Positions 1 through 63,608 of a stretch of 63,608 bases of DNA are shown here, piece after piece. Both the position numbers and the translations under genes were made by a program. Position 1 is the stretch's first letter; each line of letters starts with the position of its first letter. This DNA comes from Candidatus Nomurabacteria bacterium. GTDB taxonomy: Bacteria; Patescibacteriota; Minisyncoccia; Phycocordibacterales; UBA9973. The notes under the pieces are model-generated. The model was not told the origin of the DNA. It ran no database searches and saw nothing but the letters and a program-made list of their open reading frames with translations. Where the stretch lies: NCBI GenBank assembly GCA_026395995.1, contig JAPLXQ010000004.1, positions 1 to 63,608 of the forward strand, given 5' to 3'.

Positions 1-45
1 GAGGTAAAAACTAAAAAAGTACATATCGAAAATAGTGCCGACAAA

Positions 46-432
46 ATGACAAAGTGGATCGGCTCTGCTTCTTCACTCATCGTCCATACAATAATTTTTG
101 CCAGCTGTTTTATTTCTATTTTACTCGGTGCACCTTTCGATCGTGTTATGCTAGTGCTCACTACGATAGTTTCCCTCGAAGCTATTTACCTTTCTATTTT
201 TATTCAAATGACCATAAATAGACACACAAAAGAATTGGAAGAGATTTCTGAAGATGTGGATGAAATTCAGGAGGATATCGATGAGATTCAGGAAGATGTC
301 GAAGAGATTTCTGAAGATGTGGATGAGATTCAAAAAGACGTTGATGAGATTCAAGAGGACGTCGAAAATATTGAAAAAGATGTCGACGAGATTCAAGAAG
401 ACGTCGAAGTTATCGAAGTAAAAGTGAAATAA
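46..432 (+). CDS. DUF1003-like small membrane protein with an acidic heptad-repeat tail
   Basis: 128-aa ORF with two N-terminal hydrophobic helices followed by about 9 copies of E[DE][VI][DE]EI[QS]. A hairpin terminator lies directly downstream. Confidence 0.6.
   Translation: MTKWIGSASSLIVHTIIFASCFISILLGAPFDRVMLVLTTIVSLEAIYLSIFIQMTINRHTKELEEISEDVDEIQEDIDEIQEDVEEISEDVDEIQKDVDEIQEDVENIEKDVDEIQEDVEVIEVKVK
232..417 (+). repeat. Tandem 21-nt (7-codon) imperfect repeats encoding EDVDEIQ-type units
   Basis: The unit ga(a/g)ga(t/c)gt(g/c)ga(t/a)ga(a/g)att ca(g/a) recurs at 21-nt periodicity through the 3' half of the ORF. Confidence 0.7.
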
Positions 433-437
433 AAAAA

Positions 438-464
438 CTGACACAATGCTGTGTCAGTTTTTTT
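438..464. terminator. Bidirectional intrinsic terminator between convergent genes
   Basis: Hairpin ctgacac-aatgct-gtgtcag, preceded by an A-run and followed by a T-run. Confidence 0.7.
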
Positions 465-472
465 ATAAATAA

Positions 473-1753
473 TTATTGTTTCATAGACTCAAAAGCATCA
501 GAGAGAATTTCAAGCATTTTATCATAATTTACAGTATCTTCCCTTTTAGAAAAGACATAAGCAGGTTTTTGTTTTGAATAAAAATACAAAAAGTTTCCAA
601 CAATCTCGATATTTAATTCAAAAGGTAAATCATAAATTTTTTCCATAAAATCAGGTGCTAGAAGTTCAAAAGAACTTATTTGGTCAGCCTTATCAGCCCA
701 AAGACAGAATTTTTTATTAAAATCATTACTCTCCGTCTCTATCCTACGCATTCCCCACGGAGCAAAATTAAATAACCATCTCTTTCTACGAACCAAAATA
801 TCTTTATATGAAATAGGTAAAACTATTTGGGCCACTATGTAATTAGTAGGATTATTTGTATTAGTATTTGGAATAAAAGTATAAAATTCAACAATTTTAT
901 TTTTATAATAACCAACGACATGGTTATTTATATCTGAATCCATAAAATTATTCTGACTAAATATAACGCCCTTATTAGGCATCATAAGCCAACCAAAATC
1001 AGGATCAAAAAAGAAATTATTTTTATCAGCAAAATCTTTAATTTCATTAAAAATACTGAGAGGACTTTCAGTTGCTTGCCTTATAAGATTCAATTTCCAG
1101 TCTTCACCTTCACGAACAAAATCCCAATATTCTACGAAGTAAGTCGAATCAACATACAATGTTTCTTTTGTATTGGTATCTATCAAAGAATCGTGTGCTT
1201 TAGCTAAAATAGTAGCAGTGAAAGTATCGTCCTTCTTTCCAGTCTTATCATTAATAGTCGTAATAGTTATATTATCAAGAACAATATCTTTCATTAGGTT
1301 TTGCCTATGTTCATTTTGTAAAACATTTAATTCAAGAACAATCCTTTTATAGTATCCTTCAGTCATATAGTCACGCATATTTTTTGGATTCAAATTACTC
1401 CAATCTTTTTGGAAAGAGAAAAATACTTCAGAAACTCTCTTGTTTAAAGAATCTTCTTTCCAACTTGAATCTGATGTACTAGCTTTAGCTATTTCTTTTT
1501 TTAATTCTTGAGCTTTTTTCTTGGCTTTAAGATTTGAATAATAAATTGAAATAACAATAACAGCAACGAGAATTGCACAGTTAACCAAAGAAAAAGGTCC
1601 AGATGAACCTCCGCCACCAGAACTACCAAAACTTCCCCCTCCACCACCACCGCCTCCACCTCCGCCACCAGAACCACCACCTCCTCCACGAGCAAAAGCT
1701 TCTGTAGACCAGAAGAAGATTAAACTTAAAATTGAAACAAATTTGTAACGCAT
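473..1753 (-). CDS. Membrane protein with poly-Gly linker, Tim44-like domain and DUF3137-like C-terminal domain
   Basis: 426 aa. It has a signal/TM segment, a G/S tract (GGGGGSGGGGGGGGGGGGSFGSSGGGG) and a second TM. The region DSSWKEDSLNKRVSEVFFSFQKDW...YYKR resembles bacterial Tim44-like proteins. The C-terminal NDFNKKFCLWADKADQISSFELLAPDFMEKI resembles DUF3137. Confidence 0.55.
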   Translation of the reverse strand: MRYKFVSILSLIFFWSTEAFARGGGGGSGGGGGGGGGGGGSFGSSGGGGSSGPFSLVNCAILVAVIVISIYYSNLKAKKKAQELKKEIAKASTSDSSWKEDSLNKRVSEVFFSFQKDWSNLNPKNMRDYMTEGYYKRIVLELNVLQNEHRQNLMKDIVLDNITITTINDKTGKKDDTFTATILAKAHDSLIDTNTKETLYVDSTYFVEYWDFVREGEDWKLNLIRQATESPLSIFNEIKDFADKNNFFFDPDFGWLMMPNKGVIFSQNNFMDSDINNHVVGYYKNKIVEFYTFIPNTNTNNPTNYIVAQIVLPISYKDILVRRKRWLFNFAPWGMRRIETESNDFNKKFCLWADKADQISSFELLAPDFMEKIYDLPFELNIEIVGNFLYFYSKQKPAYVFSKREDTVNYDKMLEILSDAFESMKQ

Positions 1754-1754
1754 A

Positions 1755-2696
1755 TTATTTATTTTTCCAAACTGCAGTATGAGCCATAGAGATTGCCCTA
1801 CCGCAAGATTTTTCTATTATGCACATTTCACCTTGTTCCACTGTACCAGCACAGTCAGCCATAATGGCGCGGAGTGCATGGCCGAGATTGAGTGATGATG
1901 AATCAGTTGAATATGAAGTTACAATTACGAAAAGTGGTTTATCAGAAAGAATATTTTTTACTCCATTTAAAAGTTGAGGAAGCATTTCTTCTATTTTCCA
2001 TGTCTCACCTTTTGGACCACGGCCGAATTTTGGTGGATCCATTATAACTGCATCATATTTATTTCCACGCTTTGCTTCTTTCTCAATAAATTTTAAACAA
2101 TCGTCTAGTAATATACGAAGTGGTTTCTCAGACAATCCAGAGAGTTCTTGATTCTCTTTTAATTTAGTCAGTGATTCTTTTGAAGCATCTATATGTGTAA
2201 CTTCTGCACCGGCCGACAAAGCAGACAAACTAGCGACTCCTGTATAACCGAAAAGGTTCAAGAATTTAACGGCGGGAAAAGGCAAGACCTTGGAATTCCC
2301 TAAGGTCTTGCCTTGAGGAGCTGTTCTCGATTTTATAGCTTCATATATAAAATCCCAATGACTTGCTTGTTCAGGAAAGAAACTTAAATGTCTAAATGAT
2401 GTCGGTGTCGCAAAAAATTTTATATCTCCATGTGCCATTACCCAATTTTTGGGTAATTTAGTCTTCATTTTCCAAGCTGGCTTTGCCCCCGCTTTTCCAG
2501 CAATAAAAACTCCGTCAGCTTTTTCCCATTCTTTTTTATCTAAAGTTTTATTCCAAACAGCATTTTCGTATGGACGAGCAAAAGTATAAGGACCAAATTT
2601 TTCGAGCTTTTGTCCTTCTCCTGTATCGAGTAATTCGTAGTCGCTCTTTGTTTTTGTATAAAATATTTTTATTTGATTTTCTGTTTCTTTTTGCAT
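1755..2696 (-). CDS. Class I SAM-dependent (rRNA large-subunit RlmI/RlmK-like) methyltransferase
   Basis: Motifs LNLFGYTGVASLSA (SAM motif I) and VIMDPPKFGRG. I prefer the internal ATG (MQKETENQ) at 2696, which abuts the upstream SET gene stop, over the ORF-track start at 2726. Confidence 0.7.
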   Translation of the reverse strand: MQKETENQIKIFYTKTKSDYELLDTGEGQKLEKFGPYTFARPYENAVWNKTLDKKEWEKADGVFIAGKAGAKPAWKMKTKLPKNWVMAHGDIKFFATPTSFRHLSFFPEQASHWDFIYEAIKSRTAPQGKTLGNSKVLPFPAVKFLNLFGYTGVASLSALSAGAEVTHIDASKESLTKLKENQELSGLSEKPLRILLDDCLKFIEKEAKRGNKYDAVIMDPPKFGRGPKGETWKIEEMLPQLLNGVKNILSDKPLFVIVTSYSTDSSSLNLGHALRAIMADCAGTVEQGEMCIIEKSCGRAISMAHTAVWKNK

Positions 2697-2697
2697 T

Positions 2698-3111
2698 TTA
2701 TTTATATAAATGTTTTTCGTTACCACATTTACAACCTTGAGGTTTTATATGTTCTTTATAGAAATCTTTACCATAATCATAGCCGAGCTCTTCACCTTTC
2801 GCTATTTTCTTTTTTGTAGAAATAAATATTCTCTTTTGTTTGATTTCTACCTCACAGTTTGGCTTACAATTATGATTTATATATCGAGCAGTGTTTTTTC
2901 TATTTGTTCCATCTATAGTTAGATTTTTGTTTATTTCAAACAAATACATTCCACCACGAGCAAAGGCTTCTTTTTCTGTCATTGCTTTACCTACGTATTC
3001 AATGACAAAATCTCCTTTATTAAGATCTTGATCCGCCACAAGGCCGAGTCCCGCCTTTGTCTTCTTCACTTTCACTTTCGCTGGTTGTAATTTTTGTATA
3101 TTTAATTTCAT
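2698..3111 (-). CDS. SET-domain protein (putative protein lysine methyltransferase)
   Basis: 137 aa with GLGLVADQDL, RYINHNCKPNC and ELGYDYG, plus a Cys-containing post-SET tail (CKCGNEKH). Confidence 0.8.
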   Translation of the reverse strand: MKLNIQKLQPAKVKVKKTKAGLGLVADQDLNKGDFVIEYVGKAMTEKEAFARGGMYLFEINKNLTIDGTNRKNTARYINHNCKPNCEVEIKQKRIFISTKKKIAKGEELGYDYGKDFYKEHIKPQGCKCGNEKHLYK

Positions 3112-3114
3112 AAT

Positions 3115-3744
3115 TTATATCTTAAAGTAATTTCTAATAATTTCAACTAATTCAACCGGTTGTTCTGCAAAAATAACTTCCTTTTCAAGAAAGTCAAAAT
3201 GTCTTCTTAATTGATAACCCCACAAAACTACCACGGAAGAGATATTAAGGCTTTTTGCTTCAAGCACATCTCCTACGGTATCAGTAATTAAAAGGCAGTC
3301 ATTCGGAAAAACTTTAAATTCTTTCAATATAAGATGAAATTTCTCTTCCTTACTAGCTATTTCTTTTCCATATATTTTTTGAAAATAGTGTGAAAATCCA
3401 TTTTTTTCAAGATAGTCTAAAATATTTTTTCCTGCGCTGGAAGAATTAATTACCATTATAAAATCATTTGATAATGCTTCTAGCACTTCTCTAATTCCAG
3501 GTACGGGAATAAGATTCATTTTTCTTGGCCAATAGTTTGTCTGTACAAATGTATCAAATTCTTCAGTAGTTCTTTCCTTTTTCTGTAATTTTGCAATTTC
3601 AACAAAAATATTACCATTAAAAAGATCTCGATGAAGATCTTCAGTTACATTTTCAAATTGATATTGTGTAAGCTCAAGCGCCATTTCTCGCGAATCAACG
3701 ATCACGCCATCAAAATCCCAGATAATTATTTTTTTATTTTGCAT
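3115..3744 (-). CDS. HAD-superfamily hydrolase (phosphatase)
   Basis: N-terminal motif I IIWDFDGVIVDS and distal motif ITDTVGD. Confidence 0.75.
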   Translation of the reverse strand: MQNKKIIIWDFDGVIVDSREMALELTQYQFENVTEDLHRDLFNGNIFVEIAKLQKKERTTEEFDTFVQTNYWPRKMNLIPVPGIREVLEALSNDFIMVINSSSAGKNILDYLEKNGFSHYFQKIYGKEIASKEEKFHLILKEFKVFPNDCLLITDTVGDVLEAKSLNISSVVVLWGYQLRRHFDFLEKEVIFAEQPVELVEIIRNYFKI

Positions 3745-3746
3745 AT

Positions 3747-4748
3747 TTATATTCTAAACTCTATTACATCCCCATCTTTTACGATATATTCTTTTCCTTC
3801 GGTACGGACTTTGCCGCGAGATTTTGCTTCAGCGTAACTGCCAGCATCGAGCAAATCTTTCCAAAATACGACTTCGGCACGGATGAATTTATCTTTAAAA
3901 TCAGTATGAATAGCCATACCTGCGACTGGTGCAGTGCTGTTCTTTTGTATAGTCCATGCGCGAGTTTCTTCTACTCCTGTCGTAAAATATGTTTCCAATC
4001 CTAGAAGTTCATAACTTTTTTTAATAAGATCTTCCAATCCTTTTTCAAAAATAGCATCTATTTGTACATACATTCCTGGAATTTGTGATGCGACTTTATC
4101 TACAACATTTTCTGCAACTTCAGAAGCATTAAGGGCGTACAATATCGGCTTCATTGAAAGTAAATGCATACTTTTTATTATTTCACTTTCTTTTTCATCT
4201 AAAATAGTTTCACTTGCGAGGTGTGATTCTGATAATGTCTTTTCTACTTTTAGTAAAACATCATGCTCCGCTACTGCAAGTTTATCAGCTCTTTTTACAT
4301 CTTTTTGTAAATTTGAAATTCTTTTTGAGACAGTTTCTAAATCAGCTAAAATTAATTCTAAATTAATTATTGAAATATCTTGCAATGGATCAACTTTATT
4401 TGCGACATGTATAATGTCTTTATCTTCGAATACACGCACTACTTCGAGTATCGCATCTACTTCACGAATATTTGATAGAAATTTATTTCCGAGACCTTCA
4501 CCTTTACTTGCACCTGCGACGAGTCCGGCAATATCTACGAATTCAACAACTGCTGGAATGGTACGATTTGTTTTAGAAAAATCAGCGAGTTTATAAAGCC
4601 TTTCATCTGGTACAGGTACGATACCAACAGATGGATCAATCGTACAAAATGGATAGTTTTCAGCTGGAACGCTTTTTTTTGTAAGCGCATTGAATAGCGT
4701 GGACTTTCCAACGTTTGGCAGACCTACAATTCCGATTGATAGTGACAT
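3747..4748 (-). CDS. ychF: Ribosome-binding ATPase YchF
   Basis: GIVGLPNVGKSTLFNALT P-loop, a TGS-like C-terminus (EGKEYIVKDGDVIEFR) and YchF-typical architecture. Confidence 0.9.
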   Translation of the reverse strand: MSLSIGIVGLPNVGKSTLFNALTKKSVPAENYPFCTIDPSVGIVPVPDERLYKLADFSKTNRTIPAVVEFVDIAGLVAGASKGEGLGNKFLSNIREVDAILEVVRVFEDKDIIHVANKVDPLQDISIINLELILADLETVSKRISNLQKDVKRADKLAVAEHDVLLKVEKTLSESHLASETILDEKESEIIKSMHLLSMKPILYALNASEVAENVVDKVASQIPGMYVQIDAIFEKGLEDLIKKSYELLGLETYFTTGVEETRAWTIQKNSTAPVAGMAIHTDFKDKFIRAEVVFWKDLLDAGSYAEAKSRGKVRTEGKEYIVKDGDVIEFRI

Positions 4749-4810
4749 CTTCTAAATATATCAGAAATAAGGATATATTCAAACTTTAAATAATATTATT
4801 AATATATTTT

Positions 4811-5188
4811 TTATTTAATAAATTCTTTAATTTTTAAAATAAGGTCTTCAAGCTTAATATCTGTCTTAACAAAGTAATAAAAAACTTCATGTTCTAATGC
4901 TTTATCTTTTTTATCTAAATCTGAGAAATTGGTTAGAATGATTACTTTAACATTTTTACCAAAACTATCATTGCGCAATCTTTTCAACATTTCAAGTCCA
5001 TCTATTTTTGGAAGATTTAAATCAAGCAAGATTAAATCTGGGTGTTTCTCTAAAGAAATAGAAAGACCCTCTTCACCATCTTTTGTAGTTAAAATTTCAA
5101 AACCTTCAAGCTCAAGCTTTCTTTGTAAAATATTTCGGTATGATTCTTCGTCTTCAACTATTAGAATTAATTTCTTTTGATTATTCAT
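4811..5188 (-). CDS. Stand-alone response-regulator receiver (CheY-like)
   Basis: 125 aa with LIVEDEES ... LILLDLNLPKIDG ... KVIILTN receiver motifs and no output domain. Confidence 0.85.
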   Translation of the reverse strand: MNNQKKLILIVEDEESYRNILQRKLELEGFEILTTKDGEEGLSISLEKHPDLILLDLNLPKIDGLEMLKRLRNDSFGKNVKVIILTNFSDLDKKDKALEHEVFYYFVKTDIKLEDLILKIKEFIK

Positions 5189-5254
5189 ATTTTTTTAAAT
5201 TCATATAATTTATATAAATAAAAACCCTTAATAAACTAACTATATCATAAAAAA

Positions 5255-5719
5255 TTAATTTGTTAACTCAGTCCAAGTCGAAGATGTTATTTCACCATTT
5301 TGTAAAGAGGCATCAGTCGTACCAGAGTCTAATACAACACTGACTTGCACACTCCTATTACTAGATTTCATTATCCCCTTAGAAGTAATAATTTTTGGAT
5401 CACCTGTCGTTCCAAGACCAGCAGAGACAGTAATCTTGGCACAATCAGTATTATTTGAACATCCATTGGTAATAAAATCTAAAGAGTAACAATCAGTAGT
5501 AGAGCAAGTATAATTTTTATTACGAGCAATACGTGTAAGAGCATCACGCGCACCTGCTTCAGCATAAAATAAAGCATTTGAAGATTGAGATGCTCCTTGT
5601 GAAATTAATAATTCATTAAAAGCCATAGAAGTAATACTCACAACAATAGCAAGAGTCATCATTCCGAGAATCATGACTGTCGGGAGTGTAGCTATTCCTT
5701 TATTGTTTAAAGTTTTCAT
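5255..5719 (-). CDS. PilX-like minor pilin / pilus assembly protein
   Basis: The N-terminal hydrophobic helix followed by ALFYAEAGARDALTRIARN is typical of PilX_N-type proteins. The gene lies in the pilin operon. Confidence 0.5.
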   Translation of the reverse strand: MKTLNNKGIATLPTVMILGMMTLAIVVSITSMAFNELLISQGASQSSNALFYAEAGARDALTRIARNKNYTCSTTDCYSLDFITNGCSNNTDCAKITVSAGLGTTGDPKIITSKGIMKSSNRSVQVSVVLDSGTTDASLQNGEITSSTWTELTN

Positions 5720-5737
5720 AAATTTATATTTAAATAA

Positions 5738-6262
5738 TTAATATACATTCACTGTTGTTTGTAATGATGTAGAATAAGACCAATCTGGACTAGTTGAATT
5801 ATAACCAAAAGTCATATTTATTTTAATTGCAATATTTGTTCTACTAAAAAGAGTGTTTATATTTTCAATTCTAGTAAAAGTAGGTGTACTTACTGTAATA
5901 TTTGGATTAGTCACACTCACAGGAGAAGCAACTCCTTCTTGTCTTCTCAAGACTCCTGCTGAAATATCATAAACAATGGTCGTACTATTTCTAATCAAAG
6001 TCAAAGTACTACTAGATCCACCAGATGCTGGCACAGAAATACTGGAAGCATTTTTTATATCTTGACGTAAAAGCTCAGTAGCAAAACGAATAGATGTATC
6101 AACTTCATTTCTCGCTTGAGATTGCCCACTACCTTTCGATAAAGAGATAAACATATTAGAAATGACAACCATAAGAATTCCCAAAATGGCTATGTATAAC
6201 AAAAGCTCTAAAAGAGTAAAACCACCCTTATACATATTTTTTTTTAAATTAAAATTTATCAC
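5738..6262 (-). CDS. Prepilin-type N-terminal cleavage/methylation domain protein (pseudopilin)
   Basis: KGGFTLLELLLYIAILGIL class III signal. The true start may be the MYKGGF Met at about 6235. Confidence 0.75.
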   Translation of the reverse strand: MINFNLKKNMYKGGFTLLELLLYIAILGILMVVISNMFISLSKGSGQSQARNEVDTSIRFATELLRQDIKNASSISVPASGGSSSTLTLIRNSTTIVYDISAGVLRRQEGVASPVSVTNPNITVSTPTFTRIENINTLFSRTNIAIKINMTFGYNSTSPDWSYSTSLQTTVNVY

Positions 6263-6275
6263 TTTTATATATTTA

Positions 6276-7184
6276 CTATGACGACCAATTTACAATGACT
6301 TTATTAATTGTCGGTGTATTCGAACCACCAGTCACACAATCATTTGAACAAATTTTAACTTTATAACGGAAATATCTTTTATTATTCCAATTAGAGACAC
6401 AACTAGTACCCTTTAATTCGATAGGACTATCTGGTCCAGTAGTCTCAAACCAATCAAGCGCACCACAAGTAGCTCCACCATAATAATTCCATGGACCAGT
6501 AGAAAGATTCGAAGCTGCAAGTTGAAATAAAACTTTTCCTTCATTAAAGCCAGCACCACCTAAAAGCCCTTTCCACATTATTGAATTGTACCCTATGCTT
6601 GTAGAGCTAGCTGTCGTATCAAAAACAGAAGAAGTAAGAACACCATTAGATAATAATACTGTACCAGCTGATGCAGTAGCACAAATTTTTGTAGCATATG
6701 CTGTAGTATTACCGACATGAGAATTCGTATTACTATTTATTGTACCAAGAGTAGTGTCGTATCCAGCACCAACACAAGTAGTAGGATCTGTAACATATCC
6801 TACCGAGACAGAGCCACCACTCGGCACAGAAATACAAGCATTATTTACATAACCAGTTTGGGTGTTTATTTGAGAATGGGCATTTGTTATACCACTTAAT
6901 ATCAAAGCTGTAGCACTTGGAGCTGTACAAGAATTACTCAATCCTGTCACTCCAGCACAGCAGACAACATTACTATTATAAGTCACAGTAGATTGACTCG
7001 GTAATTCAGCATGAGCATTACTACTACCCGACATTCTATAAATAACAGTGCCAGTACAAGCTGCTGATGTAGTCACAGAACAAGAAAGTGTACCTGCATA
7101 TACAATAGGTGCAAAAAAGAAAGACGCAATAGTTGCAGCTCTAAATATATATGAACCCAATTTTCTTGGTAATATTTTTTTCAT
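6276..7184 (-). CDS. Secreted Cys-rich, Ser/Thr/Gly-rich protein of unknown function (pilus-locus accessory)
   Basis: 302 aa with a signal peptide, about 20 Cys, and a recurrent [ST]N[AS]H motif (SSNAHAE, ITNAHSQ, NTNSHVG). No pilin signal. Confidence 0.5.
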   Translation of the reverse strand: MKKILPRKLGSYIFRAATIASFFFAPIVYAGTLSCSVTTSAACTGTVIYRMSGSSNAHAELPSQSTVTYNSNVVCCAGVTGLSNSCTAPSATALILSGITNAHSQINTQTGYVNNACISVPSGGSVSVGYVTDPTTCVGAGYDTTLGTINSNTNSHVGNTTAYATKICATASAGTVLLSNGVLTSSVFDTTASSTSIGYNSIMWKGLLGGAGFNEGKVLFQLAASNLSTGPWNYYGGATCGALDWFETTGPDSPIELKGTSCVSNWNNKRYFRYKVKICSNDCVTGGSNTPTINKVIVNWSS

Positions 7185-7205
7185 ATTTAAAAAAAATCAA
7201 AAATA

Positions 7206-8327
7206 CTAGTAATCTGATGATAAGTACACAGAAGCAATATCAAGACCTACAGCAAGTGCGGTCGTACCGTTAGAGCGCCATGCACGATGTGCCAGTAATG
7301 TTGTAGATAATGGAAGCTGTGTACCAGGTGTCGCAGCGGTTATCAAACCTTCACATGAAGCCTGAGCCGGGACATTTAATCTTGTAAGTTTGTATCCGAC
7401 TGTATTGTTTGCAGCAGGAGAAGCAAATAAAATTAATTCATACATATCTGTAGATAATGTATTTTTCGGGAAGTTAACACCACAATCAATTCTTGTTTGA
7501 GCCGCTGATCCACCGTAAAAAATTTTCATATTCGCGTCAGCGGTTGCATAACCTGCTCCTATACTATTTAGTAATGTTCCCGGATCAACGTTTGTTGGAG
7601 CTGCCACAGTAGATGACATTCCTACAAACATCTGAGCATTGGCGACTGCCGCAGCATCACTTATTCCAAAACGTGCAACATAAAAAAATCCACCCAACCC
7701 TGTTCCATCACCTATTGTATTTTGGGCGACAGGAACATAATGCCCAGTCACAGATGCTGCTGTGGCAGCAGATACATAACCCAATCTCTTAACACGAGTG
7801 AACATGCTTGTAGTAGCTACAGTTCTAGCAGTCACAGTACCGACAGCGGTCGGTGCAGTAAAACCAAAAACTCCAGGAAGTGTCGTAGCATTACCTGGTG
7901 GATTCCAAAGCCCGACCTTGTCTTGAGCAATTAACGGCTGTATAGGAAAATCAATACCAGATGGTCCAACAAATTTTGGCATAATTCTTCCTGCAATACT
8001 TTTCATATAAATAATTCCATTTCCAGCACTTGGAGCAGAAGGTTCAGTTGTGATTGCTTTCATTGTAATACCTGTATCTGTACCATTAAAAATTAATTTA
8101 TTTGTTGTCTTATTCCAAGATAGATCTGCATCAGCACCCAATACCCCAGCATCATTGAACTGTATATTTGTATCTACACCAGCTGGTTCTATTTCAGTAT
8201 ATGTATGGCCTGGATTAGGGGCAACACCAAGAACGACTTTTGTTACAGAAAAAGCAATACAGAAAACCAGTAATACCGACAAAACTAAATTAAATTTATT
8301 CTTCATATTTTTATTAAAAAAATTCAT
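7206..8327 (-). CDS. N-terminally anchored Ala/Gly/Thr-rich extracellular protein (pilus-locus accessory, possible adhesin)
   Basis: 373 aa with one N-terminal TM and no prepilin motif. Its GC looks higher than its neighbours. Confidence 0.5.
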   Translation of the reverse strand: MNFFNKNMKNKFNLVLSVLLVFCIAFSVTKVVLGVAPNPGHTYTEIEPAGVDTNIQFNDAGVLGADADLSWNKTTNKLIFNGTDTGITMKAITTEPSAPSAGNGIIYMKSIAGRIMPKFVGPSGIDFPIQPLIAQDKVGLWNPPGNATTLPGVFGFTAPTAVGTVTARTVATTSMFTRVKRLGYVSAATAASVTGHYVPVAQNTIGDGTGLGGFFYVARFGISDAAAVANAQMFVGMSSTVAAPTNVDPGTLLNSIGAGYATADANMKIFYGGSAAQTRIDCGVNFPKNTLSTDMYELILFASPAANNTVGYKLTRLNVPAQASCEGLITAATPGTQLPLSTTLLAHRAWRSNGTTALAVGLDIASVYLSSDY

Positions 8328-8391
8328 ATTCTATTAATTATAATAACTACATGCATTATACTTCTTTTAAAGAAGTATCTCAATTGAAAAT

Positions 8392-9018
8392 TTATTGCAA
8401 CTTAATCACACCAGTACTAACATCAATATTAGAGTCTTTAATATCATAGCTAGCATCTGTGCAATTTTTTACAGTATTCCCAGAACCACCAGTCGTCCAA
8501 GCATTTTGACCACATATCTTATTTTTCCATCTAAAAAAGTATTCATAGGTCGTAAAAGAATTTCCACCAGACCAAGAGACAACAGCAGTAACTTTTTGCG
8601 TACTTGGATCATCATCACTAGAAATATAAGTATTTTCTATGTCACGAGTAGTAGCATCACGGCTCACATTATCTATTGTAATATATCTTGTATAAGTAAT
8701 GCCGTTTAAAATGACGGTACCATCACCACTAGATAATATCCATTTACCACTAGATTGTGTCGGATAATAATGCGCAATACTTTTTGTTAAACCATAAATA
8801 TTTTGCCAATCTTCTTCTGTGACAGCTCTGACAGCTTCAATCTCTTCAGAAGCAAGAGAACTAGAAACATCACGTTCACCAGAAACCCTATTACTTTTCA
8901 TGCTTAAAAAAATAGCATTTGCACTAAAAGATAAAATTACAGCCAATATAGAAATAACGATCAATAGTTCAAGTAAAAGCGAACCAGTATTTCTTTTTAT
9001 TTTATTAAATTTATTCAT
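8392..9018 (-). CDS. Prepilin-type N-terminal domain protein (minor pilin)
   Basis: NTGSLLLELLIVISILAVIL signal. The start is taken at MNKFNKIKR (9018), which removes the overlap with the upstream gene. Confidence 0.7.
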   Translation of the reverse strand: MNKFNKIKRNTGSLLLELLIVISILAVILSFSANAIFLSMKSNRVSGERDVSSSLASEEIEAVRAVTEEDWQNIYGLTKSIAHYYPTQSSGKWILSSGDGTVILNGITYTRYITIDNVSRDATTRDIENTYISSDDDPSTQKVTAVVSWSGGNSFTTYEYFFRWKNKICGQNAWTTGGSGNTVKNCTDASYDIKDSNIDVSTGVIKLQ

Positions 9019-9031
9019 TATTTTTAAAAAA

Positions 9032-9514
9032 TTATTGAACTTTAATACCACCAATAATAGAAACACTAATAGCTTTAGTTGTACTACCAGAAGAAATAGT
9101 TACAGAAGAAGCAGTCGCTGATCCAGATATTTTATTAAAAATAATATCTTTTGAAGAGCTAGTAGCTGGATCGGTAAAGATAATATTATTCGGTAAATAA
9201 AATGTAAAAGCAATAACTTTCAATACATTACTATAATCTGTAGGAGTTGAGAAAATTTCATAATAGTCAGTAGCTCCGTTTACAAAATGAATTCCCCATT
9301 TAAAACTCCCCTCACCTATCATAGATTTTGATTGTGCTTGTTTTAAATTAAAATTTATATTTTGAGCAGTAGAATTTATTTCTACGTTTTTATTATAATT
9401 AATATAAAAACTAGAACCAATACCTGCAATTACTCCTAATATTGCAAAAACAATCAATAATTCAAGCAAAGAAAAACCTTTTTTAAAGTTTTTCCAATGA
9501 AAAACTTTTTTCAT
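9032..9514 (-). CDS. Prepilin-type N-terminal domain protein (minor pilin)
   Basis: KKGFSLLELLIVFAILGVIAG. The start is taken at MKKVFHW (9514). Confidence 0.75.
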   Translation of the reverse strand: MKKVFHWKNFKKGFSLLELLIVFAILGVIAGIGSSFYINYNKNVEINSTAQNINFNLKQAQSKSMIGEGSFKWGIHFVNGATDYYEIFSTPTDYSNVLKVIAFTFYLPNNIIFTDPATSSSKDIIFNKISGSATASSVTISSGSTTKAISVSIIGGIKVQ

Positions 9515-9515
9515 A

Positions 9516-10736
9516 TTATACAAAATGTCCTACTAGTTGATAAATAGGAACAATGATTGAAATAGCAATCGCTCCAATCATAAAGCCCATAATAAGAAGT
9601 AAGACTGGTTCAAGAATAGACGCTAATTCTTTTAATTTATTATCTACTTCTTCGTCATAAAAGTCTGAAAACGTAATGAGTATTTCTTCTAAAGATCCAG
9701 TTTTCTCACCGACAGTAATAAGACTGATTAAAAGATTAGGAAAAAGTTTTGGAAATTTACCAAGAGCAACAGAGATAGGAATACCATTTTTAATATCTTC
9801 AATTGTCTTTTCAATAGCAATAGTATAATTATGATTATCTATAGATTCTGCAGAAATAGAAAGTGCTTCAATAACAGAAAGGCCACTACCTATCAAACTA
9901 CCAAAAGTACGTGAAAATCTCACAAGAGCAATCTTTTTAATTAAGTCATCAGCTACTGGAAGATGTGAAATAATATAAAAGAAGAATTTTTTACCAATTT
10001 TTGTTGTACGAAAATAAGTAAAAAACCATATTAATAAACCAATAACAATCAAATCAGCTGTAAAACTCCAGGTAAGGATTTTGGAAACAGCAAGAAAAAA
10101 CCTAGTAATCAATGGCAATTGAATATTACTAGCAATAAAAGAAGTTGCCAACTTTGGCAAAACAAATATCAGCATTAAGGATACAACAATAGTAGAGGCG
10201 ATCAAAAGAATTATAGGGTATGTCAAAGCTGATTTGACTCTATTTCTAAGTGTATTTTCTTTTGAAAAATACACTGCTAGCTCTCCTAATTTTTTTGATA
10301 AATTTCCAGAAACTTCACCAGCTTTTATCATTCCAAAGAAAATTGGTGGAAATAAATTTTTGTATTCGCCAAAACTAGAAGAAAAAGACTGACCATTTAT
10401 AACCATAGCCTGAGATTTTTCAAGAATTTTCTGCATCAATTTATTTTTTGTATCTTTTTTTAAAATATCAAGAGATTCCACAATAGAAAGACCGGCTTTT
10501 ATTGTGGTCGCGAGATTACGTACTAAAAACATAATATCAGTAGAACCAATACTACTAAACAAATCAATCGATAAAAGTCCTTTATTTTTTACATTTTTAC
10601 TTATATCTTCTATGGAGATTGGTATCAAATAACGTTTTGATAGATATTCAACTATCTCTTCTTTTGAAGAAGCTTCATAATTCCCTTTTATAATTTCATT
10701 ATTTTTATTGTATGCTTCGTATAAATATATAGACAT
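9516..10736 (-). CDS. pilC: Type IV pilus / T2SS platform protein PilC (GspF family)
   Basis: 406 aa with duplicated T2SSF-type cytoplasmic domains and 3 TM segments. It lies immediately downstream of the PilB ATPase. Confidence 0.9.
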   Translation of the reverse strand: MSIYLYEAYNKNNEIIKGNYEASSKEEIVEYLSKRYLIPISIEDISKNVKNKGLLSIDLFSSIGSTDIMFLVRNLATTIKAGLSIVESLDILKKDTKNKLMQKILEKSQAMVINGQSFSSSFGEYKNLFPPIFFGMIKAGEVSGNLSKKLGELAVYFSKENTLRNRVKSALTYPIILLIASTIVVSLMLIFVLPKLATSFIASNIQLPLITRFFLAVSKILTWSFTADLIVIGLLIWFFTYFRTTKIGKKFFFYIISHLPVADDLIKKIALVRFSRTFGSLIGSGLSVIEALSISAESIDNHNYTIAIEKTIEDIKNGIPISVALGKFPKLFPNLLISLITVGEKTGSLEEILITFSDFYDEEVDNKLKELASILEPVLLLIMGFMIGAIAISIIVPIYQLVGHFV

Positions 10737-10741
10737 AAAAA

Positions 10742-12454
10742 TTATTCATTAACTACACGCATTACTTCTTCGATAGTAGTGACACCTCTTTCTACTTTAT
10801 TTAAACCATCTTTAAACATAGTAATCATTCCATTCGAAATAGCTTTTTGTCTTAATAAAGATACCTGAATATCATCTTTTATTAATTCTCGAATATCATT
10901 GGTCATCCTAAAAACTTCAAAAATTCCTATTTGTCCTGTAAAGCCTGAATTATTACAAATATTGCAACCACGTCCACGATACAAAAGAGTTGGAACATCA
11001 CCAATTTCTTCATGACCAGATAATTTTATTTGTTCTTTTATTGAATTTATAATTTCATCTGTAGGTTTATAAGATTCAATACAAGAATTACAAATACGAC
11101 GGACTAGTCTTTGTGCAATAATTAAATTAATGGTTGAAGCAAGTAAAAATGCTGGTGCTTTCATGTCGAGCAATCTAGGAATTGCTGAAGGTGCATCATT
11201 TGTATGCAAAGATGACAAGACTAAGTGCCCAGTAAGAGAAGCTTGAATTGCTATTTCTACTGTTTCGTTATCTCTTATTTCACCAATCATAATAATATCA
11301 GGATTTTGACGTAGAAGAGCCCTAAGACCATTTGCAAAGGTTATACCAGCCTTTACGTTAACCTGTGTTTGATTTACTCTAGGAAATTCATATTCTACCG
11401 GATCTTCAATCGTTGTGATATTTACCAATGGTGTATTCAAAATATGCAAAATAGCGTAAAGGGTCGTAGTTTTTCCATGGCCCGTCGGACCAGTGACTAA
11501 AATCATTCCATGTGGCTTTTTTATTTCTTCTTCTAGAATTTTTTTCTGTTCTTCTCCAAAACCAAGGTCTTCTAATGTGAGTGGTCTAGCTGAACTTTTT
11601 AGTAGTCTCATTTCTACTTTTTCTCCATGAAATACCGGCATAATATTTACGCGAACATCTAGACTAGCACCATCTTCTAGCTCAAAACGAAAACGTCCAT
11701 CTTGAGGAACTCGATGTTCATCTATTTGTAAATTTCCTAATACTTTTACTCGAGCTACAAGAATAGGAGCTATTTGAACAGGTAAACTTAAAATTTCAGA
11801 CATTATTCCATCTATTCTAAATCTAATTAAAAGAGCATGTTCTAGTGGTTCAAAATGAATATCTGAAGAATTCAAGGTTATGGCTTGATTAATAATATTA
11901 TCTAATATAGCAATGATAGGTACAGCAATAGCTGTCTCTGAAAGATTCTTTTGGCTTGCAATCAAAAGCGATTCTTCTATGTTTTGAGAAATAATTTGCT
12001 CAAAACCAACATTGATTTTTTGTTTATATTGTTTGAAACCATAATGTAAATTAGAATATGTAGTAATGTATGGTTCTACCCAAGCATTAAATTTGGCACG
12101 TACATATTCTATGGTGTCATAATCGTACGGATCAAGCATGGCCAGCTTGACTATTCCCTTTTCTTTATCATAAGAAAAAAGTACTACATTTTTTGATTTT
12201 GCAAAAACTTCTGGTAACAATTCTAAAACAGAATTATTAATAATCTCTTTTTTTAGGTTGACTACTGGTACACCATAATAAGAACTCAAAGTTTCAGCTA
12301 AAAAATCTTCTGTAATTTTTTCATTACCAATTAAAATATTAGTGATAGTTTGCCCGCTTCTTTTTGACTCTTCAAGTGCTAAATTAAAATCATCCTCACT
12401 AATAAGACTGGATTCGAGTAAAATTGATTTTAACTTTTCTTCACTTATATGCAT
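10742..12454 (-). CDS. pilB: Type IV pilus assembly ATPase PilB (GspE family)
   Basis: Walker A GPTGHGKTT, Asp box, Walker B IIMIGEIRD, His box SSLHTNDA and a tetracysteine motif CNSC...CNIC. Confidence 0.92.
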   Translation of the reverse strand: MHISEEKLKSILLESSLISEDDFNLALEESKRSGQTITNILIGNEKITEDFLAETLSSYYGVPVVNLKKEIINNSVLELLPEVFAKSKNVVLFSYDKEKGIVKLAMLDPYDYDTIEYVRAKFNAWVEPYITTYSNLHYGFKQYKQKINVGFEQIISQNIEESLLIASQKNLSETAIAVPIIAILDNIINQAITLNSSDIHFEPLEHALLIRFRIDGIMSEILSLPVQIAPILVARVKVLGNLQIDEHRVPQDGRFRFELEDGASLDVRVNIMPVFHGEKVEMRLLKSSARPLTLEDLGFGEEQKKILEEEIKKPHGMILVTGPTGHGKTTTLYAILHILNTPLVNITTIEDPVEYEFPRVNQTQVNVKAGITFANGLRALLRQNPDIIMIGEIRDNETVEIAIQASLTGHLVLSSLHTNDAPSAIPRLLDMKAPAFLLASTINLIIAQRLVRRICNSCIESYKPTDEIINSIKEQIKLSGHEEIGDVPTLLYRGRGCNICNNSGFTGQIGIFEVFRMTNDIRELIKDDIQVSLLRQKAISNGMITMFKDGLNKVERGVTTIEEVMRVVNE

Positions 12455-12492
12455 ATTGTTTCTATTATACCATATCTATGGTGATAAATTAA

Positions 12493-13164
12493 TTACAATA
12501 GATAAATTAATATTAATTTTGTAAATAATAGAGCTAACATAGTAGATATAATAAAAAAGGGTTCTATCTGGATTGTCTTTTTGTTAAATAGATATGCAAA
12601 TAATAGATACAAAATAGAAATAGAGAAGCCAAGAGAAATACATACAAAAATATTAGGCCAACCAGAAACTAACATTAAAACAAGTAAAAATTCTGGTCCT
12701 TTTTCCATAAAACCACCTCTATAAAATTTCCAAATTCTAAATATTAAATAAAAGAAAATAGCTGTCAGAAATAAAAGCAAGGTGTAAAACCATATTCTAC
12801 CCAACACATAATATAAAAAATAACCTAAATGACCATCAAAAACCAAATTTCTACTCCATTCCAAAAAATTTGGTAATGGTGCTTCTTTTGAAAGTGGTAA
12901 TTTTAATAATGCCTTAGTAATATCACTAGATATGGACCAAACATAGTATTGCCCCCATGTCACGAATATAGAATAAGCAACATGTACACCACCAGCAATA
13001 AAAGAGAGCTTCAAATAAGAAATATTTTTTACCCAAGATGGACGAAAAAATCTTATAGAGACAACAAACAAAAATAATATCCAAAAACCTAAAATAATTG
13101 CATTTAAATTAGAAAAAATAAAATATAAGAATTTCATATAAATCCTATTATATATAAAAAACAC
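12493..13164 (-). CDS. Polytopic integral membrane protein, function unknown
   Basis: 223 aa with about 6 hydrophobic helices, located between pilB and the major pilin gene. I could not find the paired Asp motifs of A24 prepilin peptidases. Confidence 0.5.
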   Translation of the reverse strand: MFFIYNRIYMKFLYFIFSNLNAIILGFWILFLFVVSIRFFRPSWVKNISYLKLSFIAGGVHVAYSIFVTWGQYYVWSISSDITKALLKLPLSKEAPLPNFLEWSRNLVFDGHLGYFLYYVLGRIWFYTLLLFLTAIFFYLIFRIWKFYRGGFMEKGPEFLLVLMLVSGWPNIFVCISLGFSISILYLLFAYLFNKKTIQIEPFFIISTMLALLFTKLILIYLL

Positions 13165-13208
13165 TTCAAAGTAAATGAAGTGTTTTTTATATATTGAACT
13201 ATTAATTT

Positions 13209-13901
13209 TTAATAGTCAGTATTATTTGAACCCATACCTAAGATTGAAAGATTTGTTCCAGTCTCATAATAAGCTGTACTGTTTCCACCGTCTGTCGTCA
13301 ATGATCCAGAGTAAGCTGAACTTTCTAATTGTGCATCAATCTCATAAGCAAGAGGAGTTTGTGAACATGCATAACGATAAACTAAATCTGTACTAGCAAC
13401 GGCTGACAATGTACTGATAGTATTAGTAGGATCTACAGGAAGATTTGAAATTGGAGACCCTCCTGTCAAAGCTGTAAAGTTTATTGGAATCCATCCTGTT
13501 CCATCAGCAAGTGATGGTGTAGCTACTTGGACAGCTGGAGTAGTCACAGTACTAGCATCTAAAGAAACATCAGTAATAGCTGATGAACTTGGTAAAGAAT
13601 ACCAAATCTTATATGTACCTGCCGCCCCCCATGCAGTAGAAGGTACTAACTTACAAGTAGAATTGGCTCCAGAAGAACCCAATGTTGGGCTTGTTGTACT
13701 TGTTAAATAAAGACCGATCGCTGTCTTCATTGTACTCAAATCTGACATACGTTGAGCATCTCGAGACTTCTTTAATGTTTCTGCTGGATTCAAAACAATA
13801 ACAAGAGCTACGGATAAAATTGCCAAGATTGCAATAACAATCAAAAGCTCAAGTAGAGTAAAACCACTTTTTCTATTTTTGGGAATAAAAATATTTTTCA
13901 T
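13209..13901 (-). CDS. Type IV pilin (probable major pilin)
   Basis: KSGFTLLELLIVIAILAILSVALVIVLNP...RDAQRMSDL. The gene has its own strong promoter. Confidence 0.8.
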   Translation of the reverse strand: MKNIFIPKNRKSGFTLLELLIVIAILAILSVALVIVLNPAETLKKSRDAQRMSDLSTMKTAIGLYLTSTTSPTLGSSGANSTCKLVPSTAWGAAGTYKIWYSLPSSSAITDVSLDASTVTTPAVQVATPSLADGTGWIPINFTALTGGSPISNLPVDPTNTISTLSAVASTDLVYRYACSQTPLAYEIDAQLESSAYSGSLTTDGGNSTAYYETGTNLSILGMGSNNTDY

Positions 13902-13934
13902 AAAATTTAATTAACGACTTATAGTAATACTACT

Positions 13935-13963
13935 ATTATACTAAAATCATAAAAAATGGACAA
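13935..13963 (-). promoter_or_regulatory. Sigma70-like promoter of the pilin gene
   Basis: On the minus strand: TTGTCC, 17 nt, TATAAT. It lies about 35 nt upstream of the pilin ATG. Confidence 0.5.
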
Positions 13964-14080
13964 GTATTCTGTTGATAACTTAAACCAAAGGTCCTAAAAT
14001 AGATGAATTATCTATTTTATATGTAGCACTAAAATAAAAAACTTGTTATAATTATTAAAGTTTACTAATAAATTATACTT

Positions 14081-15520
14081 ATGAGCATAATAAACCTTTT
14101 AATAAAAGAAAAACGTATTGCTGGAATCGAAATAAATGATTCCATAATACGTATTGCTTATATTCGTCTATCTAAAAAAAGTATTAGTGATATAAAAAAT
14201 AATACAAAAGACGAGCTTATTCTTATTGAAGAGCCTGTACCAGAAAATACAATCTCAAACGGTACAATTATAGACAAAGATAATTTAATCAAAACTTTAA
14301 AAAAAGTTTGGAATAATAAAGAATTACAAAATCTTTACGCTATTGTCTCTATTCCAGAAGACAAAATATATTCTCGAATTTTTCAATTTCCAAAAGATAT
14401 TACTAAAGACAAACTAAAGGAAGCCGTCGATTTAGCTGTAGATTTTCAATCTCCTTTTAAAAGAGATGATGTCTATTTGGGCTGGGAAAATGAAGAAAAT
14501 CACAATCTGAAGAATGAAGTATTGTTATCTGCAATTTATAAAAAGATAGCAGATGAATATATTGATGTATTAAATAAGTCAGGAATAAATATTTTGACAC
14601 TAGAATCGCACCTTGCAAGTATCAATCGTGCAATCGAATTAAATCCTGAAGAAAAAACATTAATCACCAAGACAAACCAAGATAGTATAACTTTTTTTGT
14701 TTTGAAAAATAGTTTCATCAAATTTTCACGCACAATACCGAAAAATTTTACTAAACAAGATAATTTTTTATCAAACGAAGTAAATAAAATAAAAAACTCA
14801 CTTGAAACAGAAGACGGAGAAAAAATTTTTGAATTATCTCTCACTGAGTGCAAGATTAAAAATGAATACAGAAAATATAAAACTCTTACCAATGAAACAG
14901 AATTGCAATCAAAATGGCTTATTGCTATGGGTGCTTTTGTTCGTGGTGAAATACCAAAAGGTAAAGATAATCAAATAAGCTTATTATCTGTCGGAATGGC
15001 TGAAGCTTATAAATATCAAAAATTGAAAGCTTTTTCTACTTTAATACGTAATATGATTATAAGTGTATCTTTGTTTTTCTTATTTACATTTATTGTAACT
15101 TATTTATTTATCTTTTCTTTCTATCAAAAAATAAATAAAACAAACATCAATATAGCCGCCACATCGACAGATGCACTAGAAAAAGAATCCTTAGTAAGAA
15201 AAACTAATTCATTAACTAATGCAGTTCAATCAATCTTAGTAAAAACACCCAATTGGAGTATTCTATTAGAAGATATAAAGGGCCGGACGATACAAGGTAT
15301 TATTATATCTAGCCTTTCTATACCCTCAATCAATGATCCAATGTCTATGGTTGGAATAGCAAAAGACCGTAATACTTTAAATAATTTCAAAAAAAGCCTA
15401 GAGAAATCAACCTATTTAACTATGGTCGAATTACCAATAACAAATTTGGAAAAAAAGGCAGATATACCATTTTCAATTTCATTTAATATAAAAGATCCGA
15501 ATCTTTTATATTTCAAATAA
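14081..15520 (+). CDS. pilM: PilM-like actin-fold protein fused to a PilN-like membrane segment
   Basis: 479 aa. The N-terminal ~300 aa shows a PilM-like pattern (IAGIEINDSIIRIAYI...). A single TM sits near aa 325-350, followed by a PilN-like periplasmic tail. An extended -10 (TGTTATAAT) lies at 14044-14052. Confidence 0.65.
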   Translation: MSIINLLIKEKRIAGIEINDSIIRIAYIRLSKKSISDIKNNTKDELILIEEPVPENTISNGTIIDKDNLIKTLKKVWNNKELQNLYAIVSIPEDKIYSRIFQFPKDITKDKLKEAVDLAVDFQSPFKRDDVYLGWENEENHNLKNEVLLSAIYKKIADEYIDVLNKSGINILTLESHLASINRAIELNPEEKTLITKTNQDSITFFVLKNSFIKFSRTIPKNFTKQDNFLSNEVNKIKNSLETEDGEKIFELSLTECKIKNEYRKYKTLTNETELQSKWLIAMGAFVRGEIPKGKDNQISLLSVGMAEAYKYQKLKAFSTLIRNMIISVSLFFLFTFIVTYLFIFSFYQKINKTNINIAATSTDALEKESLVRKTNSLTNAVQSILVKTPNWSILLEDIKGRTIQGIIISSLSIPSINDPMSMVGIAKDRNTLNNFKKSLEKSTYLTMVELPITNLEKKADIPFSISFNIKDPNLLYFK

Positions 15521-15521
15521 T

Positions 15522-16085
15522 ATGTTTACAACAAAAAAAATATTAATACTCATAGGGAAAAACACCACAATATCTTTAATAGTTATATTGCTAACAATTA
15601 TTTCAATATTTTTTATAAAAAAAGAAATAATAAAGATAACAGATAAAATAAAAATAGAACAAAAATCAAAACTAGAACTATCAAAAAGAACAGAACTATA
15701 TTCTATAATCGAAAATGACGCAAAAATTATTGGACAAAACGATAAAATTATAGAAAATACATTCATACCCTCAAACAATATAACAGAATTTCTAACAGGA
15801 TTTGATAAAATTGGATCTAAGTATGGAGCAATTCAAAATTATCATTTTGAAACACCAACAGCATCTAGCCTCTCAGAAACATTTAATATATCGACAATTT
15901 CATATTCAAACAGTTTAAATATGAAAAGTATTATAAATCTTATAAGTTATTTAAAAGATTTTGAAAAACTTCCCTATTTTACTAAAATAGACAGTATCAC
16001 TGTACTATCTCAAGACAAACTAGGTTGGGATGGATCGAGTTCTATAACAGTAAAAGCTACATTGGAAACAAAAACAACAAACTAA
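15522..16085 (+). CDS. PilO-like bitopic membrane protein
   Basis: 187 aa with an N-terminal TM and a coiled segment, translationally adjacent to pilM/N. The call rests on position and topology only. Confidence 0.4.
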   Translation: MFTTKKILILIGKNTTISLIVILLTIISIFFIKKEIIKITDKIKIEQKSKLELSKRTELYSIIENDAKIIGQNDKIIENTFIPSNNITEFLTGFDKIGSKYGAIQNYHFETPTASSLSETFNISTISYSNSLNMKSIINLISYLKDFEKLPYFTKIDSITVLSQDKLGWDGSSSITVKATLETKTTN

Positions 16086-16086
16086 A

Positions 16087-16338
16087 ATGAAAAATGAAAA
16101 TATAAAATATAATAATTTTTTAGAAAAGATTAAAATTACAAAAGATGAGATTGTATATCTCATTATTGTAATCTTTTTTTTACTTACAGTAATAGTCCTA
16201 TTCTTTTATTCAACAAATTTTGAAATAACAAATATAAATAAAATATTTTATCAAAACAATGATGTAAATATAGAAACACTCAATAGAGATCAATATTCAA
16301 TAGTAGAAAAGAAGCTTAATCTACCTAAAAATATATAA
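16087..16338 (+). CDS. Small bitopic membrane protein
   Basis: 83 aa with one TM, abutting the previous gene. Confidence 0.4.
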   Translation: MKNENIKYNNFLEKIKITKDEIVYLIIVIFFLLTVIVLFFYSTNFEITNINKIFYQNNDVNIETLNRDQYSIVEKKLNLPKNI

Positions 16339-16349
16339 TACTATCAGGT

Positions 16350-16733
16350 TTAAACCTGAGATAATTTTTCGTTTACAGAAGAAACTATTTTTAATAGTGA
16401 GGTGTCAGATTTTATAAAAAATTCAGATGAAACACCGAAGGATTTTACCCTTGCTTCATCTTCAACTTGACCTAAATTTGTTAAAATAATTACTGGTATT
16501 TTCATATTTTTATCTTTAATGATCTGAAGCACATGAAAACCATCAACTTTAGGCATCATTAAATCACAAATAATTAATGAAAAGTTATTTTTTTCAAGAA
16601 GACCTTCAAACCCCTCTCCACTTTGGAGAGTAGTGACTTCATACCCTTCATGTACAAGCTTCAACTCAAGAGATCGAACAAGAGATTTTTCATCTTCGAG
16701 GATTAAGATTTTTTTAGGATTATTTTCAGGCAT
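16350..16733 (-). CDS. Stand-alone response-regulator receiver (CheY-like)
   Basis: ILILEDEKS ... LIICDLMMPKVDG ... PVIILTN, with no output domain. Confidence 0.85.
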   Translation of the reverse strand: MPENNPKKILILEDEKSLVRSLELKLVHEGYEVTTLQSGEGFEGLLEKNNFSLIICDLMMPKVDGFHVLQIIKDKNMKIPVIILTNLGQVEDEARVKSFGVSSEFFIKSDTSLLKIVSSVNEKLSQV

Positions 16734-16788
16734 ATATTGATAATAGCAAAATTAGACTAAAAAGTCATTAATGACTTTAAAAATACAC

Positions 16789-19416
16789 TTATATCCACTC
16801 ATATTTTTTTATAAAATACATTTTCATAAGTTGGGTCAGAATAAAATATAAAATTACACCCATAAATAAGAATCCATAATATAAGAATGGCAAAGCTGTA
16901 AACTGAAAAGCTCCGGCAAACGGTGAAGATACAAGCCAAATTCCAAAAACAATTACAGAGAAAGTAGATATTATCACCGGCAAGCTAGCACGACTTTGGA
17001 AAAATGGAATTTTACTCGTGCGGATAATATGGACGATCAATGTCTGAGTCAGTAATGATTCCACGAACCAGCCAGTATGGAAAAGTGCAGGATTATTCCA
17101 AGTATGGAAAACATAAAGTAAAACAAAAAATGTAGCATAATCAAATAAAGAACTTATAGGACCGAAAAATAAAATAAATCTTTTTATATTTCTAAAATCC
17201 CATTTTGATGGTTTCAATAACCTATCTTCATCGACATTGTCTGTAGGTATCGTAGTTTGTGAAAAATCATAAAGCATATTGTTCGCCAAAATCTGTATTG
17301 GTAGCATTGGTAAAAATGGCAAGAAAATACTAGCTCCGACAACACTGAACATATTGCCAAAATTCGAACTCGCAGCCATCTTTATGTATTTAATAATATT
17401 TTCAAAAATTCTTCTTCCCTCTTTTATTCCATCTTTTAAAACATTTAGATTCTTTTCAAGTAAAATAAGGTCGGATGATTCTTTGGCAATATCAGCAGCA
17501 GTATCGACAGAAATACCAACATCTGCCGATATAAGAGAAAGAGAATCATTTATACCATCACCTAAAAAGCCGACGACATGACCCTTTGCTCTTAGATTTT
17601 TTATTATTCTTTCCTTATCGTAAGGAGAAAGCTTTGCAAAAACGGAAACACCTTGTATTTCCTTATCCAATTCTTCTTCTGTAAATTTTTCAATATCTTT
17701 ACCTAAAAGTATTTTATCGATTTGCATCCCTACTTCCTGACAGATTTTCCTAGTCACAATATCATTATCTCCGGTCAAAATTTTTACATCTACACCGAGT
17801 TCTCTTAGATCTTCTATCGTCTGCTTCGCACTAGCTTTGGGTGGATCAAAAAAAGCTAAAAACCCTACTAAAATCAAATCGCCTTCATCTTCAATTGAAA
17901 AAACTTTTTTATTTATATCTACTTCTTTGTAACCCACAGCAATAACTCGAAAACCTTGTTTGTTTAGATCTTCTTCTATTTTTAATTTTACATCTTCAGT
18001 AGTACCACTTAATGAAGAAACTTTTCCATCAATTAAAACATTTATACTTTTACCGACAATTTCTTCAACTGCCCCCTTACAAACAAGAATTTGTTTATTT
18101 GTTCTACTATCAGACAAAATTACCGACATTCTTCTACGACTGAAATCAAAAGGTATTTCATCAATTTTTTTATAATTTTGTATATCTAATTTTTCTTTAG
18201 CTTCTTCGTGTTTTAAAATAGCCTCATCAATAATATCTGTCATACCTGTCTGAAAAAAACTATTTAAAAACCCATAATGTAAAATATCATTATTTTCTTT
18301 ACCATAGATATCTAAATATTTTTCTAAAACGACTCGTCCTTCAGTGAGAGTACCTGTCTTGTCAGTACAAAGTACATCCATCACACCAAAATTTTCAATT
18401 GCATCTAGATGTTTTACTATTACCTTTTTCTTGGCCATTGCGAGTGCACCTTTATATAAATTCATTGCGACAATCGTCGAAATCATTTCTGGTGCCATTC
18501 CTACTGCCACAGCCAAGGCAAACAAAAAGGCTTCAAAATAATTACCTTTAAAAATTCCATTTAAAAGGAAAACTGTCGGTACCATAAAAAGCATAAATTT
18601 TAAGGTCAAAAGGACAAATTGTTTCAATTCTTTCGTAAAATCAGAAACATGGGCACTAGTATTAATATCTGAAGCAATACTACCTATATATGTATTTCTA
18701 CCAGTACTCAAGACAATAGCCGTAGCTACACCACTCTCGACGCTCGTACCCAAAAAACATAGATTGCAAAATTCAATAATATTTTTTTCATTTAAACTAG
18801 AATCAATGACATGTTTTTCGGCTGGTAAGGATTCGCCTGTCAGCATTGCTTGATTGATAAATAAGTCTTTAGAAGTAAGGAGCCGAACATCACCTGGAAT
18901 TATTGTTCCAGAATACAAACAGACAATATCACCTGGCACGACATATTTTGAAAGAATTTCTATTTTCTTATTATTTCTAATAACAGTACTTTTTGTATGA
19001 ATAATGGATTTCAATTTGTCGATAGCTAATGCTGACTTTGTCTCTTGATAAAAATTTAAAAATACACTTAGAGCTACCATTAATATAATGACAACAAAAG
19101 ATTTTATATCTCCGACAAAAAAAGAAATAATAGAAAGTGTAAGTAACAATAAATTTATCGGACTTTTTAAAATATTGAAAAATTTAATAAACTGGCTAAC
19201 TTTTTTATCATTTGCCAAATCATTCAAACCATATTTTTTTAATCTATTTTTTACTTCAAGATCATTGAGGCCAATAATATTGGACTTTAATTCTTTAACA
19301 GCAAAATCAGGTTCGTTTTTGGCATAGACGCGTAATATATCAAAAAGTTCATTTTTTGATATATTTGAATGATCTACATCCTTGCTCTGTCTAAAAATAT
19401 GTTTATGCCAATTCAT
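16789..19416 (-). CDS. mgtA: Mg2+-importing P-type ATPase
   Basis: 875 aa with DKTGTLT, TGES, MLTGD-like KILTGDN and GDGINDS motifs. The length and C-terminal TM layout are MgtA-type. Confidence 0.88.
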   Translation of the reverse strand: MNWHKHIFRQSKDVDHSNISKNELFDILRVYAKNEPDFAVKELKSNIIGLNDLEVKNRLKKYGLNDLANDKKVSQFIKFFNILKSPINLLLLTLSIISFFVGDIKSFVVIILMVALSVFLNFYQETKSALAIDKLKSIIHTKSTVIRNNKKIEILSKYVVPGDIVCLYSGTIIPGDVRLLTSKDLFINQAMLTGESLPAEKHVIDSSLNEKNIIEFCNLCFLGTSVESGVATAIVLSTGRNTYIGSIASDINTSAHVSDFTKELKQFVLLTLKFMLFMVPTVFLLNGIFKGNYFEAFLFALAVAVGMAPEMISTIVAMNLYKGALAMAKKKVIVKHLDAIENFGVMDVLCTDKTGTLTEGRVVLEKYLDIYGKENNDILHYGFLNSFFQTGMTDIIDEAILKHEEAKEKLDIQNYKKIDEIPFDFSRRRMSVILSDSRTNKQILVCKGAVEEIVGKSINVLIDGKVSSLSGTTEDVKLKIEEDLNKQGFRVIAVGYKEVDINKKVFSIEDEGDLILVGFLAFFDPPKASAKQTIEDLRELGVDVKILTGDNDIVTRKICQEVGMQIDKILLGKDIEKFTEEELDKEIQGVSVFAKLSPYDKERIIKNLRAKGHVVGFLGDGINDSLSLISADVGISVDTAADIAKESSDLILLEKNLNVLKDGIKEGRRIFENIIKYIKMAASSNFGNMFSVVGASIFLPFLPMLPIQILANNMLYDFSQTTIPTDNVDEDRLLKPSKWDFRNIKRFILFFGPISSLFDYATFFVLLYVFHTWNNPALFHTGWFVESLLTQTLIVHIIRTSKIPFFQSRASLPVIISTFSVIVFGIWLVSSPFAGAFQFTALPFLYYGFLFMGVILYFILTQLMKMYFIKKYEWI

Positions 19417-19520
19417 TTTTGTATTATAAGTATAACATTAAGCAGGATTAAAGATGAAATATTCTTCTAAGTACATATTTAAAATGCTATTATATATCTA
19501 GTGAAAAATAAATATTGCAT

Positions 19521-19549
19521 TTGACAGATATTTGTAATTTTGCTATATT
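19521..19549 (+). promoter_or_regulatory. Sigma70-like promoter of nadE-nrtR
   Basis: TTGACA (19521-19526), 17 nt, TATATT (19544-19549), about 30 nt upstream of the nadE ATG. Confidence 0.6.
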
Positions 19550-19551
19550 AA

Positions 19552-19570
19552 TAGTGTATTAATAACACTA
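19552..19570. promoter_or_regulatory. Palindromic operator TAGTGT-N7-ACACTA (putative NrtR site) over the nadE transcription start
   Basis: tagtgt attaata acacta, immediately after the -10. The same 6-7-6 palindrome recurs at the pncB and pncA promoters. Confidence 0.6.
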
Positions 19571-19579
19571 AAAAAATAC

Positions 19580-21514
19580 ATGAAAAACACAAAAACATAT
19601 AACTTTATACGTGTCGCGACAATAACTCCGACTTTAAACATCGGTAATGTCTTAGAAAATACAAAGATTTGTATCAAGGCAATTTTAGAAGCAAATAAAA
19701 AGAATAGTAGCTTGATAGTATTACCTGAATTAGCTCTCACTGGCTATACAGCTGGGGATTTATTTCACAATGATACTCTATATAAAAATGTAGAAGAAGC
19801 TTTAGCTTTAATAGGAGAAAAAACAAAAAATATTGAAGCTACAATATTAATCGGCTCCCCTATCCGCACAGTTCATGGAATGATAAATGCCGGAATTGTT
19901 TACAATCGGGGAAAAATAATCGGGGTAATACCAAAACTACATTTACCAAATTATAAAGAATTTTATGAAAAACGTTGGTTTATTTCTGGATATGAATTAC
20001 CAGAGAAAACAATAAAAATAAATGGTGTAAATATACCATGTAATAGTAATATTCTTTTTACTGACAAAAACAATCCTAATATCGTAATGGGAGCAGAAAT
20101 ATGTGAAGATGTTTGGATGCCTATAGCTCCATCTGCTGTTCTAGCATTACAAGGTGCAAATATTTTAGTGAATTTATCAGCTTCAAATGAATTAGTAGGT
20201 AAAGCCGCATACAGAAAAGAATTGGTTTCAATGCAGTCAGCAAAAACTGTCAGTGCTTATATATATGTATCATGTGGAGTTCATGAATCAACTACAGATG
20301 TAGTTTTCAGTGGACACTCACTTATTGCTGAAAACGGTACTATGATAGCTGAATCCCCTAGATTTTCTCGTGAGACAGTTATAACTTATGGTGATATAGA
20401 TGTAGACCACCTTGTAACTGACCGTACTCGTACAAATTCTTTTACTGATAATCAAAAAATAATAGATAAAAAAGAAGTACAAATAGTAGAGACAAATATA
20501 CCTACAATAGAAAAGATAGAATATCGAAATATTAGTCCTACTCCATTTCTACCAGGTGATATAGAAAAGAGAAAACAAGTGACTGATGACATTTTTAATA
20601 TTCAAGTTGCTGGTCTAGCAAAAAGACTAGAAAGTTCCAAAATTAAAAAAGTTGTTTTAGGTTTGTCTGGAGGACTCGATTCAACTTTGACATTTTTAGT
20701 AGCATTAAAAGTTTTTGATTTACTAAAATTACCTAGAAAAAATATTTATACTATCACTATGCCTGGCTTTGGTACTACTAGTGGAACAAAAAACAATGCT
20801 CATGAACTTGCAAAAGTTTCTGGTGTCAATATTGAAGAAATATCTATAATACCGGCTATAGATCAGCATTTCAAAGACTTGGGACATGACGATAAAGTAG
20901 AAAATATTGTTTTTGAAAATAGCCAAGCTAGATATCGTACTATGATTTTATTCGATAAGGCAAACCAAGTCGGTGGACTCGTACTAGGAACTGGGGATTT
21001 ATCTGAAAGTGCTTTGGGTTGGTGTACATTTAACGGTGACCATATTTCAAATTACAATGTTAACTGTAGTATTCCAAAAACATTAGTAAAATATGTAGTA
21101 GAACACGTAGCAGATAATAGTGAAGAAAAAATGAAAACAGTATTGGAAGATATATTGAATACTCCTATCTCTCCTGAACTAACACGTGTAAAAAATGATA
21201 AAGTAACACAGAAGACAGAAGACCTAGTAGGACCATATATTTTACATGACTTCTTTATTTACCATTTTATTCGTTGGGGATCTTCACCTGAAAAGATTTT
21301 TGCAATTGCAAAAATTGCATTCAAGGGTCAATATAATGAAGTCACAATTAAAAAATGGTTAAAAGAATTTATAAATAGATTTTTCAAAAACCAATGGAAG
21401 CGTTCTGTAATGGCTGATGGACCAAAAGTCGGATCTGTCTCATTATCACCTCGTGGAGATTGGCGTATGCCTTCTGATGCTGATGTCACAGAATGGTTGA
21501 AAGAATTAGAATAG
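19580..21514 (+). CDS. nadE: Glutamine-dependent NAD+ synthetase (long form, nitrilase-like plus synthetase domains)
   Basis: 644 aa with a CN-hydrolase N-domain (EICED) and an ATP-PPase motif LGLSGGLDS. Confidence 0.9.
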   Translation: MKNTKTYNFIRVATITPTLNIGNVLENTKICIKAILEANKKNSSLIVLPELALTGYTAGDLFHNDTLYKNVEEALALIGEKTKNIEATILIGSPIRTVHGMINAGIVYNRGKIIGVIPKLHLPNYKEFYEKRWFISGYELPEKTIKINGVNIPCNSNILFTDKNNPNIVMGAEICEDVWMPIAPSAVLALQGANILVNLSASNELVGKAAYRKELVSMQSAKTVSAYIYVSCGVHESTTDVVFSGHSLIAENGTMIAESPRFSRETVITYGDIDVDHLVTDRTRTNSFTDNQKIIDKKEVQIVETNIPTIEKIEYRNISPTPFLPGDIEKRKQVTDDIFNIQVAGLAKRLESSKIKKVVLGLSGGLDSTLTFLVALKVFDLLKLPRKNIYTITMPGFGTTSGTKNNAHELAKVSGVNIEEISIIPAIDQHFKDLGHDDKVENIVFENSQARYRTMILFDKANQVGGLVLGTGDLSESALGWCTFNGDHISNYNVNCSIPKTLVKYVVEHVADNSEEKMKTVLEDILNTPISPELTRVKNDKVTQKTEDLVGPYILHDFFIYHFIRWGSSPEKIFAIAKIAFKGQYNEVTIKKWLKEFINRFFKNQWKRSVMADGPKVGSVSLSPRGDWRMPSDADVTEWLKELE

Positions 21515-21552
21515 ATTAGACAAGCTCACTATAAATAATATAAAATAAACAC

Positions 21553-22212
21553 ATGAATAAAAAATTTTTAGAACCAGATGTAACAGTAGACGTAGTACTC
21601 TTCATGGTAGAAGATGGTGTTTTGAAAGTACTCTTAGTTGAACGCGAACATGAACCGTATAAAGGTATTCACGCATTACCAGGTGGATATTTATTTGAAA
21701 AAGAAACTGCTCGCACTGGTGCAGAGCGTGTACTAGAAGAAAAAGCCGGAGTTAAAAATATTTATATAGAGCAACTATATACTTTTGATACACCAGGACG
21801 TGACCCACGTGGACCAAACTTTTCAATATCATATATCGCACTCGTACACTCACCTATCATGATAAATAAATCACACGATGTTCAAAAACCAGAATGGTTT
21901 CCTGTAAAAAAATTACCAAAACTCGGTTTCGATCACAAAGAAATTATTGAATATGCAGTAGAAAGACTTCGTGGAAAGCTCGAATACACAACTATCGGTT
22001 TTAATGCATTACCAAAACTCTTTACCCTTTCTCAACTTCAACAAGTCTATGAAGTTATCTTAAACAAAAAACTTGATAAAAGAAATTTTAGAAAGAAAAT
22101 GGATCAATTTGGTTTTATTAAAGAAACAAATAAATCCCTAACTGGTATGCGCCAACGTCCAGCCAAGCTTTACTCCCTAGCCGTCAAACCCGGAGAAATC
22201 AAGAATTTTTAA
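21553..22212 (+). CDS. nrtR: NrtR-family Nudix-related transcriptional regulator
   Basis: Partly degenerate Nudix box GGYLFEKETARTGAERVLEEKAGV, plus a C-terminal winged-helix signature FTLSQLQQVYEVILNKKLDKRNFRKKM. The gene sits within an NAD gene cluster. Confidence 0.75.
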   Translation: MNKKFLEPDVTVDVVLFMVEDGVLKVLLVEREHEPYKGIHALPGGYLFEKETARTGAERVLEEKAGVKNIYIEQLYTFDTPGRDPRGPNFSISYIALVHSPIMINKSHDVQKPEWFPVKKLPKLGFDHKEIIEYAVERLRGKLEYTTIGFNALPKLFTLSQLQQVYEVILNKKLDKRNFRKKMDQFGFIKETNKSLTGMRQRPAKLYSLAVKPGEIKNF

Positions 22213-22222
22213 GAAATAAAAA

Positions 22223-22248
22223 AGCCCCAATATTGCTGGGGCTTTTTA
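22223..22248 (+). terminator. Intrinsic terminator after nrtR
   Basis: agcccca-atattgc-tggggct followed by TTTT. Confidence 0.75.
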
Positions 22249-22530
22249 AGTCTAGATCGTCATTTTTCTGGGTCGCTCAACCTAGTATCTATAGGACCGT
22301 AGCCTACTGCGATATAGGGGTATTTTCCGTAAGTAACCGAGCCATAAAAGGCAGCCGCCATTTAAGTTAATCAATACTGACTTAAAAGTATTGAATCTTA
22401 CATACTAATACTCTAGCAGTATATACCCTTATAATATATTTGTCAAGTACTTCACCATATTAACCTTGACTTTTATAGATAAACATGCTAAAGTGCTATA
22501 AAAGCTATATATTATCATAAGTATATGATA

Positions 22531-22549
22531 TAGTGTATATGGTACAATA
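22531..22549. promoter_or_regulatory. Operator TAGTGT-N7-ACAATA (one mismatch) overlapping the extended -10 (TGGTACAAT) of pncB
   Basis: tagtgt atatggt acaata. The -10 TACAAT lies at 22543-22548 and the ATG at 22578. Confidence 0.5.
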
Positions 22550-22577
22550 TGTTAATTAACAATTAAAAACAATAGCG

Positions 22578-23873
22578 ATGAAAAATAACTTTTCAACATT
22601 AGACTTCAAAGCACTCGATCATTCAATGCTTGAAGGGCCAATAGTTACATCTCTCTTAGAGGATGATTTCTATAAATTTTCGATGGGCGGACTATTACAT
22701 GACTTCCCTGAATATGGAGAGCAAGAAATGGAATGGCGTTTCAAATGCCGTACAAAAATTCCTTTAGGTGATTACATTACCGAAAAAGATTTTATGGAAC
22801 AGTATGAACATGTAACAAAATTGCATGCAACTAAAACAGAATTGCATTACTTACGCGGAACAAATGAGTACGATACGCGAATGTTCTCTGAAGGATATTT
22901 GAAACATCTTACTAATCTACAGATTCCAAATGCAAATTTCCACGTTACTAATGAGAAAGATCTCGATATTGCAGTAGCAAAATCATGGAATCATTCAATG
23001 CATGCTGAAATGCCAATACTTAAAATTGTTAATACTCTTTTCTACCGGACACAATTAAAAAAAATGTCTCGTATGGAACGTGAAGCAATTTATGCAGAAG
23101 GTGTGAGACGCTTAGCGGAAACCATAATGAAAATTAAGGCCCATTCAAATGTACGATTCTCTGATTTTGGAAATCGTAGAGCATTCGGACCAGTATGGCA
23201 CGATTATGTTGTAGCTCGTTGTGCAGAAGAACTCGGAGAGCAATTTCTTGGAACTTCCAATGTAGCACTTGCAGCAAAATATGATTTGATGCCAATTGGT
23301 ACTTGTGCTCACGAACTTTCAATGGGAATCACAGCTACTCATTTTGATGGAACTAAAAAATCTATTGAAGATTCATTACTACGATTGGCTAATATGTGGT
23401 GGAACAAATATGGACATGGATTGTCTATTAATCTTCCTGATACCTATGGCACAACATTTACGTTAGGCGTTATGACCGAACAAATGCATAGAGATTGGAA
23501 GGGTAACAGAATTGATTCAAAAGCTCCTACAGTTGCAATCAAAGAACTAATGGCGAAATATGATTCACTCGGTATTGATCCTGCTACAAAAATGGCTATT
23601 CCAAGTGATGGAAACACAGTAGATTCAATGATTGAAGTTGCTGATGCATTCCATAATAAAATGAAAGTTTCATTTGGTTTTGGTACCTGGCTTACTAACA
23701 ATATGGGATTATTACAACTTTCCATAGTTGCAAAACCTTGGAAAATTGGAAAGAAGTATTGTGTGAAAGTTTCAGACAACCGGGCTAAATCAATAGGAGA
23801 AGAAAATGAAAAAGGGTCTTACATTAAAGCTCTTGATAGTAATGAAACTTATTTTTTAGAACCTGTAGTTTAA
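22578..23873 (+). CDS. pncB: Nicotinate phosphoribosyltransferase
   Basis: 431 aa with DDFYKFSMG, FSDFGNRRAF and GTSNVALAAKYDLMPIGTCAHE, as in PncB. Confidence 0.88.
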   Translation: MKNNFSTLDFKALDHSMLEGPIVTSLLEDDFYKFSMGGLLHDFPEYGEQEMEWRFKCRTKIPLGDYITEKDFMEQYEHVTKLHATKTELHYLRGTNEYDTRMFSEGYLKHLTNLQIPNANFHVTNEKDLDIAVAKSWNHSMHAEMPILKIVNTLFYRTQLKKMSRMEREAIYAEGVRRLAETIMKIKAHSNVRFSDFGNRRAFGPVWHDYVVARCAEELGEQFLGTSNVALAAKYDLMPIGTCAHELSMGITATHFDGTKKSIEDSLLRLANMWWNKYGHGLSINLPDTYGTTFTLGVMTEQMHRDWKGNRIDSKAPTVAIKELMAKYDSLGIDPATKMAIPSDGNTVDSMIEVADAFHNKMKVSFGFGTWLTNNMGLLQLSIVAKPWKIGKKYCVKVSDNRAKSIGEENEKGSYIKALDSNETYFLEPVV

Positions 23874-23892
23874 ATAAGAACAACAAAAAGAA

Positions 23893-23921
23893 ACCCGTTA
23901 CAAATATTGTAACGGGTTTTT
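23893..23921. terminator. Bidirectional terminator between convergent pncB and the kinase gene
   Basis: Perfect 10-bp stem acccgttaca / tgtaacgggt flanked by A- and T-runs. Confidence 0.8.
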
Positions 23922-23932
23922 ATTATTTTTAC

Positions 23933-25681
23933 TTACGGATTTAGACTAATAGCCCAAACCTTACTACCTTCTATAGCGACTACACGATTTTCAAAATGTG
24001 CTAATGTAAAGTTCGCATTGATCTTTGCATCTGTCACATCGTTACGTCCACCACTAGTCGGCACTGTGATGAGCAAGCTTCCATCATTTTCGATTTCAGC
24101 ATTTACTCCTTTTGGAAGTGATGTCATGTTTAATTCAGGACTAGCAATATCAGAAATATTTATCTGATAACTTGTATAATCTTTAGAAAAAACAATTTCA
24201 TATTTTTTATACTGCCCTGTTCTATTCTCAAGCACTGAGAGAGTTGCACATCTAGCACCTGCAATCCCCTCTATTACCTTACTCTTATCGAGTTCCGGAA
24301 CATGTACATACTGACACGCACCTTCATTAAAGGGAGTGATTAAATATGTCGTACCCATAGTGTCTTGTACTCCGATACCGTCAAACCATTTAGTAGAATT
24401 CACCAATACTTGCCAAGTATTTTTCGTAACAATGATAGGTTTTGCAAATTGCTTTGCAGTCACTTCAGTGAGGCCTTGATCAGTAATTATGAACAATCGA
24501 TTGTAATATCGTACTATTTTATTCGAATGAAGTATTGTTTCGATTATTTCACTTCTACCATCTTTACTTACCAAAATAAATACTAATTTTCCATCGGAAT
24601 TAATTTCTCCTACCAGGAATCCATATTCAGTATGTATAACTTCACTATGATTCGAAAAACTTTTATCAAACATTCTTCCATTTGCGAGGTTTATCATTTT
24701 TCCAGACCGAAGTCGTACGACACCGCATGTATATACTTGTACAGGTATATCATTCACTCCATCAAATAGTACACTCATATTTAGTTTCCCTGAAGATGTA
24801 ATTATGACAGTTCTATGTATTATTGCAGCTTTTGCAGCAGTAATACTCGTATCATATGGTGATGGTGGTAATGAACGATTTCCTTTTTGAAATACTGATT
24901 CATACCACGCGAACAATGATGCCGGAATGGCATTAAAATCACGCACAGCGCTGTTCAATCTCACTCCTTGTGTAAATACTGATTTATTATCTTTCATCCT
25001 TTCTAATATGTCGTTTGGCTTGTAACCATCCAACACCCCTTTATATGGATGAATACCAGTAAAAACTTGAAATGAAACTACAGCAAACGAAAACCAGTCA
25101 GAACTTTCATTGAATCCATTTGTGTGTAAATCATGAATCGAAGGCATAATAACAGAAGGTTTAAAATGGTCAATAGACCATGAATCCACATCTATCACTC
25201 GTGGCTCGGCGAGTTTCTTTTTTCTTGAAACCAACCAATTCAATTCATTTGCATCAACCAAAATTGCTTTATTATTATGAGCAACATTTATTACAGTACG
25301 CATCCCATCTACAAGAGACAAAACATCTTTATCTGTAAAATTTTCACGGTTGCGATATGCAGTCGTAAAAACTCTAGCCAATGCTTCACCTTGTTCGTAA
25401 TTCATGTAATATCCGATCGGATTTTGATTTTTAAATACCAAACCTTTCGGTGCGACAATAAATGGATGATTAATTTTTTTTAATAAACCAAGCTTTATCG
25501 CCATACCATCCATACTCATTTTTTTTGAATCTGAATATAATTTTATAATCAAATCAGACGATGGTTTATATACAGAACCTTCACCGCCTGTGGCGATATG
25601 GTCTGTCGGACGAAGTGTCAAAACTCCACGTCCTTCGAGCTCAAATGTTTCAGCCCTTGTTAATACTCCTGTGGTGTTCAT
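23933..25681 (-). CDS. Protein kinase-like protein (TerY-P triad kinase) with a large C-terminal beta-rich domain
   Basis: 582 aa with a Gly-loop GGEGSVYKP, a catalytic-loop-like VDANELNWLV and a DFG-like VIDVDSW. Its start overlaps the PP2C stop (TAATG). Confidence 0.7.
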   Translation of the reverse strand: MNTTGVLTRAETFELEGRGVLTLRPTDHIATGGEGSVYKPSSDLIIKLYSDSKKMSMDGMAIKLGLLKKINHPFIVAPKGLVFKNQNPIGYYMNYEQGEALARVFTTAYRNRENFTDKDVLSLVDGMRTVINVAHNNKAILVDANELNWLVSRKKKLAEPRVIDVDSWSIDHFKPSVIMPSIHDLHTNGFNESSDWFSFAVVSFQVFTGIHPYKGVLDGYKPNDILERMKDNKSVFTQGVRLNSAVRDFNAIPASLFAWYESVFQKGNRSLPPSPYDTSITAAKAAIIHRTVIITSSGKLNMSVLFDGVNDIPVQVYTCGVVRLRSGKMINLANGRMFDKSFSNHSEVIHTEYGFLVGEINSDGKLVFILVSKDGRSEIIETILHSNKIVRYYNRLFIITDQGLTEVTAKQFAKPIIVTKNTWQVLVNSTKWFDGIGVQDTMGTTYLITPFNEGACQYVHVPELDKSKVIEGIAGARCATLSVLENRTGQYKKYEIVFSKDYTSYQINISDIASPELNMTSLPKGVNAEIENDGSLLITVPTSGGRNDVTDAKINANFTLAHFENRVVAIEGSKVWAISLNP

Positions 25682-26553
25682 TATATTTCAGTATTAATAG
25701 TGAAATGAATTGCTGCAAGTGCGACATCATCATCAGGATATGTCTCATGCTTGCTATAGTCGAGTAATGCTCGACTGAGTCTACGTTTAACAAATTCTCC
25801 GGTCCAATTTTTGAATGCAGTTAATCGTACTGCAATTTCCAATGGTTTTAGAAAATTTCCATCTTTCTTAAAGCGACCTATACCATCTGAAGTAATACAT
25901 ATCACTTCTAGATTTTCGATCTCTTCAACAGTTAATGAAATAATATATCCTGTGACTGATTGTTGTATGTTGAAAAATATCTCATTCTCAGCTACAGCCC
26001 CATTGATTACATTAATTGTTTCTACAGATAAACTTTTTTCTCCATTTTCTGTATTTATATGGTTGGCAATGAATTGTTCTTTGCGGTTATCTGCCGGATA
26101 ATACGGAGTATTATTTTGCCACTCAGTATTTATCAAACGTATATCGCCATTTTTGAATTTCAATATCGCATGACCATCTCCTAATATGTGAATAAATCCA
26201 CCAGTAGGAGTAACAATAGAATATACACAAGTCGCCAATAAATCTTGATTCGTCAAACCCATTTGCAATACAGTATTTTGTGCGTGCAAAATAAGTGTCT
26301 GATGAATTAAATTTGGAAGAATTGTGATATCTGAAGTTTGAGCTAAACATTCTTTGATCGCAGTAATTGTAGCGCAAGTAATTATGCGGGCACCTATGTC
26401 GGTATGCCTCCCTGATGAACAACCATCTGATACAACCATAAAAAGTGCATCATTTAGTTCTCCACAAAGTGCATGATCCTGACAAGGTGAATTTTGTGTA
26501 ATGTGTTTTTTACCTATCACAAAATGTGAATCGGTATTTCCTTTCTTTTCCAT
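25681..26553 (-). CDS. PP2C-family Ser/Thr phosphatase (PP2C_2 type)
   Basis: 290 aa with CQDHA...FMVVSDGCSSGRHTDIGA and ...ITSDGI metal-binding Asp motifs. Confidence 0.7.
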   Translation of the reverse strand: MEKKGNTDSHFVIGKKHITQNSPCQDHALCGELNDALFMVVSDGCSSGRHTDIGARIITCATITAIKECLAQTSDITILPNLIHQTLILHAQNTVLQMGLTNQDLLATCVYSIVTPTGGFIHILGDGHAILKFKNGDIRLINTEWQNNTPYYPADNRKEQFIANHINTENGEKSLSVETINVINGAVAENEIFFNIQQSVTGYIISLTVEEIENLEVICITSDGIGRFKKDGNFLKPLEIAVRLTAFKNWTGEFVKRRLSRALLDYSKHETYPDDDVALAAIHFTINTEI

Positions 26554-26582
26554 TTTTTAAGTTTTTTAAAGTTAAATTAAAA

Positions 26583-26614
26583 ACAGGCAGCAGATTTTCT
26601 GCTGCCTGTGTACA
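26583..26614 (-). terminator. Strong hairpin plus T-run between the vWA and PP2C genes (internal terminator/attenuator)
   Basis: On the minus strand: acaggcagca-gaaaatc-tgctgcctgt followed by TTTTT. It lies in the 72-nt vWA-PP2C gap. Confidence 0.6.
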
Positions 26615-26625
26615 CTCACAATCTT

Positions 26626-27372
26626 TTAGATAGTAGGTGCGATTTGTTGGGAAGGTCCTCCCGTTCCAAGTGCATGTGACTGGCTACTTACTGATTGACT
26701 AACAAAGTCAGCCAATTTAGCAAGTCTACCTGGTGTCACATCACCTGCATCGATATATTTATTAATACCGACTGATGTCTGCAATGATTCAAGTTGATTC
26801 TTGTATTGAGCAGCATTAATTCCTACCAACAAAACAATATCTGACTCAATGAATTCACCTTTTATTCCGCGTTCAATTTCTTTTTTTACCTGACCTGCTG
26901 TCAATTTAGAATCGTTATCATCACCATCGGTAATAATTACATTAATTCCATTTGACATAAAGTCATTATCAGCTAATTGTTTCGCGTAAGTATTAGTTGA
27001 ACCAATTGCAGAATACATTGCATCCAACAAGTTTGTGTATCCTCCGGGTGAAAATTGTTCATATGCATTAGTATCAATATCCGCAAGCGGCATGAAACCA
27101 TGCAATTCTTTAATTCCACCGGGAAGGTGTGTCGCGAATAAAAATACTCGCACCAGTAAGTTTTCAGAGCGTGGTGATTTTTTACAAGACTCAATCGTTG
27201 TGATCAAGCATTTACGTAAATCACCTACAAAATCTCTAATCGAACCAGTTACATCAATAGCAATATTTACCAGTGTGTACTCGGAAGCACCGAGGTGCTC
27301 CGTACGTACTCCTGAAAATTTTAAATTGCTTCCTGGGATACTATTAGTATCCATACCTAACATTTTTGGCAT
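26626..27372 (-). CDS. von Willebrand factor A domain protein (TerY-like)
   Basis: 248 aa with MIDAS-like IDVTGSI and ...VIITDGDDND. It is preceded by AGGAGG-N9-ATG. Confidence 0.8.
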   Translation of the reverse strand: MPKMLGMDTNSIPGSNLKFSGVRTEHLGASEYTLVNIAIDVTGSIRDFVGDLRKCLITTIESCKKSPRSENLLVRVFLFATHLPGGIKELHGFMPLADIDTNAYEQFSPGGYTNLLDAMYSAIGSTNTYAKQLADNDFMSNGINVIITDGDDNDSKLTAGQVKKEIERGIKGEFIESDIVLLVGINAAQYKNQLESLQTSVGINKYIDAGDVTPGRLAKLADFVSQSVSSQSHALGTGGPSQQIAPTI

Positions 27373-27410
27373 AATTTGTTTCCTCCTATTTTTAAATTTG
27401 TTTATACTAA

Positions 27411-28259
27411 TTAATTAAAAAATGTTGTAGTCGTAGTAACTTCTACTCCGCGTTTCTGAATTTCAGTCAACCATGCTTGCGCAATAGCTGGAAAATCCGG
27501 ACTCGTTGGCTGGTTAGTACCAGGCTCAAAAGATTGCGGTACTGGACTAGTCGCATCGGTCAAGATTTTAATCTTTGCGATATGATCAGCACCAATGTTG
27601 TTCGCGATTTGATCAATGGTTTCTTTTACACAATGACTTAACGCTTCTCCGGCAATAAGGATAATGTCGGCTTTTTGTAATGTTTCAATCAGAATAGTAT
27701 TTAACTGAGTAGAAGGATCTATTCCATCTTCAACTTCAGCTAATAATCCGCCATAGTGTTCAGTAAAAGGGTTTGTTCCTTTCATCACAAAATCAACCAT
27801 TGCATACTCTTTGCGTTGCCACTCAAGTAATGCATTTGAAAGATTTTCCTGAATACCATGACCCCATGTACCAACCAAACAATGTTCAGGCCAGATAAAT
27901 AACATATACTTACCTGTTTTTTCAAGTGCCTCCGCGTATTCCAGTGAACGTTTTAATTGTCCAGGATCACGTGGTGTGTAAATTCCTGCTTTGATATCAG
28001 ATGCTGTAATCAAAGTAAATGGTGCAACCATTTTACCTTGTGCATCTTTCCACCAAGACGGGTGTGCGATGTCAATGATTTGATGAGTATCCAGTGTTAC
28101 GTGAATATCATCCAAACGATGACCATGTTTTTTAATAAAAGTAGCTAAACGATTCATATCTTCGTTTGCTCCAGTTACTGGTAATGCTGACCCTGGAAGA
28201 TCCATAAAGTCTTTTTGTGGGTCGATTACGACCAGATGAATTTTTACATTTTTGTTCAT
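27411..28259 (-). CDS. pncA: Isochorismatase-family hydrolase, probable nicotinamidase
   Basis: VVIDPQKDF (Asp), VMKGT (Lys) and LSHCV (Cys) form the catalytic triad pattern. I prefer the start at MNKNVKIHLVV (28259). The ORF-track start (28376) would put the promoter and operators inside the CDS. Confidence 0.72.
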   Translation of the reverse strand: MNKNVKIHLVVIDPQKDFMDLPGSALPVTGANEDMNRLATFIKKHGHRLDDIHVTLDTHQIIDIAHPSWWKDAQGKMVAPFTLITASDIKAGIYTPRDPGQLKRSLEYAEALEKTGKYMLFIWPEHCLVGTWGHGIQENLSNALLEWQRKEYAMVDFVMKGTNPFTEHYGGLLAEVEDGIDPSTQLNTILIETLQKADIILIAGEALSHCVKETIDQIANNIGADHIAKIKILTDATSPVPQSFEPGTNQPTSPDFPAIAQAWLTEIQKRGVEVTTTTTFFN

Positions 28260-28310
28260 GATTTCTGTTTTTTTATTGGTGAAACTTAATTTAATTTTTA
28301 ACGAACTTAA

Positions 28311-28329
28311 TAGTGTTTTTTCTACACTA
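28311..28329. promoter_or_regulatory. Operator TAGTGT-N7-ACACTA (site A, downstream of the pncA transcription start)
   Basis: tagtgt tttttct acacta, a perfect 6-7-6 palindrome. Confidence 0.6.
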
Positions 28330-28337
28330 TCTTTACT

Positions 28338-28372
28338 TAGTGTTAATATAACACTATTAAAATACAATGCAA
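28338..28372 (-). promoter_or_regulatory. pncA promoter (TTGCAT, 16 nt, TATATT) with operator site B (28338-28356) centred on the -10
   Basis: tagtgt taatata acacta on the plus strand. The minus-strand -10 TATATT lies within the N7 spacer, and the -35 is at 28367-28372. Confidence 0.55.
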
Positions 28373-28458
28373 GCACTTTTCAAATAAAGCTGTGGATAAC
28401 TTTTTTATAACAAAAAAGCCTTATTTTATAAGACTTTTAAAGCTTGTTATTTTAACAA

Positions 28459-28626
28459 TTAATCAGATCCTAGTTTAAAACTAATGCATATTCCCAATAT
28501 TGCGCCTAGAGAACTAAAAATAATGGAGGAAAAAGAAAAGGCGTCTGCTCCCCACAAAGTGGGTATATATCCCCCAAGTGTGGAGCCTATTATAGTACCT
28601 ATAAAGATTAAAGATTTAGAATTCAC
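28459..28626 (-). CDS. Possible 55-aa small hydrophobic protein (GTG start)
   Basis: Hand translation gives VNSKSLIFIGTIIGSTLGGYIPTLWGADAFSFSSIIFSSLGAILGICISFKLGSD, which reads as two Gly-zipper-like helices. It is below the ORF-track length cutoff and the start is uncertain. Confidence 0.3.
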   Translation of the reverse strand: MNSKSLIFIGTIIGSTLGGYIPTLWGADAFSFSSIIFSSLGAILGICISFKLGSD

Positions 28627-28734
28627 CTTTAAATAATAACATAATCTATATAAATAAACCTTAATTGACTTTTTACCATGTGAATGCTAATATAAATTTT
28701 AGATAAATTGAACATAAAATATTAAAGACAGAAC

Positions 28735-29028
28735 ATGGAAAACATTTTAGAAGTAGATGGATTAGCTTCATTGAAAGGGAAAACGCTTAATTTTACAAAA
28801 TTAAGCAGCAGTATTAATCATGCAGAAAATGCAGAAATTTTATACAAAAAAGACAAAGTAACAATTTCTAAATCAACGATACATCAAAATATGTATCATA
28901 TCACGAAAGAAAAAGGCGCAGTAAGAAATATTCCTAAAAATTTGGATGTAAAAATAGGCGGAATAGCCCTAGATAAACTTTCAAAAGAGACCTTTCATGG
29001 CGTGCTTCATCTTGATTTAAAATCTTAA
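28735..29028 (+). CDS. Hypothetical protein
   Basis: 97-aa ORF followed by a clean intrinsic terminator. No recognisable motif. Confidence 0.4.
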   Translation: MENILEVDGLASLKGKTLNFTKLSSSINHAENAEILYKKDKVTISKSTIHQNMYHITKEKGAVRNIPKNLDVKIGGIALDKLSKETFHGVLHLDLKS

Positions 29029-29055
29029 AATTATTTAAGATGTAACCCTATATGA

Positions 29056-29079
29056 CCTCGGATTTATCCGAGGTTTTTT
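29056..29079 (+). terminator. Intrinsic terminator
   Basis: cctcgga-ttta-tccgagg followed by TTTTTT. It overlaps the stop of the convergent malic enzyme gene. Confidence 0.75.
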
Positions 29080-30217
29080 ATTTTATAGCTTTAGCTACAG
29101 TAATTGCTACATTTTTATCAAAAATACTTGGAATTATTTTATCTACAGTTGGATTTTTTACTAATTTTGCAAGAGCAATAGAAGCTTTCACTAGCATTGC
29201 ATCTGTAATGTTTATCACCTCATGATCTAAGGCTCCACGAAAAATTCCAGGAAAACCAAGTGCGTTATTTAATTGATTTGGAAAATCAGACCTACCTGTA
29301 GCCACAATAAATGCTCCAGCGGACTTTGCTATATCTGGCATTATTTCCGGCACTGGATTGGCTAAAGCAAAAATAATAGGCTTCTTATTCATCGTCTTTA
29401 TCATTTCACTAGTCAATACTCCCCCTTTCGAAACACCAATAAAAACATCAAAATCTTTTATAGCCTCTAAGAGCTCTCCTTTTATTTTTTGCTTGTTGGT
29501 TTTTTTAGATAAAATTATTTTTTCTTCATTTAAATTTTCTCTTCCTTCATAAATAGCTCCATGGCTATCAAGAATAATCATCTCTTTAAAACCATATTCA
29601 AGTAACATTTTTGCAATAGCCACCCCCGCTGCACCTGCACCATTTATCAAAATTTTTACATTTTCTTTTTTATTTCCACGAACTTTTAAAGCATTTATAA
29701 GACCAGACAATACTACCATAGCAGTACCATGCTGATCATCATGCATTATTGGAATATTTAATTCTTTCTTTAATCTTTCTTCAATCTCAAAACATCGAGG
29801 TGCCGAAATGTCTTCTAAATTTATTGCACCAAAAGATGGAGCGATAGCCTTTATTGCTTGAATAATTTCTTCTGTATTTTGGGTCGACAGAACAATCGGG
29901 AAAGCATCTACTCCAGCAAAACTTTTAAAAATAGCTGCCTTACCTTCCATCACAGGCAAAGCACCTTCAGGGCCAATATTGCCGAGCCCGAGTACCGCTG
30001 AACCGTCTGATATTACAGCCACCATATTACCCCTAGATGTATAATTATTTGTCTCTTTTTTATTATTTGCTAAATAAGTAGAGACAGCTCCGACACCAGG
30101 AGTATAAACTAAAGATAAATCTTCTTTTGTTTTTAGTTTAAATTTAGAAATTACCTCTATTTTTCCACGAAGTTTTTTATGAAGTTTTAAAGACTCTTTT
30201 GAAATATTGTTTTTCAT
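29078..30217 (-). CDS. NAD(P)-dependent malic enzyme (short form)
   Basis: 379 aa with VYTPGVG, AVISDGSAVLGLGNIG, a GAGAAGVA Rossmann motif and ALANPVPEI. Confidence 0.88.
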   Translation of the reverse strand: MKNNISKESLKLHKKLRGKIEVISKFKLKTKEDLSLVYTPGVGAVSTYLANNKKETNNYTSRGNMVAVISDGSAVLGLGNIGPEGALPVMEGKAAIFKSFAGVDAFPIVLSTQNTEEIIQAIKAIAPSFGAINLEDISAPRCFEIEERLKKELNIPIMHDDQHGTAMVVLSGLINALKVRGNKKENVKILINGAGAAGVAIAKMLLEYGFKEMIILDSHGAIYEGRENLNEEKIILSKKTNKQKIKGELLEAIKDFDVFIGVSKGGVLTSEMIKTMNKKPIIFALANPVPEIMPDIAKSAGAFIVATGRSDFPNQLNNALGFPGIFRGALDHEVINITDAMLVKASIALAKLVKNPTVDKIIPSIFDKNVAITVAKAIK

Positions 30218-30226
30218 ATTCTGTTT

Positions 30227-30442
30227 TTATGCGAGTTTCTTCAAATCTTCTTGATATTTTTGCATTACTTGCATAGAAGCAGTTTGTTGATCCATACCAC
30301 TTTTTATCTTAGCCTGCACTTCTTCGGCAATTTTTTTAAAAAGATCTGGATCTTTTTCCATCATTTTTAAAACCATATCTATTTGAGCCTCAGGAACACC
30401 TTGAGCTTTTAACATTTTCTTTAATAATATATTTTTAAACAT
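30227..30442 (-). CDS. Small helical hypothetical protein
   Basis: 71-aa Lys/Glu/Met-rich ORF, 9 nt upstream of the malic enzyme gene. Confidence 0.4.
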   Translation of the reverse strand: MFKNILLKKMLKAQGVPEAQIDMVLKMMEKDPDLFKKIAEEVQAKIKSGMDQQTASMQVMQKYQEDLKKLA

Positions 30443-30591
30443 AGGACTATATTATCATACTTTTGGTTAAATAAAAAATTTATTTAACCCTTGTAAAATA
30501 AGGCTATTTAAAATTTTGTAAGATATTGACTTTTCGTCCGTCATAATATGTAGATAGCACAAATAAGTAATAAATATAAAAAACAAAAAAC

Positions 30592-30756
30592 ATGCAAATT
30601 AGCCAACAAACAATTGAATTCGGATTACACATTTTTTATGTAGTAGCATCCATGATCGGAGTCGTAGCATTTTGTTACTTCACGGCCATTGCTCAAACTA
30701 ACAATTCTTTACGCAAAAGTTATAAAATTAACGATAAGCGTAAAAGGGTTCGATAG
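30592..30756 (+). CDS. Possible 54-aa single-TM protein
   Basis: Hand translation gives MQISQQTIEFGLHIFYVVASMIGVVAFCYFTAIAQTNNSLRKSYKINDKRKRVR, followed by an imperfect hairpin plus T-run at about 30770-30812. Confidence 0.3.
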   Translation: MQISQQTIEFGLHIFYVVASMIGVVAFCYFTAIAQTNNSLRKSYKINDKRKRVR

Positions 30757-30861
30757 AGCAAACAAATTAACCCAAATCTTTATAAGATGCGGGTTTCTTT
30801 TTTTTAATTTTATTACATAGTATACTTAATGTAAGAAAATTTTAACTGAAACGTCATATAT

Positions 30862-31383
30862 ATGGAAGCAAAAAATGAAAACTTAAAAGAATCTTTTTCT
30901 AAAGCATATGATAATTTTTCTGATGCAATATTTAGATATTGTTTGTACCAAACATCCAACAAAGAAAAAGCACTAGATCTGACAGCTGATACATTTACCA
31001 AAACTTGGGAGTATATTTCTTCTGGAAAAGAATTGGATAATATTCGTGCTTTTCTTTATAGAGTAGCCAATAATTTGATTATTGACGACCGTCGTAAAAA
31101 GAAATCCGATTCCTTGGATGCGATGACAGAATTTGGTTTTGATGTAAAAGATGAGAACGATGAAAATAAGGGACATGAGAATGCTTTTGAAGGAAAAATA
31201 GCCATGGAAGCAGTAGCCCAATTGGATGAAAAATACCGTGATGTCCTAATGCTCAAGTATGTAGATGATATGTCCATAAAAGAAATAGCCAAAATCTTAG
31301 ATGAAACTGAAAATAACATATCAGTAAGAATGCACAGGGCTTTAGAAAAATTAAAAAATATTTTAGGAGAAAATAAGATTTAA
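30862..31383 (+). CDS. ECF-type RNA polymerase sigma factor
   Basis: 173 aa with region 2 (FRYCLYQTSNKEKALDLTADTF) and region 4 (MSIKEIAKILDETENNISVRMHRALEKLK). Confidence 0.85.
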   Translation: MEAKNENLKESFSKAYDNFSDAIFRYCLYQTSNKEKALDLTADTFTKTWEYISSGKELDNIRAFLYRVANNLIIDDRRKKKSDSLDAMTEFGFDVKDENDENKGHENAFEGKIAMEAVAQLDEKYRDVLMLKYVDDMSIKEIAKILDETENNISVRMHRALEKLKNILGENKI

Positions 31384-31389
31384 AAATAT

Positions 31390-31941
31390 ATGGAAGATAA
31401 TTTCAACAATTTAATAAGCCAAATCAAAGAGGAAAAATTGACCTCAGTTGAGAAAGCTATTTTAAAGCACAAGGTGATGTCTTTTGTGAATAGTAATCCT
31501 GTTCAAATACCAAAAGTGAAGTCTTCAGCAAGTACTTCATTATCTCATTCTTTATTATATATTTTTAAATTAATAGCACTAACTTTAATTTTAATTGCTA
31601 CAGCAAATTCTATTTCAAATACATTAAATTCATCAATTAAACAGGACACTGGATATATCATAAATATGCCAACAAAAACAAAACCTTTAGAAACACAAAA
31701 CAATACAACAGTAGAAAACCCAGTCTTAATAAATCCTGATACAACAAAACCAATTGAAGAAACAACTAAACCTATAATACCAATAGATACAAAAAGTATT
31801 CCAGATTATTCATCAATCAATTCAAAATCATCTCCTGCAGATTTGACTCCAGCTGAGCTCATTCGTCTACGTAAAATCCAGATAGATAAAATGGCTCCGC
31901 TTACTAATACCAACCAAAATACCAGCCCCCAGACTCCATAA
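31390..31941 (+). CDS. Putative anti-sigma factor (single-pass membrane protein)
   Basis: It starts 7 nt after the sigma gene and has one TM (LLYIFKLIALTLILIATA). Its last ~45 codons overlap the convergent LTD gene and may not be translated. Confidence 0.45.
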   Translation: MEDNFNNLISQIKEEKLTSVEKAILKHKVMSFVNSNPVQIPKVKSSASTSLSHSLLYIFKLIALTLILIATANSISNTLNSSIKQDTGYIINMPTKTKPLETQNNTTVENPVLINPDTTKPIEETTKPIIPIDTKSIPDYSSINSKSSPADLTPAELIRLRKIQIDKMAPLTNTNQNTSPQTP

Positions 31942-33293
31942 GACTCGTTTGAATTAATAGCTGAGGCTGACAAATCAGCATCTATAATCTGAAAATCATT
32001 TTTATTTAAACTATCATCTACTTTATTTTCAATTGTTTTTACTATATTGTTTGTAGTTTGACTTACTGTTTTGATTATTGGTTTTACTGCAGGTAAAGCA
32101 TTATAATCAAAAACAACTTCATTCGTCGGTGATAATAATTTCAAATTACTTTTGTCGTCAACGGTAAAACCTGTGATTCTAGAAGATATCTTCATTTTCT
32201 TTTTTACTGGAATAATTGTATTTTTAGGAAAATAAAAATTTCTAATTCCATTCGAAATCGACCAAGCAGAAATATCGGCATCCAAATCAGAATTGTTTGT
32301 CAATTCTATAAAGAAGTCTTTTTCATCTCCTACAGCTGATATTGTCACAGCGGTTAAGGCTATTTTTATATTTATTTTATCTATCGCATCTGGAGTGTCA
32401 GCAAAAAAATTTGGATAATGTTCCAAAATAACAGTATAATCTCCAGGGTAAAAATAAGTATGTGTAAATTTTTCATTATTCGTCACCAACATCTCCCTGG
32501 AATCTCCATCACCAAAATTCCACAAATATCTACCAGAAAAAATGTTTTGGCTATTAGAAAAAGACGTTTCACCTTTGAAATTAATCGGAATATTTATAAA
32601 AGAATTATTTCTTGCAGTAATTTTTGTTTTAATAGTAATTATTTCTGGTATTTTAGGTTTTGTCGTTGTTTTTTCAGGGGTAGATCCACTACCGCCACCA
32701 CTAGTATTTCCACCTGAAGTATCACCTCCTGTATTATTTCCATTAGTATCACCACCAGTATTTTGATTTCCACCAGCATCACAAGAAACATTGGCTAGTC
32801 CTGGAGTAGGAAGAGCTGCACACCAAGATCCGTTTAATTGTAAAGAATTTCCATCATTATCGGCTCCTTGAGCAGAACTATAGCTATAACTAGCTATGAG
32901 AACTCTCGGATCACTTCCGTCCCAAATTTTTACATTTCCAGAATTGTCTAATGTCATACTAGTATCAGCCACCAAAGAAACATTTGGATATTCTATATTG
33001 AAAGTATTTTTATCATTCGTAATGATTGCATAACCATCGGCAGGTATTTCTAGAGAATCATTTATATAATGCAAAGAAGTACTACCGTCATCAAAACGCC
33101 AATCTGTACTAGCGTGCCCAGACAAAACATTTACTGTCTCGGTACCATTATTATGAAGCTCAACCCACTCTCTATTTGTATCTGTACCAGCAGGGTTGTA
33201 CATAATTTCACTGATCACAATATCTGCATATGCAAAATGAAAACTAGATAAAAAGATAATACTAAATAAAACCAAAACTTGTTTTTTAGACAT
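31806..33293 (-). CDS. Lamin-tail-domain (LTD) and PKD-like surface protein with C-terminal TM anchor
   Basis: Signal peptide, LTD signature IVISEIMYNPAGTDTNREWVELHNNG, a Gly/Thr/Asn linker, PKD-like WNFGDGDS and a C-terminal TM GLVFWLVLVSGAILSIWIL. Confidence 0.75.
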   Translation of the reverse strand: MSKKQVLVLFSIIFLSSFHFAYADIVISEIMYNPAGTDTNREWVELHNNGTETVNVLSGHASTDWRFDDGSTSLHYINDSLEIPADGYAIITNDKNTFNIEYPNVSLVADTSMTLDNSGNVKIWDGSDPRVLIASYSYSSAQGADNDGNSLQLNGSWCAALPTPGLANVSCDAGGNQNTGGDTNGNNTGGDTSGGNTSGGGSGSTPEKTTTKPKIPEIITIKTKITARNNSFINIPINFKGETSFSNSQNIFSGRYLWNFGDGDSREMLVTNNEKFTHTYFYPGDYTVILEHYPNFFADTPDAIDKINIKIALTAVTISAVGDEKDFFIELTNNSDLDADISAWSISNGIRNFYFPKNTIIPVKKKMKISSRITGFTVDDKSNLKLLSPTNEVVFDYNALPAVKPIIKTVSQTTNNIVKTIENKVDDSLNKNDFQIIDADLSASAINSNESYGVWGLVFWLVLVSGAILSIWILRRRMSSAGVKSAGDDFELIDE

Positions 33294-33341
33294 AATTAAG
33301 TTTGTTTTAAATATTAATTGATATGTTATAATTATATCAAT

Positions 33342-34346
33342 ATGATAGAAAACAACAAAATTGAATTTTTAGCAATTGGGGATATCGTAATCGATGCTTT
33401 TATCAAGCTAAATGACGCCCATGAACACAAGGGTTTAGACGGAGAACAAAGTGATGAGCTATGTCTACGCTTTGGAGACAAGGTCCCCTATGAATCCGTA
33501 GATGTCCTCTATGCTGTAGGAAATAGTCCAAACGCTGCTGTATCTGCTTCAAGGCTTGGTCTGCGTACCGCCCTTTTATCTACTATTGGTGATGACAGAA
33601 ATGGTCAAGAATGTTTAGAATCTCTAAAAAAAGACAATATAATAACAGACTATATAAAAACTGATGCTGGTAAAAAAACAAACTACCACTATGTACTTTG
33701 GTATAAAATAGAGAGAACTATTTTAATTAAACATGAAGCATTTAATTATCACTTACCTAGTATACCAGAAATTGGTTGGATTTATTTATCTTCAATGGCC
33801 GAAAATTCTCTACCCTACCATGCCGAAATTATAGAATTCTTAAAGAATCACCCTGAAACAAAACTAGCTTTTCAACCAGGAACATTTCAAATGAAGCTAG
33901 GTACTGAAAAATTAAAAGACGTTTACGCTCGTACAGAAATATTTTTCTGTAATTTAGAAGAGGCGGAAAGAATTTTAAATATCCAAAATAAAGATATTAA
34001 AGTACTAGTAAAAGGTATCCACGACTTAGGACCAAAAATCGTAGCTATAAGTGATGGACCAAATGGGGCTTATGCATCAGATGGTACAGATATTTATTTT
34101 GTTCCAATGTACAACGATGGTAATCCTCCCTTTGAAAGAACAGGGGCTGGTGATGCTTTTTCTTCTACATTTACAGTAGCAATAGCACAAGGTAAAACTA
34201 TCCAAGAAGCTTTGTCTTGGGGACCTATTAATTCTATGAGTGTTGTAAAATATGTCGGTGCACAAAAAGGTTTGTTGGCGAAGGATAAATTAGAAGAATA
34301 TTTATCAAAAGCTCCAGAAACTTATAAAGTTCAAAAATTAGTATAA
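33342..34346 (+). CDS. PfkB-family carbohydrate kinase
   Basis: FLAIGDIVIDAF at the N-terminus and RTGAGDAFSSTF (anion hole/catalytic Asp) near the C-terminus. The start is taken at MIENNKIEF. Confidence 0.82.
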   Translation: MIENNKIEFLAIGDIVIDAFIKLNDAHEHKGLDGEQSDELCLRFGDKVPYESVDVLYAVGNSPNAAVSASRLGLRTALLSTIGDDRNGQECLESLKKDNIITDYIKTDAGKKTNYHYVLWYKIERTILIKHEAFNYHLPSIPEIGWIYLSSMAENSLPYHAEIIEFLKNHPETKLAFQPGTFQMKLGTEKLKDVYARTEIFFCNLEEAERILNIQNKDIKVLVKGIHDLGPKIVAISDGPNGAYASDGTDIYFVPMYNDGNPPFERTGAGDAFSSTFTVAIAQGKTIQEALSWGPINSMSVVKYVGAQKGLLAKDKLEEYLSKAPETYKVQKLV

Positions 34347-34353
34347 TAAATAT

Positions 34354-35088
34354 ATGGAAAAAAATACCTTTTTTGATAGCAAAGAAATAAAAGAAGAAGT
34401 ACAGAACAAGCAAATTGAATCTGATTTAAAAAACAAATCAAAATATTTAGATATACTTTATGATTTAAAAATAAAAGAAGTTAATTTAAAAGAAAAATTA
34501 AATGAACTAGAAAATGAAGAAAAATTCTTAAATGATGAAAAAATTAAAAAACAATTATTAGTAAATAAGCAAGAATTAGCCGATACTGAATTAGATTTAC
34601 TTAAAATAACTCAAAAAATAGCTAGGATATATAATGAAAATAAATTAGAACCATATACTTTTGACGAAATAGAAGCTAAAAAGTCTGAATTAGAAACAGA
34701 AAATATCATAAAGACTAAAAATATAGAATACATTAAAAATGGTACTGGTTTATATAAAGTAAAAGAAATTGTAAATAAGGAAATTACTTTTATTAAAGAT
34801 GAAATAAAAAATAAAGAGGTTGAAATATCTAATTTAGAACAAAAAAACAAAGAAATACAAAATAAAATAAAGGAAAATTCAGAAATATCTGAATTAGGAG
34901 AAATTAAAGACACAGATTTAGATGAGCTCTCAGAAGCAGAAAAAGATATTTATGCTGAAAATATTCATGAAATAAATAATTTAAATAATTTAAGAAAAAA
35001 ATTATCTGCAGATTATAATTTAAATATTATAAAAATAAGAAATTTAAAATCTGAAATAGAAAGACTGGAAAATACTATTAATCAGTAA
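34354..35088 (+). CDS. Lys/Glu/Asn-rich coiled-coil protein
   Basis: 244 aa, heptad-like and low-complexity throughout, with no enzymatic motif. Confidence 0.45.
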   Translation: MEKNTFFDSKEIKEEVQNKQIESDLKNKSKYLDILYDLKIKEVNLKEKLNELENEEKFLNDEKIKKQLLVNKQELADTELDLLKITQKIARIYNENKLEPYTFDEIEAKKSELETENIIKTKNIEYIKNGTGLYKVKEIVNKEITFIKDEIKNKEVEISNLEQKNKEIQNKIKENSEISELGEIKDTDLDELSEAEKDIYAENIHEINNLNNLRKKLSADYNLNIIKIRNLKSEIERLENTINQ

Positions 35089-36087
35089 TTAGATTTTTCT
35101 TTTTAATACTTTCTTCACTGCTTCCTTAATAGCATTTTTACCCATACCATAATGTTCTATGAGTTCATCAGGAGTTCCTGATTGACCGAATTTATCATTT
35201 ACGCCTATGAATTCTATCGGTACAGGAAAATTTTGCGCGAGCACTTCTGCGACAGCAGAACCCATTCCTCCAGCTATTTGATGTTCTTCGACTGTGACTA
35301 TTGCACGACACTCTTTTGCAAGAGCTACTAATGAATTCACATCCATTGGTTTAATACTGACCATATTCATCACTTTTGTTTTTATACCTTCAGTTTCGAG
35401 TTCTTTTGCAACCATTATCGCGCGATACAAAAGTGCACCAGTTGCTATAATACCAACTTGTGCGAGACCCATATCAGGCATCCAATATATTTCTGACTTC
35501 CCTATTTTAAAAGGAGTTTCTTCTGTAGTAATTATAGGTGTTTTTTCACGAGCGAGACGTAAATATGTCGGTGTTTTTGTTTTAGCTATTTCAATAGTTG
35601 CGCGCTTTGCTTCGAGTGCATCACAAGGAGAAATCACATCAAGGTTTGGAATAACACGAGTAATAGCAATGTCTTCGATGGCTTGGTGTGTACCTCCATC
35701 TGGACCGACAGAAATACCAGCATGACTACCGATGATTTTCACAGGACGATCGTTATAACAAATACTTGTACGAATTGGTTCCCAATTTCTCCCCGGTGAA
35801 AACATCGAATATGAAGACATGAAAGGAATTTTACCCATTGCCGCCATACCACTAGATACTGTTGCTAGATTTTGTTCTGCTACACCGACTTGGACAAAAC
35901 GTTCTGGGAATTTTTCTTTAAATAAATGCATTTGTGTACTCTCAGTAAGATCAGCACAAAGAGCAACGACATTTTTATCTACCTCACCAGCAATCACTAA
36001 ACCTTGACCAAATCCTTTTCTAATAGGAACTTGTTCAACGTCTTCATTAAATATTTTTGTATTAAGTTTTAAATTTGGATTAAGCAT
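35089..36087 (-). CDS. tkt: Transketolase, C-terminal (pyrimidine-binding) subunit
   Basis: 332 aa with VGVAEQNLATVSSGMA and GPDGGTHQAIEDIA. Confidence 0.9.
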   Translation of the reverse strand: MLNPNLKLNTKIFNEDVEQVPIRKGFGQGLVIAGEVDKNVVALCADLTESTQMHLFKEKFPERFVQVGVAEQNLATVSSGMAAMGKIPFMSSYSMFSPGRNWEPIRTSICYNDRPVKIIGSHAGISVGPDGGTHQAIEDIAITRVIPNLDVISPCDALEAKRATIEIAKTKTPTYLRLAREKTPIITTEETPFKIGKSEIYWMPDMGLAQVGIIATGALLYRAIMVAKELETEGIKTKVMNMVSIKPMDVNSLVALAKECRAIVTVEEHQIAGGMGSAVAEVLAQNFPVPIEFIGVNDKFGQSGTPDELIEHYGMGKNAIKEAVKKVLKRKI

Positions 36088-36114
36088 AATTTTATTTATA
36101 GTGAGCTTGCCGAA

Positions 36115-37011
36115 CTATTGATGTTCGCTAACTATTTGTCCGACAAGTGTGCGAAGTTCAGCTAATGCTACGGCACCTTGTTCGGCTTTTTTAATTTTAT
36201 CTTCTGGGCCTGATCCAGGTGGATTTCCATGCCAACGATAATCTCTCTCAAATTCTTTTACTCCTTTTCCAGGAATTGTGTGTGCAATTATTACAGTCGG
36301 CTTTTCGTATATAGCCTGAGCTTGCTCTACGGCTTCATTTAAGGCTTGAAAGTCATGACCGGAAACTTCTATCACATGCCAATTAAAAGCTCGCCATTTG
36401 TCAGCTAGAGACTCCAAAGGCATCACGTCTTCTGTATATCCTTCGATTTGAATATTATTTCTATCTACAACAGCAATTAAATTCCTTAATTTATTTTTCC
36501 CTGCAAGCATTACTGATTCCCAGTTTGAGCCTTCATCGAGTTCTCCATCACCGAGAAAACAATAAACATATCTCTCTGTATTTGCTCCATTGTCCATCCT
36601 GTCTGCGAGAGCCATACCGACAGCTTGTCCGAGGCCGAGACCGAGTGGACCGGAAGAAGTTTCTACATATGGTAAATATTCACGATGTGGATGACCTTGT
36701 AAACGTGTACCGAATTTTCTTAAAGTTTTAAGTTCTTCCACTCCGAAATATCCTGCATGAGCCATGGTAGCATAAAGCACAGGACAGATGTGACCGTTTG
36801 AAAGAACTAATCTGTCACGTTCTGGCCATGTTGGATTCTTCGGATCATGTTTTAAAATATGAAAATAAAAAAGTGTAAAAACATCTGCCATGCCGAGTGG
36901 GCCTGCAGTGTGTCCTGACTTCGCTTCAATAAGCATTTCAATAATAGAGATACGAATATCATTCGCCTTTTTTTCTAAATCTAAAATTTTGGATTGGGTT
37001 AGAAAACTCAT
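36115..37011 (-). CDS. tkt: Transketolase, N-terminal (TPP-binding) subunit
   Basis: 298 aa with GHTAGPLGMADV, SNGH and GDGELDEGSNWE. Confidence 0.9.
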   Translation of the reverse strand: MSFLTQSKILDLEKKANDIRISIIEMLIEAKSGHTAGPLGMADVFTLFYFHILKHDPKNPTWPERDRLVLSNGHICPVLYATMAHAGYFGVEELKTLRKFGTRLQGHPHREYLPYVETSSGPLGLGLGQAVGMALADRMDNGANTERYVYCFLGDGELDEGSNWESVMLAGKNKLRNLIAVVDRNNIQIEGYTEDVMPLESLADKWRAFNWHVIEVSGHDFQALNEAVEQAQAIYEKPTVIIAHTIPGKGVKEFERDYRWHGNPPGSGPEDKIKKAEQGAVALAELRTLVGQIVSEHQ

Positions 37012-37082
37012 ACTTATATTATAACATATATGAAAAATTGGGAAATAAAAAAGGTCACCTTGCTATTGGTGACCAATTATAA

Positions 37083-37562
37083 TTAAAAAGAATTCAATAT
37101 TTTCTCTTCTTCTTTAGAAGTTAAAATAGGATTCTTACCTTCCTTTTGAAAGGAATCAAATTCTTTTTTAGACATATATTTTATATTCCATTTATGTTTT
37201 TTTATTAAACTTTCAAAAACTTCTACAGATTTATTTAACAACAAAGTATCTGTATTACTTTTCAACTTTGGTTTATTAAAAAACACACGTACTTCGTCAG
37301 TTTTATTTACTGGAATATAAATAAATAAAATAATTAAATATGATGGAGAAGTTGATGTTATATCACTGTACCATTCCATTTTAATGACGAAGTTATACCA
37401 AACCTTATTTTCAATTTTAAATATCGGAAATTGTCTACTCATACCTAATCCTCTAAAAGAGGGGTATTTGTGACTATTTACTTTTTTTATAATTGGCTCT
37501 AATAAATTTGATATATTATCAAAAAGTAAATTACTTACATTTTCTAGCGCATTTTTTTTCAT
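37083..37562 (-). CDS. Hypothetical protein
   Basis: 159-aa ORF with no recognisable motif. Confidence 0.35.
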   Translation of the reverse strand: MKKNALENVSNLLFDNISNLLEPIIKKVNSHKYPSFRGLGMSRQFPIFKIENKVWYNFVIKMEWYSDITSTSPSYLIILFIYIPVNKTDEVRVFFNKPKLKSNTDTLLLNKSVEVFESLIKKHKWNIKYMSKKEFDSFQKEGKNPILTSKEEEKILNSF

Positions 37563-37692
37563 CTGTATTAAGTTTTTTAGTTAAAAATTAGGAAAATTTA
37601 CGTCGTTTTAACCGATGAACTGGCGAACGAATCTAAATACAGTATAGCATATTATATGCCTGTTTGTCAATATGTATTTGAGCCTTTGTTTT

Positions 37693-37862
37693 CTTCCCCT
37701 TACGAAGGGGAAGTCCCCTTTAGGGGGATGGGGTTAATATGAATCAGACCCCCTCTTTTTGGATTACCAAAAACTCTCCCCCTTCTAAAGGTGGAGAAAA
37801 ATGAATTCTTTTCCTCCCCTTACGAAGGGGAGGTGGCGAGTACTCGAGCCGGTGGGGTTAAT
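37693..37862. repeat. Cluster of GC-rich hairpin repeats (family A, CCCCTT-N3-AAGGGG) downstream of DUF559. It includes a ~55-nt direct-repeat copy at 37807-37862.
   Basis: Elements: cttccccttacgaaggggaag (37693-37713), tcccctttaggggga (37714-37728), an imperfect ctcccccttctaaaggtggag, and cctccccttacgaaggggagg (37813-37833) followed by tgg[c]gagtactcgagccggtggggttaa. Confidence 0.8.
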
Positions 37863-38205
37863 TTAAAGATTTTCGTATTATATCCAACACTCCATTCAAA
37901 TTCTTCCGCACATCTTGATTCCAAAATCGAAGCGTTTTCAAACCCAAAGAATCCATAAATACTTCTCTATCCTTATCATATTCTTTATTTTCTAAATGTT
38001 GCGAGCCGTCGAGTTCGACTACTAAATTCTTTTCAATACAATAAAAATCAACAATATAATTTCCAACTCCGACTTGTCTTCTAAATTTTACTCCTAATTT
38101 ATTATCACGAATTTGAACCCATAAAATGCGTTCTTCCTCCGTCATATTTTTTCTTAAATTTCTTCTATTCTCTCTTGTTATTTTTGTATTAAATATTTCT
38201 GTCAT
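37858..38205 (-). CDS. DUF559 (Vsr-like / PD-(D/E)xK fold) endonuclease-domain protein
   Basis: 115 aa with MTEEERILWVQIRDNKLGVKFRRQ...YIVDFYC...LVVELDGSQH...D..R...L...G...LRFWN, the characteristic DUF559 pattern. Confidence 0.8.
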   Translation of the reverse strand: MTEIFNTKITRENRRNLRKNMTEEERILWVQIRDNKLGVKFRRQVGVGNYIVDFYCIEKNLVVELDGSQHLENKEYDKDREVFMDSLGLKTLRFWNQDVRKNLNGVLDIIRKSLN

Positions 38206-38328
38206 TTTCTTTTCCTCCCCTTACGAAGGGGAGGTGGAGAGTATTCTCGACGGTGGGGTTAAATTAGTTTCAAATACACCCCATCCCCAAGATTAAAATC
38301 TTGGTACTTCCCCTTCGTAAGGGGAGGA
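38206..38328. repeat. Second hairpin-repeat cluster (family A) immediately upstream of DUF559. It includes a ~55-nt direct-repeat copy at 38208-38264.
   Basis: cctccccttacgaaggggagg (38214-38234) followed by tggagagtattctcgacggtggggttaa, then ccaagatt-aa-aatcttgg (38284-38304) and cttccccttcgtaaggggagg (38307-38327). Confidence 0.8.
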
Positions 38329-38335
38329 AAAATAC

Positions 38336-39046
38336 TTACAAATTCTCAAACATTTGAACAGTACCTATGATATCTGTAGTTTTAAAGATTGCGGAGCCGA
38401 TGACGAGGCGGTCGGCACCTGCTTTTATTAGGTCTTGAGCTGTGTCTGTATTTACAGAACCGTCCACACTGATAGTGATTTCAGAAAATTTTTCTCTTAG
38501 TTTTTTTATTTGATCAATAGCTCTCTCATCAAATTCTTGTCCTTGAAAGCCGACATTTTCTACTCCCATACATTGAATAAAATCAACATGTGAAACTATT
38601 TGAAAAACTTTTTCTAAATCACTCGTCGTATTTATCGCGACACCAATGTCTATCGTATCACGTATGTACATATCCATTCCTTCTAGGAAATCACGAAAGT
38701 TTTCAAAATCTCTCTGGGCCTCCAAATGAAAGACTACTCTCTTTGGTCCAAAACGAGTATAAAAATCAAAATTTTCAACTGCATCACAAACCATCAAATC
38801 AAGCTCAAAATCAACATCTTCCCAAAACGGTAAACCTTCTCTTTCTTCTAAAATAGCTTGAGCATGATAATCTAGTTCACTAATTTCTCGATCTGCACCA
38901 TTGGAACGAAATGGCCATGTGTATTGAGGAGTATAAACCCCATCACAAATATCTATCTGAGCAACAGGAACGACCCCTCGCACAAGGGCGATTTTGTTTT
39001 TTAAATCATCATAACTTTTGGTAAGTATTGTAGGTATTATTTCCAT
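38336..39046 (-). CDS. rpe: Ribulose-phosphate 3-epimerase-like TIM-barrel protein (divergent)
   Basis: 236 aa with IIPTILT...QIDICDG...VVFHLEA...ISVDGSVN...GADRLVIGSAIF, matching the Rpe metal/phosphate motif layout with insertions. Confidence 0.65.
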   Translation of the reverse strand: MEIIPTILTKSYDDLKNKIALVRGVVPVAQIDICDGVYTPQYTWPFRSNGADREISELDYHAQAILEEREGLPFWEDVDFELDLMVCDAVENFDFYTRFGPKRVVFHLEAQRDFENFRDFLEGMDMYIRDTIDIGVAINTTSDLEKVFQIVSHVDFIQCMGVENVGFQGQEFDERAIDQIKKLREKFSEITISVDGSVNTDTAQDLIKAGADRLVIGSAIFKTTDIIGTVQMFENL

Positions 39047-39071
39047 ATAGGCGATTATAGCATACTATAAT

Positions 39072-40727
39072 TTAAAAGCTTTTCTGGGCAACTAGGACCA
39101 TATTTGTCGGAGGATATTGTATTTGTTTCAAAATTCCATTTTGATTTTCAAATATTTCAACTTTTCCGACAAACCTATTCTGAACAATCCAATCATTGGT
39201 ATAGACACGTGAAGCAGTTTCTATTTTATTAGGATTTTCTAAGATATCAAAACCTGCCTGGTGTAATAAATCTTTCCAATCACTAAAACTAAAGAAGGCA
39301 AACTCTTCATTCAGCTCACTTTTCCAATTGTCTGCATAATCTTTCTTTGTAATAAATTCTACTGCATCTTTCATTCTTAAAACAAAATATTTTTGTCCAT
39401 CTATATTTTCTTCTTTAAAATTTATTTTTGTTTCTTTTCCTCTTCTTCCAGAAGTTCTCATATCTTCCAAATAATCCTTAGCAAATCTAAAGAATTTAGC
39501 TTCAGTAGAAAGAGAATTTATATGTTTCATTAAATCATCCTGACTGTCTGTTTGGAAAAATATATTTTCATTTGTTCCATCTGTACTATTTAATTTTAGA
39601 TAAACTTCTTTATCTTTGTTCTCTGGACCAACGACATCGCGTATTACAAGTCTTCCACCTTTTCTTGTCTGTTTATATTTTAAATTAATATAATTTTTTA
39701 AACTTTCTAGTCCATCACCATATGACCAGACTTCATGAGTAGTAGAATTACATATAGTAGTGTCTATAGACCCATCTTCAAAAATAGAATCCATAAGATT
39801 GCGCTGATGAAAATGCACAAATGCACCACCAAATTCTCCAGCTCTTTGTCTTTCAGTACAACGAGCTAAAAATTCACTCGCAATATCAATACCAATAATA
39901 TCAGAATCGGGAAAATCGTATGCAAGCTTTACCATTAGGGCACCATCGGCACAACCTTCGTCAACAATTTTACCGGAAACTACAGCCTTTTTAATATCTA
40001 AATATTTCATATCTAAAACTTCTGACCTTGCCATTGCAGAAGCATAAGTAGAATAATTTCTAGTCTCAGTAAGAGAACCACTGTCTGTCAAAAGGGGTTC
40101 TTTCCAAATCTTTTTTATACTATCTGGAACAGAAGGAAAATCTTTCCAAAAACTAAAAGTAGAGGTTGAAACTAAATTTTCTAAAATAGTATCTTTTTGC
40201 CAATCCACCTTTTCTTCTGCAAGAGTATGTAATGCATCGATAGGAGCCTGTGCAATAAATTTTTTATTTTGATAATCATATTCTGCTGGTAGCACTGTAA
40301 AACCAAGAGATATATACATATCTATGACATTTGGGGTCGAAGCTAAGACTATTGTATTTTTGGGGGTCAATTCCAATCCATCAGACTCATGAATTTCTTT
40401 TAAAATAATTTCTATATATTTATCTGTCGGATCAAAATGAGGTATGCCGACTATTTTTTGTTTTATTCCTAAATCTTTTCTAAAATGTTCAAAAAATCTA
40501 TCTAGTGAAATAGCACGGATATAAAATGGTAATGGATTAAATCTGGAATTTGATTTATTTGAAGATGTCACCGCAAAAACTACTGTATCAATACGTTCAT
40601 CTGGATTAAAATTATTAGGACCAATAAAATCCAATTTTGAAAATGGTAAATTTAAAATTTGCCACAAATACTTTTCTTGAAAAGAAGTATTTAATATATG
40701 TCGCCCATGAAAAAGTAAATATGCCAT
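39072..40727 (-). CDS. Fusion protein: nucleotidyltransferase-like N-domain with a degenerate HxGH motif, plus a class I SAM-dependent methyltransferase
   Basis: 551 aa. The methyltransferase motif I is GKIVDEGCADGALMVKLA. The N-terminal LLFHGRHILNTSF...VVFAVTSSNKSNSRFNPLPFYIRAI resembles the NMNAT/cytidylyltransferase layout (GRFxPxHxGH ... S..NPF..ER) but lacks the canonical His pair. Confidence 0.55.
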   Translation of the reverse strand: MAYLLFHGRHILNTSFQEKYLWQILNLPFSKLDFIGPNNFNPDERIDTVVFAVTSSNKSNSRFNPLPFYIRAISLDRFFEHFRKDLGIKQKIVGIPHFDPTDKYIEIILKEIHESDGLELTPKNTIVLASTPNVIDMYISLGFTVLPAEYDYQNKKFIAQAPIDALHTLAEEKVDWQKDTILENLVSTSTFSFWKDFPSVPDSIKKIWKEPLLTDSGSLTETRNYSTYASAMARSEVLDMKYLDIKKAVVSGKIVDEGCADGALMVKLAYDFPDSDIIGIDIASEFLARCTERQRAGEFGGAFVHFHQRNLMDSIFEDGSIDTTICNSTTHEVWSYGDGLESLKNYINLKYKQTRKGGRLVIRDVVGPENKDKEVYLKLNSTDGTNENIFFQTDSQDDLMKHINSLSTEAKFFRFAKDYLEDMRTSGRRGKETKINFKEENIDGQKYFVLRMKDAVEFITKKDYADNWKSELNEEFAFFSFSDWKDLLHQAGFDILENPNKIETASRVYTNDWIVQNRFVGKVEIFENQNGILKQIQYPPTNMVLVAQKSF

Positions 40728-40731
40728 AAAA

Positions 40732-41172
40732 TTATTTATCTAACTCATTAATTCTTCTAATATGTCTCTCATCTCCTGAAAATTTTGTATTAAGGAAAAT
40801 ATCTACTGCTTTTATAGCTTCTTCTTCTGGTATGAATCTCGCTCCGAGTGAGAGAATATTTGCATTGTTGTGCTCACGACTAACTTTTACAATTCCTAAA
40901 TTTCCTCCATAATATTCACAAGCTCGTGCACCTTCGACTCTATTTGCATCCATTGCTTCGCCTTCACCCGAACCACCGAGAATAATTCCGAAGCTTCCTT
41001 CATCTCCTACCACAGCTTCTGCTACTGGGCGAATATAGTCAGGATAATCATCACCTTCTTTGTATTCAAAAGCTCCTTTGTCTATGACTTCATATTTAAG
41101 TTCACCCAAATATGTTTTGAGTTTTTCTTTTAATTCATATCCTGCATGATCCGATCCGATGTATATTTTCAC
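40732..41172 (-). CDS. rpiB: Ribose-5-phosphate isomerase B
   Basis: 146 aa with MKIYIGSDHAGYELKE ... GIILGGSGEGEAMDANR (Cys replaced?) ... LSLGARF. The overall pattern is RpiB/LacAB. Confidence 0.85.
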   Translation of the reverse strand: MKIYIGSDHAGYELKEKLKTYLGELKYEVIDKGAFEYKEGDDYPDYIRPVAEAVVGDEGSFGIILGGSGEGEAMDANRVEGARACEYYGGNLGIVKVSREHNNANILSLGARFIPEEEAIKAVDIFLNTKFSGDERHIRRINELDK

Positions 41173-41238
41173 CCTGTTTAGAAATTTTTTAATTTATAAT
41201 TTTATCTTCCCGTTTTTTATTTCTAACGGGATTCATTT

Positions 41239-42291
41239 TTATTTACTACCAGTTTTGATTACATGATCCACGAGTGTATGTGTATACCCCATTTCGTTAT
41301 CATACCAACCCATAACTTTTACGAGATTACCACCAACAACACGAGTGAGGTCGAGCTGAGCTATTGAAGCATGTGATTCACCAAGAATATCTGATGACAC
41401 AAGAGCTTCTTCTGTAGTTGCAAAAATAGTACTCCACTTTGGGTCCATAGCTGCTTTTTTCAAAATATCATTTACTTCTTGTGCAGTAGTTGGTTTTTTA
41501 GAAATAAAAGTAATATCTACAATACTTCCTGCTGGAACTGGCACACGCATTGAGATACCATCGAAAAGATTTGTTAATTCTGGAAAAGCTTTTGTAACAG
41601 CAATCGCCGCACCAGTAGAAGCTGGAACGATATTTTGTGCTGCAGCACGACCTTCACGGAAATCTTTTTTGTTTGGACCATCAACAATACCTTGTGAAGC
41701 AGTATATCCATGAACAGTATTGAGAACTGCTTTTTCGATACCGAGTGCTTCGTGTAAAATAGCGATCAAAGGACTCGCGGCATTTGTAGTACAAGATGCA
41801 TTTGAAGTAACTGCGCACGTGCCGAATTTATCTTCGTTTACGCCCATTAAAATTGTCTCACCCTTTGTCTCGCCAGAGCCTTCGGCGGAGGCGGATTCTT
41901 TTGCTGGAGCAGAGATAACTACTTTTTTCGCACCAGCTTTTATGTGAGCATTTGCTTTGTCATATGTAACAAAAAGCCCAGTTGATTCTACGACGACATC
42001 CACAGCCATCGCACCCCAAGGCAAGTTTGCTGGGTCTTTTTCTGCGAGAACTTTTACTACTTTTCCATCAATTACTAATTCCTGACCATTTGCTTTAACA
42101 TCATGATTCCAAGTTCTATATACTGTGTCATGTTTTAAAAGGTATGCGAGGTTTGCAACATCTCCCAAGTCATTTACTGCTACTATTTCGATCTCTGGGC
42201 GTTCCCATGCAATCTTCAAAAAAGCTCTTCCTATTCTCCCAAAACCGTTAATACCTACTTTTATTCTTGCCCCGTTTGAATTTTCACTCAT
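41239..42291 (-). CDS. gap: Glyceraldehyde-3-phosphate dehydrogenase (type I)
   Basis: GINGFGRIGR, SNASCTTN active site and WYDNEMGY. Confidence 0.92.
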   Translation of the reverse strand: MSENSNGARIKVGINGFGRIGRAFLKIAWERPEIEIVAVNDLGDVANLAYLLKHDTVYRTWNHDVKANGQELVIDGKVVKVLAEKDPANLPWGAMAVDVVVESTGLFVTYDKANAHIKAGAKKVVISAPAKESASAEGSGETKGETILMGVNEDKFGTCAVTSNASCTTNAASPLIAILHEALGIEKAVLNTVHGYTASQGIVDGPNKKDFREGRAAAQNIVPASTGAAIAVTKAFPELTNLFDGISMRVPVPAGSIVDITFISKKPTTAQEVNDILKKAAMDPKWSTIFATTEEALVSSDILGESHASIAQLDLTRVVGGNLVKVMGWYDNEMGYTHTLVDHVIKTGSK

Positions 42292-42462
42292 ATTGTTATA
42301 AAAATTAAATCTAATAATATTTCTTAAAATTATTCTACCCCATAGTTAATCTTGAAAATTCGTTCGGGGGTATGTGCCTATTTATATAAATTTTAATACA
42401 TCCAGTATACCATTTTAAATAGGAAAATAAAAAAGCCCTTGTTTAAGGGGCTTTATAATTCT

Positions 42463-42846
42463 TTACAAACTTAACTGTCTATCAGTTTCAAAAAAGCTTT
42501 TTCTTGAACCAATTTGTGTTGTTAGGTAACCAGTAAAAAATGGATTTCTTCCTGGCCTGCCTAATGCAGGAAAACCAAAAAGTGTACCATACTTTTCACC
42601 ACTTTTTCTTTGCTCAAGTAATTGAGCTAGAAATTTTAATTGTCCATAATTTTCAAAATCTTCATTTTCATCAGACAAAGTTATTGAAAGTATTTTCACA
42701 CGAAATTCGTGTTTCCCATCTTTACTATAAATCCACGCAGAATCATCTTTAAAAGCTTCTGTAAATTTTTCTGCAAAATTTGCTTTCAATGACTTAAAAA
42801 CCTCATCAAAATTTTCAAGTGGCAATAAATCAACTTTATTTTTCAT
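42463..42846 (-). CDS. Hypothetical protein
   Basis: 127-aa ORF with a minus-strand terminator (aaagcccc-ttaaac-aagggcttt plus T-run) just downstream at about 42431-42455. Confidence 0.4.
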   Translation of the reverse strand: MKNKVDLLPLENFDEVFKSLKANFAEKFTEAFKDDSAWIYSKDGKHEFRVKILSITLSDENEDFENYGQLKFLAQLLEQRKSGEKYGTLFGFPALGRPGRNPFFTGYLTTQIGSRKSFFETDRQLSL

Positions 42847-42951
42847 TTGTTTATTTTGTTTTTAAAAAGTTATTACTGTATTTATTCAGATAAATATTAA
42901 CATATTAAATATAAATTTGTCAACACAGACTCATTATGCTAAAATATCCCT

Positions 42952-43710
42952 ATGAAAATCCATAGATTTATAGACAACTTTGATCTAACAGGCTTGGAAG
43001 TGGAAATCACTGGCGAAATTGCACATCAGATGGTAAAGGTATTGAAACTTGAAATCGGTGAGCAAGTAGAGCTTTGTGATGGAAAAGGCATCTCAGCCAT
43101 GGCTGAGATTGAAAGTTTAAATAAAAATATGGTGAAGTTAAAACTAGGTAAAATATCGAGGTTAAACCTCGATAAAGAGAAAGTTGTCTCACTTTTTTGT
43201 GCAGTATTGAAAAAAGAAAATTTTGAACTCGTGGTCCAAAAAGTGACTGAATGCGGAGTAGACAAGATAATCCCTATCATCACTACTCGTACAATAAAAA
43301 TGGGACTCAACATGGAACGTTTACAAAAAATAGCTCGTGAAGCTTGTGAACAATCACATCGCAGTATTTTACCGGAAATTTTAGAACCAATGAGTTTTGA
43401 GGAAAGTTTAGAATTGGCAAAAGAAAATGATGTTAATATTATTTTTGATGCTTCTGGCGAAGTTTTGTTAGGAAAAATGCCTTGCGAGCGCGACGGCGCG
43501 AACACGAGCAAAAATTCATCAGAATTTTATGGGTGCATTTTAAATAACAAAACTTCGCCAGGTATTTGGATCGGTCCCGAAGGTGGCTGGACTCCAGAAG
43601 AAATAAAAAAAGCCACAGAAAATAATTTCTCTGTGGCCTCATTGGGTAAAAATGTGCTTCGGGCTGAAACTGCAGCCATCATTGGTACCTTTCTTGTTGC
43701 AGTTGCATAG
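42952..43710 (+). CDS. rsmE: 16S rRNA (uracil1498-N3)-methyltransferase RsmE, carrying an in-frame GC-rich insertion
   Basis: MKIHRFI..., a PUA-like N-domain and a SPOUT C-terminus IWIGPEGGWTPEEI...LGKNVLRAETAAI. The extra segment is MPCERDGANTSKNSSEFYGCILNNKTSP. Confidence 0.82.
   Translation: MKIHRFIDNFDLTGLEVEITGEIAHQMVKVLKLEIGEQVELCDGKGISAMAEIESLNKNMVKLKLGKISRLNLDKEKVVSLFCAVLKKENFELVVQKVTECGVDKIIPIITTRTIKMGLNMERLQKIAREACEQSHRSILPEILEPMSFEESLELAKENDVNIIFDASGEVLLGKMPCERDGANTSKNSSEFYGCILNNKTSPGIWIGPEGGWTPEEIKKATENNFSVASLGKNVLRAETAAIIGTFLVAVA
43480..43528. repeat. GC-rich repeat family B copy (gagcgcgacggcgcga-core) inside rsmE
   Basis: ccttgcgagcgcgacggcgcgaacacgagcaaaaattcatcagaatttt matches 54540-54588 at about 40 of 49 positions. 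Confidence 0.75.
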
Positions 43711-44332
43711 GATTTTTTTTAACTTTGTTAAAGATCAAGGTGCTAACACCAAATCTAAAAGAGTTATAAACAAAAGCATCATCTGTGCTCAGCTTGTTTG
43801 GATCTTTAGGTATCCAAGAAAATCCTGGGTTCCAAGTACCATAGAAACTAAAACGGCTAACCCTAAAATTTAATCCAAGCTGTAAACAAATCGCCATTTT
43901 GTCTTTTTTGGTAATTTCTGAACTATCCACAACCCTGGAAAGCTGATTGTCATGGTTGCTCATTATTTTTAAATCATAATGATAGGCTACTCCAAGCTTA
44001 TAACCAAATTCAACTTCATCTTTCCTATTTTTGTTTGCAAAAACAATCGTAGGTAAGAAATCAACTTCTGCTCCAATTGGAGACTTTAAAGTGCTGACAA
44101 TTCCAATATAAAAATTACGGTTAAAATTGTACGCGGCAGTTTTTATATTTAAAAAACTAGCACCAGCGGTAAAACCACCATATTTTCTGTAATCATACGT
44201 TGGACCAAATGATAAGTGAAATGTTTTTTGTAGATACTCACTACAATCACAATTTTCTCTGTTTTGCCCCAAAGCACTTTTTGCTGTAAATATTAAACCT
44301 ACAACAAACATTATTACTACTAACTTTTTCAT
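43679..44332 (-). CDS. Signal-peptide protein with an OMP-like beta-barrel pattern (porin-family-like)
   Basis: 217 aa with signal MKKLVVIMFVVGLIFTAKSALGQ and alternating hydrophobic beta-strand patterns ending ...FRFGVSTLIF. A 16-aa tail then runs into the rsmE 3' end and stops at TGA. Confidence 0.45.
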   Translation of the reverse strand: MKKLVVIMFVVGLIFTAKSALGQNRENCDCSEYLQKTFHLSFGPTYDYRKYGGFTAGASFLNIKTAAYNFNRNFYIGIVSTLKSPIGAEVDFLPTIVFANKNRKDEVEFGYKLGVAYHYDLKIMSNHDNQLSRVVDSSEITKKDKMAICLQLGLNFRVSRFSFYGTWNPGFSWIPKDPNKLSTDDAFVYNSFRFGVSTLIFNKVKKNPMQLQQERYQ

Positions 44333-44407
44333 CTCTTCTAGGTTTTAAAATTTTATTTTTATTGTACTTATTTTTCTTAATTATACACAATAAGGTTTAA
44401 AAGTCAA

Positions 44408-44479
44408 CCCTGTCGCTCGCGAGCGACAGGGTAAAGCTCTTTTTTGCTCCCCTTGCGAAGGGGAGCTGTCGCTTGCGAC
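44408..44479. repeat. Three adjacent GC-rich palindromes upstream of dnaE
   Basis: ccctgtcgctcgcgagcgacaggg (perfect 24-mer, 44408-44431), gctccccttgcgaaggggagc (family A, 44446-44466) and gtcgcttgcgac (44468-44479). Confidence 0.8.
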
Positions 44480-44518
44480 TGAGGGGTGAAGATCTACTTT
44501 TTATGCTAAAATTATCAA

Positions 44519-47500
44519 ATGTCTTCAAAATTCATCCATTTACATACGCATTCTCACTATTCCCTACTCGACGGGCTTTCAAAAGTCGAAGACATGGTGC
44601 GCATCGCAAAAGAGCATGATATGCCAGCAATGGCTATTACTGACCACGGTAATATGTACGGTGCAATAGAATTTTATAAAGAATGTAAAAAAGAAGGGAT
44701 CAAGCCGATTATTGGTTGTGAAGTTTATGTCGCCGAAAGAAAAATGACTGATAAAGAAGCTGGTATTGATAACAAAAGATACCACCTTATTCTGCTAGCA
44801 AAAAATTTGAAAGGATATAAAAATCTAATGCGTATAGTAAGTATCGCAAACCTTGAAGGATATTATTACAAACCTCGTGTCGATGAAGAAATGCTAAAAA
44901 CATATAGTGAAGGAATCATCGCTCTTTCTGGCTGTATGGGAGGAAAACTTTCGAAGGCAATCCTCGCTGACAATATGGAAAAAGCTGAAGCTATCGTAAA
45001 AGAACATCAAGACGTTTTCGGTAAAGAAAATTATTTTATCGAAATCCAAGCTCATCCACATATCGAACGTGATGCCGAACTACGCGCAAAATTAATCGCT
45101 CTTGGTAAAAAATTTGATATCCCTGTCGTGGCAACGCAAGATTCACATTACCCTTGTAAGGACGACCATAAAGCTCACCACACACTACTACAAGTGAATA
45201 CTGGAGCTGATGTCAAAGACTCTAGTAAATTTGAATTCCCTGATGATGATTTTTCTTTGATTGATGAAAAAACTGCCAAAGAATATTTTAAAGATGCACC
45301 TGGTACAGTGGAAAATACTTCCATCGTCGCAGATATGTGTGAAGATTATGAAATCGAACTCGGTAAAGCGTATTTCCCAGAATTTAAAATCGAAGGAGAC
45401 CGTGACCCAAATGAAGTCTTGAAAGAGCAAGCCTATGCTGGTTTTGAATTTAGAAAATTACCACAAAATAAAGACTATACAGACCGATTAGAATATGAGC
45501 TCGGTATTATCAAACAAAAAGGCTATCCGACATATTTCCTCGTAGTGGGAGATCTTCTGCGTTATGCTCGTGAAAATGAAATCCTGACAAATATTCGAGG
45601 ATCGGTGGCTGGATCACTCACGACTTATCTGATTGGTATTACAAATGTCGACCCACTCGTCTACAAACTTCCCTTTGAACGTTTCCTAAACCCTGAGCGT
45701 CCTTCTCTTCCTGATATCGATATGGACTATGCTGATAATAGACGCGATGAAATGATTGAATATACCAAACAAAAATATGGAGCAGATCGCGTGGCCCAAA
45801 TTGGAACATTTGGTACAATGATGGCTAAAGGTTCTGTGCGTGATGTGGCTCGAGCTCTCGGCTACGAATACGCTATCGGAGATCGAATTTCAAATATGAT
45901 ACCAATGGGTTCACAAGGAATGCCAATGACAATCAAGCATGCAATGGAGATAGTTCCTGAACTCGAAAAAGCCTACAAAAAAGAAGCTATTACAAAAGAA
46001 ATTATTGACCTCGCAAAAAAAATGGAAGGCTGTGTTCGCCATGTCTCTGTCCATGCGGCTGGTATCGTCATTGCACCAAAACCACTTTATGAATTTACTC
46101 CTGTGCAATTTGATCCAAAAGATGGAAATAATATCATTACTCAATATGATATGTATCAAATCGAAGATGTCGGTCTTCCAAAATTCGACTTTCTCGGAAT
46201 TAGAAATTTATCGATTCTGGCTGACGCAGTAAAAATTGTTAAAAAAATTCACAACATTGATGTCGATCTCGACAATGTCGATATTGCTGATAAGAAAACT
46301 TTTGAAATGCTAGCACGCGGAGAAACTATGGGGCTCTTCCAATTGAACGGCGGAGGTATGACTGCGTATTTGAAACAATTAAAACCGACAACGATTCACG
46401 ATATCAATGCGATGGTCGCCCTGTATCGCCCAGGACCAATTCAATTTATTCCGATGTATATCGAACGTAAACACAATCCCCGTCTAGTGAAATATATGGA
46501 CCCAGCACTAGAACCAATTTTAAAACAAACTTATGGTGTGCTCGTATATCAAGATGACCTGCTTCTTATTTCAATTCACATTGCGGGATATTCTTGGGGA
46601 GAAGCTGATAAATTCCGTAAAGCTGTCGGTAAAAAAATCCCAGCTGAAATGGCTAAACAAAAAGATCATTTTATTATTGGTTGTGTTGAACATAGTAAAT
46701 GGCCACTCAAGAAAGCTCAAGAGCTCTGGAACCAAATCGAGCCTTTCGCAGCTTATGGATTCAACAAAGCTCACTCAGCATCTTATGGACGTGTCGCTTA
46801 TCAGACGGCGTATATGAAAGCGAACTTCCCTGTCGAATACATGTGTGCGATCCTCACAGCTGAATCTGGTGACGTAGAAAAAATTGCGGAAATTACTCAC
46901 GAATGTGAGCAAATGAAAATAAAAGTTCTACCTCCAAATATAAATGAAAGTTTTAAAGGCTTCACTTGTATCGATAGCAACACTATTCGTTTCGGCTTAT
47001 ATACGATTAAAAATTTCGGTTCGGATATTGGTGATGCAATTATTGCTGAAAGAAAAAAGAATGGGAAATTTAAAAACATTACAGACTTCCTAGACCGTGT
47101 AAAACATAAAAATGTAAATAAAAAATCTATGGAAGCCCTAATCAAAACAGGTGCCATGGATGAATTTAATGAGCGTGGAACATTACTTTTTAACCTAGAA
47201 AATATGCTCGAATACAATAAAGAAAGCGGTAAACAATCTGCCGACCAAGGATCACTCTTTGGTGGTATTTCTGCAGAGACATTACCGTCATTCAAATTGA
47301 AACCAGCTGAAGACGCAGCACCCGCTACGAAACTCATCTGGGAAAAAGAATTACTCGGACTTTATATTTCTGGTCACCCACTCGATAGACTAAGAGAAAA
47401 ATTGGAAAAAAGAGAAATAAATATAAAAAGAATTAAAGAAAATTTAACCAATGGCTACCCTGTGACTATCGCCGGTATTATCGAAACTGTGCGTAATGTC

Positions 47501-47698
47501 ACCACCAAGAAAAATCAACCAATGGCCTTTATTCGTATTGCTGATTTTTCTGGATCTATCGAAGCTGTAGTTTTCCCAAAACTTTATAAAGATGTCGCTG
47601 AAATAATCAAAGCTGAAAAATGCGTCGCCCTCACCGCCAAAGTCTCCATCCGTAATGACGAAAAAACCCTCGCTATCGAAGGAATAAAAGAAATATAA
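44519..47698 (+). CDS. dnaE: DNA polymerase III alpha subunit
   Basis: 1059 aa with a PHP domain (FIHLHTHSHYSLLDG), palm/fingers motifs (PDIDMDY, GLPKFDFLG) and an OB-fold C-terminus. Confidence 0.95.
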   Translation: MSSKFIHLHTHSHYSLLDGLSKVEDMVRIAKEHDMPAMAITDHGNMYGAIEFYKECKKEGIKPIIGCEVYVAERKMTDKEAGIDNKRYHLILLAKNLKGYKNLMRIVSIANLEGYYYKPRVDEEMLKTYSEGIIALSGCMGGKLSKAILADNMEKAEAIVKEHQDVFGKENYFIEIQAHPHIERDAELRAKLIALGKKFDIPVVATQDSHYPCKDDHKAHHTLLQVNTGADVKDSSKFEFPDDDFSLIDEKTAKEYFKDAPGTVENTSIVADMCEDYEIELGKAYFPEFKIEGDRDPNEVLKEQAYAGFEFRKLPQNKDYTDRLEYELGIIKQKGYPTYFLVVGDLLRYARENEILTNIRGSVAGSLTTYLIGITNVDPLVYKLPFERFLNPERPSLPDIDMDYADNRRDEMIEYTKQKYGADRVAQIGTFGTMMAKGSVRDVARALGYEYAIGDRISNMIPMGSQGMPMTIKHAMEIVPELEKAYKKEAITKEIIDLAKKMEGCVRHVSVHAAGIVIAPKPLYEFTPVQFDPKDGNNIITQYDMYQIEDVGLPKFDFLGIRNLSILADAVKIVKKIHNIDVDLDNVDIADKKTFEMLARGETMGLFQLNGGGMTAYLKQLKPTTIHDINAMVALYRPGPIQFIPMYIERKHNPRLVKYMDPALEPILKQTYGVLVYQDDLLLISIHIAGYSWGEADKFRKAVGKKIPAEMAKQKDHFIIGCVEHSKWPLKKAQELWNQIEPFAAYGFNKAHSASYGRVAYQTAYMKANFPVEYMCAILTAESGDVEKIAEITHECEQMKIKVLPPNINESFKGFTCIDSNTIRFGLYTIKNFGSDIGDAIIAERKKNGKFKNITDFLDRVKHKNVNKKSMEALIKTGAMDEFNERGTLLFNLENMLEYNKESGKQSADQGSLFGGISAETLPSFKLKPAEDAAPATKLIWEKELLGLYISGHPLDRLREKLEKREINIKRIKENLTNGYPVTIAGIIETVRNVTTKKNQPMAFIRIADFSGSIEAVVFPKLYKDVAEIIKAEKCVALTAKVSIRNDEKTLAIEGIKEI

Positions 47699-47704
47699 AA
47701 ATAA

Positions 47705-47741
47705 AAACCCCTTGATCTTTTTTATAAATCAAAGGGTTTTA
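47705..47741. terminator. Bidirectional terminator between dnaE and a convergent gene
   Basis: aaaccccttgat ... atcaaagggttt with one mismatch, and T-runs on both strands. Confidence 0.6.
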
Positions 47742-47749
47742 GTACAAAA

Positions 47750-48106
47750 TTACTGTAATGCTTTCACTAAATCTTCTATTCTAGTTTCAAAATGGCTTTC
47801 AATATTTATACCGAAATTAACCTGCTTAAAACTAACATATTCTAATTGAAAGGCAATTGTATTTGAATTACCAATAGGCTGAAAACCATATTCTCCAGGA
47901 CCCGTTATCTTTATTAAAATATCTTTCTCAAGACAAACTGGTGCGTTAACAGAATGATGACTCTCTGGTACTAAAACAATAGTAGCCTTTAATCTGTTTT
48001 TTAATTTTTGAAATTCTTTTTTTTCTAAAAGAGTAGTTAGACTAAAACCAAGCTTCTCCTTAAAATATAAATCTAAAGATTCAGGAATTTTTTCTATTGT
48101 TTGCAT
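47750..48106 (-). CDS. Hypothetical protein
   Basis: 118-aa ORF with no recognisable motif. Confidence 0.35.
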   Translation of the reverse strand: MQTIEKIPESLDLYFKEKLGFSLTTLLEKKEFQKLKNRLKATIVLVPESHHSVNAPVCLEKDILIKITGPGEYGFQPIGNSNTIAFQLEYVSFKQVNFGINIESHFETRIEDLVKALQ

Positions 48107-48211
48107 TTTTAAATAACTTTAAATTAAGTTTCTTCTAACTAAAAGTTACCATTTAGCTTTAAATTTGTCAAACAAAATGTAATGGTTCAATACATTTTAA
48201 AGGTAGTTCCT

Positions 48212-48237
48212 CATTTTTGGACGGCCGTCTAAAAATG
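48212..48237. repeat. 26-nt palindrome (GACGGCCGTC core), copy 1
   Basis: catttttggacggccgtctaaaaatg, a palindrome with one G/T position. Confidence 0.85.
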
Positions 48238-48267
48238 TAGTCTTTTTATTTTTTGTTTTTAACAAGA

Positions 48268-48762
48268 TTATTTAATATTAACTTTAGATAATTTATATAC
48301 TTTTACACAATCACTCAAACCAAAAGCTTTCATTCTTTCTAGGAATTCTTTTGGAATTGGACCATCCCCTATCCAAACACTTTGTTGAATCATTTTAAAA
48401 TCCCAAAGTTTTAATTGAACACGGAGTCAATTTCTTATTTTTCTTTTACTTTCTGGAATATCAAAAAGTACCATAATTTGAGTTTCACCCGTTGGTCTTG
48501 ATTTAAGATTTGAAAATACATTATAAGATTTTAATTTTTTTTTATTAAAAAAGATATTTTGTTTATTAAAATCAATAAAACCACCATTCTTTAATCTATA
48601 TAAGTTACTACTAAAAGTTTTATTATCTAATTTTCTTTTTTCTTTTATTGATTGAAAAAGTATCTTCTTTTGCATTTTTTTGGATCTACAAGAAAATAAG
48701 TAACTTACAATAATATCTCCAAATGAAGCTTGATCTTCCCAATTTATACAAATTCTATTCAT
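48268..48762 (-). pseudogene. wHTH plus Cas2-like/PaaX-C-like domain gene interrupted by a single in-frame TGA (48427-48429)
   Basis: The 111-aa ORF ends ...IMVLFDIPESKRKIRN-TGA. The same frame continues for 52 more codons, LRVQLKLWDFKMIQQSVWIGDGPIP...KVNIK-TAA, completing the DIPE...R..L...F..QQSVW pattern of this family. Confidence 0.55.
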
Positions 48763-48775
48763 ATTAAAAGTATAG

Positions 48776-48801
48776 CATATTTAGACGGCCGTCTAAATAT
48801 G
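48776..48801. repeat. Perfect 26-nt palindrome (GACGGCCGTC core), copy 2, overlapping the promoter of the interrupted gene
   Basis: catatttagacggccgtctaaatatg. The minus-strand -10 TATACT lies 7 nt upstream of the ATG, and the -35-like TTTAGA lies inside the palindrome. Confidence 0.85.
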
Positions 48802-48884
48802 CGGAATAGTTAAGATAAAAACCTTAGCTGTCGAAGGTATAAAGGAAATATAAAAACAAAAATCACCCTTTTGACGGGGTGATT

Positions 48885-49499
48885 TTATGCTGTAATGTCT
48901 GGAGTTGCGACTGGAGTGTTTACATCCTCCGGGCCGATCATATCCATGATCTTGATAACTTGCTCGGGGTATTTTTTAATAACATCGTTATATTTTCTTA
49001 AAATTTGGTAGGTAGTCTTTCCATCATAATATTGATCAGTAGCATCATCATTACCTCCGAGGTGACGAGCAACAGTTTCAATTGCTTGTTCATCAGAATC
49101 AAAAGCAATATGACAAGAACCCCAACCAAAGAAGCTATGATCAACACGTTTACAAGCTTGTAAACCAGCATTAGACTCACGAGTAGCTATCGCAGGTAAA
49201 AGACGCCAATCAAGGCCATTCTTATCTGCTTCAATAGCCATCTTCATACCAAGCCCAGCAAGTGGTGCATCTCTTTTTGTAAAGAAAGCATCAATAGCAT
49301 CAGCTTCAAGTTTTAAGGTCTTAGTCTTATCATCAGTAGCTTGGTTAAGAGCTAATAGTGACTCGACTCCATTATTCATTTTTTGGACCAATATACTTTG
49401 TGGACTTTCTACCTTAGGAGTCACCATAGAAGGAGTAACTGCTGTCATTGGTAGAAGTACCAAACCGAATGCAAAGCGTATTAGATTATTATGTTTCAT
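48885..49499 (-). CDS. Secreted hypothetical protein (possible cell-wall-active enzyme)
   Basis: The start is taken at MKHNNLIRFAFGLVLLPMTAV (signal-like). The segment LLPAIATRESNAGLQAC is faintly lytic-transglycosylase-like, which is a weak assignment. Confidence 0.4.
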   Translation of the reverse strand: MKHNNLIRFAFGLVLLPMTAVTPSMVTPKVESPQSILVQKMNNGVESLLALNQATDDKTKTLKLEADAIDAFFTKRDAPLAGLGMKMAIEADKNGLDWRLLPAIATRESNAGLQACKRVDHSFFGWGSCHIAFDSDEQAIETVARHLGGNDDATDQYYDGKTTYQILRKYNDVIKKYPEQVIKIMDMIGPEDVNTPVATPDITA

Positions 49500-49689
49500 A
49501 TTCAAGCGGTTGTGCTCCGCAAAACCCGTATCAATCAAAAAGTCCTTATTAATTAGGGTTACACCCTATAACAAGGACATACCTATATACTAGCATATTG
49601 GGTTTAAAAAGTCAATGGTTATGCAACACTTTTATAGTCTGTCAAACACAAAATATCCTTATAAATAAGGATATTTTCACTGTTCCTAT

Positions 49690-49720
49690 TTGACAAAATA
49701 GCTTAAAATATGGCTAATAT
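49690..49720 (+). promoter_or_regulatory. Promoter-like element upstream of an orphan leader
   Basis: TTGACA (49690-49695), then TAATAT (49715-49720) after a long 19-nt spacer. Confidence 0.3.
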
Positions 49721-49772
49721 TAGGTCTGGGGATAAAGATTTGACAGGTTTTGTCTTTTGAATACTTTCCTAA

Positions 49773-49806
49773 CCCGGCCAAGGTTCAACCTTGGCCGGGC
49801 TTTTTA
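49773..49806 (+). terminator. Strong plus-strand intrinsic terminator 73 nt upstream of the AAA_28-CYTH gene (candidate attenuator or sRNA end)
   Basis: 12-bp stem cccggccaaggt / accttggccggg with loop tca, followed by cTTTTT. There is no plus-strand CDS upstream for more than 2 kb. Confidence 0.6.
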
Positions 49807-49878
49807 CCAAAAATTGACCCAGCTACCGATATATGATACTTTTAGGTTAGATATAAACTTAATTCTTTAACAAAAAAA

Positions 49879-51027
49879 ATGGAAACTGATAACAATATCA
49901 AAAAATTAGGACTAGAAGGTGGTCCATGCTCTGGAAAAACGACAGGATTATATGTCGCATCTGAGAAATTAGTTAAATTAGGATTTTTACCAGTGATTGT
50001 ACCTGAAGCAGCAACAATGCTTCTTAAAAACGGTATCACTTATAAAAACCTCGGATCAGTTGAGTTTCAAAGGGCGATAGTAAAAATGCAACTTCAAAAT
50101 GAAGAATTCTACAAAGAATATGCAATTAAAAGTGCTCAGAAACTAAACCTTAAACCAATTCTTTTAAACGATAGAGCCTTATTAACTGGAGCTGCATATC
50201 TAACAGAAAATTCAGACACTCAGCACTTTCAAAAAGAAATTTTAAACGATTTCAATTTAAGTATTGAAGATGCTAGAGTTCGTTATGATGGAATAATTCA
50301 CATGGTCACAGCAGCAAATGGAGCTGAAGAATTCTATACTCTTGAGAATAATGAAGCTCGAAGTGAAACACCGCAAGAAGCACGAGATTTAGATTTAAGG
50401 ACTCAAAATGTTTGGGTTGGACATCCGCATTTGCGAGTAATACCAAATATAGACAAAAATGGTAATCGAATTACTTTTGAACAAAAAATAGATAAAGTTC
50501 TCGCAGAAATACTTTGCATACTTGGATATCCAGTTCCTATTGAAATTGAAGAAAGATATTTAATTAAATCTTTCGATCCAAAACATTTAATTGATTTAGG
50601 GATTAGATGTGAAGCTACTGATATAGAGCAAACATATCTATTGAGTGGTAATGAATCTACCGTAGAAAGAGTAAGGAAAAGGACTTATTATGAGTCGAGT
50701 TCCTACTTTCATACAACAAAAATTGATTATCCAGAAAAAGGTGGAAGAATAGAGAAAGATTTTGGAACACTCAAGTCAGAATTTCTTTCTTCTTTAACAA
50801 GAAGAGATCCAACAAGACACACGATTTACAAAAAACGTCACTGTTTTTTATGGAAATATCAATATTTTGAAGTTGATGTTTTTGCAAAAAGAAATGATGG
50901 CACCATCATTATGGAAAGAGAAAAAACTGACCTAAATGAATCAACAGAGCTACCAAATTTTATTGATGTAATAGAGGATATTACAAATAATCCTAAATAT
51001 AGCAATTCAAATTTAGCTCTAAATTAA
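49879..51027 (+). CDS. AAA_28-type P-loop NTPase fused to a CYTH (triphosphate tunnel) domain
   Basis: Walker A LEGGPCSGKTT, an NadR-kinase-like N-half, and a C-half that opens with EIEERYLI (ExExK-like CYTH start). Confidence 0.65.
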   Translation: METDNNIKKLGLEGGPCSGKTTGLYVASEKLVKLGFLPVIVPEAATMLLKNGITYKNLGSVEFQRAIVKMQLQNEEFYKEYAIKSAQKLNLKPILLNDRALLTGAAYLTENSDTQHFQKEILNDFNLSIEDARVRYDGIIHMVTAANGAEEFYTLENNEARSETPQEARDLDLRTQNVWVGHPHLRVIPNIDKNGNRITFEQKIDKVLAEILCILGYPVPIEIEERYLIKSFDPKHLIDLGIRCEATDIEQTYLLSGNESTVERVRKRTYYESSSYFHTTKIDYPEKGGRIEKDFGTLKSEFLSSLTRRDPTRHTIYKKRHCFLWKYQYFEVDVFAKRNDGTIIMEREKTDLNESTELPNFIDVIEDITNNPKYSNSNLALN

Positions 51028-51030
51028 CAA

Positions 51031-51066
51031 ATCCCCGACTGCTACAATAGCATCGGGGATTTTATT
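51031..51066 (+). terminator. Intrinsic terminator
   Basis: atccccgactgc ... gcatcggggat followed by TTTATT. Confidence 0.65.
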
Positions 51067-51094
51067 ATTCTACCACTAGCTAGGACAGTCCTAG

Positions 51095-51652
51095 CTAGTA
51101 TTTAAAAACCTTATAAGTATACTCTGGTAGTAAAACTTCCTCCAAATCTGGACCAATACTCTCAAATTTTCCAGCATATTTCTCTTTATAATGAGGGATT
51201 ATCTTAATTGGCAAGATACCAAGCCCTTCTAGGACTTTATCTGTGCTAGGAGTATAAAAGAAAGTACACATAACATTTGCCCCAGCTGAATCCCCTGCGA
51301 CAATTTTTCCTTTTAATAAGTCTTTTAAGTTTGGATACTTTTTAAGCACTTCAAGTAGTTTTAAACTTGAACCTCCTTGAAAATACACAACATCTGCAGA
51401 TTCTAATTGTAGTATAAAATTTTCTTGACTAGCTACTTCATACTTAATATTCTTTTGCCATTTTTGAGCATTTAATTCATTTTTAACTCTTTCTGTAGTC
51501 GGTATTATTCTATCGACTTCTTTTGAAAAAGGCACAATTAAAACCATTCCATTTTCAGGAGTTTCTTTCATTATTTCTAGAGAAAAATCTGGATTACCAT
51601 TGTCTGTCTGCTCCGGATCAAATCCTCCATATAAAATAAATTTTGTTTGCAT
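51095..51652 (-). CDS. Peptidase S51 / class I glutamine-amidotransferase-like protein
   Basis: 185 aa with VVYFQGGSSLKLL ... IVAGDSAGANVM (nucleophile Ser elbow). Confidence 0.65.
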   Translation of the reverse strand: MQTKFILYGGFDPEQTDNGNPDFSLEIMKETPENGMVLIVPFSKEVDRIIPTTERVKNELNAQKWQKNIKYEVASQENFILQLESADVVYFQGGSSLKLLEVLKKYPNLKDLLKGKIVAGDSAGANVMCTFFYTPSTDKVLEGLGILPIKIIPHYKEKYAGKFESIGPDLEEVLLPEYTYKVFKY

Positions 51653-51667
51653 GGCTAGTATTTTAAA

Positions 51668-54145
51668 CTATTGTCCGTGGCAATGTTTGTATTTTACTGG
51701 AGTGCCGTCTTCTTTTACTTTTCCACAAGGGCAAGGGTCATTACGGCCAACTTCGCTAGTATCTGAAAAATCATTTTGTTCTGTTTTATTTTCAATAAAA
51801 ATAGGTTTTACTTCTTCTTCGACATTTTGTATATTTTGAACATTTTCAACATTCATATTTTCAATCATCGAAAGAACTTGATCCTTGAAAGAGAATTCCA
51901 TTTCACGGAACATTTTCAAACCTTCTTTTTTATATTCGACGATTGGTTCACGCTGACCATAAGCACGAAGGTTCACAGAACTACGCAAATAATCCATCGC
52001 TTCGATATGCTCCATCCAAAGTGCATCTGTAGTATACAAAGCAATACGGCGAACAGTCTCATAGAAATTATCTTCCCCAACTTTAGATATTTTGTCAGCA
52101 ATTATTTTTTCAGCACCTTCAAGACCAGTAGAAATATCATTTAAAATATTTTTAACCTCTTCTTTATCAGAAAAAAGCATTTTTTGGCGGCGAGCATAGA
52201 TAGTCTGACGTTGACGATTCATCACATCATCATATTCGAGTGTATTTTTTCGAGAATCAAAGTGAAATCCTTCAATTTTAGCTTGAGCACCTTCGAGGGT
52301 ACGAGAAATAAATTTATTTTCAATTGGTTGATCTTCAGGAATACCAAAACGCCCCATCATTGTCTTGATTCTTTCCGCTCCGAAGACACGCATCAAATCA
52401 TCTTCAAGTGAGACAAAAAATTGTGTGGCTCCTGGGTCACCTTGTCTACCGGAACGTCCACGAAGCTGATTGTCGATACGACGTGCTTCATGTCTTTCTG
52501 TACCGAGGACAAAGAGTCCGCCGACACTTTTTACTTTTTCATATTCTTCATGTGTCGCAGGATTACCTCCGAGCTTGATATCGATACCACGGCCAGCCAT
52601 GTTTGTAGCGATAGTCACCGCACCGAGGCGTCCAGCTTGAGCGATAATCTCTCCTTCTTTTTCATGATTCTTCGCATTCAAAATAGTATGTTGCACCCCT
52701 TCTTGTTTCAAATAAACAGAAAGTAATTCATTTTTCTCAATAGAAATAGTACCGATAAGTACCGGTGTACCTATGACATTCAATTCTTTTATCTTTCTAG
52801 CAATCGCTTGAAACTTGCCTTTTTCTGTCTGAAAAATTACATCAGAATGATCAATACGTACCACAGAACGATGAGTAGGAATGATAATGACATCGATACC
52901 ATATACTTTCAAAAATTCTTCAGCTGAAGTATCGGCTGTTCCTGTCATACCGGAAAGCTTTTCATAAAATCTAAAATAATTTTGGAATGTAATCGATCCA
53001 GATGAACGAGTCTCTTTTTCAATTTTCACTCCTTCTTTAGCTTCAATGGCTTGGTGTATACCTTCACTCCATCTTCGTCCTGGCTGAAGTCTACCTGTAA
53101 ATGGATCGACAATTATGACCTCACCTTCTTTGATGACATAATCTTTATCATTTTCAAAAATGGCCATAGCTTTGACGGCTGTCTCTAAATGGTGAACATA
53201 TTTAATTCCTTTTTCGGTATAAATATTATCAATTCCGAGAGCTGTTTCAGCTTTTGTAATACCAGCGTCAGTCAGCTGAATAGCTTTCAATTTTTCATCA
53301 ACAGTAAAATCTTCATCTCTTTTCATTGTGCGAGCAATAGCTGCAAATTGCATATAAAAATCTTCAGAGTCTCCAGATGGAGAAGAAATAATGAGTGGTG
53401 TTCGAGCCTCATCTATTAAAATAGAATCGACTTCATCAACTACAGCAAAATAATGTCCACGTTGAGATAGCTGATCTTTTGAAGTAGCCAAGTTGTCACG
53501 CAAATAATCGAAACCATATTCATTGTTTGTACCATGAGTGATATCTGCTTCATAAGCTTGTCGACGTGAGCAAGGTTTTAAGAAATCATAAATAATTTTG
53601 TATTGTCCGACAGTGTCACGCTCAGGGTCTTCTTCTTTGTGAGTCGGATCATAGAGATAGGAAACATTTTGTGAATTAATAACTCCGACAGACAAACCTA
53701 AAAAATTATAAACTTGTCCCATGAGTACAGCATCACGACGAGAAAGATAATCATTCACAGTGACGACGTGCACACCCTTACCCATCAATGCATTTAAATA
53801 CACAGGAAGTGTGGCGACATTCGTCTTTCCCTCTCCTGTTTTCATTTCAGCAATTTTTCCAGAATTTAAAACCAAGCCTCCAATAAGCTGAACATCATAA
53901 TGTCTCTCATTCAAGCATCTTCTAGCGGCTTCACGTACCAAAGCAAAAGCCTCAGGTAAAAGATCATCTAATGTCTCACCTTTTATAAGTCTTTCTTTAA
54001 ATTCAGCTGTTTTCTTTGGAAAATCCTCATCTTTTAAAGATAAAACGGACTCTTCTAAAGAGTTTATTTTTACGACAATTTTATTAGCATCCTTGATAAA
54101 CTTGGAGCTAGCGTCACCAAATATATTTTTTAATCCAAAAGCCAT
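51668..54145 (-). CDS. secA: Preprotein translocase ATPase SecA
   Basis: 825 aa with MKTGEGKT, DEVDSILIDEARTPLIIS, TNMAGRGIDI and a C-terminal zinc finger CPCG...HCHG. Confidence 0.95.
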   Translation of the reverse strand: MAFGLKNIFGDASSKFIKDANKIVVKINSLEESVLSLKDEDFPKKTAEFKERLIKGETLDDLLPEAFALVREAARRCLNERHYDVQLIGGLVLNSGKIAEMKTGEGKTNVATLPVYLNALMGKGVHVVTVNDYLSRRDAVLMGQVYNFLGLSVGVINSQNVSYLYDPTHKEEDPERDTVGQYKIIYDFLKPCSRRQAYEADITHGTNNEYGFDYLRDNLATSKDQLSQRGHYFAVVDEVDSILIDEARTPLIISSPSGDSEDFYMQFAAIARTMKRDEDFTVDEKLKAIQLTDAGITKAETALGIDNIYTEKGIKYVHHLETAVKAMAIFENDKDYVIKEGEVIIVDPFTGRLQPGRRWSEGIHQAIEAKEGVKIEKETRSSGSITFQNYFRFYEKLSGMTGTADTSAEEFLKVYGIDVIIIPTHRSVVRIDHSDVIFQTEKGKFQAIARKIKELNVIGTPVLIGTISIEKNELLSVYLKQEGVQHTILNAKNHEKEGEIIAQAGRLGAVTIATNMAGRGIDIKLGGNPATHEEYEKVKSVGGLFVLGTERHEARRIDNQLRGRSGRQGDPGATQFFVSLEDDLMRVFGAERIKTMMGRFGIPEDQPIENKFISRTLEGAQAKIEGFHFDSRKNTLEYDDVMNRQRQTIYARRQKMLFSDKEEVKNILNDISTGLEGAEKIIADKISKVGEDNFYETVRRIALYTTDALWMEHIEAMDYLRSSVNLRAYGQREPIVEYKKEGLKMFREMEFSFKDQVLSMIENMNVENVQNIQNVEEEVKPIFIENKTEQNDFSDTSEVGRNDPCPCGKVKEDGTPVKYKHCHGQ

Positions 54146-54231
54146 AAGCTATATATTAACATAAAATGTTCATTTCGGCGAATATAAAAACAAAAAATCC
54201 CCCGACCTAAGCCGGAGGATTTTTTAGAAAA

Positions 54232-54306
54232 CTATGCTCGCTTCTTTGCTGTTTTCTTTGCTGCCTTCTTTGCTACTTTCTTTGTTGCTTTCTTTTTTGC
54301 TGCCAT
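54232..54306 (-). CDS. Possible 24-aa Lys/Ala-rich peptide
   Basis: Hand translation gives MAAKKKATKKVAKKAAKKTAKKRA, built from about 12-nt gcaaagaa repeats. A hairpin plus T-run follows at about 54198-54226. Confidence 0.3.
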   Translation of the reverse strand: MAAKKKATKKVAKKAAKKTAKKRA

Positions 54307-54539
54307 AAAATTATTTTGAAATTAAATTTTTAATTAGTTTCGTAATAAAACGACCTTAAGAAAAAATTTATAAATAAAAATTTTCTTAAAAAATAATTAC
54401 TACGAAGAACTACTTTAATTATCTCGCATAACAAATATTAATACAATACTTTTTTCACAAAACTGTGGATAACTTTTAAAAAATTAAAAAATAAAAAATA
54501 AAATAAATATTTAATAAAAACTTTTTTATTTTTTAGAGA

Positions 54540-54588
54540 CTTGGGAGCGCGACGGCGCGAGCACGAGGAATTTTTCAGCAGAAAAATA
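54540..54588. repeat. GC-rich repeat family B copy (intergenic)
   Basis: cttgggagcgcgacggcgcgagcacgaggaatttttcagcagaaaaata, homologous to 43480-43528. Confidence 0.75.
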
Positions 54589-54626
54589 TCCGTACTCTAA
54601 AAATGAAAAAGTTTTTAATTACAAAC

Positions 54627-54747
54627 AAAAAAATCGCTTTCATTTGAAGCGGGTCATGGCTAACCTCCAACATATGTGCCTATGTGAGTGCGATAACCCG
54701 CTACAGATAAAAACGATTCTGTATATAAATATACGATATTTACTTGT
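54627..54747 (-). ncRNA. Candidate ~120-nt small RNA
   Basis: A minus-strand extended -10 TGATATAAT (54754-54762) sits just after the UbiA terminator. The transcript would contain a GC-closed stem gcgggt...acccgc (about 54651-54703). A terminator cgctt-caaatga-aagcg plus U7 lies at 54627-54651. Confidence 0.3.
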
Positions 54748-54765
54748 ATTTAAATTATATCATAA

Positions 54766-54798
54766 AAATAAAAAACCCATAGCAATATCTGCTATGGG
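54766..54798 (-). terminator. Intrinsic terminator of the UbiA-family gene
   Basis: cccatagca-gatat-tgctatggg followed by a T-run on the minus strand. Confidence 0.7.
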
Positions 54799-54816
54799 CC
54801 CTTTAAACTAAAGGTT

Positions 54817-55656
54817 TTAAAAATTATCGACATAAGGTAAACAAGATAATGAAATAATAACTATGAAAATCCCCATATCTAATGTTAACTTGGCGATGTC
54901 TTTATCTCTATTTAAGTTATTCGCAAAAAATAAAAGAAAACCAGAAGCTAAAAAACAAAAGATACCAACATAGTAAAAGGTCATTATTAATAACTTTTCT
55001 GGCGGAAAAAATATTGCTATTGATCCTGCTAAAAAAAATAATACTCCAGCGAACCTTAAACCGTTCTTCTCTGTGATTCTTCTTTGAGTAAAAATAGTTT
55101 GCTTGTAAGCCATATCATTATTTCTATTTTCAAAATCTTTTATTACTTCCCTGCCGAGAATTAATAAAAATACAATCAAGAAAAACATTATTGAAATAGA
55201 ATAATATTCTTCCATAGAAACAAATAACAATGGTGATGCACTTACAAGAGCTGTAATCATTGATGGTATGAATACTAATTTTCTTGAATAGGAATAAAAT
55301 ATTCCAACCGCAATACAAATAATAAGTAAAACAAATTGCGGTATATTAATCAAAGAATACTTGTAACAAATAACAATAGTAAGTACAACAATTTCCCATA
55401 ATAAATACAGGGCTCCTTGTAACTCTTTTGTATAAATAGAAGCAAAATATTTACCTTTTCTTCTATCATTGTCTCTGTCGTGATAGTCGTTTTGTATCAT
55501 TGTAAGGCAAGCAATACAAAACACAATAAATACTATCCACCAATTTGTTGTTTTATTTACTACAGCATAACCAACATGAACCAAAAGCCCTGCTGGTATC
55601 GTCATGGAAAGCCTGAGGCTTTTGATAACTTCTCTAAGAATAGAATCTTCTTTCAT
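54817..55656 (-). CDS. UbiA-family prenyltransferase
   Basis: 279 aa with about 8 TM helices and the Asp-rich motif NDYHDRDNDRRKGK. Confidence 0.8.
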   Translation of the reverse strand: MKEDSILREVIKSLRLSMTIPAGLLVHVGYAVVNKTTNWWIVFIVFCIACLTMIQNDYHDRDNDRRKGKYFASIYTKELQGALYLLWEIVVLTIVICYKYSLINIPQFVLLIICIAVGIFYSYSRKLVFIPSMITALVSASPLLFVSMEEYYSISIMFFLIVFLLILGREVIKDFENRNNDMAYKQTIFTQRRITEKNGLRFAGVLFFLAGSIAIFFPPEKLLIMTFYYVGIFCFLASGFLLFFANNLNRDKDIAKLTLDMGIFIVIISLSCLPYVDNF

Positions 55657-55748
55657 AATTATTAATTTTTACAATGAATATTTTTCTTTAGATTAACACA
55701 GGAAGATAGATTAAACAAGAATTTAAGAAACAAAATACAACCCCTTAA

Positions 55749-55794
55749 TCCCCTTATCAGGGGAAACAAAAAATCCCCTTGCGGGGATTTTTTG
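55749..55794. repeat. Two family-A-type hairpins in a divergent intergenic region
   Basis: tccccttatcagggga (55749-55764) and atcccc-ttgc-ggggat (55773-55788), flanked by A6/T6. Confidence 0.7.
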
Positions 55795-55925
55795 GGCACT
55801 TATGTTGTTCATAAATAATGTAAGGAAACATCCTCACACTCACAAATACAGTATAGCATACCCCAAATAAAAAAGCAAGTCTTTTACTATTGCAATATAT
55901 TTAAATCTATTGTATGATATATTTA

Positions 55926-56266
55926 CAGGTGTCAGACAGCCCCGACGCCGTGAGGATCGGGGTCCCGACAATCATAAGATTCGTCGGGATTGCGCTAGCC
56001 TTTTTAAGATTAGTGAGGAAAGTCCGAACACACAATAGTTTAATCGATAAACGTAGTGGGTAACGCCCACACACAGCAATGTGTAGTTGCGAACAGAAAC
56101 GACCCGGTTAAGTCCGGCTGAAACGGCTAAATACTTACGCATGTGCAAGATCGTGCTCGTCGCAAGACGAGAGAATCGCTTGAGCTTATTGGTAACAATA
56201 AGCCTAGATAAATAACTGTCGGTTCCCTTTCGAGGGTTCCACAAAATTCGGCTTATAGACACCTGT
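55926..56266 (+). ncRNA. rnpB: RNase P RNA (bacterial type A)
   Basis: P1 pairing caggtgtc...gacacctg. P4 elements gaggaaagtccgaacac and acaaaattcggcttatag. Also acagaaacgacccgg and agataaataactgtc conserved blocks. A GNRA-loop terminator follows. Confidence 0.9.
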
Positions 56267-56277
56267 AAAAATGAATT

Positions 56278-56309
56278 CCCTCGACGAAAGTCGAGGGTTT
56301 TCTTTTTTT
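56278..56309 (+). terminator. Intrinsic terminator of rnpB
   Basis: ccctcgac-gaaa-gtcgaggg followed by TTTTCTTTTTTT. Confidence 0.8.
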
Positions 56310-56328
56310 AAAATATTTTTTAAATACT

Positions 56329-56362
56329 ATATACAAATATGACGGCCGTAATATTTGTATAT
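56329..56362. repeat. 34-nt palindrome with ACGGCCGT core, copy 3 of the palindrome family
   Basis: atatacaaatat g acggccgt a atatttgtatat, with one mismatched position pair. Confidence 0.8.
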
Positions 56363-56383
56363 ATACTTTTTGTTTTTAGAAAT

Positions 56384-56414
56384 AAAAAATCCCCAATGCA
56401 TTTCTGCACCGGGG
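56384..56414 (-). terminator. Intrinsic terminator of the T9SS-CTD protein gene
   Basis: On the minus strand: ccccggtgca-gaaa-tgcattgggg (two G-U pairs) followed by a T-run. Confidence 0.7.
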
Positions 56415-56436
56415 TTTTAAAATTATTATTTTTACT

Positions 56437-58677
56437 TTATTGTTTGACTATCTTTTGAGTGTGAATTCCTTCTGAGTTTTTAACCTCAACGAAATATACA
56501 CCCTTAGACAATTCACTTCCTAAGACAACTACGTTGCCATTAGCTATATAATGCTGGACTTCCTGTCCTAACATATCACTAATAGTAACTTTGTTATCAC
56601 CCATCAATTCAATAGTAAAATCTGAACTAGACGGATTCGGGAAAATTTTAAATTCTTTGCTTTCATTTTCAATGATACCAACGTTTCCAGTGTATGGAAC
56701 AAGTTCGAAGCAACCACTATTTACATAGTGAACTTCAATAACTTCTCCAACATGAATAGTTGAAACTTGATGAAACACTGCTTGTAATATATTTTGTGTT
56801 GGCGTGTGTAACGTCTGGTACGGAGTAATAATATACACCGAATCAGAAAAATATATTCCACTATTCACGATTAGTTGACCCATTGTGGTAGTAGTACTAG
56901 TAAAAGTAATACTGCTCACATCGGGTATACCTAATATATGAATAATCGTTGACTCTACATCCGGACAACCAAATTGGTTGTAGACAGTGTCGTAAACGAC
57001 ATAATCTCCCGGAGACAAACCAGCCACATACACTCTGTTACCATATGACACTACAACTCCAACACCATGAAAATGGTTTACACCCGAAGCATTTGAGCTA
57101 AGGGTAATATATGTACCTGTATTACTATAGGCACAAATTGAAGATGGACTTGCTGTTACTGTAAAAGTTCCAGAAGCCTGTAATACTGTCACCGTAGTCG
57201 GCAAACTAACTGTACAACCAGATCCGTCACCTATAGTTACTGTATAAGTAGTAGTAGATACTGGACTAGCAATAGGATTTTGAACATTTGGATTATTTAA
57301 TCCAGCAGTAGGAAACCATGAGTAAGTTGTTCCACCTGTTGCAAGCAACAAGGTCGATCCTCCAGCACAAAATCCTGTTGCAGGATATACTGCGGCTGGG
57401 AAACTAGGAAAAACATTAACTGTCAAAGTATCACTACTTGTACAAGTTCCATTACTAGAGCTCACTGTGTAAGTAGTATTAACTGTAGGATTTACATTTA
57501 CACTTGCTCCAGACAAATTGCCCGGCATCCATGTATAAGTAATACTTCCTCCAGTAGCACTAAGATTCACTGAACTCCCAGAACAAACAACACTATTGTT
57601 TGCTATTGCATTTACAGCAAGAGCAGTAGAAACAGTGACTGTCGCATGGTTTGTGTCAACACAACCTCCATTACTCACGGTTAAAGTGTAAGTAGTGGTA
57701 CTTGTAGGACTTGCAATAGGGTTGTGAATATTTGGATTATTTAATCCAGTAGTCGGCAACCATGTGTAAGTCCATCCATTACCTGTAACGGCTGTCAGTT
57801 GTCTACTACCTCCAATACAAATTGGTAAAGTAGAATAATAGATAATTGCAGTCGGTGCTGATGAAACACCAACAACAACTGTTCCTGTACTAGAACAAGT
57901 TCCGTTTGTCGCTGTGACTGTATAAGTCGCAGCAGCTGAAACGGTAATTGAATCAGTATGTGCACCACCCGGTGCCCAAGTAAGTGTTCCAACTGATGCT
58001 GATGCACCAATTATTGTAGTACTTCCTGAACAAATTGTTTGGTTTGAACCACTCGCCAAAACTGGCGTCTGGTTCACAGTGATTGTTTGTGTCGCAGTTC
58101 CGGTACATTGACCAGTGGTCGCAGTAACCGTGTATGTAGTGGTCATTGATGGTGCAACTACAATACTTGTAGCATTGTAGTTTCCAGCCTGCCAAGAATA
58201 CGTAGTACCTCCTGTAGCAGTCATAGTAGTTTGCTCACCACTACAAATTGTAGAATGAGTGGCAGAAATACTTACATTTGTTAAAGGCAAACAATCAGCG
58301 GTAAAGCTAACTGAATTACTCTGAAGCAATTGCCCAAGTGAATCACCATAGTATACCAAAATATTAAACTGTACTGAATGCAAGTGACCAGCACTTGAAA
58401 CAAACGGTACATTAATTCCTGGTTGTAAGGTGTCACCCGGTACTGTGATGTGTGTTACGGGTTGTGCAGTTCCAGATTGATTCAAAGTAGAATCATAGCT
58501 GGAAAATGAACATTGAATTTCTGTAAACCCTGCAGGAATATTTCCCCAGGATAATAAAAATTGTGCATCATTCGCATGAACGACAATAGTGTCAGCATGA
58601 CAATATGGTGTTTGTGCATTTGTTTCAGTGGAGACCATCAAACAGATGATCATCGCGGTAATAAATAGTTTTTTCAT
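56437..58677 (-). CDS. Secreted multi-Ig-like-repeat protein with a T9SS type A C-terminal sorting domain
   Basis: 746 aa with signal MKKLFITAMIICLMVSTETNAQ and at least 5 repeats of about 75-80 aa (C..G....L.A.GG..Y.W.P...L.NP...NPIASP..TTTYTVT...G.C....TVTV). The C-terminus FKIFPNPSSSDFTIEL...KGVYFVEVKNSEGIHTQKIVKQ matches the Por_Secre_tail pattern. Confidence 0.8.
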   Translation of the reverse strand: MKKLFITAMIICLMVSTETNAQTPYCHADTIVVHANDAQFLLSWGNIPAGFTEIQCSFSSYDSTLNQSGTAQPVTHITVPGDTLQPGINVPFVSSAGHLHSVQFNILVYYGDSLGQLLQSNSVSFTADCLPLTNVSISATHSTICSGEQTTMTATGGTTYSWQAGNYNATSIVVAPSMTTTYTVTATTGQCTGTATQTITVNQTPVLASGSNQTICSGSTTIIGASASVGTLTWAPGGAHTDSITVSAAATYTVTATNGTCSSTGTVVVGVSSAPTAIIYYSTLPICIGGSRQLTAVTGNGWTYTWLPTTGLNNPNIHNPIASPTSTTTYTLTVSNGGCVDTNHATVTVSTALAVNAIANNSVVCSGSSVNLSATGGSITYTWMPGNLSGASVNVNPTVNTTYTVSSSNGTCTSSDTLTVNVFPSFPAAVYPATGFCAGGSTLLLATGGTTYSWFPTAGLNNPNVQNPIASPVSTTTYTVTIGDGSGCTVSLPTTVTVLQASGTFTVTASPSSICAYSNTGTYITLSSNASGVNHFHGVGVVVSYGNRVYVAGLSPGDYVVYDTVYNQFGCPDVESTIIHILGIPDVSSITFTSTTTTMGQLIVNSGIYFSDSVYIITPYQTLHTPTQNILQAVFHQVSTIHVGEVIEVHYVNSGCFELVPYTGNVGIIENESKEFKIFPNPSSSDFTIELMGDNKVTISDMLGQEVQHYIANGNVVVLGSELSKGVYFVEVKNSEGIHTQKIVKQ

Positions 58678-58871
58678 TTTTTGTCTTTTTTTTAATTGTT
58701 TGATTATTTTTTGTTTATTTTCTTTTTTTTGTTCAAATTAAAAAATATGTGCTTTTGCAAATGAAAAAATCATTTATTGTAAAAGAAAGCAAAGAATTTT
58801 CAAAGAACAGTTCTTAGGACAAGTATAGCATACTATATACCTATTTGTCAAGCACCTTAAGTGAGCAGCTA

Positions 58872-58900
58872 TTGACTTTTAAACTTGACTGTGATAAGAT
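58872..58900 (+). promoter_or_regulatory. Sigma70-like promoter of the large surface protein gene
   Basis: TTGACT, 17 nt, TAAGAT, about 70 nt upstream of the ATG. Confidence 0.4.
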
Positions 58901-58968
58901 ATAGGCATATAAATTAAAAAACCCAAAAAGGCGGGAAAACATTACAAATAAAGCCTTAAACATAAATT

Positions 58969-61542
58969 ATGAATAAAATTACAAAAAACTTAATATTTGT
59001 CTTTACTTTGGTCGCCTTTTTTGGTTTTGGCTCAAATTTTGCATTTGCTACAGCTCCGACTGTAGTAGTCACAGGACCATCTGCCCCAGCAACAACTGTC
59101 ACTTTGAAAGGTGCCTACTCTGGTACTCCTGGAGTTTCCACTTCTACTTGGTTTGCAATTTCAACAAGTAGTTCAAACTTTTCAGCAAGTCAATCTGTTT
59201 GTCCTACAATTCAAAGTGTAAATGCACAATCAATTTCTTGTCCGATTACTGTCGGTCAAACATATGGTACTGGTGCTGGTGCAATAACTATCACATCTGG
59301 TGGAGTTTATGCATACAAAGTTTTTGCGACAAGTGGAACTGATACTGCATCTAGTGCACCTTCTACTTTTACAATGGGAACAGCAGGAACTAACTCTGGT
59401 TCTTTTACTGTTGCAGTTACAGGACCAACATCTCCAGCAAGTACTGTTACACTTCGTGGAGCATATTCTAACACTACTACTGGTGGTGGCTCAGTTTCTA
59501 CTTGGTTTGCAATTTCAACAAGTAGTTCAAACTTTTCAGCAAGTCAATCTGTTTGTCCTACAATTCAAAGTGTAAACGCACAATCAATTTCTTGTCCGAT
59601 TACTGTCGGTCAAACATATGGTACTGGTGCTGGTGCAATAACTATCACATCTGGTGGAGTTTATGCATATGAAGTTTTTGGAACATTAGGAACAACAACA
59701 ATTCATAGTGCACCATCAACTTTTACAATGGGAACAACTGGAACTTCAACAGCTCCGACTTTGACTTCTATCTCACCTACTAGCGGAACTGCTGGAAATT
59801 CTTACCCTGTCACTTTGACTGGAACAGGATTTGGATCTGGCTCAACTGTTTCTTATGGATCAGGAATTACTGTCACTGGAGTCACCGTAGTTAGTACTAC
59901 AAGTATCACCGCTGATATTGCAATAGCAGCTAGTGCAACTGGCACAAGAAGTGTCAGTGTCACAAGTGGTGGACAAATATCAAACACTCGAACATTTACA
60001 ATAAATGCACCAGCAAGTACTACTTGCGCTACAACTGTCCCAAGTATTGATACTATCAATCCTACTTCTGTCACAGCTGGATCCGGTTCTACAAATTTAA
60101 CAGTGAACGGTTCAGGGTTTACAAACGGAACAACAGTAGTTTTGTTTAATGGATCAAGTAGAACAACTACAGTCTCAGGAAATGTCGCTACAGCCAGTCT
60201 TAATTCTTCTGATATTTCTTCAGCTGGAAGTAATACAATAACAGCAACTAATGGAACAAACTGTGTTTCAAATGGAAAAACTTTTACAGTGAATGCTGTA
60301 AATAATGGTGGTGGTGGAGGCGGAGGTGGTGGTGGATATTATTACACTGCTCCAACTATCAATGTAATTTCATCAACATTAAACGGAATCACAACAGCTA
60401 CTCTTTATGGTTCAGTTAATCCAAATTCATATGCGACAACAACTTGGTTCAAATATGGAACTTCAACAAATTCTATGACAAGTGAAACTGAACATACAAT
60501 AATCGGAAATCAAAATTATTTAGTAAACTTTAATGCAACAACTGGAACATTAAGTCCAAATACGACTTATTATTTCCAAGCAATGGCAAGCAATGCTTCT
60601 CGTACTGTTTCTAGTGATGCAATCTTATCATTCACTACTACAGCCCAAAACAATAACTCAAGTGTCACTACTGTTATCGCCACAAGTAAGACAAGCACTT
60701 CTGCAAGACTAAACGGTGTTGCTGTCTTACAAGATGGAGTAACAAATAATGGGTATTTCGAATATGGTACAAGTTCAAGTTTTGGTCATACAACTACAGC
60801 TCAAAACCTTGGTAGTACAAATTCAACTGTTAATTTCTCTGATACAATCACAGGATTAACACCTGGAACTATTTATTACTTCCGTGCCGTTGAATCAAAT
60901 ACTGGTACTCCTGCGACAGGAAATACATTTGTATTTCAAACTCTAGGATCTGATGCTGGTGATGTAGCCCCTACCCCAACAAGCTCTGTAACAACAACTA
61001 AAAGTGAAATTCTTAATATCACCACAAAGACAGACAAGGTATCTGTAGGAGATAGTGTAGAATATTTAATTACTTATAAAAATATTTCTGCAAAGAATTT
61101 TGAAAACACAAAAATTACTATTCAACTTCCAAAAGAAATAACTTTTAACGAATCAAATTTCGGTAAAGTAGATTCAAGTAATGCTGTAACATTTAATCCT
61201 GATATTTTGATCGCTTCACAAGTAGGATCAATCACTATCAAAGGACAAGTAAATGGAAAAGCTTTGACTTCATCTGTATTATTAACAACTGCTACAATGA
61301 CTTATAATCCAGAAGGAAGTAGTATTGAAAAAGATGAAATAGACTATGTGTCCAATCATGTAGTAGATGGTAATAACTTGGCAGCTGCATCTATCTTTGG
61401 TGCTGGATTCTTTCCATCAACATTGATCGGCTGGATGATATTAATCTTAATTATAATGGCCTTAATCATCGTAAGTAGAAAACTATACCTTGATTATGGT
61501 TTCAAAAAGAGAGTAACTATTGATTCTGCAAACATGGAATAA
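58969..61542 (+). CDS. Large surface protein: duplicated N-terminal modules, IPT/TIG-like repeats, poly-Gly tract, Fn3-like modules, DUF11-like domain and a C-terminal TM anchor
   Basis: 857 aa with a signal peptide. IPT-like PTLTSISPTSGTAGNSYPVTLTGTGFG and IDTINPTSVTAGSGSTNLTVNGSGF. Also GGGGGGGGGYYY, DUF11-like VGDSVEYLITYKNIS, and TM LIGWMILILIIMALIIV. Confidence 0.7.
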   Translation: MNKITKNLIFVFTLVAFFGFGSNFAFATAPTVVVTGPSAPATTVTLKGAYSGTPGVSTSTWFAISTSSSNFSASQSVCPTIQSVNAQSISCPITVGQTYGTGAGAITITSGGVYAYKVFATSGTDTASSAPSTFTMGTAGTNSGSFTVAVTGPTSPASTVTLRGAYSNTTTGGGSVSTWFAISTSSSNFSASQSVCPTIQSVNAQSISCPITVGQTYGTGAGAITITSGGVYAYEVFGTLGTTTIHSAPSTFTMGTTGTSTAPTLTSISPTSGTAGNSYPVTLTGTGFGSGSTVSYGSGITVTGVTVVSTTSITADIAIAASATGTRSVSVTSGGQISNTRTFTINAPASTTCATTVPSIDTINPTSVTAGSGSTNLTVNGSGFTNGTTVVLFNGSSRTTTVSGNVATASLNSSDISSAGSNTITATNGTNCVSNGKTFTVNAVNNGGGGGGGGGGYYYTAPTINVISSTLNGITTATLYGSVNPNSYATTTWFKYGTSTNSMTSETEHTIIGNQNYLVNFNATTGTLSPNTTYYFQAMASNASRTVSSDAILSFTTTAQNNNSSVTTVIATSKTSTSARLNGVAVLQDGVTNNGYFEYGTSSSFGHTTTAQNLGSTNSTVNFSDTITGLTPGTIYYFRAVESNTGTPATGNTFVFQTLGSDAGDVAPTPTSSVTTTKSEILNITTKTDKVSVGDSVEYLITYKNISAKNFENTKITIQLPKEITFNESNFGKVDSSNAVTFNPDILIASQVGSITIKGQVNGKALTSSVLLTTATMTYNPEGSSIEKDEIDYVSNHVVDGNNLAAASIFGAGFFPSTLIGWMILILIIMALIIVSRKLYLDYGFKKRVTIDSANME
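59143..59327 (+). repeat. Intragenic direct repeat, copy 1 (185 nt)
   Basis: Near-identical to 59497-59681, with about 3-4 mismatches by eye. The offset is 354 nt (118 codons). Confidence 0.85.
59497..59681 (+). repeat. Intragenic direct repeat, copy 2 (185 nt)
   Basis: See copy 1. Both encode STWFAISTSSSNFSASQSVCPTIQSVNAQSISCPITVGQTYGTGAGAITITSGGVYAY. Confidence 0.85.
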
Positions 61543-61555
61543 TATTTAAATAAAA

Positions 61556-61583
61556 ATCCCCCGACGTAAGTCGGGGGATTTTT
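61556..61583. terminator. Bidirectional terminator between convergent genes
   Basis: atcccccgac-gtaa-gtcgggggat flanked by A5/T4. It is a sequence relative of the hairpin at about 54198-54226. Confidence 0.8.
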
Positions 61584-61586
61584 ATT

Positions 61587-62090
61587 TTATTTAAATTTTA
61601 CTTCATCCCCTATTTTTAAATTATTCTTATCTGAGAATCCAGCATTCACTTCTAATACATACAGTGAATTTTGATCTGGACCAAAAGAATTTGGATATGA
61701 GCTTGGTTGAAGATTTTTCTCAATATAAATAACCCGACCCCCTCCTACCTCCCCCTTGGTAAGGGGGAGGTCTGAAGAGAACCAAATAATATCAAGTGGA
61801 AAAGTCATATCTTTCATCCAAAAACCATATTTAGCAGGCTGATCAAAGACAAACAACATTCCTTGATTATCAGCCAAAGGTGCATGGCCAGAAAGCCCCA
61901 ACTGTCTTTTGGTATCAGTGTCTACAACTTCAACTTTAATATTCTGCCTTGCAATTTCTACAGTAGAGATTTTACTTGCTAGGTCTTGCCTAGCAAGTTT
62001 ATCTTTAGGCACAGCGATAATTGGGTCTAAAAATAACCAGGCAAGAATTCCGATAAATATAGCAACGATAATAATAGATGACTTTTTCAT
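61587..62090 (-). CDS. DUF192-domain protein with an in-frame hairpin-repeat insertion
   Basis: 167 aa with an N-terminal TM, GLSGHAPLADNQGMLFVF, FWMKDMTFPLDIIWF and YVLEVNAGF. The insert is LPLTKGEVGGG. Confidence 0.8.
   Translation of the reverse strand: MKKSSIIIVAIFIGILAWLFLDPIIAVPKDKLARQDLASKISTVEIARQNIKVEVVDTDTKRQLGLSGHAPLADNQGMLFVFDQPAKYGFWMKDMTFPLDIIWFSSDLPLTKGEVGGGRVIYIEKNLQPSSYPNSFGPDQNSLYVLEVNAGFSDKNNLKIGDEVKFK
61748..61770. repeat. Family A hairpin inside the DUF192 coding sequence
   Basis: cctccccctt-ggt-aagggggagg, a perfect 10-bp stem in a ~30% GC gene. Confidence 0.8.
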
Positions 62091-62116
62091 TTATTCATTA
62101 TAGCAAAATAGGCAAA

Positions 62117-62140
62117 TAAAAAACACCCATTTCTGGGTGT
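62117..62140 (-). terminator. Intrinsic terminator of the 62146-62745 gene
   Basis: On the minus strand: acaccca-gaaa-tgggtgt followed by TTTTTT. Confidence 0.7.
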
Positions 62141-62145
62141 TGATA

Positions 62146-62745
62146 CTATTTTGAATGTTGGCCCATATCGGAAATCTTTCCGACAGTAGAAAGCTTTTTT
62201 AGTCTTCGTAATTTTTTATAACGAAGTTCTATAAAACTATCTTCGCTTCCCTTCCATCGACTCACATAAAATTCATAATCCAGAGCACGAATAGCCGGGA
62301 CATAAAATTTCAGAACAAAATCAAGGTCTTCCTGATTATTCATGTCATCAACAATTTTGATGACTGATTTTGCATCATTTAAGTCAATTCCTAGATCATT
62401 GAACGTATCTACCAGTTTTTGTTTTTCTGTTTGAAAATCAATCCTAGTTTTTACATCTGAAATTATTTCTTCTATTTTTTTTCTTTGCACACGAAAGACA
62501 TTAAGAAATAAAATAAAAAGAAGAATAGATACTGGATACAAAAAATTAACAAAATGTTCATCGAAAAAAATAAATTTTGAATTAATGTATGCAAAAAAAA
62601 AGAAAAGTAATGATAAAAATAAATAGATAATTTTCGGCTCTCGATACTCTCTTTTTACTAGTTTTCTAATTGGTTCGAAAACTGAATTTTGATATTGAGA
62701 AAAGGCTGAAAGCCCTGTTGCAATTGGATTGTACTGATTCTTCAT
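62146..62745 (-). CDS. Hypothetical membrane protein
   Basis: 199 aa with two central TM helices and no recognisable motif. Confidence 0.4.
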   Translation of the reverse strand: MKNQYNPIATGLSAFSQYQNSVFEPIRKLVKREYREPKIIYLFLSLLFFFFAYINSKFIFFDEHFVNFLYPVSILLFILFLNVFRVQRKKIEEIISDVKTRIDFQTEKQKLVDTFNDLGIDLNDAKSVIKIVDDMNNQEDLDFVLKFYVPAIRALDYEFYVSRWKGSEDSFIELRYKKLRRLKKLSTVGKISDMGQHSK

Positions 62746-62833
62746 AAGAATTTTTGTATTAAAAAGTTAAAGATATTTTAACTAATAGTACTATTTAGGA
62801 AGACAAAAGTCAATACAACTTACCAAACAAAAA

Positions 62834-62856
62834 ACACCCAGAAATAGGTGTTTTTT
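62834..62856 (-). terminator. Hairpin plus T-run about 250 nt downstream of the 16S 3' end (probable end of the rRNA transcript)
   Basis: acacc(c)a-gaaa-t(a)ggtgt flanked by A6/T6. Confidence 0.5.
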
Positions 62857-63106
62857 GAGATACTGTTCTTTATTTTGTTTCGTTCTACTAACTTTAATTT
62901 GGTATTTGTCTTTCCAAATTGTCATCTCGTTTTATCGTACCGAGCAAACTTCATCTTTTTAGCTTGTGATGATCAAGCATTGTGTCGTCAATTGAGCGAC
63001 ACAACACCGACTCAATTAATCCAAGAATTTAATAAATTAATTTCTTTTGAATAGACCAGTGGCCTATCCACGTATCCTCCGAAGAGGACACGGGACATAT
63101 TTTCAA

Positions 63107-63608
<502 letters not shown>

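What the first reader, a model, noticed from the sequence alone, without database searches (positions are those of the whole stretch)
22578..28376. TerY-P-type vWA/PP2C/kinase triad inserted between pncB and pncA, apparently co-transcribed with the nicotinamidase
Seen in the sequence:
- The gene order is nadE-nrtR (+), pncB (+), then on the minus strand pncA-like, vWA, PP2C and kinase. The kinase and pncB share one bidirectional terminator.
- Only 38 nt separate the pncA stop (27411) from the vWA ATG (27372). That gap has no hairpin and no -35/-10 match.
- The PP2C and kinase genes overlap as TAATG.
- Sampled lines in the triad and in pncA are about 45-48% GC, against about 30% in the backbone.

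Established knowledge:
- A vWA (TerY-like) protein with a PP2C phosphatase and a Ser/Thr kinase is the 'TerY-P triad' of Anantharaman, Iyer and Aravind (2012).
- That triad was among the anti-phage systems validated by Gao et al. (2020).
- NrtR regulators respond to ADP-ribose.
- Many defence systems act by destroying NAD+.

Inference:
- A physical and probably transcriptional fusion of this triad with the Preiss-Handler salvage genes, under an ADPR-sensing repressor, is not something I know to be described.
- One possibility is an NAD/ADPR-triggered defence or signalling module.
- The other is phospho-control of salvage enzymes by the triad.
Basis: partly seen in the sequence, partly recalled or inferred. 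Interest (0 to 1): 0.8.

Follow-up and report, generated by a model that had tools for sequence, protein, structure and literature searches.

The report
Nicotinamidase operon with vWA–phosphatase–kinase module
A nicotinamide-recycling enzyme gene is locked into a conserved four-gene cassette with a metal-binding adaptor protein, a phosphatase and a kinase, apparently under an ADP-ribose-sensing repressor; the same cassette recurs in well over a hundred bacterial species and in many giant phages, and I found no description of this link between NAD+ salvage and protein phosphorylation.

Summary
The genes are there and mostly as described. On the minus strand lie a divergent but catalytically intact nicotinamidase (PncA*), a vWA/MIDAS protein, a PP2C phosphatase and a Ser/Thr kinase. 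They sit beside nadE-nrtR and pncB.

Three details are wrong or were missed:
- The cassette is 36% GC against 33% for the window, not 45-48%.
- pncA* most likely starts at ATG 28259. The upstream "extension" holds the likely promoter region and two operator-like palindromes.
- A strong terminator-like hairpin separates vWA from PP2C.

It is not an insertion. pncA*-vWA-PP2C-kinase is a conserved cassette:
- 79 of 80 species seeded with vWA have pncA* next to it.
- 69 of 80 viral contigs seeded with PncA* carry the full triad.
- Two 0.5-0.6 Mb phage genomes carry all four genes.
- In phage loci the cassette is often mixed with pncB, nadE and nadD.

NrtR-type palindromes (TAGTGT-N7-ACACTA) precede nadE, pncB and pncA* in the window. 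They are about 19-fold enriched upstream of pncA* in related bacteria.

The triad is distantly related to E. coli YegL/PphC/YegI. It fails the PADLOC TerY-P models, and its kinase ends in a beta-propeller rather than a zinc ribbon or OB fold.

Best reading: an NrtR-regulon (ADP-ribose-responsive by family analogy) nicotinamide-salvage operon whose nicotinamidase is coupled to a vWA/kinase/phosphatase switch. A defence role is not supported. This is a new variant of known kinds.

The parts
19552..19570 (.). NrtR-type operator palindrome TAGTGTATTAATAACACTA, immediately downstream of the nadE promoter-like site TTGACA-17-TATATT (19521-19549)
   Evidence: Perfect match to TAGTGT-N7-ACACTA, with the GT-N7-AC core described for NrtR sites (PMC2330246).
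19580..21514 (+). nadE, glutamine-dependent NAD synthetase
   Evidence: NAD_synthase 1e-28 and CN_hydrolase 3e-21.
21553..22212 (+). nrtR, Nudix-related transcriptional regulator. Its Nudix box is partly degenerate (RVLEEK) by my reading of the sequence.
   Evidence: NrtR_WHD 4e-25, NUDIX 9e-14. NF050029 gives 8e-47 but scores below its cut-off.
22531..22549 (.). NrtR-type operator (1 mismatch) between the pncB promoter-like site (22466-22494) and the pncB start
22578..23873 (+). pncB, nicotinate phosphoribosyltransferase
   Evidence: NAPRTase 3e-33, NAPRTase_N 9e-14, PRK05321 8e-91.
23889..23921 (.). Bidirectional intrinsic-terminator-like hairpin shared by pncB and the kinase gene
   Evidence: reported on both strands (13-15 pairs); sequence.
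23933..25681 (-). Ser/Thr kinase (residues 1-277), disordered linker (278-295) and all-beta C-terminal domain (296-582) read as a beta-propeller
   Evidence: Pkinase 1e-5, below the gathering score. PDB kinases 3e-5. YegI 2e-8. AlphaFold pLDDT 86.3. Top Foldseek hits are LRRK2/LRRK1, which are kinase + WD40. Invariant G32-G33-E34, K47, D143, N145, D164/D166 across the 28 aligned sequences (27 relatives plus the window).
25681..26553 (-). PP2C-type phosphatase, overlapping the kinase start by 1 nt (TAATG)
   Evidence: PF13672 1e-20. PphC 5e-6. The PP2C-kinase overlap is conserved, median gap -1 nt over 112 loci.
26583..26609 (-). Internal terminator-like hairpin (12 bp, 7 GC, loop 3, then TTTTTAATTTA) between vWA and PP2C; a probable attenuator
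   Evidence: Under strict criteria it is conserved in position in 39 of 72 related bacterial loci, against 5 of 69 for the pncA|vWA gap. MFE z < -2 in 87% of gaps.
26626..27372 (-). vWA/MIDAS protein with a highly conserved Ser-rich C-terminal helix and a disordered tail (…FVSQSVSSQS…GTGGPSQ…)
   Evidence: AlphaFold pLDDT 84.7. Foldseek probability 1.0 to integrin I-domain, ITIH1 and Rpn10 vWA. Invariant D40, G43, S44, T113, D149. phrog_7371 3e-9. YegL hhalign E 4.6e-4.
27411..28259 (-). PncA*, a divergent nicotinamidase with a ~55-aa insertion. The start is taken as ATG 28259.
   Evidence: PDB nicotinamidases 29iv 2e-7, 2h0r and 3pl1. Invariant D13, K160, C210 (catalytic triad) and D57, H59, H126 (metal site), with H66 nearly invariant. 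In other species it sits in classical nrtR<>pncA*-pncB-nadE operons.
28311..28356 (.). Two perfect NrtR-type operator palindromes (28338-28356 and 28311-28329) upstream of pncA*. A candidate -10 TATATT (28350-28345) lies inside the first box.
   Evidence: The same motif lies within 250 nt upstream of pncA* in 37 of the 76 bacterial loci scanned (1.9 per kb over all 111 upstream regions against 0.10 per kb background), often as two boxes. The promoter hexamers are my own reading and fall below the scan threshold.

Best explanation
This is one transcriptionally coordinated nicotinamide-to-NAD+ (Preiss-Handler) salvage locus of a Patescibacteria-like genome. Its nicotinamidase belongs to a conserved four-gene cassette, pncA*-vWA-PP2C-kinase.

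Proposed working:
1. NrtR sits on GT-N7-AC palindromes at the promoters of nadE-nrtR, pncB and pncA*-vWA.
2. When NAD+ is cleaved, ADP-ribose accumulates and releases NrtR, so all three units switch on.
3. PncA* converts nicotinamide to nicotinate. PncB and NadE, with an adenylyltransferase encoded elsewhere, rebuild NAD+.
4. vWA is made together with PncA*, at a similar level.
5. Most transcripts stop at the hairpin after vWA. Read-through yields small amounts of the translationally coupled PP2C and kinase.
6. The kinase (with a beta-propeller sensor or docking domain) and PP2C form a reversible phospho-switch. It probably acts on the Ser-rich C-terminus of vWA and/or on PncA*. This sets whether the MIDAS face of vWA engages PncA*, and so gates or matures nicotinamidase activity.

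Status of each step:
- Shown here: gene identities, conserved catalytic residues, cassette conservation in bacteria and phages, operator motifs and their conservation, and the conserved internal hairpin.
- Inferred from the families: the ADP-ribose response of NrtR, and the enzyme activities.
- Hypothesis: the targets of the phospho-switch, and any vWA-PncA* contact.

In phages the same cassette, joined by pncB, nadE and nadD, most likely rebuilds NAD+ during infection.
For: Identities.

Operators:
- Perfect TAGTGT-N7-ACACTA at nadE and twice at pncA*, and a 1-mismatch copy at pncB. That is 8 hits against 2.5 expected, and 0 of 100 shuffles reach 8.
- The motif fits the NrtR consensus core (PMC2330246).
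- It is 19-fold enriched upstream of pncA* across related loci.

Cassette conservation:
- With vWA as seed, pncA* is adjacent in 79 of 80 species. PP2C is present in 78 and the kinase in 76, in the same order and on the same strand. NrtR lies within 10 kb in 41, pncB in 33 and nadE in 18.
- With PncA* as seed, 45 of 75 further species have the triad. The rest are classical nrtR<>pncA*-pncB-nadE operons or solo pncA* genes.
- In viral contigs seeded with vWA, 33 of 35 have pncA*. In those seeded with PncA*, 69 of 80 have the full triad and 24 have pncB.
- Two GenBank phage genomes of 485 and 595 kb carry all four genes.

Operon anatomy:
- Median gaps are 46 nt (pncA|vWA), 74 nt (vWA|PP2C) and -1 nt (PP2C|kinase).
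- Terminator-like hairpins occur in the vWA|PP2C gap as often as after the kinase (39/72 against 37/70), but rarely in the pncA|vWA gap (5/69).
- No promoter-like site precedes PP2C in the window.

Other support:
- Neighbouring NAD genes (nadD-like, NAD kinase fusion, ADP-ribosylglycohydrolase) recur near the cassette.
- There is no GC anomaly, and the flanks are housekeeping genes.
- vWA and PncA* are strongly conserved, 55-79% and 41-60% identity to the window protein respectively.
Against: - No direct evidence shows that the triad acts on PncA* or vWA. There are no gene fusions among cassette members.
- No residue distinguishes triad-linked from triad-less PncA*. PncA* clearly functions without the triad in some genomes.
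- About half of the related bacterial loci lack a recognisable TAGTGT-N7-ACACTA box, and viral loci have none.
- The pncA* promoter hexamers are weak by consensus (-35 matches 3 of 6).
- The efficiency of the internal terminator is unknown. It could instead be a 3'-end stabiliser, or PP2C-kinase could have an unrecognised promoter.
- The Pfam isochorismatase and Pkinase scores are below the gathering thresholds.
Confidence: 0.5

Rival explanations
1. Counter-defence or conflict module of phage origin. The cassette is primarily a mobile NAD+-restoring device of large phages and prophages that overcomes NAD+-depleting immunity, with the triad sensing or timing the response. The CPR copy is a domesticated version wired into the NrtR regulon. 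This overlaps with the best explanation on chemistry but differs on primary role and origin.
For: - 198 IMG/VR contigs encode PncA*. Of the best 80 (GC 26-68%), 69 have the full triad, a tighter link than in cellular genomes (45 of 75).
- The cassette is interleaved with pncB, nadE and nadD in phage loci.
- Two 0.5-0.6 Mb phage genomes carry it.
- The copies L194-L197 have 62-65% GC and UViG identifiers of the kind I take to come from isolate genomes, which suggests proviruses.
- Jumbo phages are already known to encode Preiss-Handler genes (PMC11662467).
- Phage NAD+ reconstitution pathways NARP1-3 set the precedent (PMC13464706).
Against: - In the window the cassette sits among housekeeping genes with no GC anomaly and under host-type NrtR operators.
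- IMG/VR calls can include mis-classified cellular DNA.
- No experiment links the cassette to any defence system.
Confidence: 0.25
2. Maturation machinery. vWA uses its MIDAS metal site as a metal-dependent chaperone that loads or protects the Zn/Fe/Mn centre of PncA*, and the kinase/phosphatase pair only tunes that chaperone. The triad is then needed for making active enzyme rather than for signalling.
For: - The MIDAS residues are complete and invariant: D40-x-T-G43-S44, T113, D149.
- vWA is encoded stoichiometrically with PncA*, before the internal hairpin.
- The PncA* metal ligands are invariant.
- Nicotinamidase reactivation by metal-delivering proteins has been reported (PMC6941528).
- TerY-P triads were proposed to act as metal-sensing phospho-switches (as summarised in PMC11090510).
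- vWA proteins have been read as Mg2+-dependent peptide-binding chaperones in Nudix-TF-controlled ADPr systems (PMC9503650).
Against: - PncA* occurs without any adjacent vWA in 28 of 156 unique sequences, with no distinguishing residues.
- There is no fusion or direct interaction evidence.
Confidence: 0.15
3. A TerY-P-type anti-phage defence system that happens to use, or sit beside, NAD genes. In this reading it would be triggered by NAD+/ADP-ribose changes and act through an abortive mechanism.
For: - vWA-PP2C-kinase gene order, and distant homology to E. coli YegL/PphC/YegI.
- TerY-P-like modules were validated as defence systems (Gao et al. 2020, as cited in PMC11090510).
- NrtR control would couple expression to NAD+ cleavage.
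Against: - No PADLOC TerY-P model matches any of the three proteins, even at E<=10.
- The kinase lacks the zinc-ribbon or OB C-terminus and has a beta-propeller instead.
- There is no nuclease or other toxic effector in the cassette.
- The proteins are highly conserved rather than fast-evolving.
- The flanks are housekeeping genes, not a defence island.
- The cassette is abundant in phage genomes next to NAD+ synthesis genes.
Confidence: 0.07
4. Fortuitous neighbourhood: an unrelated signalling triad that merely landed next to pncA in this genome.
Against: - pncA* is adjacent in 79 of 80 vWA-seeded species, and 69 of 80 viral contigs carry the full triad. Order and strand are preserved across many phyla and across a GC range of 23-74%.
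- There is no GC anomaly.
Confidence: 0.02

Closest known systems
TerY-P triad (Anantharaman, Iyer & Aravind 2012; defence versions in Gao et al. 2020)
   Same: Three adjacent genes in the order vWA, PP2C phosphatase, Ser/Thr kinase. The vWA has a MIDAS site and a Ser-rich C-terminus.
   Different: - No match to the PADLOC TerY-P models.
- The kinase ends in a ~290-aa beta-propeller instead of a zinc ribbon or OB fold (definition in PMC11090510).
- It is obligatorily preceded by a nicotinamidase gene.
- A terminator-like hairpin splits vWA from PP2C-kinase.
- It sits in an NAD-salvage context, not a restriction or tellurite context.
- The 2012 paper itself could not be read.
E. coli K-12 yegL-pphC-(yegJ)-yegI
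   Same: Same gene order and pairwise distant homology: vWA profile against YegL E 4.6e-4 over 170 columns, including DVTGS/DVSGS and ITDG; PP2C against PphC 5e-6; kinase against YegI 2e-8.
   Different: No nicotinamidase and no NrtR beside the E. coli genes. Identity is only ~22-26%. The YegI C-terminal region does not align.
NrtR regulons of NAD salvage (pncA-pncB, nadE, nadD; Rodionov et al. 2008, PMC2330246)
   Same: A Nudix + winged-helix regulator, palindromic operators with a GT-N7-AC core overlapping or following promoters, and targets pncA, pncB and nadE.
   Different: The pncA transcription unit carries vWA and, by read-through, PP2C and the kinase. That paper mentions no phosphatase or vWA protein, and its four uses of 'kinase' refer to metabolic enzymes. 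It lists only unexplained 'nrtX-nrtY' genes.
Phage NAD+ reconstitution pathways NARP1-3 and 'NAD-jumbo phages'
   Same: Phage-borne genes that rebuild NAD+ from its breakdown products. Jumbo phages with complete Preiss-Handler sets, including pncA, are described (PMC11662467; PMC13464706).
   Different: NARP1 uses Adps/Namat, NARP2 uses Nampt/NMNAT and NARP3 uses PnuC/NadR-like proteins. None uses a nicotinamidase tied to a vWA/PP2C/kinase triad. The jumbo-phage paper has no occurrence of kinase, phosphatase or vWA.
ARG-centric ADP-ribose systems under Nudix/WYL transcription factors with vWA 'chaperones' (Iyer et al. 2022, PMC9503650)
   Same: An NrtR-like Nudix repressor controlling an operon that includes a vWA protein and phosphatases, proposed to respond to ADP-ribose.
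   Different: Those systems are centred on ADP-ribosylglycohydrolase and rhodanese-, calcineurin- or HD-type phosphatases, with no nicotinamidase, PP2C or kinase. Here ARG genes appear only as occasional neighbours, in 8 loci.

Membership tests
TerY-P triad | A vWA (TerY-like) protein with a MIDAS site | tested here: met
   The vWA fold has Foldseek probability 1.0. D40/T42/S44, T113 and D149 are conserved. There is distant profile similarity to YegL, E 4.6e-4. No Pfam vWA model matches.
TerY-P triad | Adjacent PP2C phosphatase and Ser/Thr kinase in one gene cluster with the vWA | tested here: met
   PF13672 1e-20. Kinase fold and motifs. Order is vWA-PP2C-kinase, with a PP2C/kinase overlap.
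TerY-P triad | Kinase fused at its C-terminus to a zinc ribbon (CoCoNuT-type) or an OB fold (Gao defence type) | tested here: not met
   Residues 296-582 are an all-beta domain read as a beta-propeller. The best structural matches are LRRK2/LRRK1, which are kinase + WD40. The feature definition comes from PMC11090510.
TerY-P triad | Recognition by the PADLOC TerY-P models | tested here: not met
   No TerY, PP2C or kinase TerY-P model hit at E<=10. The control is weak: E. coli YegL itself hits PADLOC TerY only at E 0.032.
TerY-P triad | Confers phage resistance | not testable with these tools
   Needs heterologous expression and phage challenge.
NrtR regulon | A regulator with an N-terminal Nudix-like domain and a C-terminal winged-helix DNA-binding domain | tested here: met
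   NUDIX 9e-14 plus NrtR_WHD 4e-25, above the gathering score.
NrtR regulon | A ~21-bp palindromic operator with a GT-N7-AC core at the promoters of NAD genes, conserved across related genomes | tested here: met
   Four sites lie at nadE, pncB and pncA* (positions). The motif is 19-fold enriched upstream of pncA*, present in 37 of the 76 bacterial loci scanned. The consensus is from PMC2330246.
NrtR regulon | DNA binding relieved by ADP-ribose | not testable with these tools
   Needs EMSA with purified NrtR with and without ADP-ribose.
Nicotinamidase (PncA, isochorismatase superfamily) | Catalytic Asp-Lys-Cys triad and an Asp/His metal site | tested here: met
   D13, K160, C210, D57, H59 and H126 are invariant, and H66 nearly so, in 28 members including phage copies. 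Local alignments to PDB nicotinamidases support this.
Nicotinamidase (PncA, isochorismatase superfamily) | Match to the curated family models | tested here: not met
   PF00857 gives E 0.042, below the gathering score. NF008623 gives 3e-4, 20.6 bits against a cut-off of 174. The protein is divergent because of a ~55-aa insertion.
Nicotinamidase (PncA, isochorismatase superfamily) | Genomic coupling to pncB and nadE | tested here: met
   nrtR<>pncA*-pncB-nadE operons occur in Cupriavidus, Ideonella, Pelomonas, Hydrogenophaga and Andreprevotia. pncB lies within 10 kb in 33 of 80 loci.
Phage NAD+ reconstitution pathways (NARP-like) | Encoded by phages and restores NAD+ depleted by host immunity | tested here: inconclusive
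   Homologous cassettes are abundant on viral contigs and in two large phage genomes.

The most novel reading that the evidence does not exclude
The PncA*-vWA-PP2C-kinase cassette is a previously unrecognised functional unit in which Ser/Thr phospho-signalling, through a MIDAS adaptor, directly gates the first step of nicotinamide salvage. In large phages, together with pncB, nadD and nadE, it would be a fourth, deamidating NAD+ reconstitution route used against NAD+-depleting immunity. In CPR bacteria it would be a core, ADP-ribose-induced NAD+ homeostasis device.
Probability: 0.3. Interest if true: 0.85.

Novelty: new variant of a known kind. Interest (0 to 1): 0.7.

Why it matters
- NAD+ is a central battleground between phages and bacteria. 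The known phage routes for rebuilding it (NARP1-3) are purely enzymatic. A salvage enzyme that almost never travels without a vWA adaptor, a phosphatase and a kinase would point to regulated, signal-dependent NAD+ rebuilding. The pattern holds across about 200 viral contigs and more than a hundred bacterial species.
- It would also give TerY-P-like triads, whose targets are unknown, a concrete candidate client (PncA*).
- For CPR/Patescibacteria, which have tiny genomes and few regulatory systems, a strongly conserved kinase/phosphatase module wired into the NrtR regulon suggests that NAD+ recycling is a tightly controlled bottleneck.
- The system is easy to test: four genes, a colourimetric enzyme assay, a defined operator and available NADase defence systems.

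Tried and rejected
- Pfam, NCBIfam and PADLOC scans of vWA and pncA gave nothing usable. A structure model and residue-level alignment were needed instead.
- PADLOC at E<=10, with E. coli YegL/PphC/YegI as controls, gave no TerY-P membership. The control itself is weak.
- The GC-anomaly or recent-insertion idea is rejected.
- A search for Rosetta-stone fusions among cassette proteins found none.
- A search for residues that separate triad-linked from triad-less PncA* found none. The insertion is present in both groups.
- An Rfam scan of 19000-29500 for riboswitches or known RNAs, including NAD+ riboswitches, found nothing above threshold. The 'rimP' hit is only the nrtR terminator.
- The fifth good palindrome, at 58587-58605, lies inside a large secreted-protein ORF and is treated as chance.
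- The candidate sRNA between nrtR and pncB folds no better than shuffles, z -1.5.
- The orphan N-terminal domain fused to PncA* in some CPR has no Pfam, NCBIfam or PDB relative.
- The original TerY-P paper (PMC4104200) is not held and could not be checked for a nicotinamidase link.
- Full-text searches for nicotinamidase together with vWA or PP2C returned no relevant paper.
- The nrtX-nrtY genes of Rodionov et al. could not be identified from the text.

Full report
WHAT IS IN THE WINDOW

The stretch 19.5-28.4 kb holds seven genes.
- Plus strand: nadE (NAD_synthase + CN_hydrolase), nrtR (NUDIX + NrtR_WHD) and pncB (NAPRTase).
- Minus strand, in transcription order: a nicotinamidase-like gene (here PncA*), a 248-aa protein, a PP2C phosphatase (PF13672, 1e-20) and a 582-aa kinase.

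- The pncA*|vWA gap is 38 nt. It has an AGGAGG ribosome-binding site and no promoter or hairpin hit.
- PP2C and the kinase overlap as TAATG.
- pncB and the kinase share a bidirectional hairpin at 23889-23921.

The GC claim is wrong. The cassette is 36.2% GC against 33.3% for the window, well within the spread of equal-sized windows.

The pncA ORF start at GTG 28376 is almost certainly an artefact. All homologues begin at the ATG at 28259. The extra 117 nt hold the likely promoter region and two operator-like palindromes.

PROTEIN IDENTITIES

The 248-aa protein gets no Pfam, NCBIfam or PADLOC hit.
- An AlphaFold model built on 24 homologues is confident (pLDDT 84.7, pTM 0.85).
- It matches integrin I-domains, ITIH1, Rpn10 and phage VWFA proteins with probability 1.0.
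- The MIDAS residues are invariant: D40-V-T42-G43-S44, T113, D149.
- A Ser-rich C-terminal helix and tail (KLAKLADFVSQSVSSQSQALGTGGPSQ) is almost unchanged across the family.

PncA* is too divergent for the isochorismatase model (E 0.042).
- It aligns locally to solved nicotinamidases (29iv 2e-7, 2h0r, 3pl1).
- The Asp-Lys-Cys triad (D13, K160, C210) and the metal ligands D57, H59 and H126 are invariant across 28 members, phage copies included. H66 is nearly invariant.
- It carries a ~55-aa insertion relative to M. tuberculosis PncA.

The kinase keeps the P-loop, the catalytic Lys and the D-x-N and D-x-D motifs. Its model (pLDDT 86.3) shows a kinase domain, a disordered linker and a 290-residue all-beta domain. 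The best full-length structural matches are LRRK2 and LRRK1, that is kinase plus WD40 propeller.

REGULATORY ANATOMY

The palindrome TAGTGT-N7-ACACTA occurs at four places next to NAD genes.
- One perfect copy lies at 19552-19570, right after the best promoter-like site in the region (TTGACA-17-TATATT) and 10 nt before nadE.
- Two perfect copies lie at 28338-28356 and 28311-28329, just upstream of pncA*.
- One copy with a single mismatch lies at 22531-22549, between a promoter-like site and pncB.

The window holds eight matches at two or fewer mismatches, against 2.5 expected. No shuffle reached eight.

The motif has the GT-N7-AC core and the promoter-proximal position that Rodionov et al. described for NrtR operators (PMC2330246).

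On the minus strand, a 12-bp, 7-GC hairpin followed by a T-run lies between the vWA stop and the PP2C start (26609-26583). No promoter-like site follows it.

THE CASSETTE IS CONSERVED, NOT INSERTED

Seeding with the vWA family:
- The family has 1,575 clusters, mostly Patescibacteria. The 120 best-scoring clusters are 55-79% identical to the window protein.
- A scan of one genome per species returned 115 species, of which 80 were analysed.
- pncA* lies immediately upstream of vWA in 79 of 80. The exception is cut by a contig end.
- PP2C follows in 78 and the kinase in 76, always in the same order and on the same strand.
- nrtR lies within 10 kb in 41, pncB in 33 and nadE in 18.
- Labels include many CPR classes, Bradyrhizobium, Accumulibacter, Thiodictyon, Thermosynechococcus, Planctomycetota and Bdellovibrionales.
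- In L001 the order is nadE-nrtR-pncA*-vWA-PP2C-kinase-pncB on one strand. The window is simply an inverted arrangement of the same neighbourhood.

Seeding the other way, with PncA*:
- Of 75 new loci, 45 carry the triad.
- The others are classical nrtR<>pncA*-pncB-nadE operons (Cupriavidus, Ideonella, Pelomonas, Hydrogenophaga, Andreprevotia) or solitary genes (Pseudomonas oryzihabitans, Rhodopseudomonas).

So this vWA subfamily essentially never occurs without PncA*, while PncA* can work alone. That fits the triad being an accessory of the enzyme. No residue separates the two PncA* groups.

CONSERVED OPERON ARCHITECTURE

- The NrtR-type box lies within 250 nt upstream of pncA* in 37 of the 76 bacterial loci scanned, often twice, and upstream of none of the viral copies. 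The density is 1.9 per kb over all 111 upstream regions scanned, against 0.10 per kb overall.
- Median gaps are 46 nt (pncA*|vWA), 74 nt (vWA|PP2C) and -1 nt (PP2C|kinase).
- The vWA|PP2C gap folds far better than shuffles in 87% of loci.
- Under strict criteria this gap holds a hairpin plus T-run in 39 of 72 loci. That is the same rate as downstream of the kinase (37 of 70). The rate in the pncA*|vWA gap is 5 of 69, and the background is 0.29 per kb.

The recurrent design is therefore: operator and promoter, pncA*-vWA, attenuating terminator, then a translationally coupled PP2C-kinase pair.

PHAGES CARRY IT TOO

- 35 IMG/VR contigs encode this vWA. 33 of them have pncA*, 32 PP2C and 33 the kinase.
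- 198 IMG/VR contigs encode PncA*. Of the best 80 (GC 26-68%), 74 have vWA and 69 the complete triad. Another 24 add pncB, 21 a nadE and 5 a nadD-like gene, sometimes interleaved inside the cassette.
- Two GenBank 'uncultured phage' genomes of 485 and 595 kb carry all four genes spread among small phage ORFs.
- In bacteria, recurrent neighbours include nadD-like genes (one fused to NAD kinase), ADP-ribosylglycohydrolase and a second canonical isochorismatase.

RELATION TO TerY-P

The architecture matches, and each protein is a distant homologue of the E. coli yegL-pphC-yegI products.

Two family tests fail.
- PADLOC's TerY-P models do not match, even at E<=10. E. coli YegL itself barely matches, so this test is weak.
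- The kinase lacks the zinc-ribbon or OB C-terminus that defines the described TerY-P kinases (PMC11090510).

I therefore treat it as TerY-P-like in design but not as a member of the validated defence family.

MECHANISM

- Shown: the gene identities, the cassette, the operators and the internal hairpin.
- Inferred from family knowledge: NrtR leaves DNA when ADP-ribose rises (PMC2330246). PncA*, PncB and NadE run the Preiss-Handler route.
- Hypothesis: vWA, made with PncA*, binds it through the MIDAS face or helps its metal centre. The low-abundance kinase/PP2C pair toggles this by phosphorylating the Ser-rich vWA C-terminus or PncA*.

The metal-chaperone variant has some outside support. PncA reactivation by metal-delivering proteins has been reported (PMC6941528), and vWA has been read as a Mg2+-dependent chaperone in Nudix-TF systems (PMC9503650).

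A defence role has no positive evidence. The cassette's abundance in phages beside NAD+ synthesis genes argues against it.

One published observation fits the wider picture. Jumbo phage PA5oct infection induces the host pncA-pncB1-nadE operon (PMC7318152). That paper does not mention NrtR, and I did not test whether NrtR mediates that induction.

NOVELTY

Already described:
- Phage Preiss-Handler genes (PMC11662467; PMC12647753).
- NARP1-3.
- NrtR regulons.

In the searchable library, no paper combines nicotinamidase with vWA or PP2C. The papers above do not mention a kinase, phosphatase or vWA partner.

LIMITS

- The 2012 TerY-P paper could not be read.
- Loci were retrieved through family-specific peptide patterns.
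- MAG and IMG/VR labels can be wrong.
- Nothing here is experimental.

Noticed in passing
window 22219-22446, minus strand: One of the two best promoter-like sites in the region (TTGACA-17-TATACT, 11 of 12) points away from pncB. It leads into a GC-rich ~190-nt stretch that ends at the bidirectional nrtR terminator. This is a candidate small RNA between nrtR and pncB. It has no Rfam match, and its fold z-score is only -1.5.
   Followed up: partly
window 39072-40727, minus strand: A 551-aa protein with a SAM-methyltransferase domain and an N-terminal part that faintly resembles archaeal NMN adenylyltransferase (TIGR01527, E 0.087). Homologues lie next to the pncA*-triad cassette in 12 other loci. 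It might supply the missing adenylyltransferase step.
   Followed up: partly
L002:8431-9966, L003:1144-2679, L010:1905-3473, L011:8340-9896, L020:8350-9918, L041:5412-7019: In at least six CPR species PncA* carries a conserved ~235-aa N-terminal domain, 50-82% identical between species. It has no Pfam, NCBIfam or PDB relative. This is an orphan domain fused to the nicotinamidase.
   Followed up: partly
L058 (Variovorax) and L160 (Desulfonema): Both loci have pncA*-vWA (with nrtR as well in L058) but no PP2C or kinase within the retrieved flank. L147 and L150 (Rhodoferax) show pncA* without vWA, while sister Rhodoferax MAGs keep the whole cassette (L150 is a short contig). The triad therefore seems to be gained and lost within genera.
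   Followed up: no
L180:6001-12472: A contig binned as 'Promethearchaeota' (27% GC) carries the cassette in the spread-out, small-ORF-interrupted form typical of the phage loci. It is probably a viral contig mis-binned into an archaeal MAG.
   Followed up: no
L054:16566-17591 and 7 further CPR loci: ADP-ribosylglycohydrolase genes (PF03747, 2e-52) recur a few kb from the cassette. This links the locus to ADP-ribose turnover as well as to nicotinamide.
   Followed up: partly
L088:13831-14397 and L088:7037-7594: One phage locus inserts a second, canonical isochorismatase-family gene between PP2C and the kinase, and a 2OG-Fe(II) oxygenase next to pncA*. L024 and L092 carry tandem pncA* copies.
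   Followed up: no
window ~28470-28640, minus strand: A short ORF, too small for the ORF list, encodes what looks like a Gly-rich small membrane peptide by my reading of the sequence. It has its own hairpin plus T-run just upstream of the pncA* operators, so pncA* appears to start a new transcription unit.
   Followed up: no
window 58587-58605: A one-mismatch copy of the NrtR-type palindrome lies inside the 5' part of a 746-aa secreted repeat-protein ORF (56437-58677, minus strand). It is most likely a chance match.
   Followed up: partly
L194-L197: High-GC (62-65%) IMG/VR entries carry the complete cassette. Their UViG identifiers are of the kind I take to come from isolate genomes, and they resemble the Bradyrhizobium loci L016, L030 and L037. 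The proteobacterial copies may therefore be prophage-borne.
   Followed up: no
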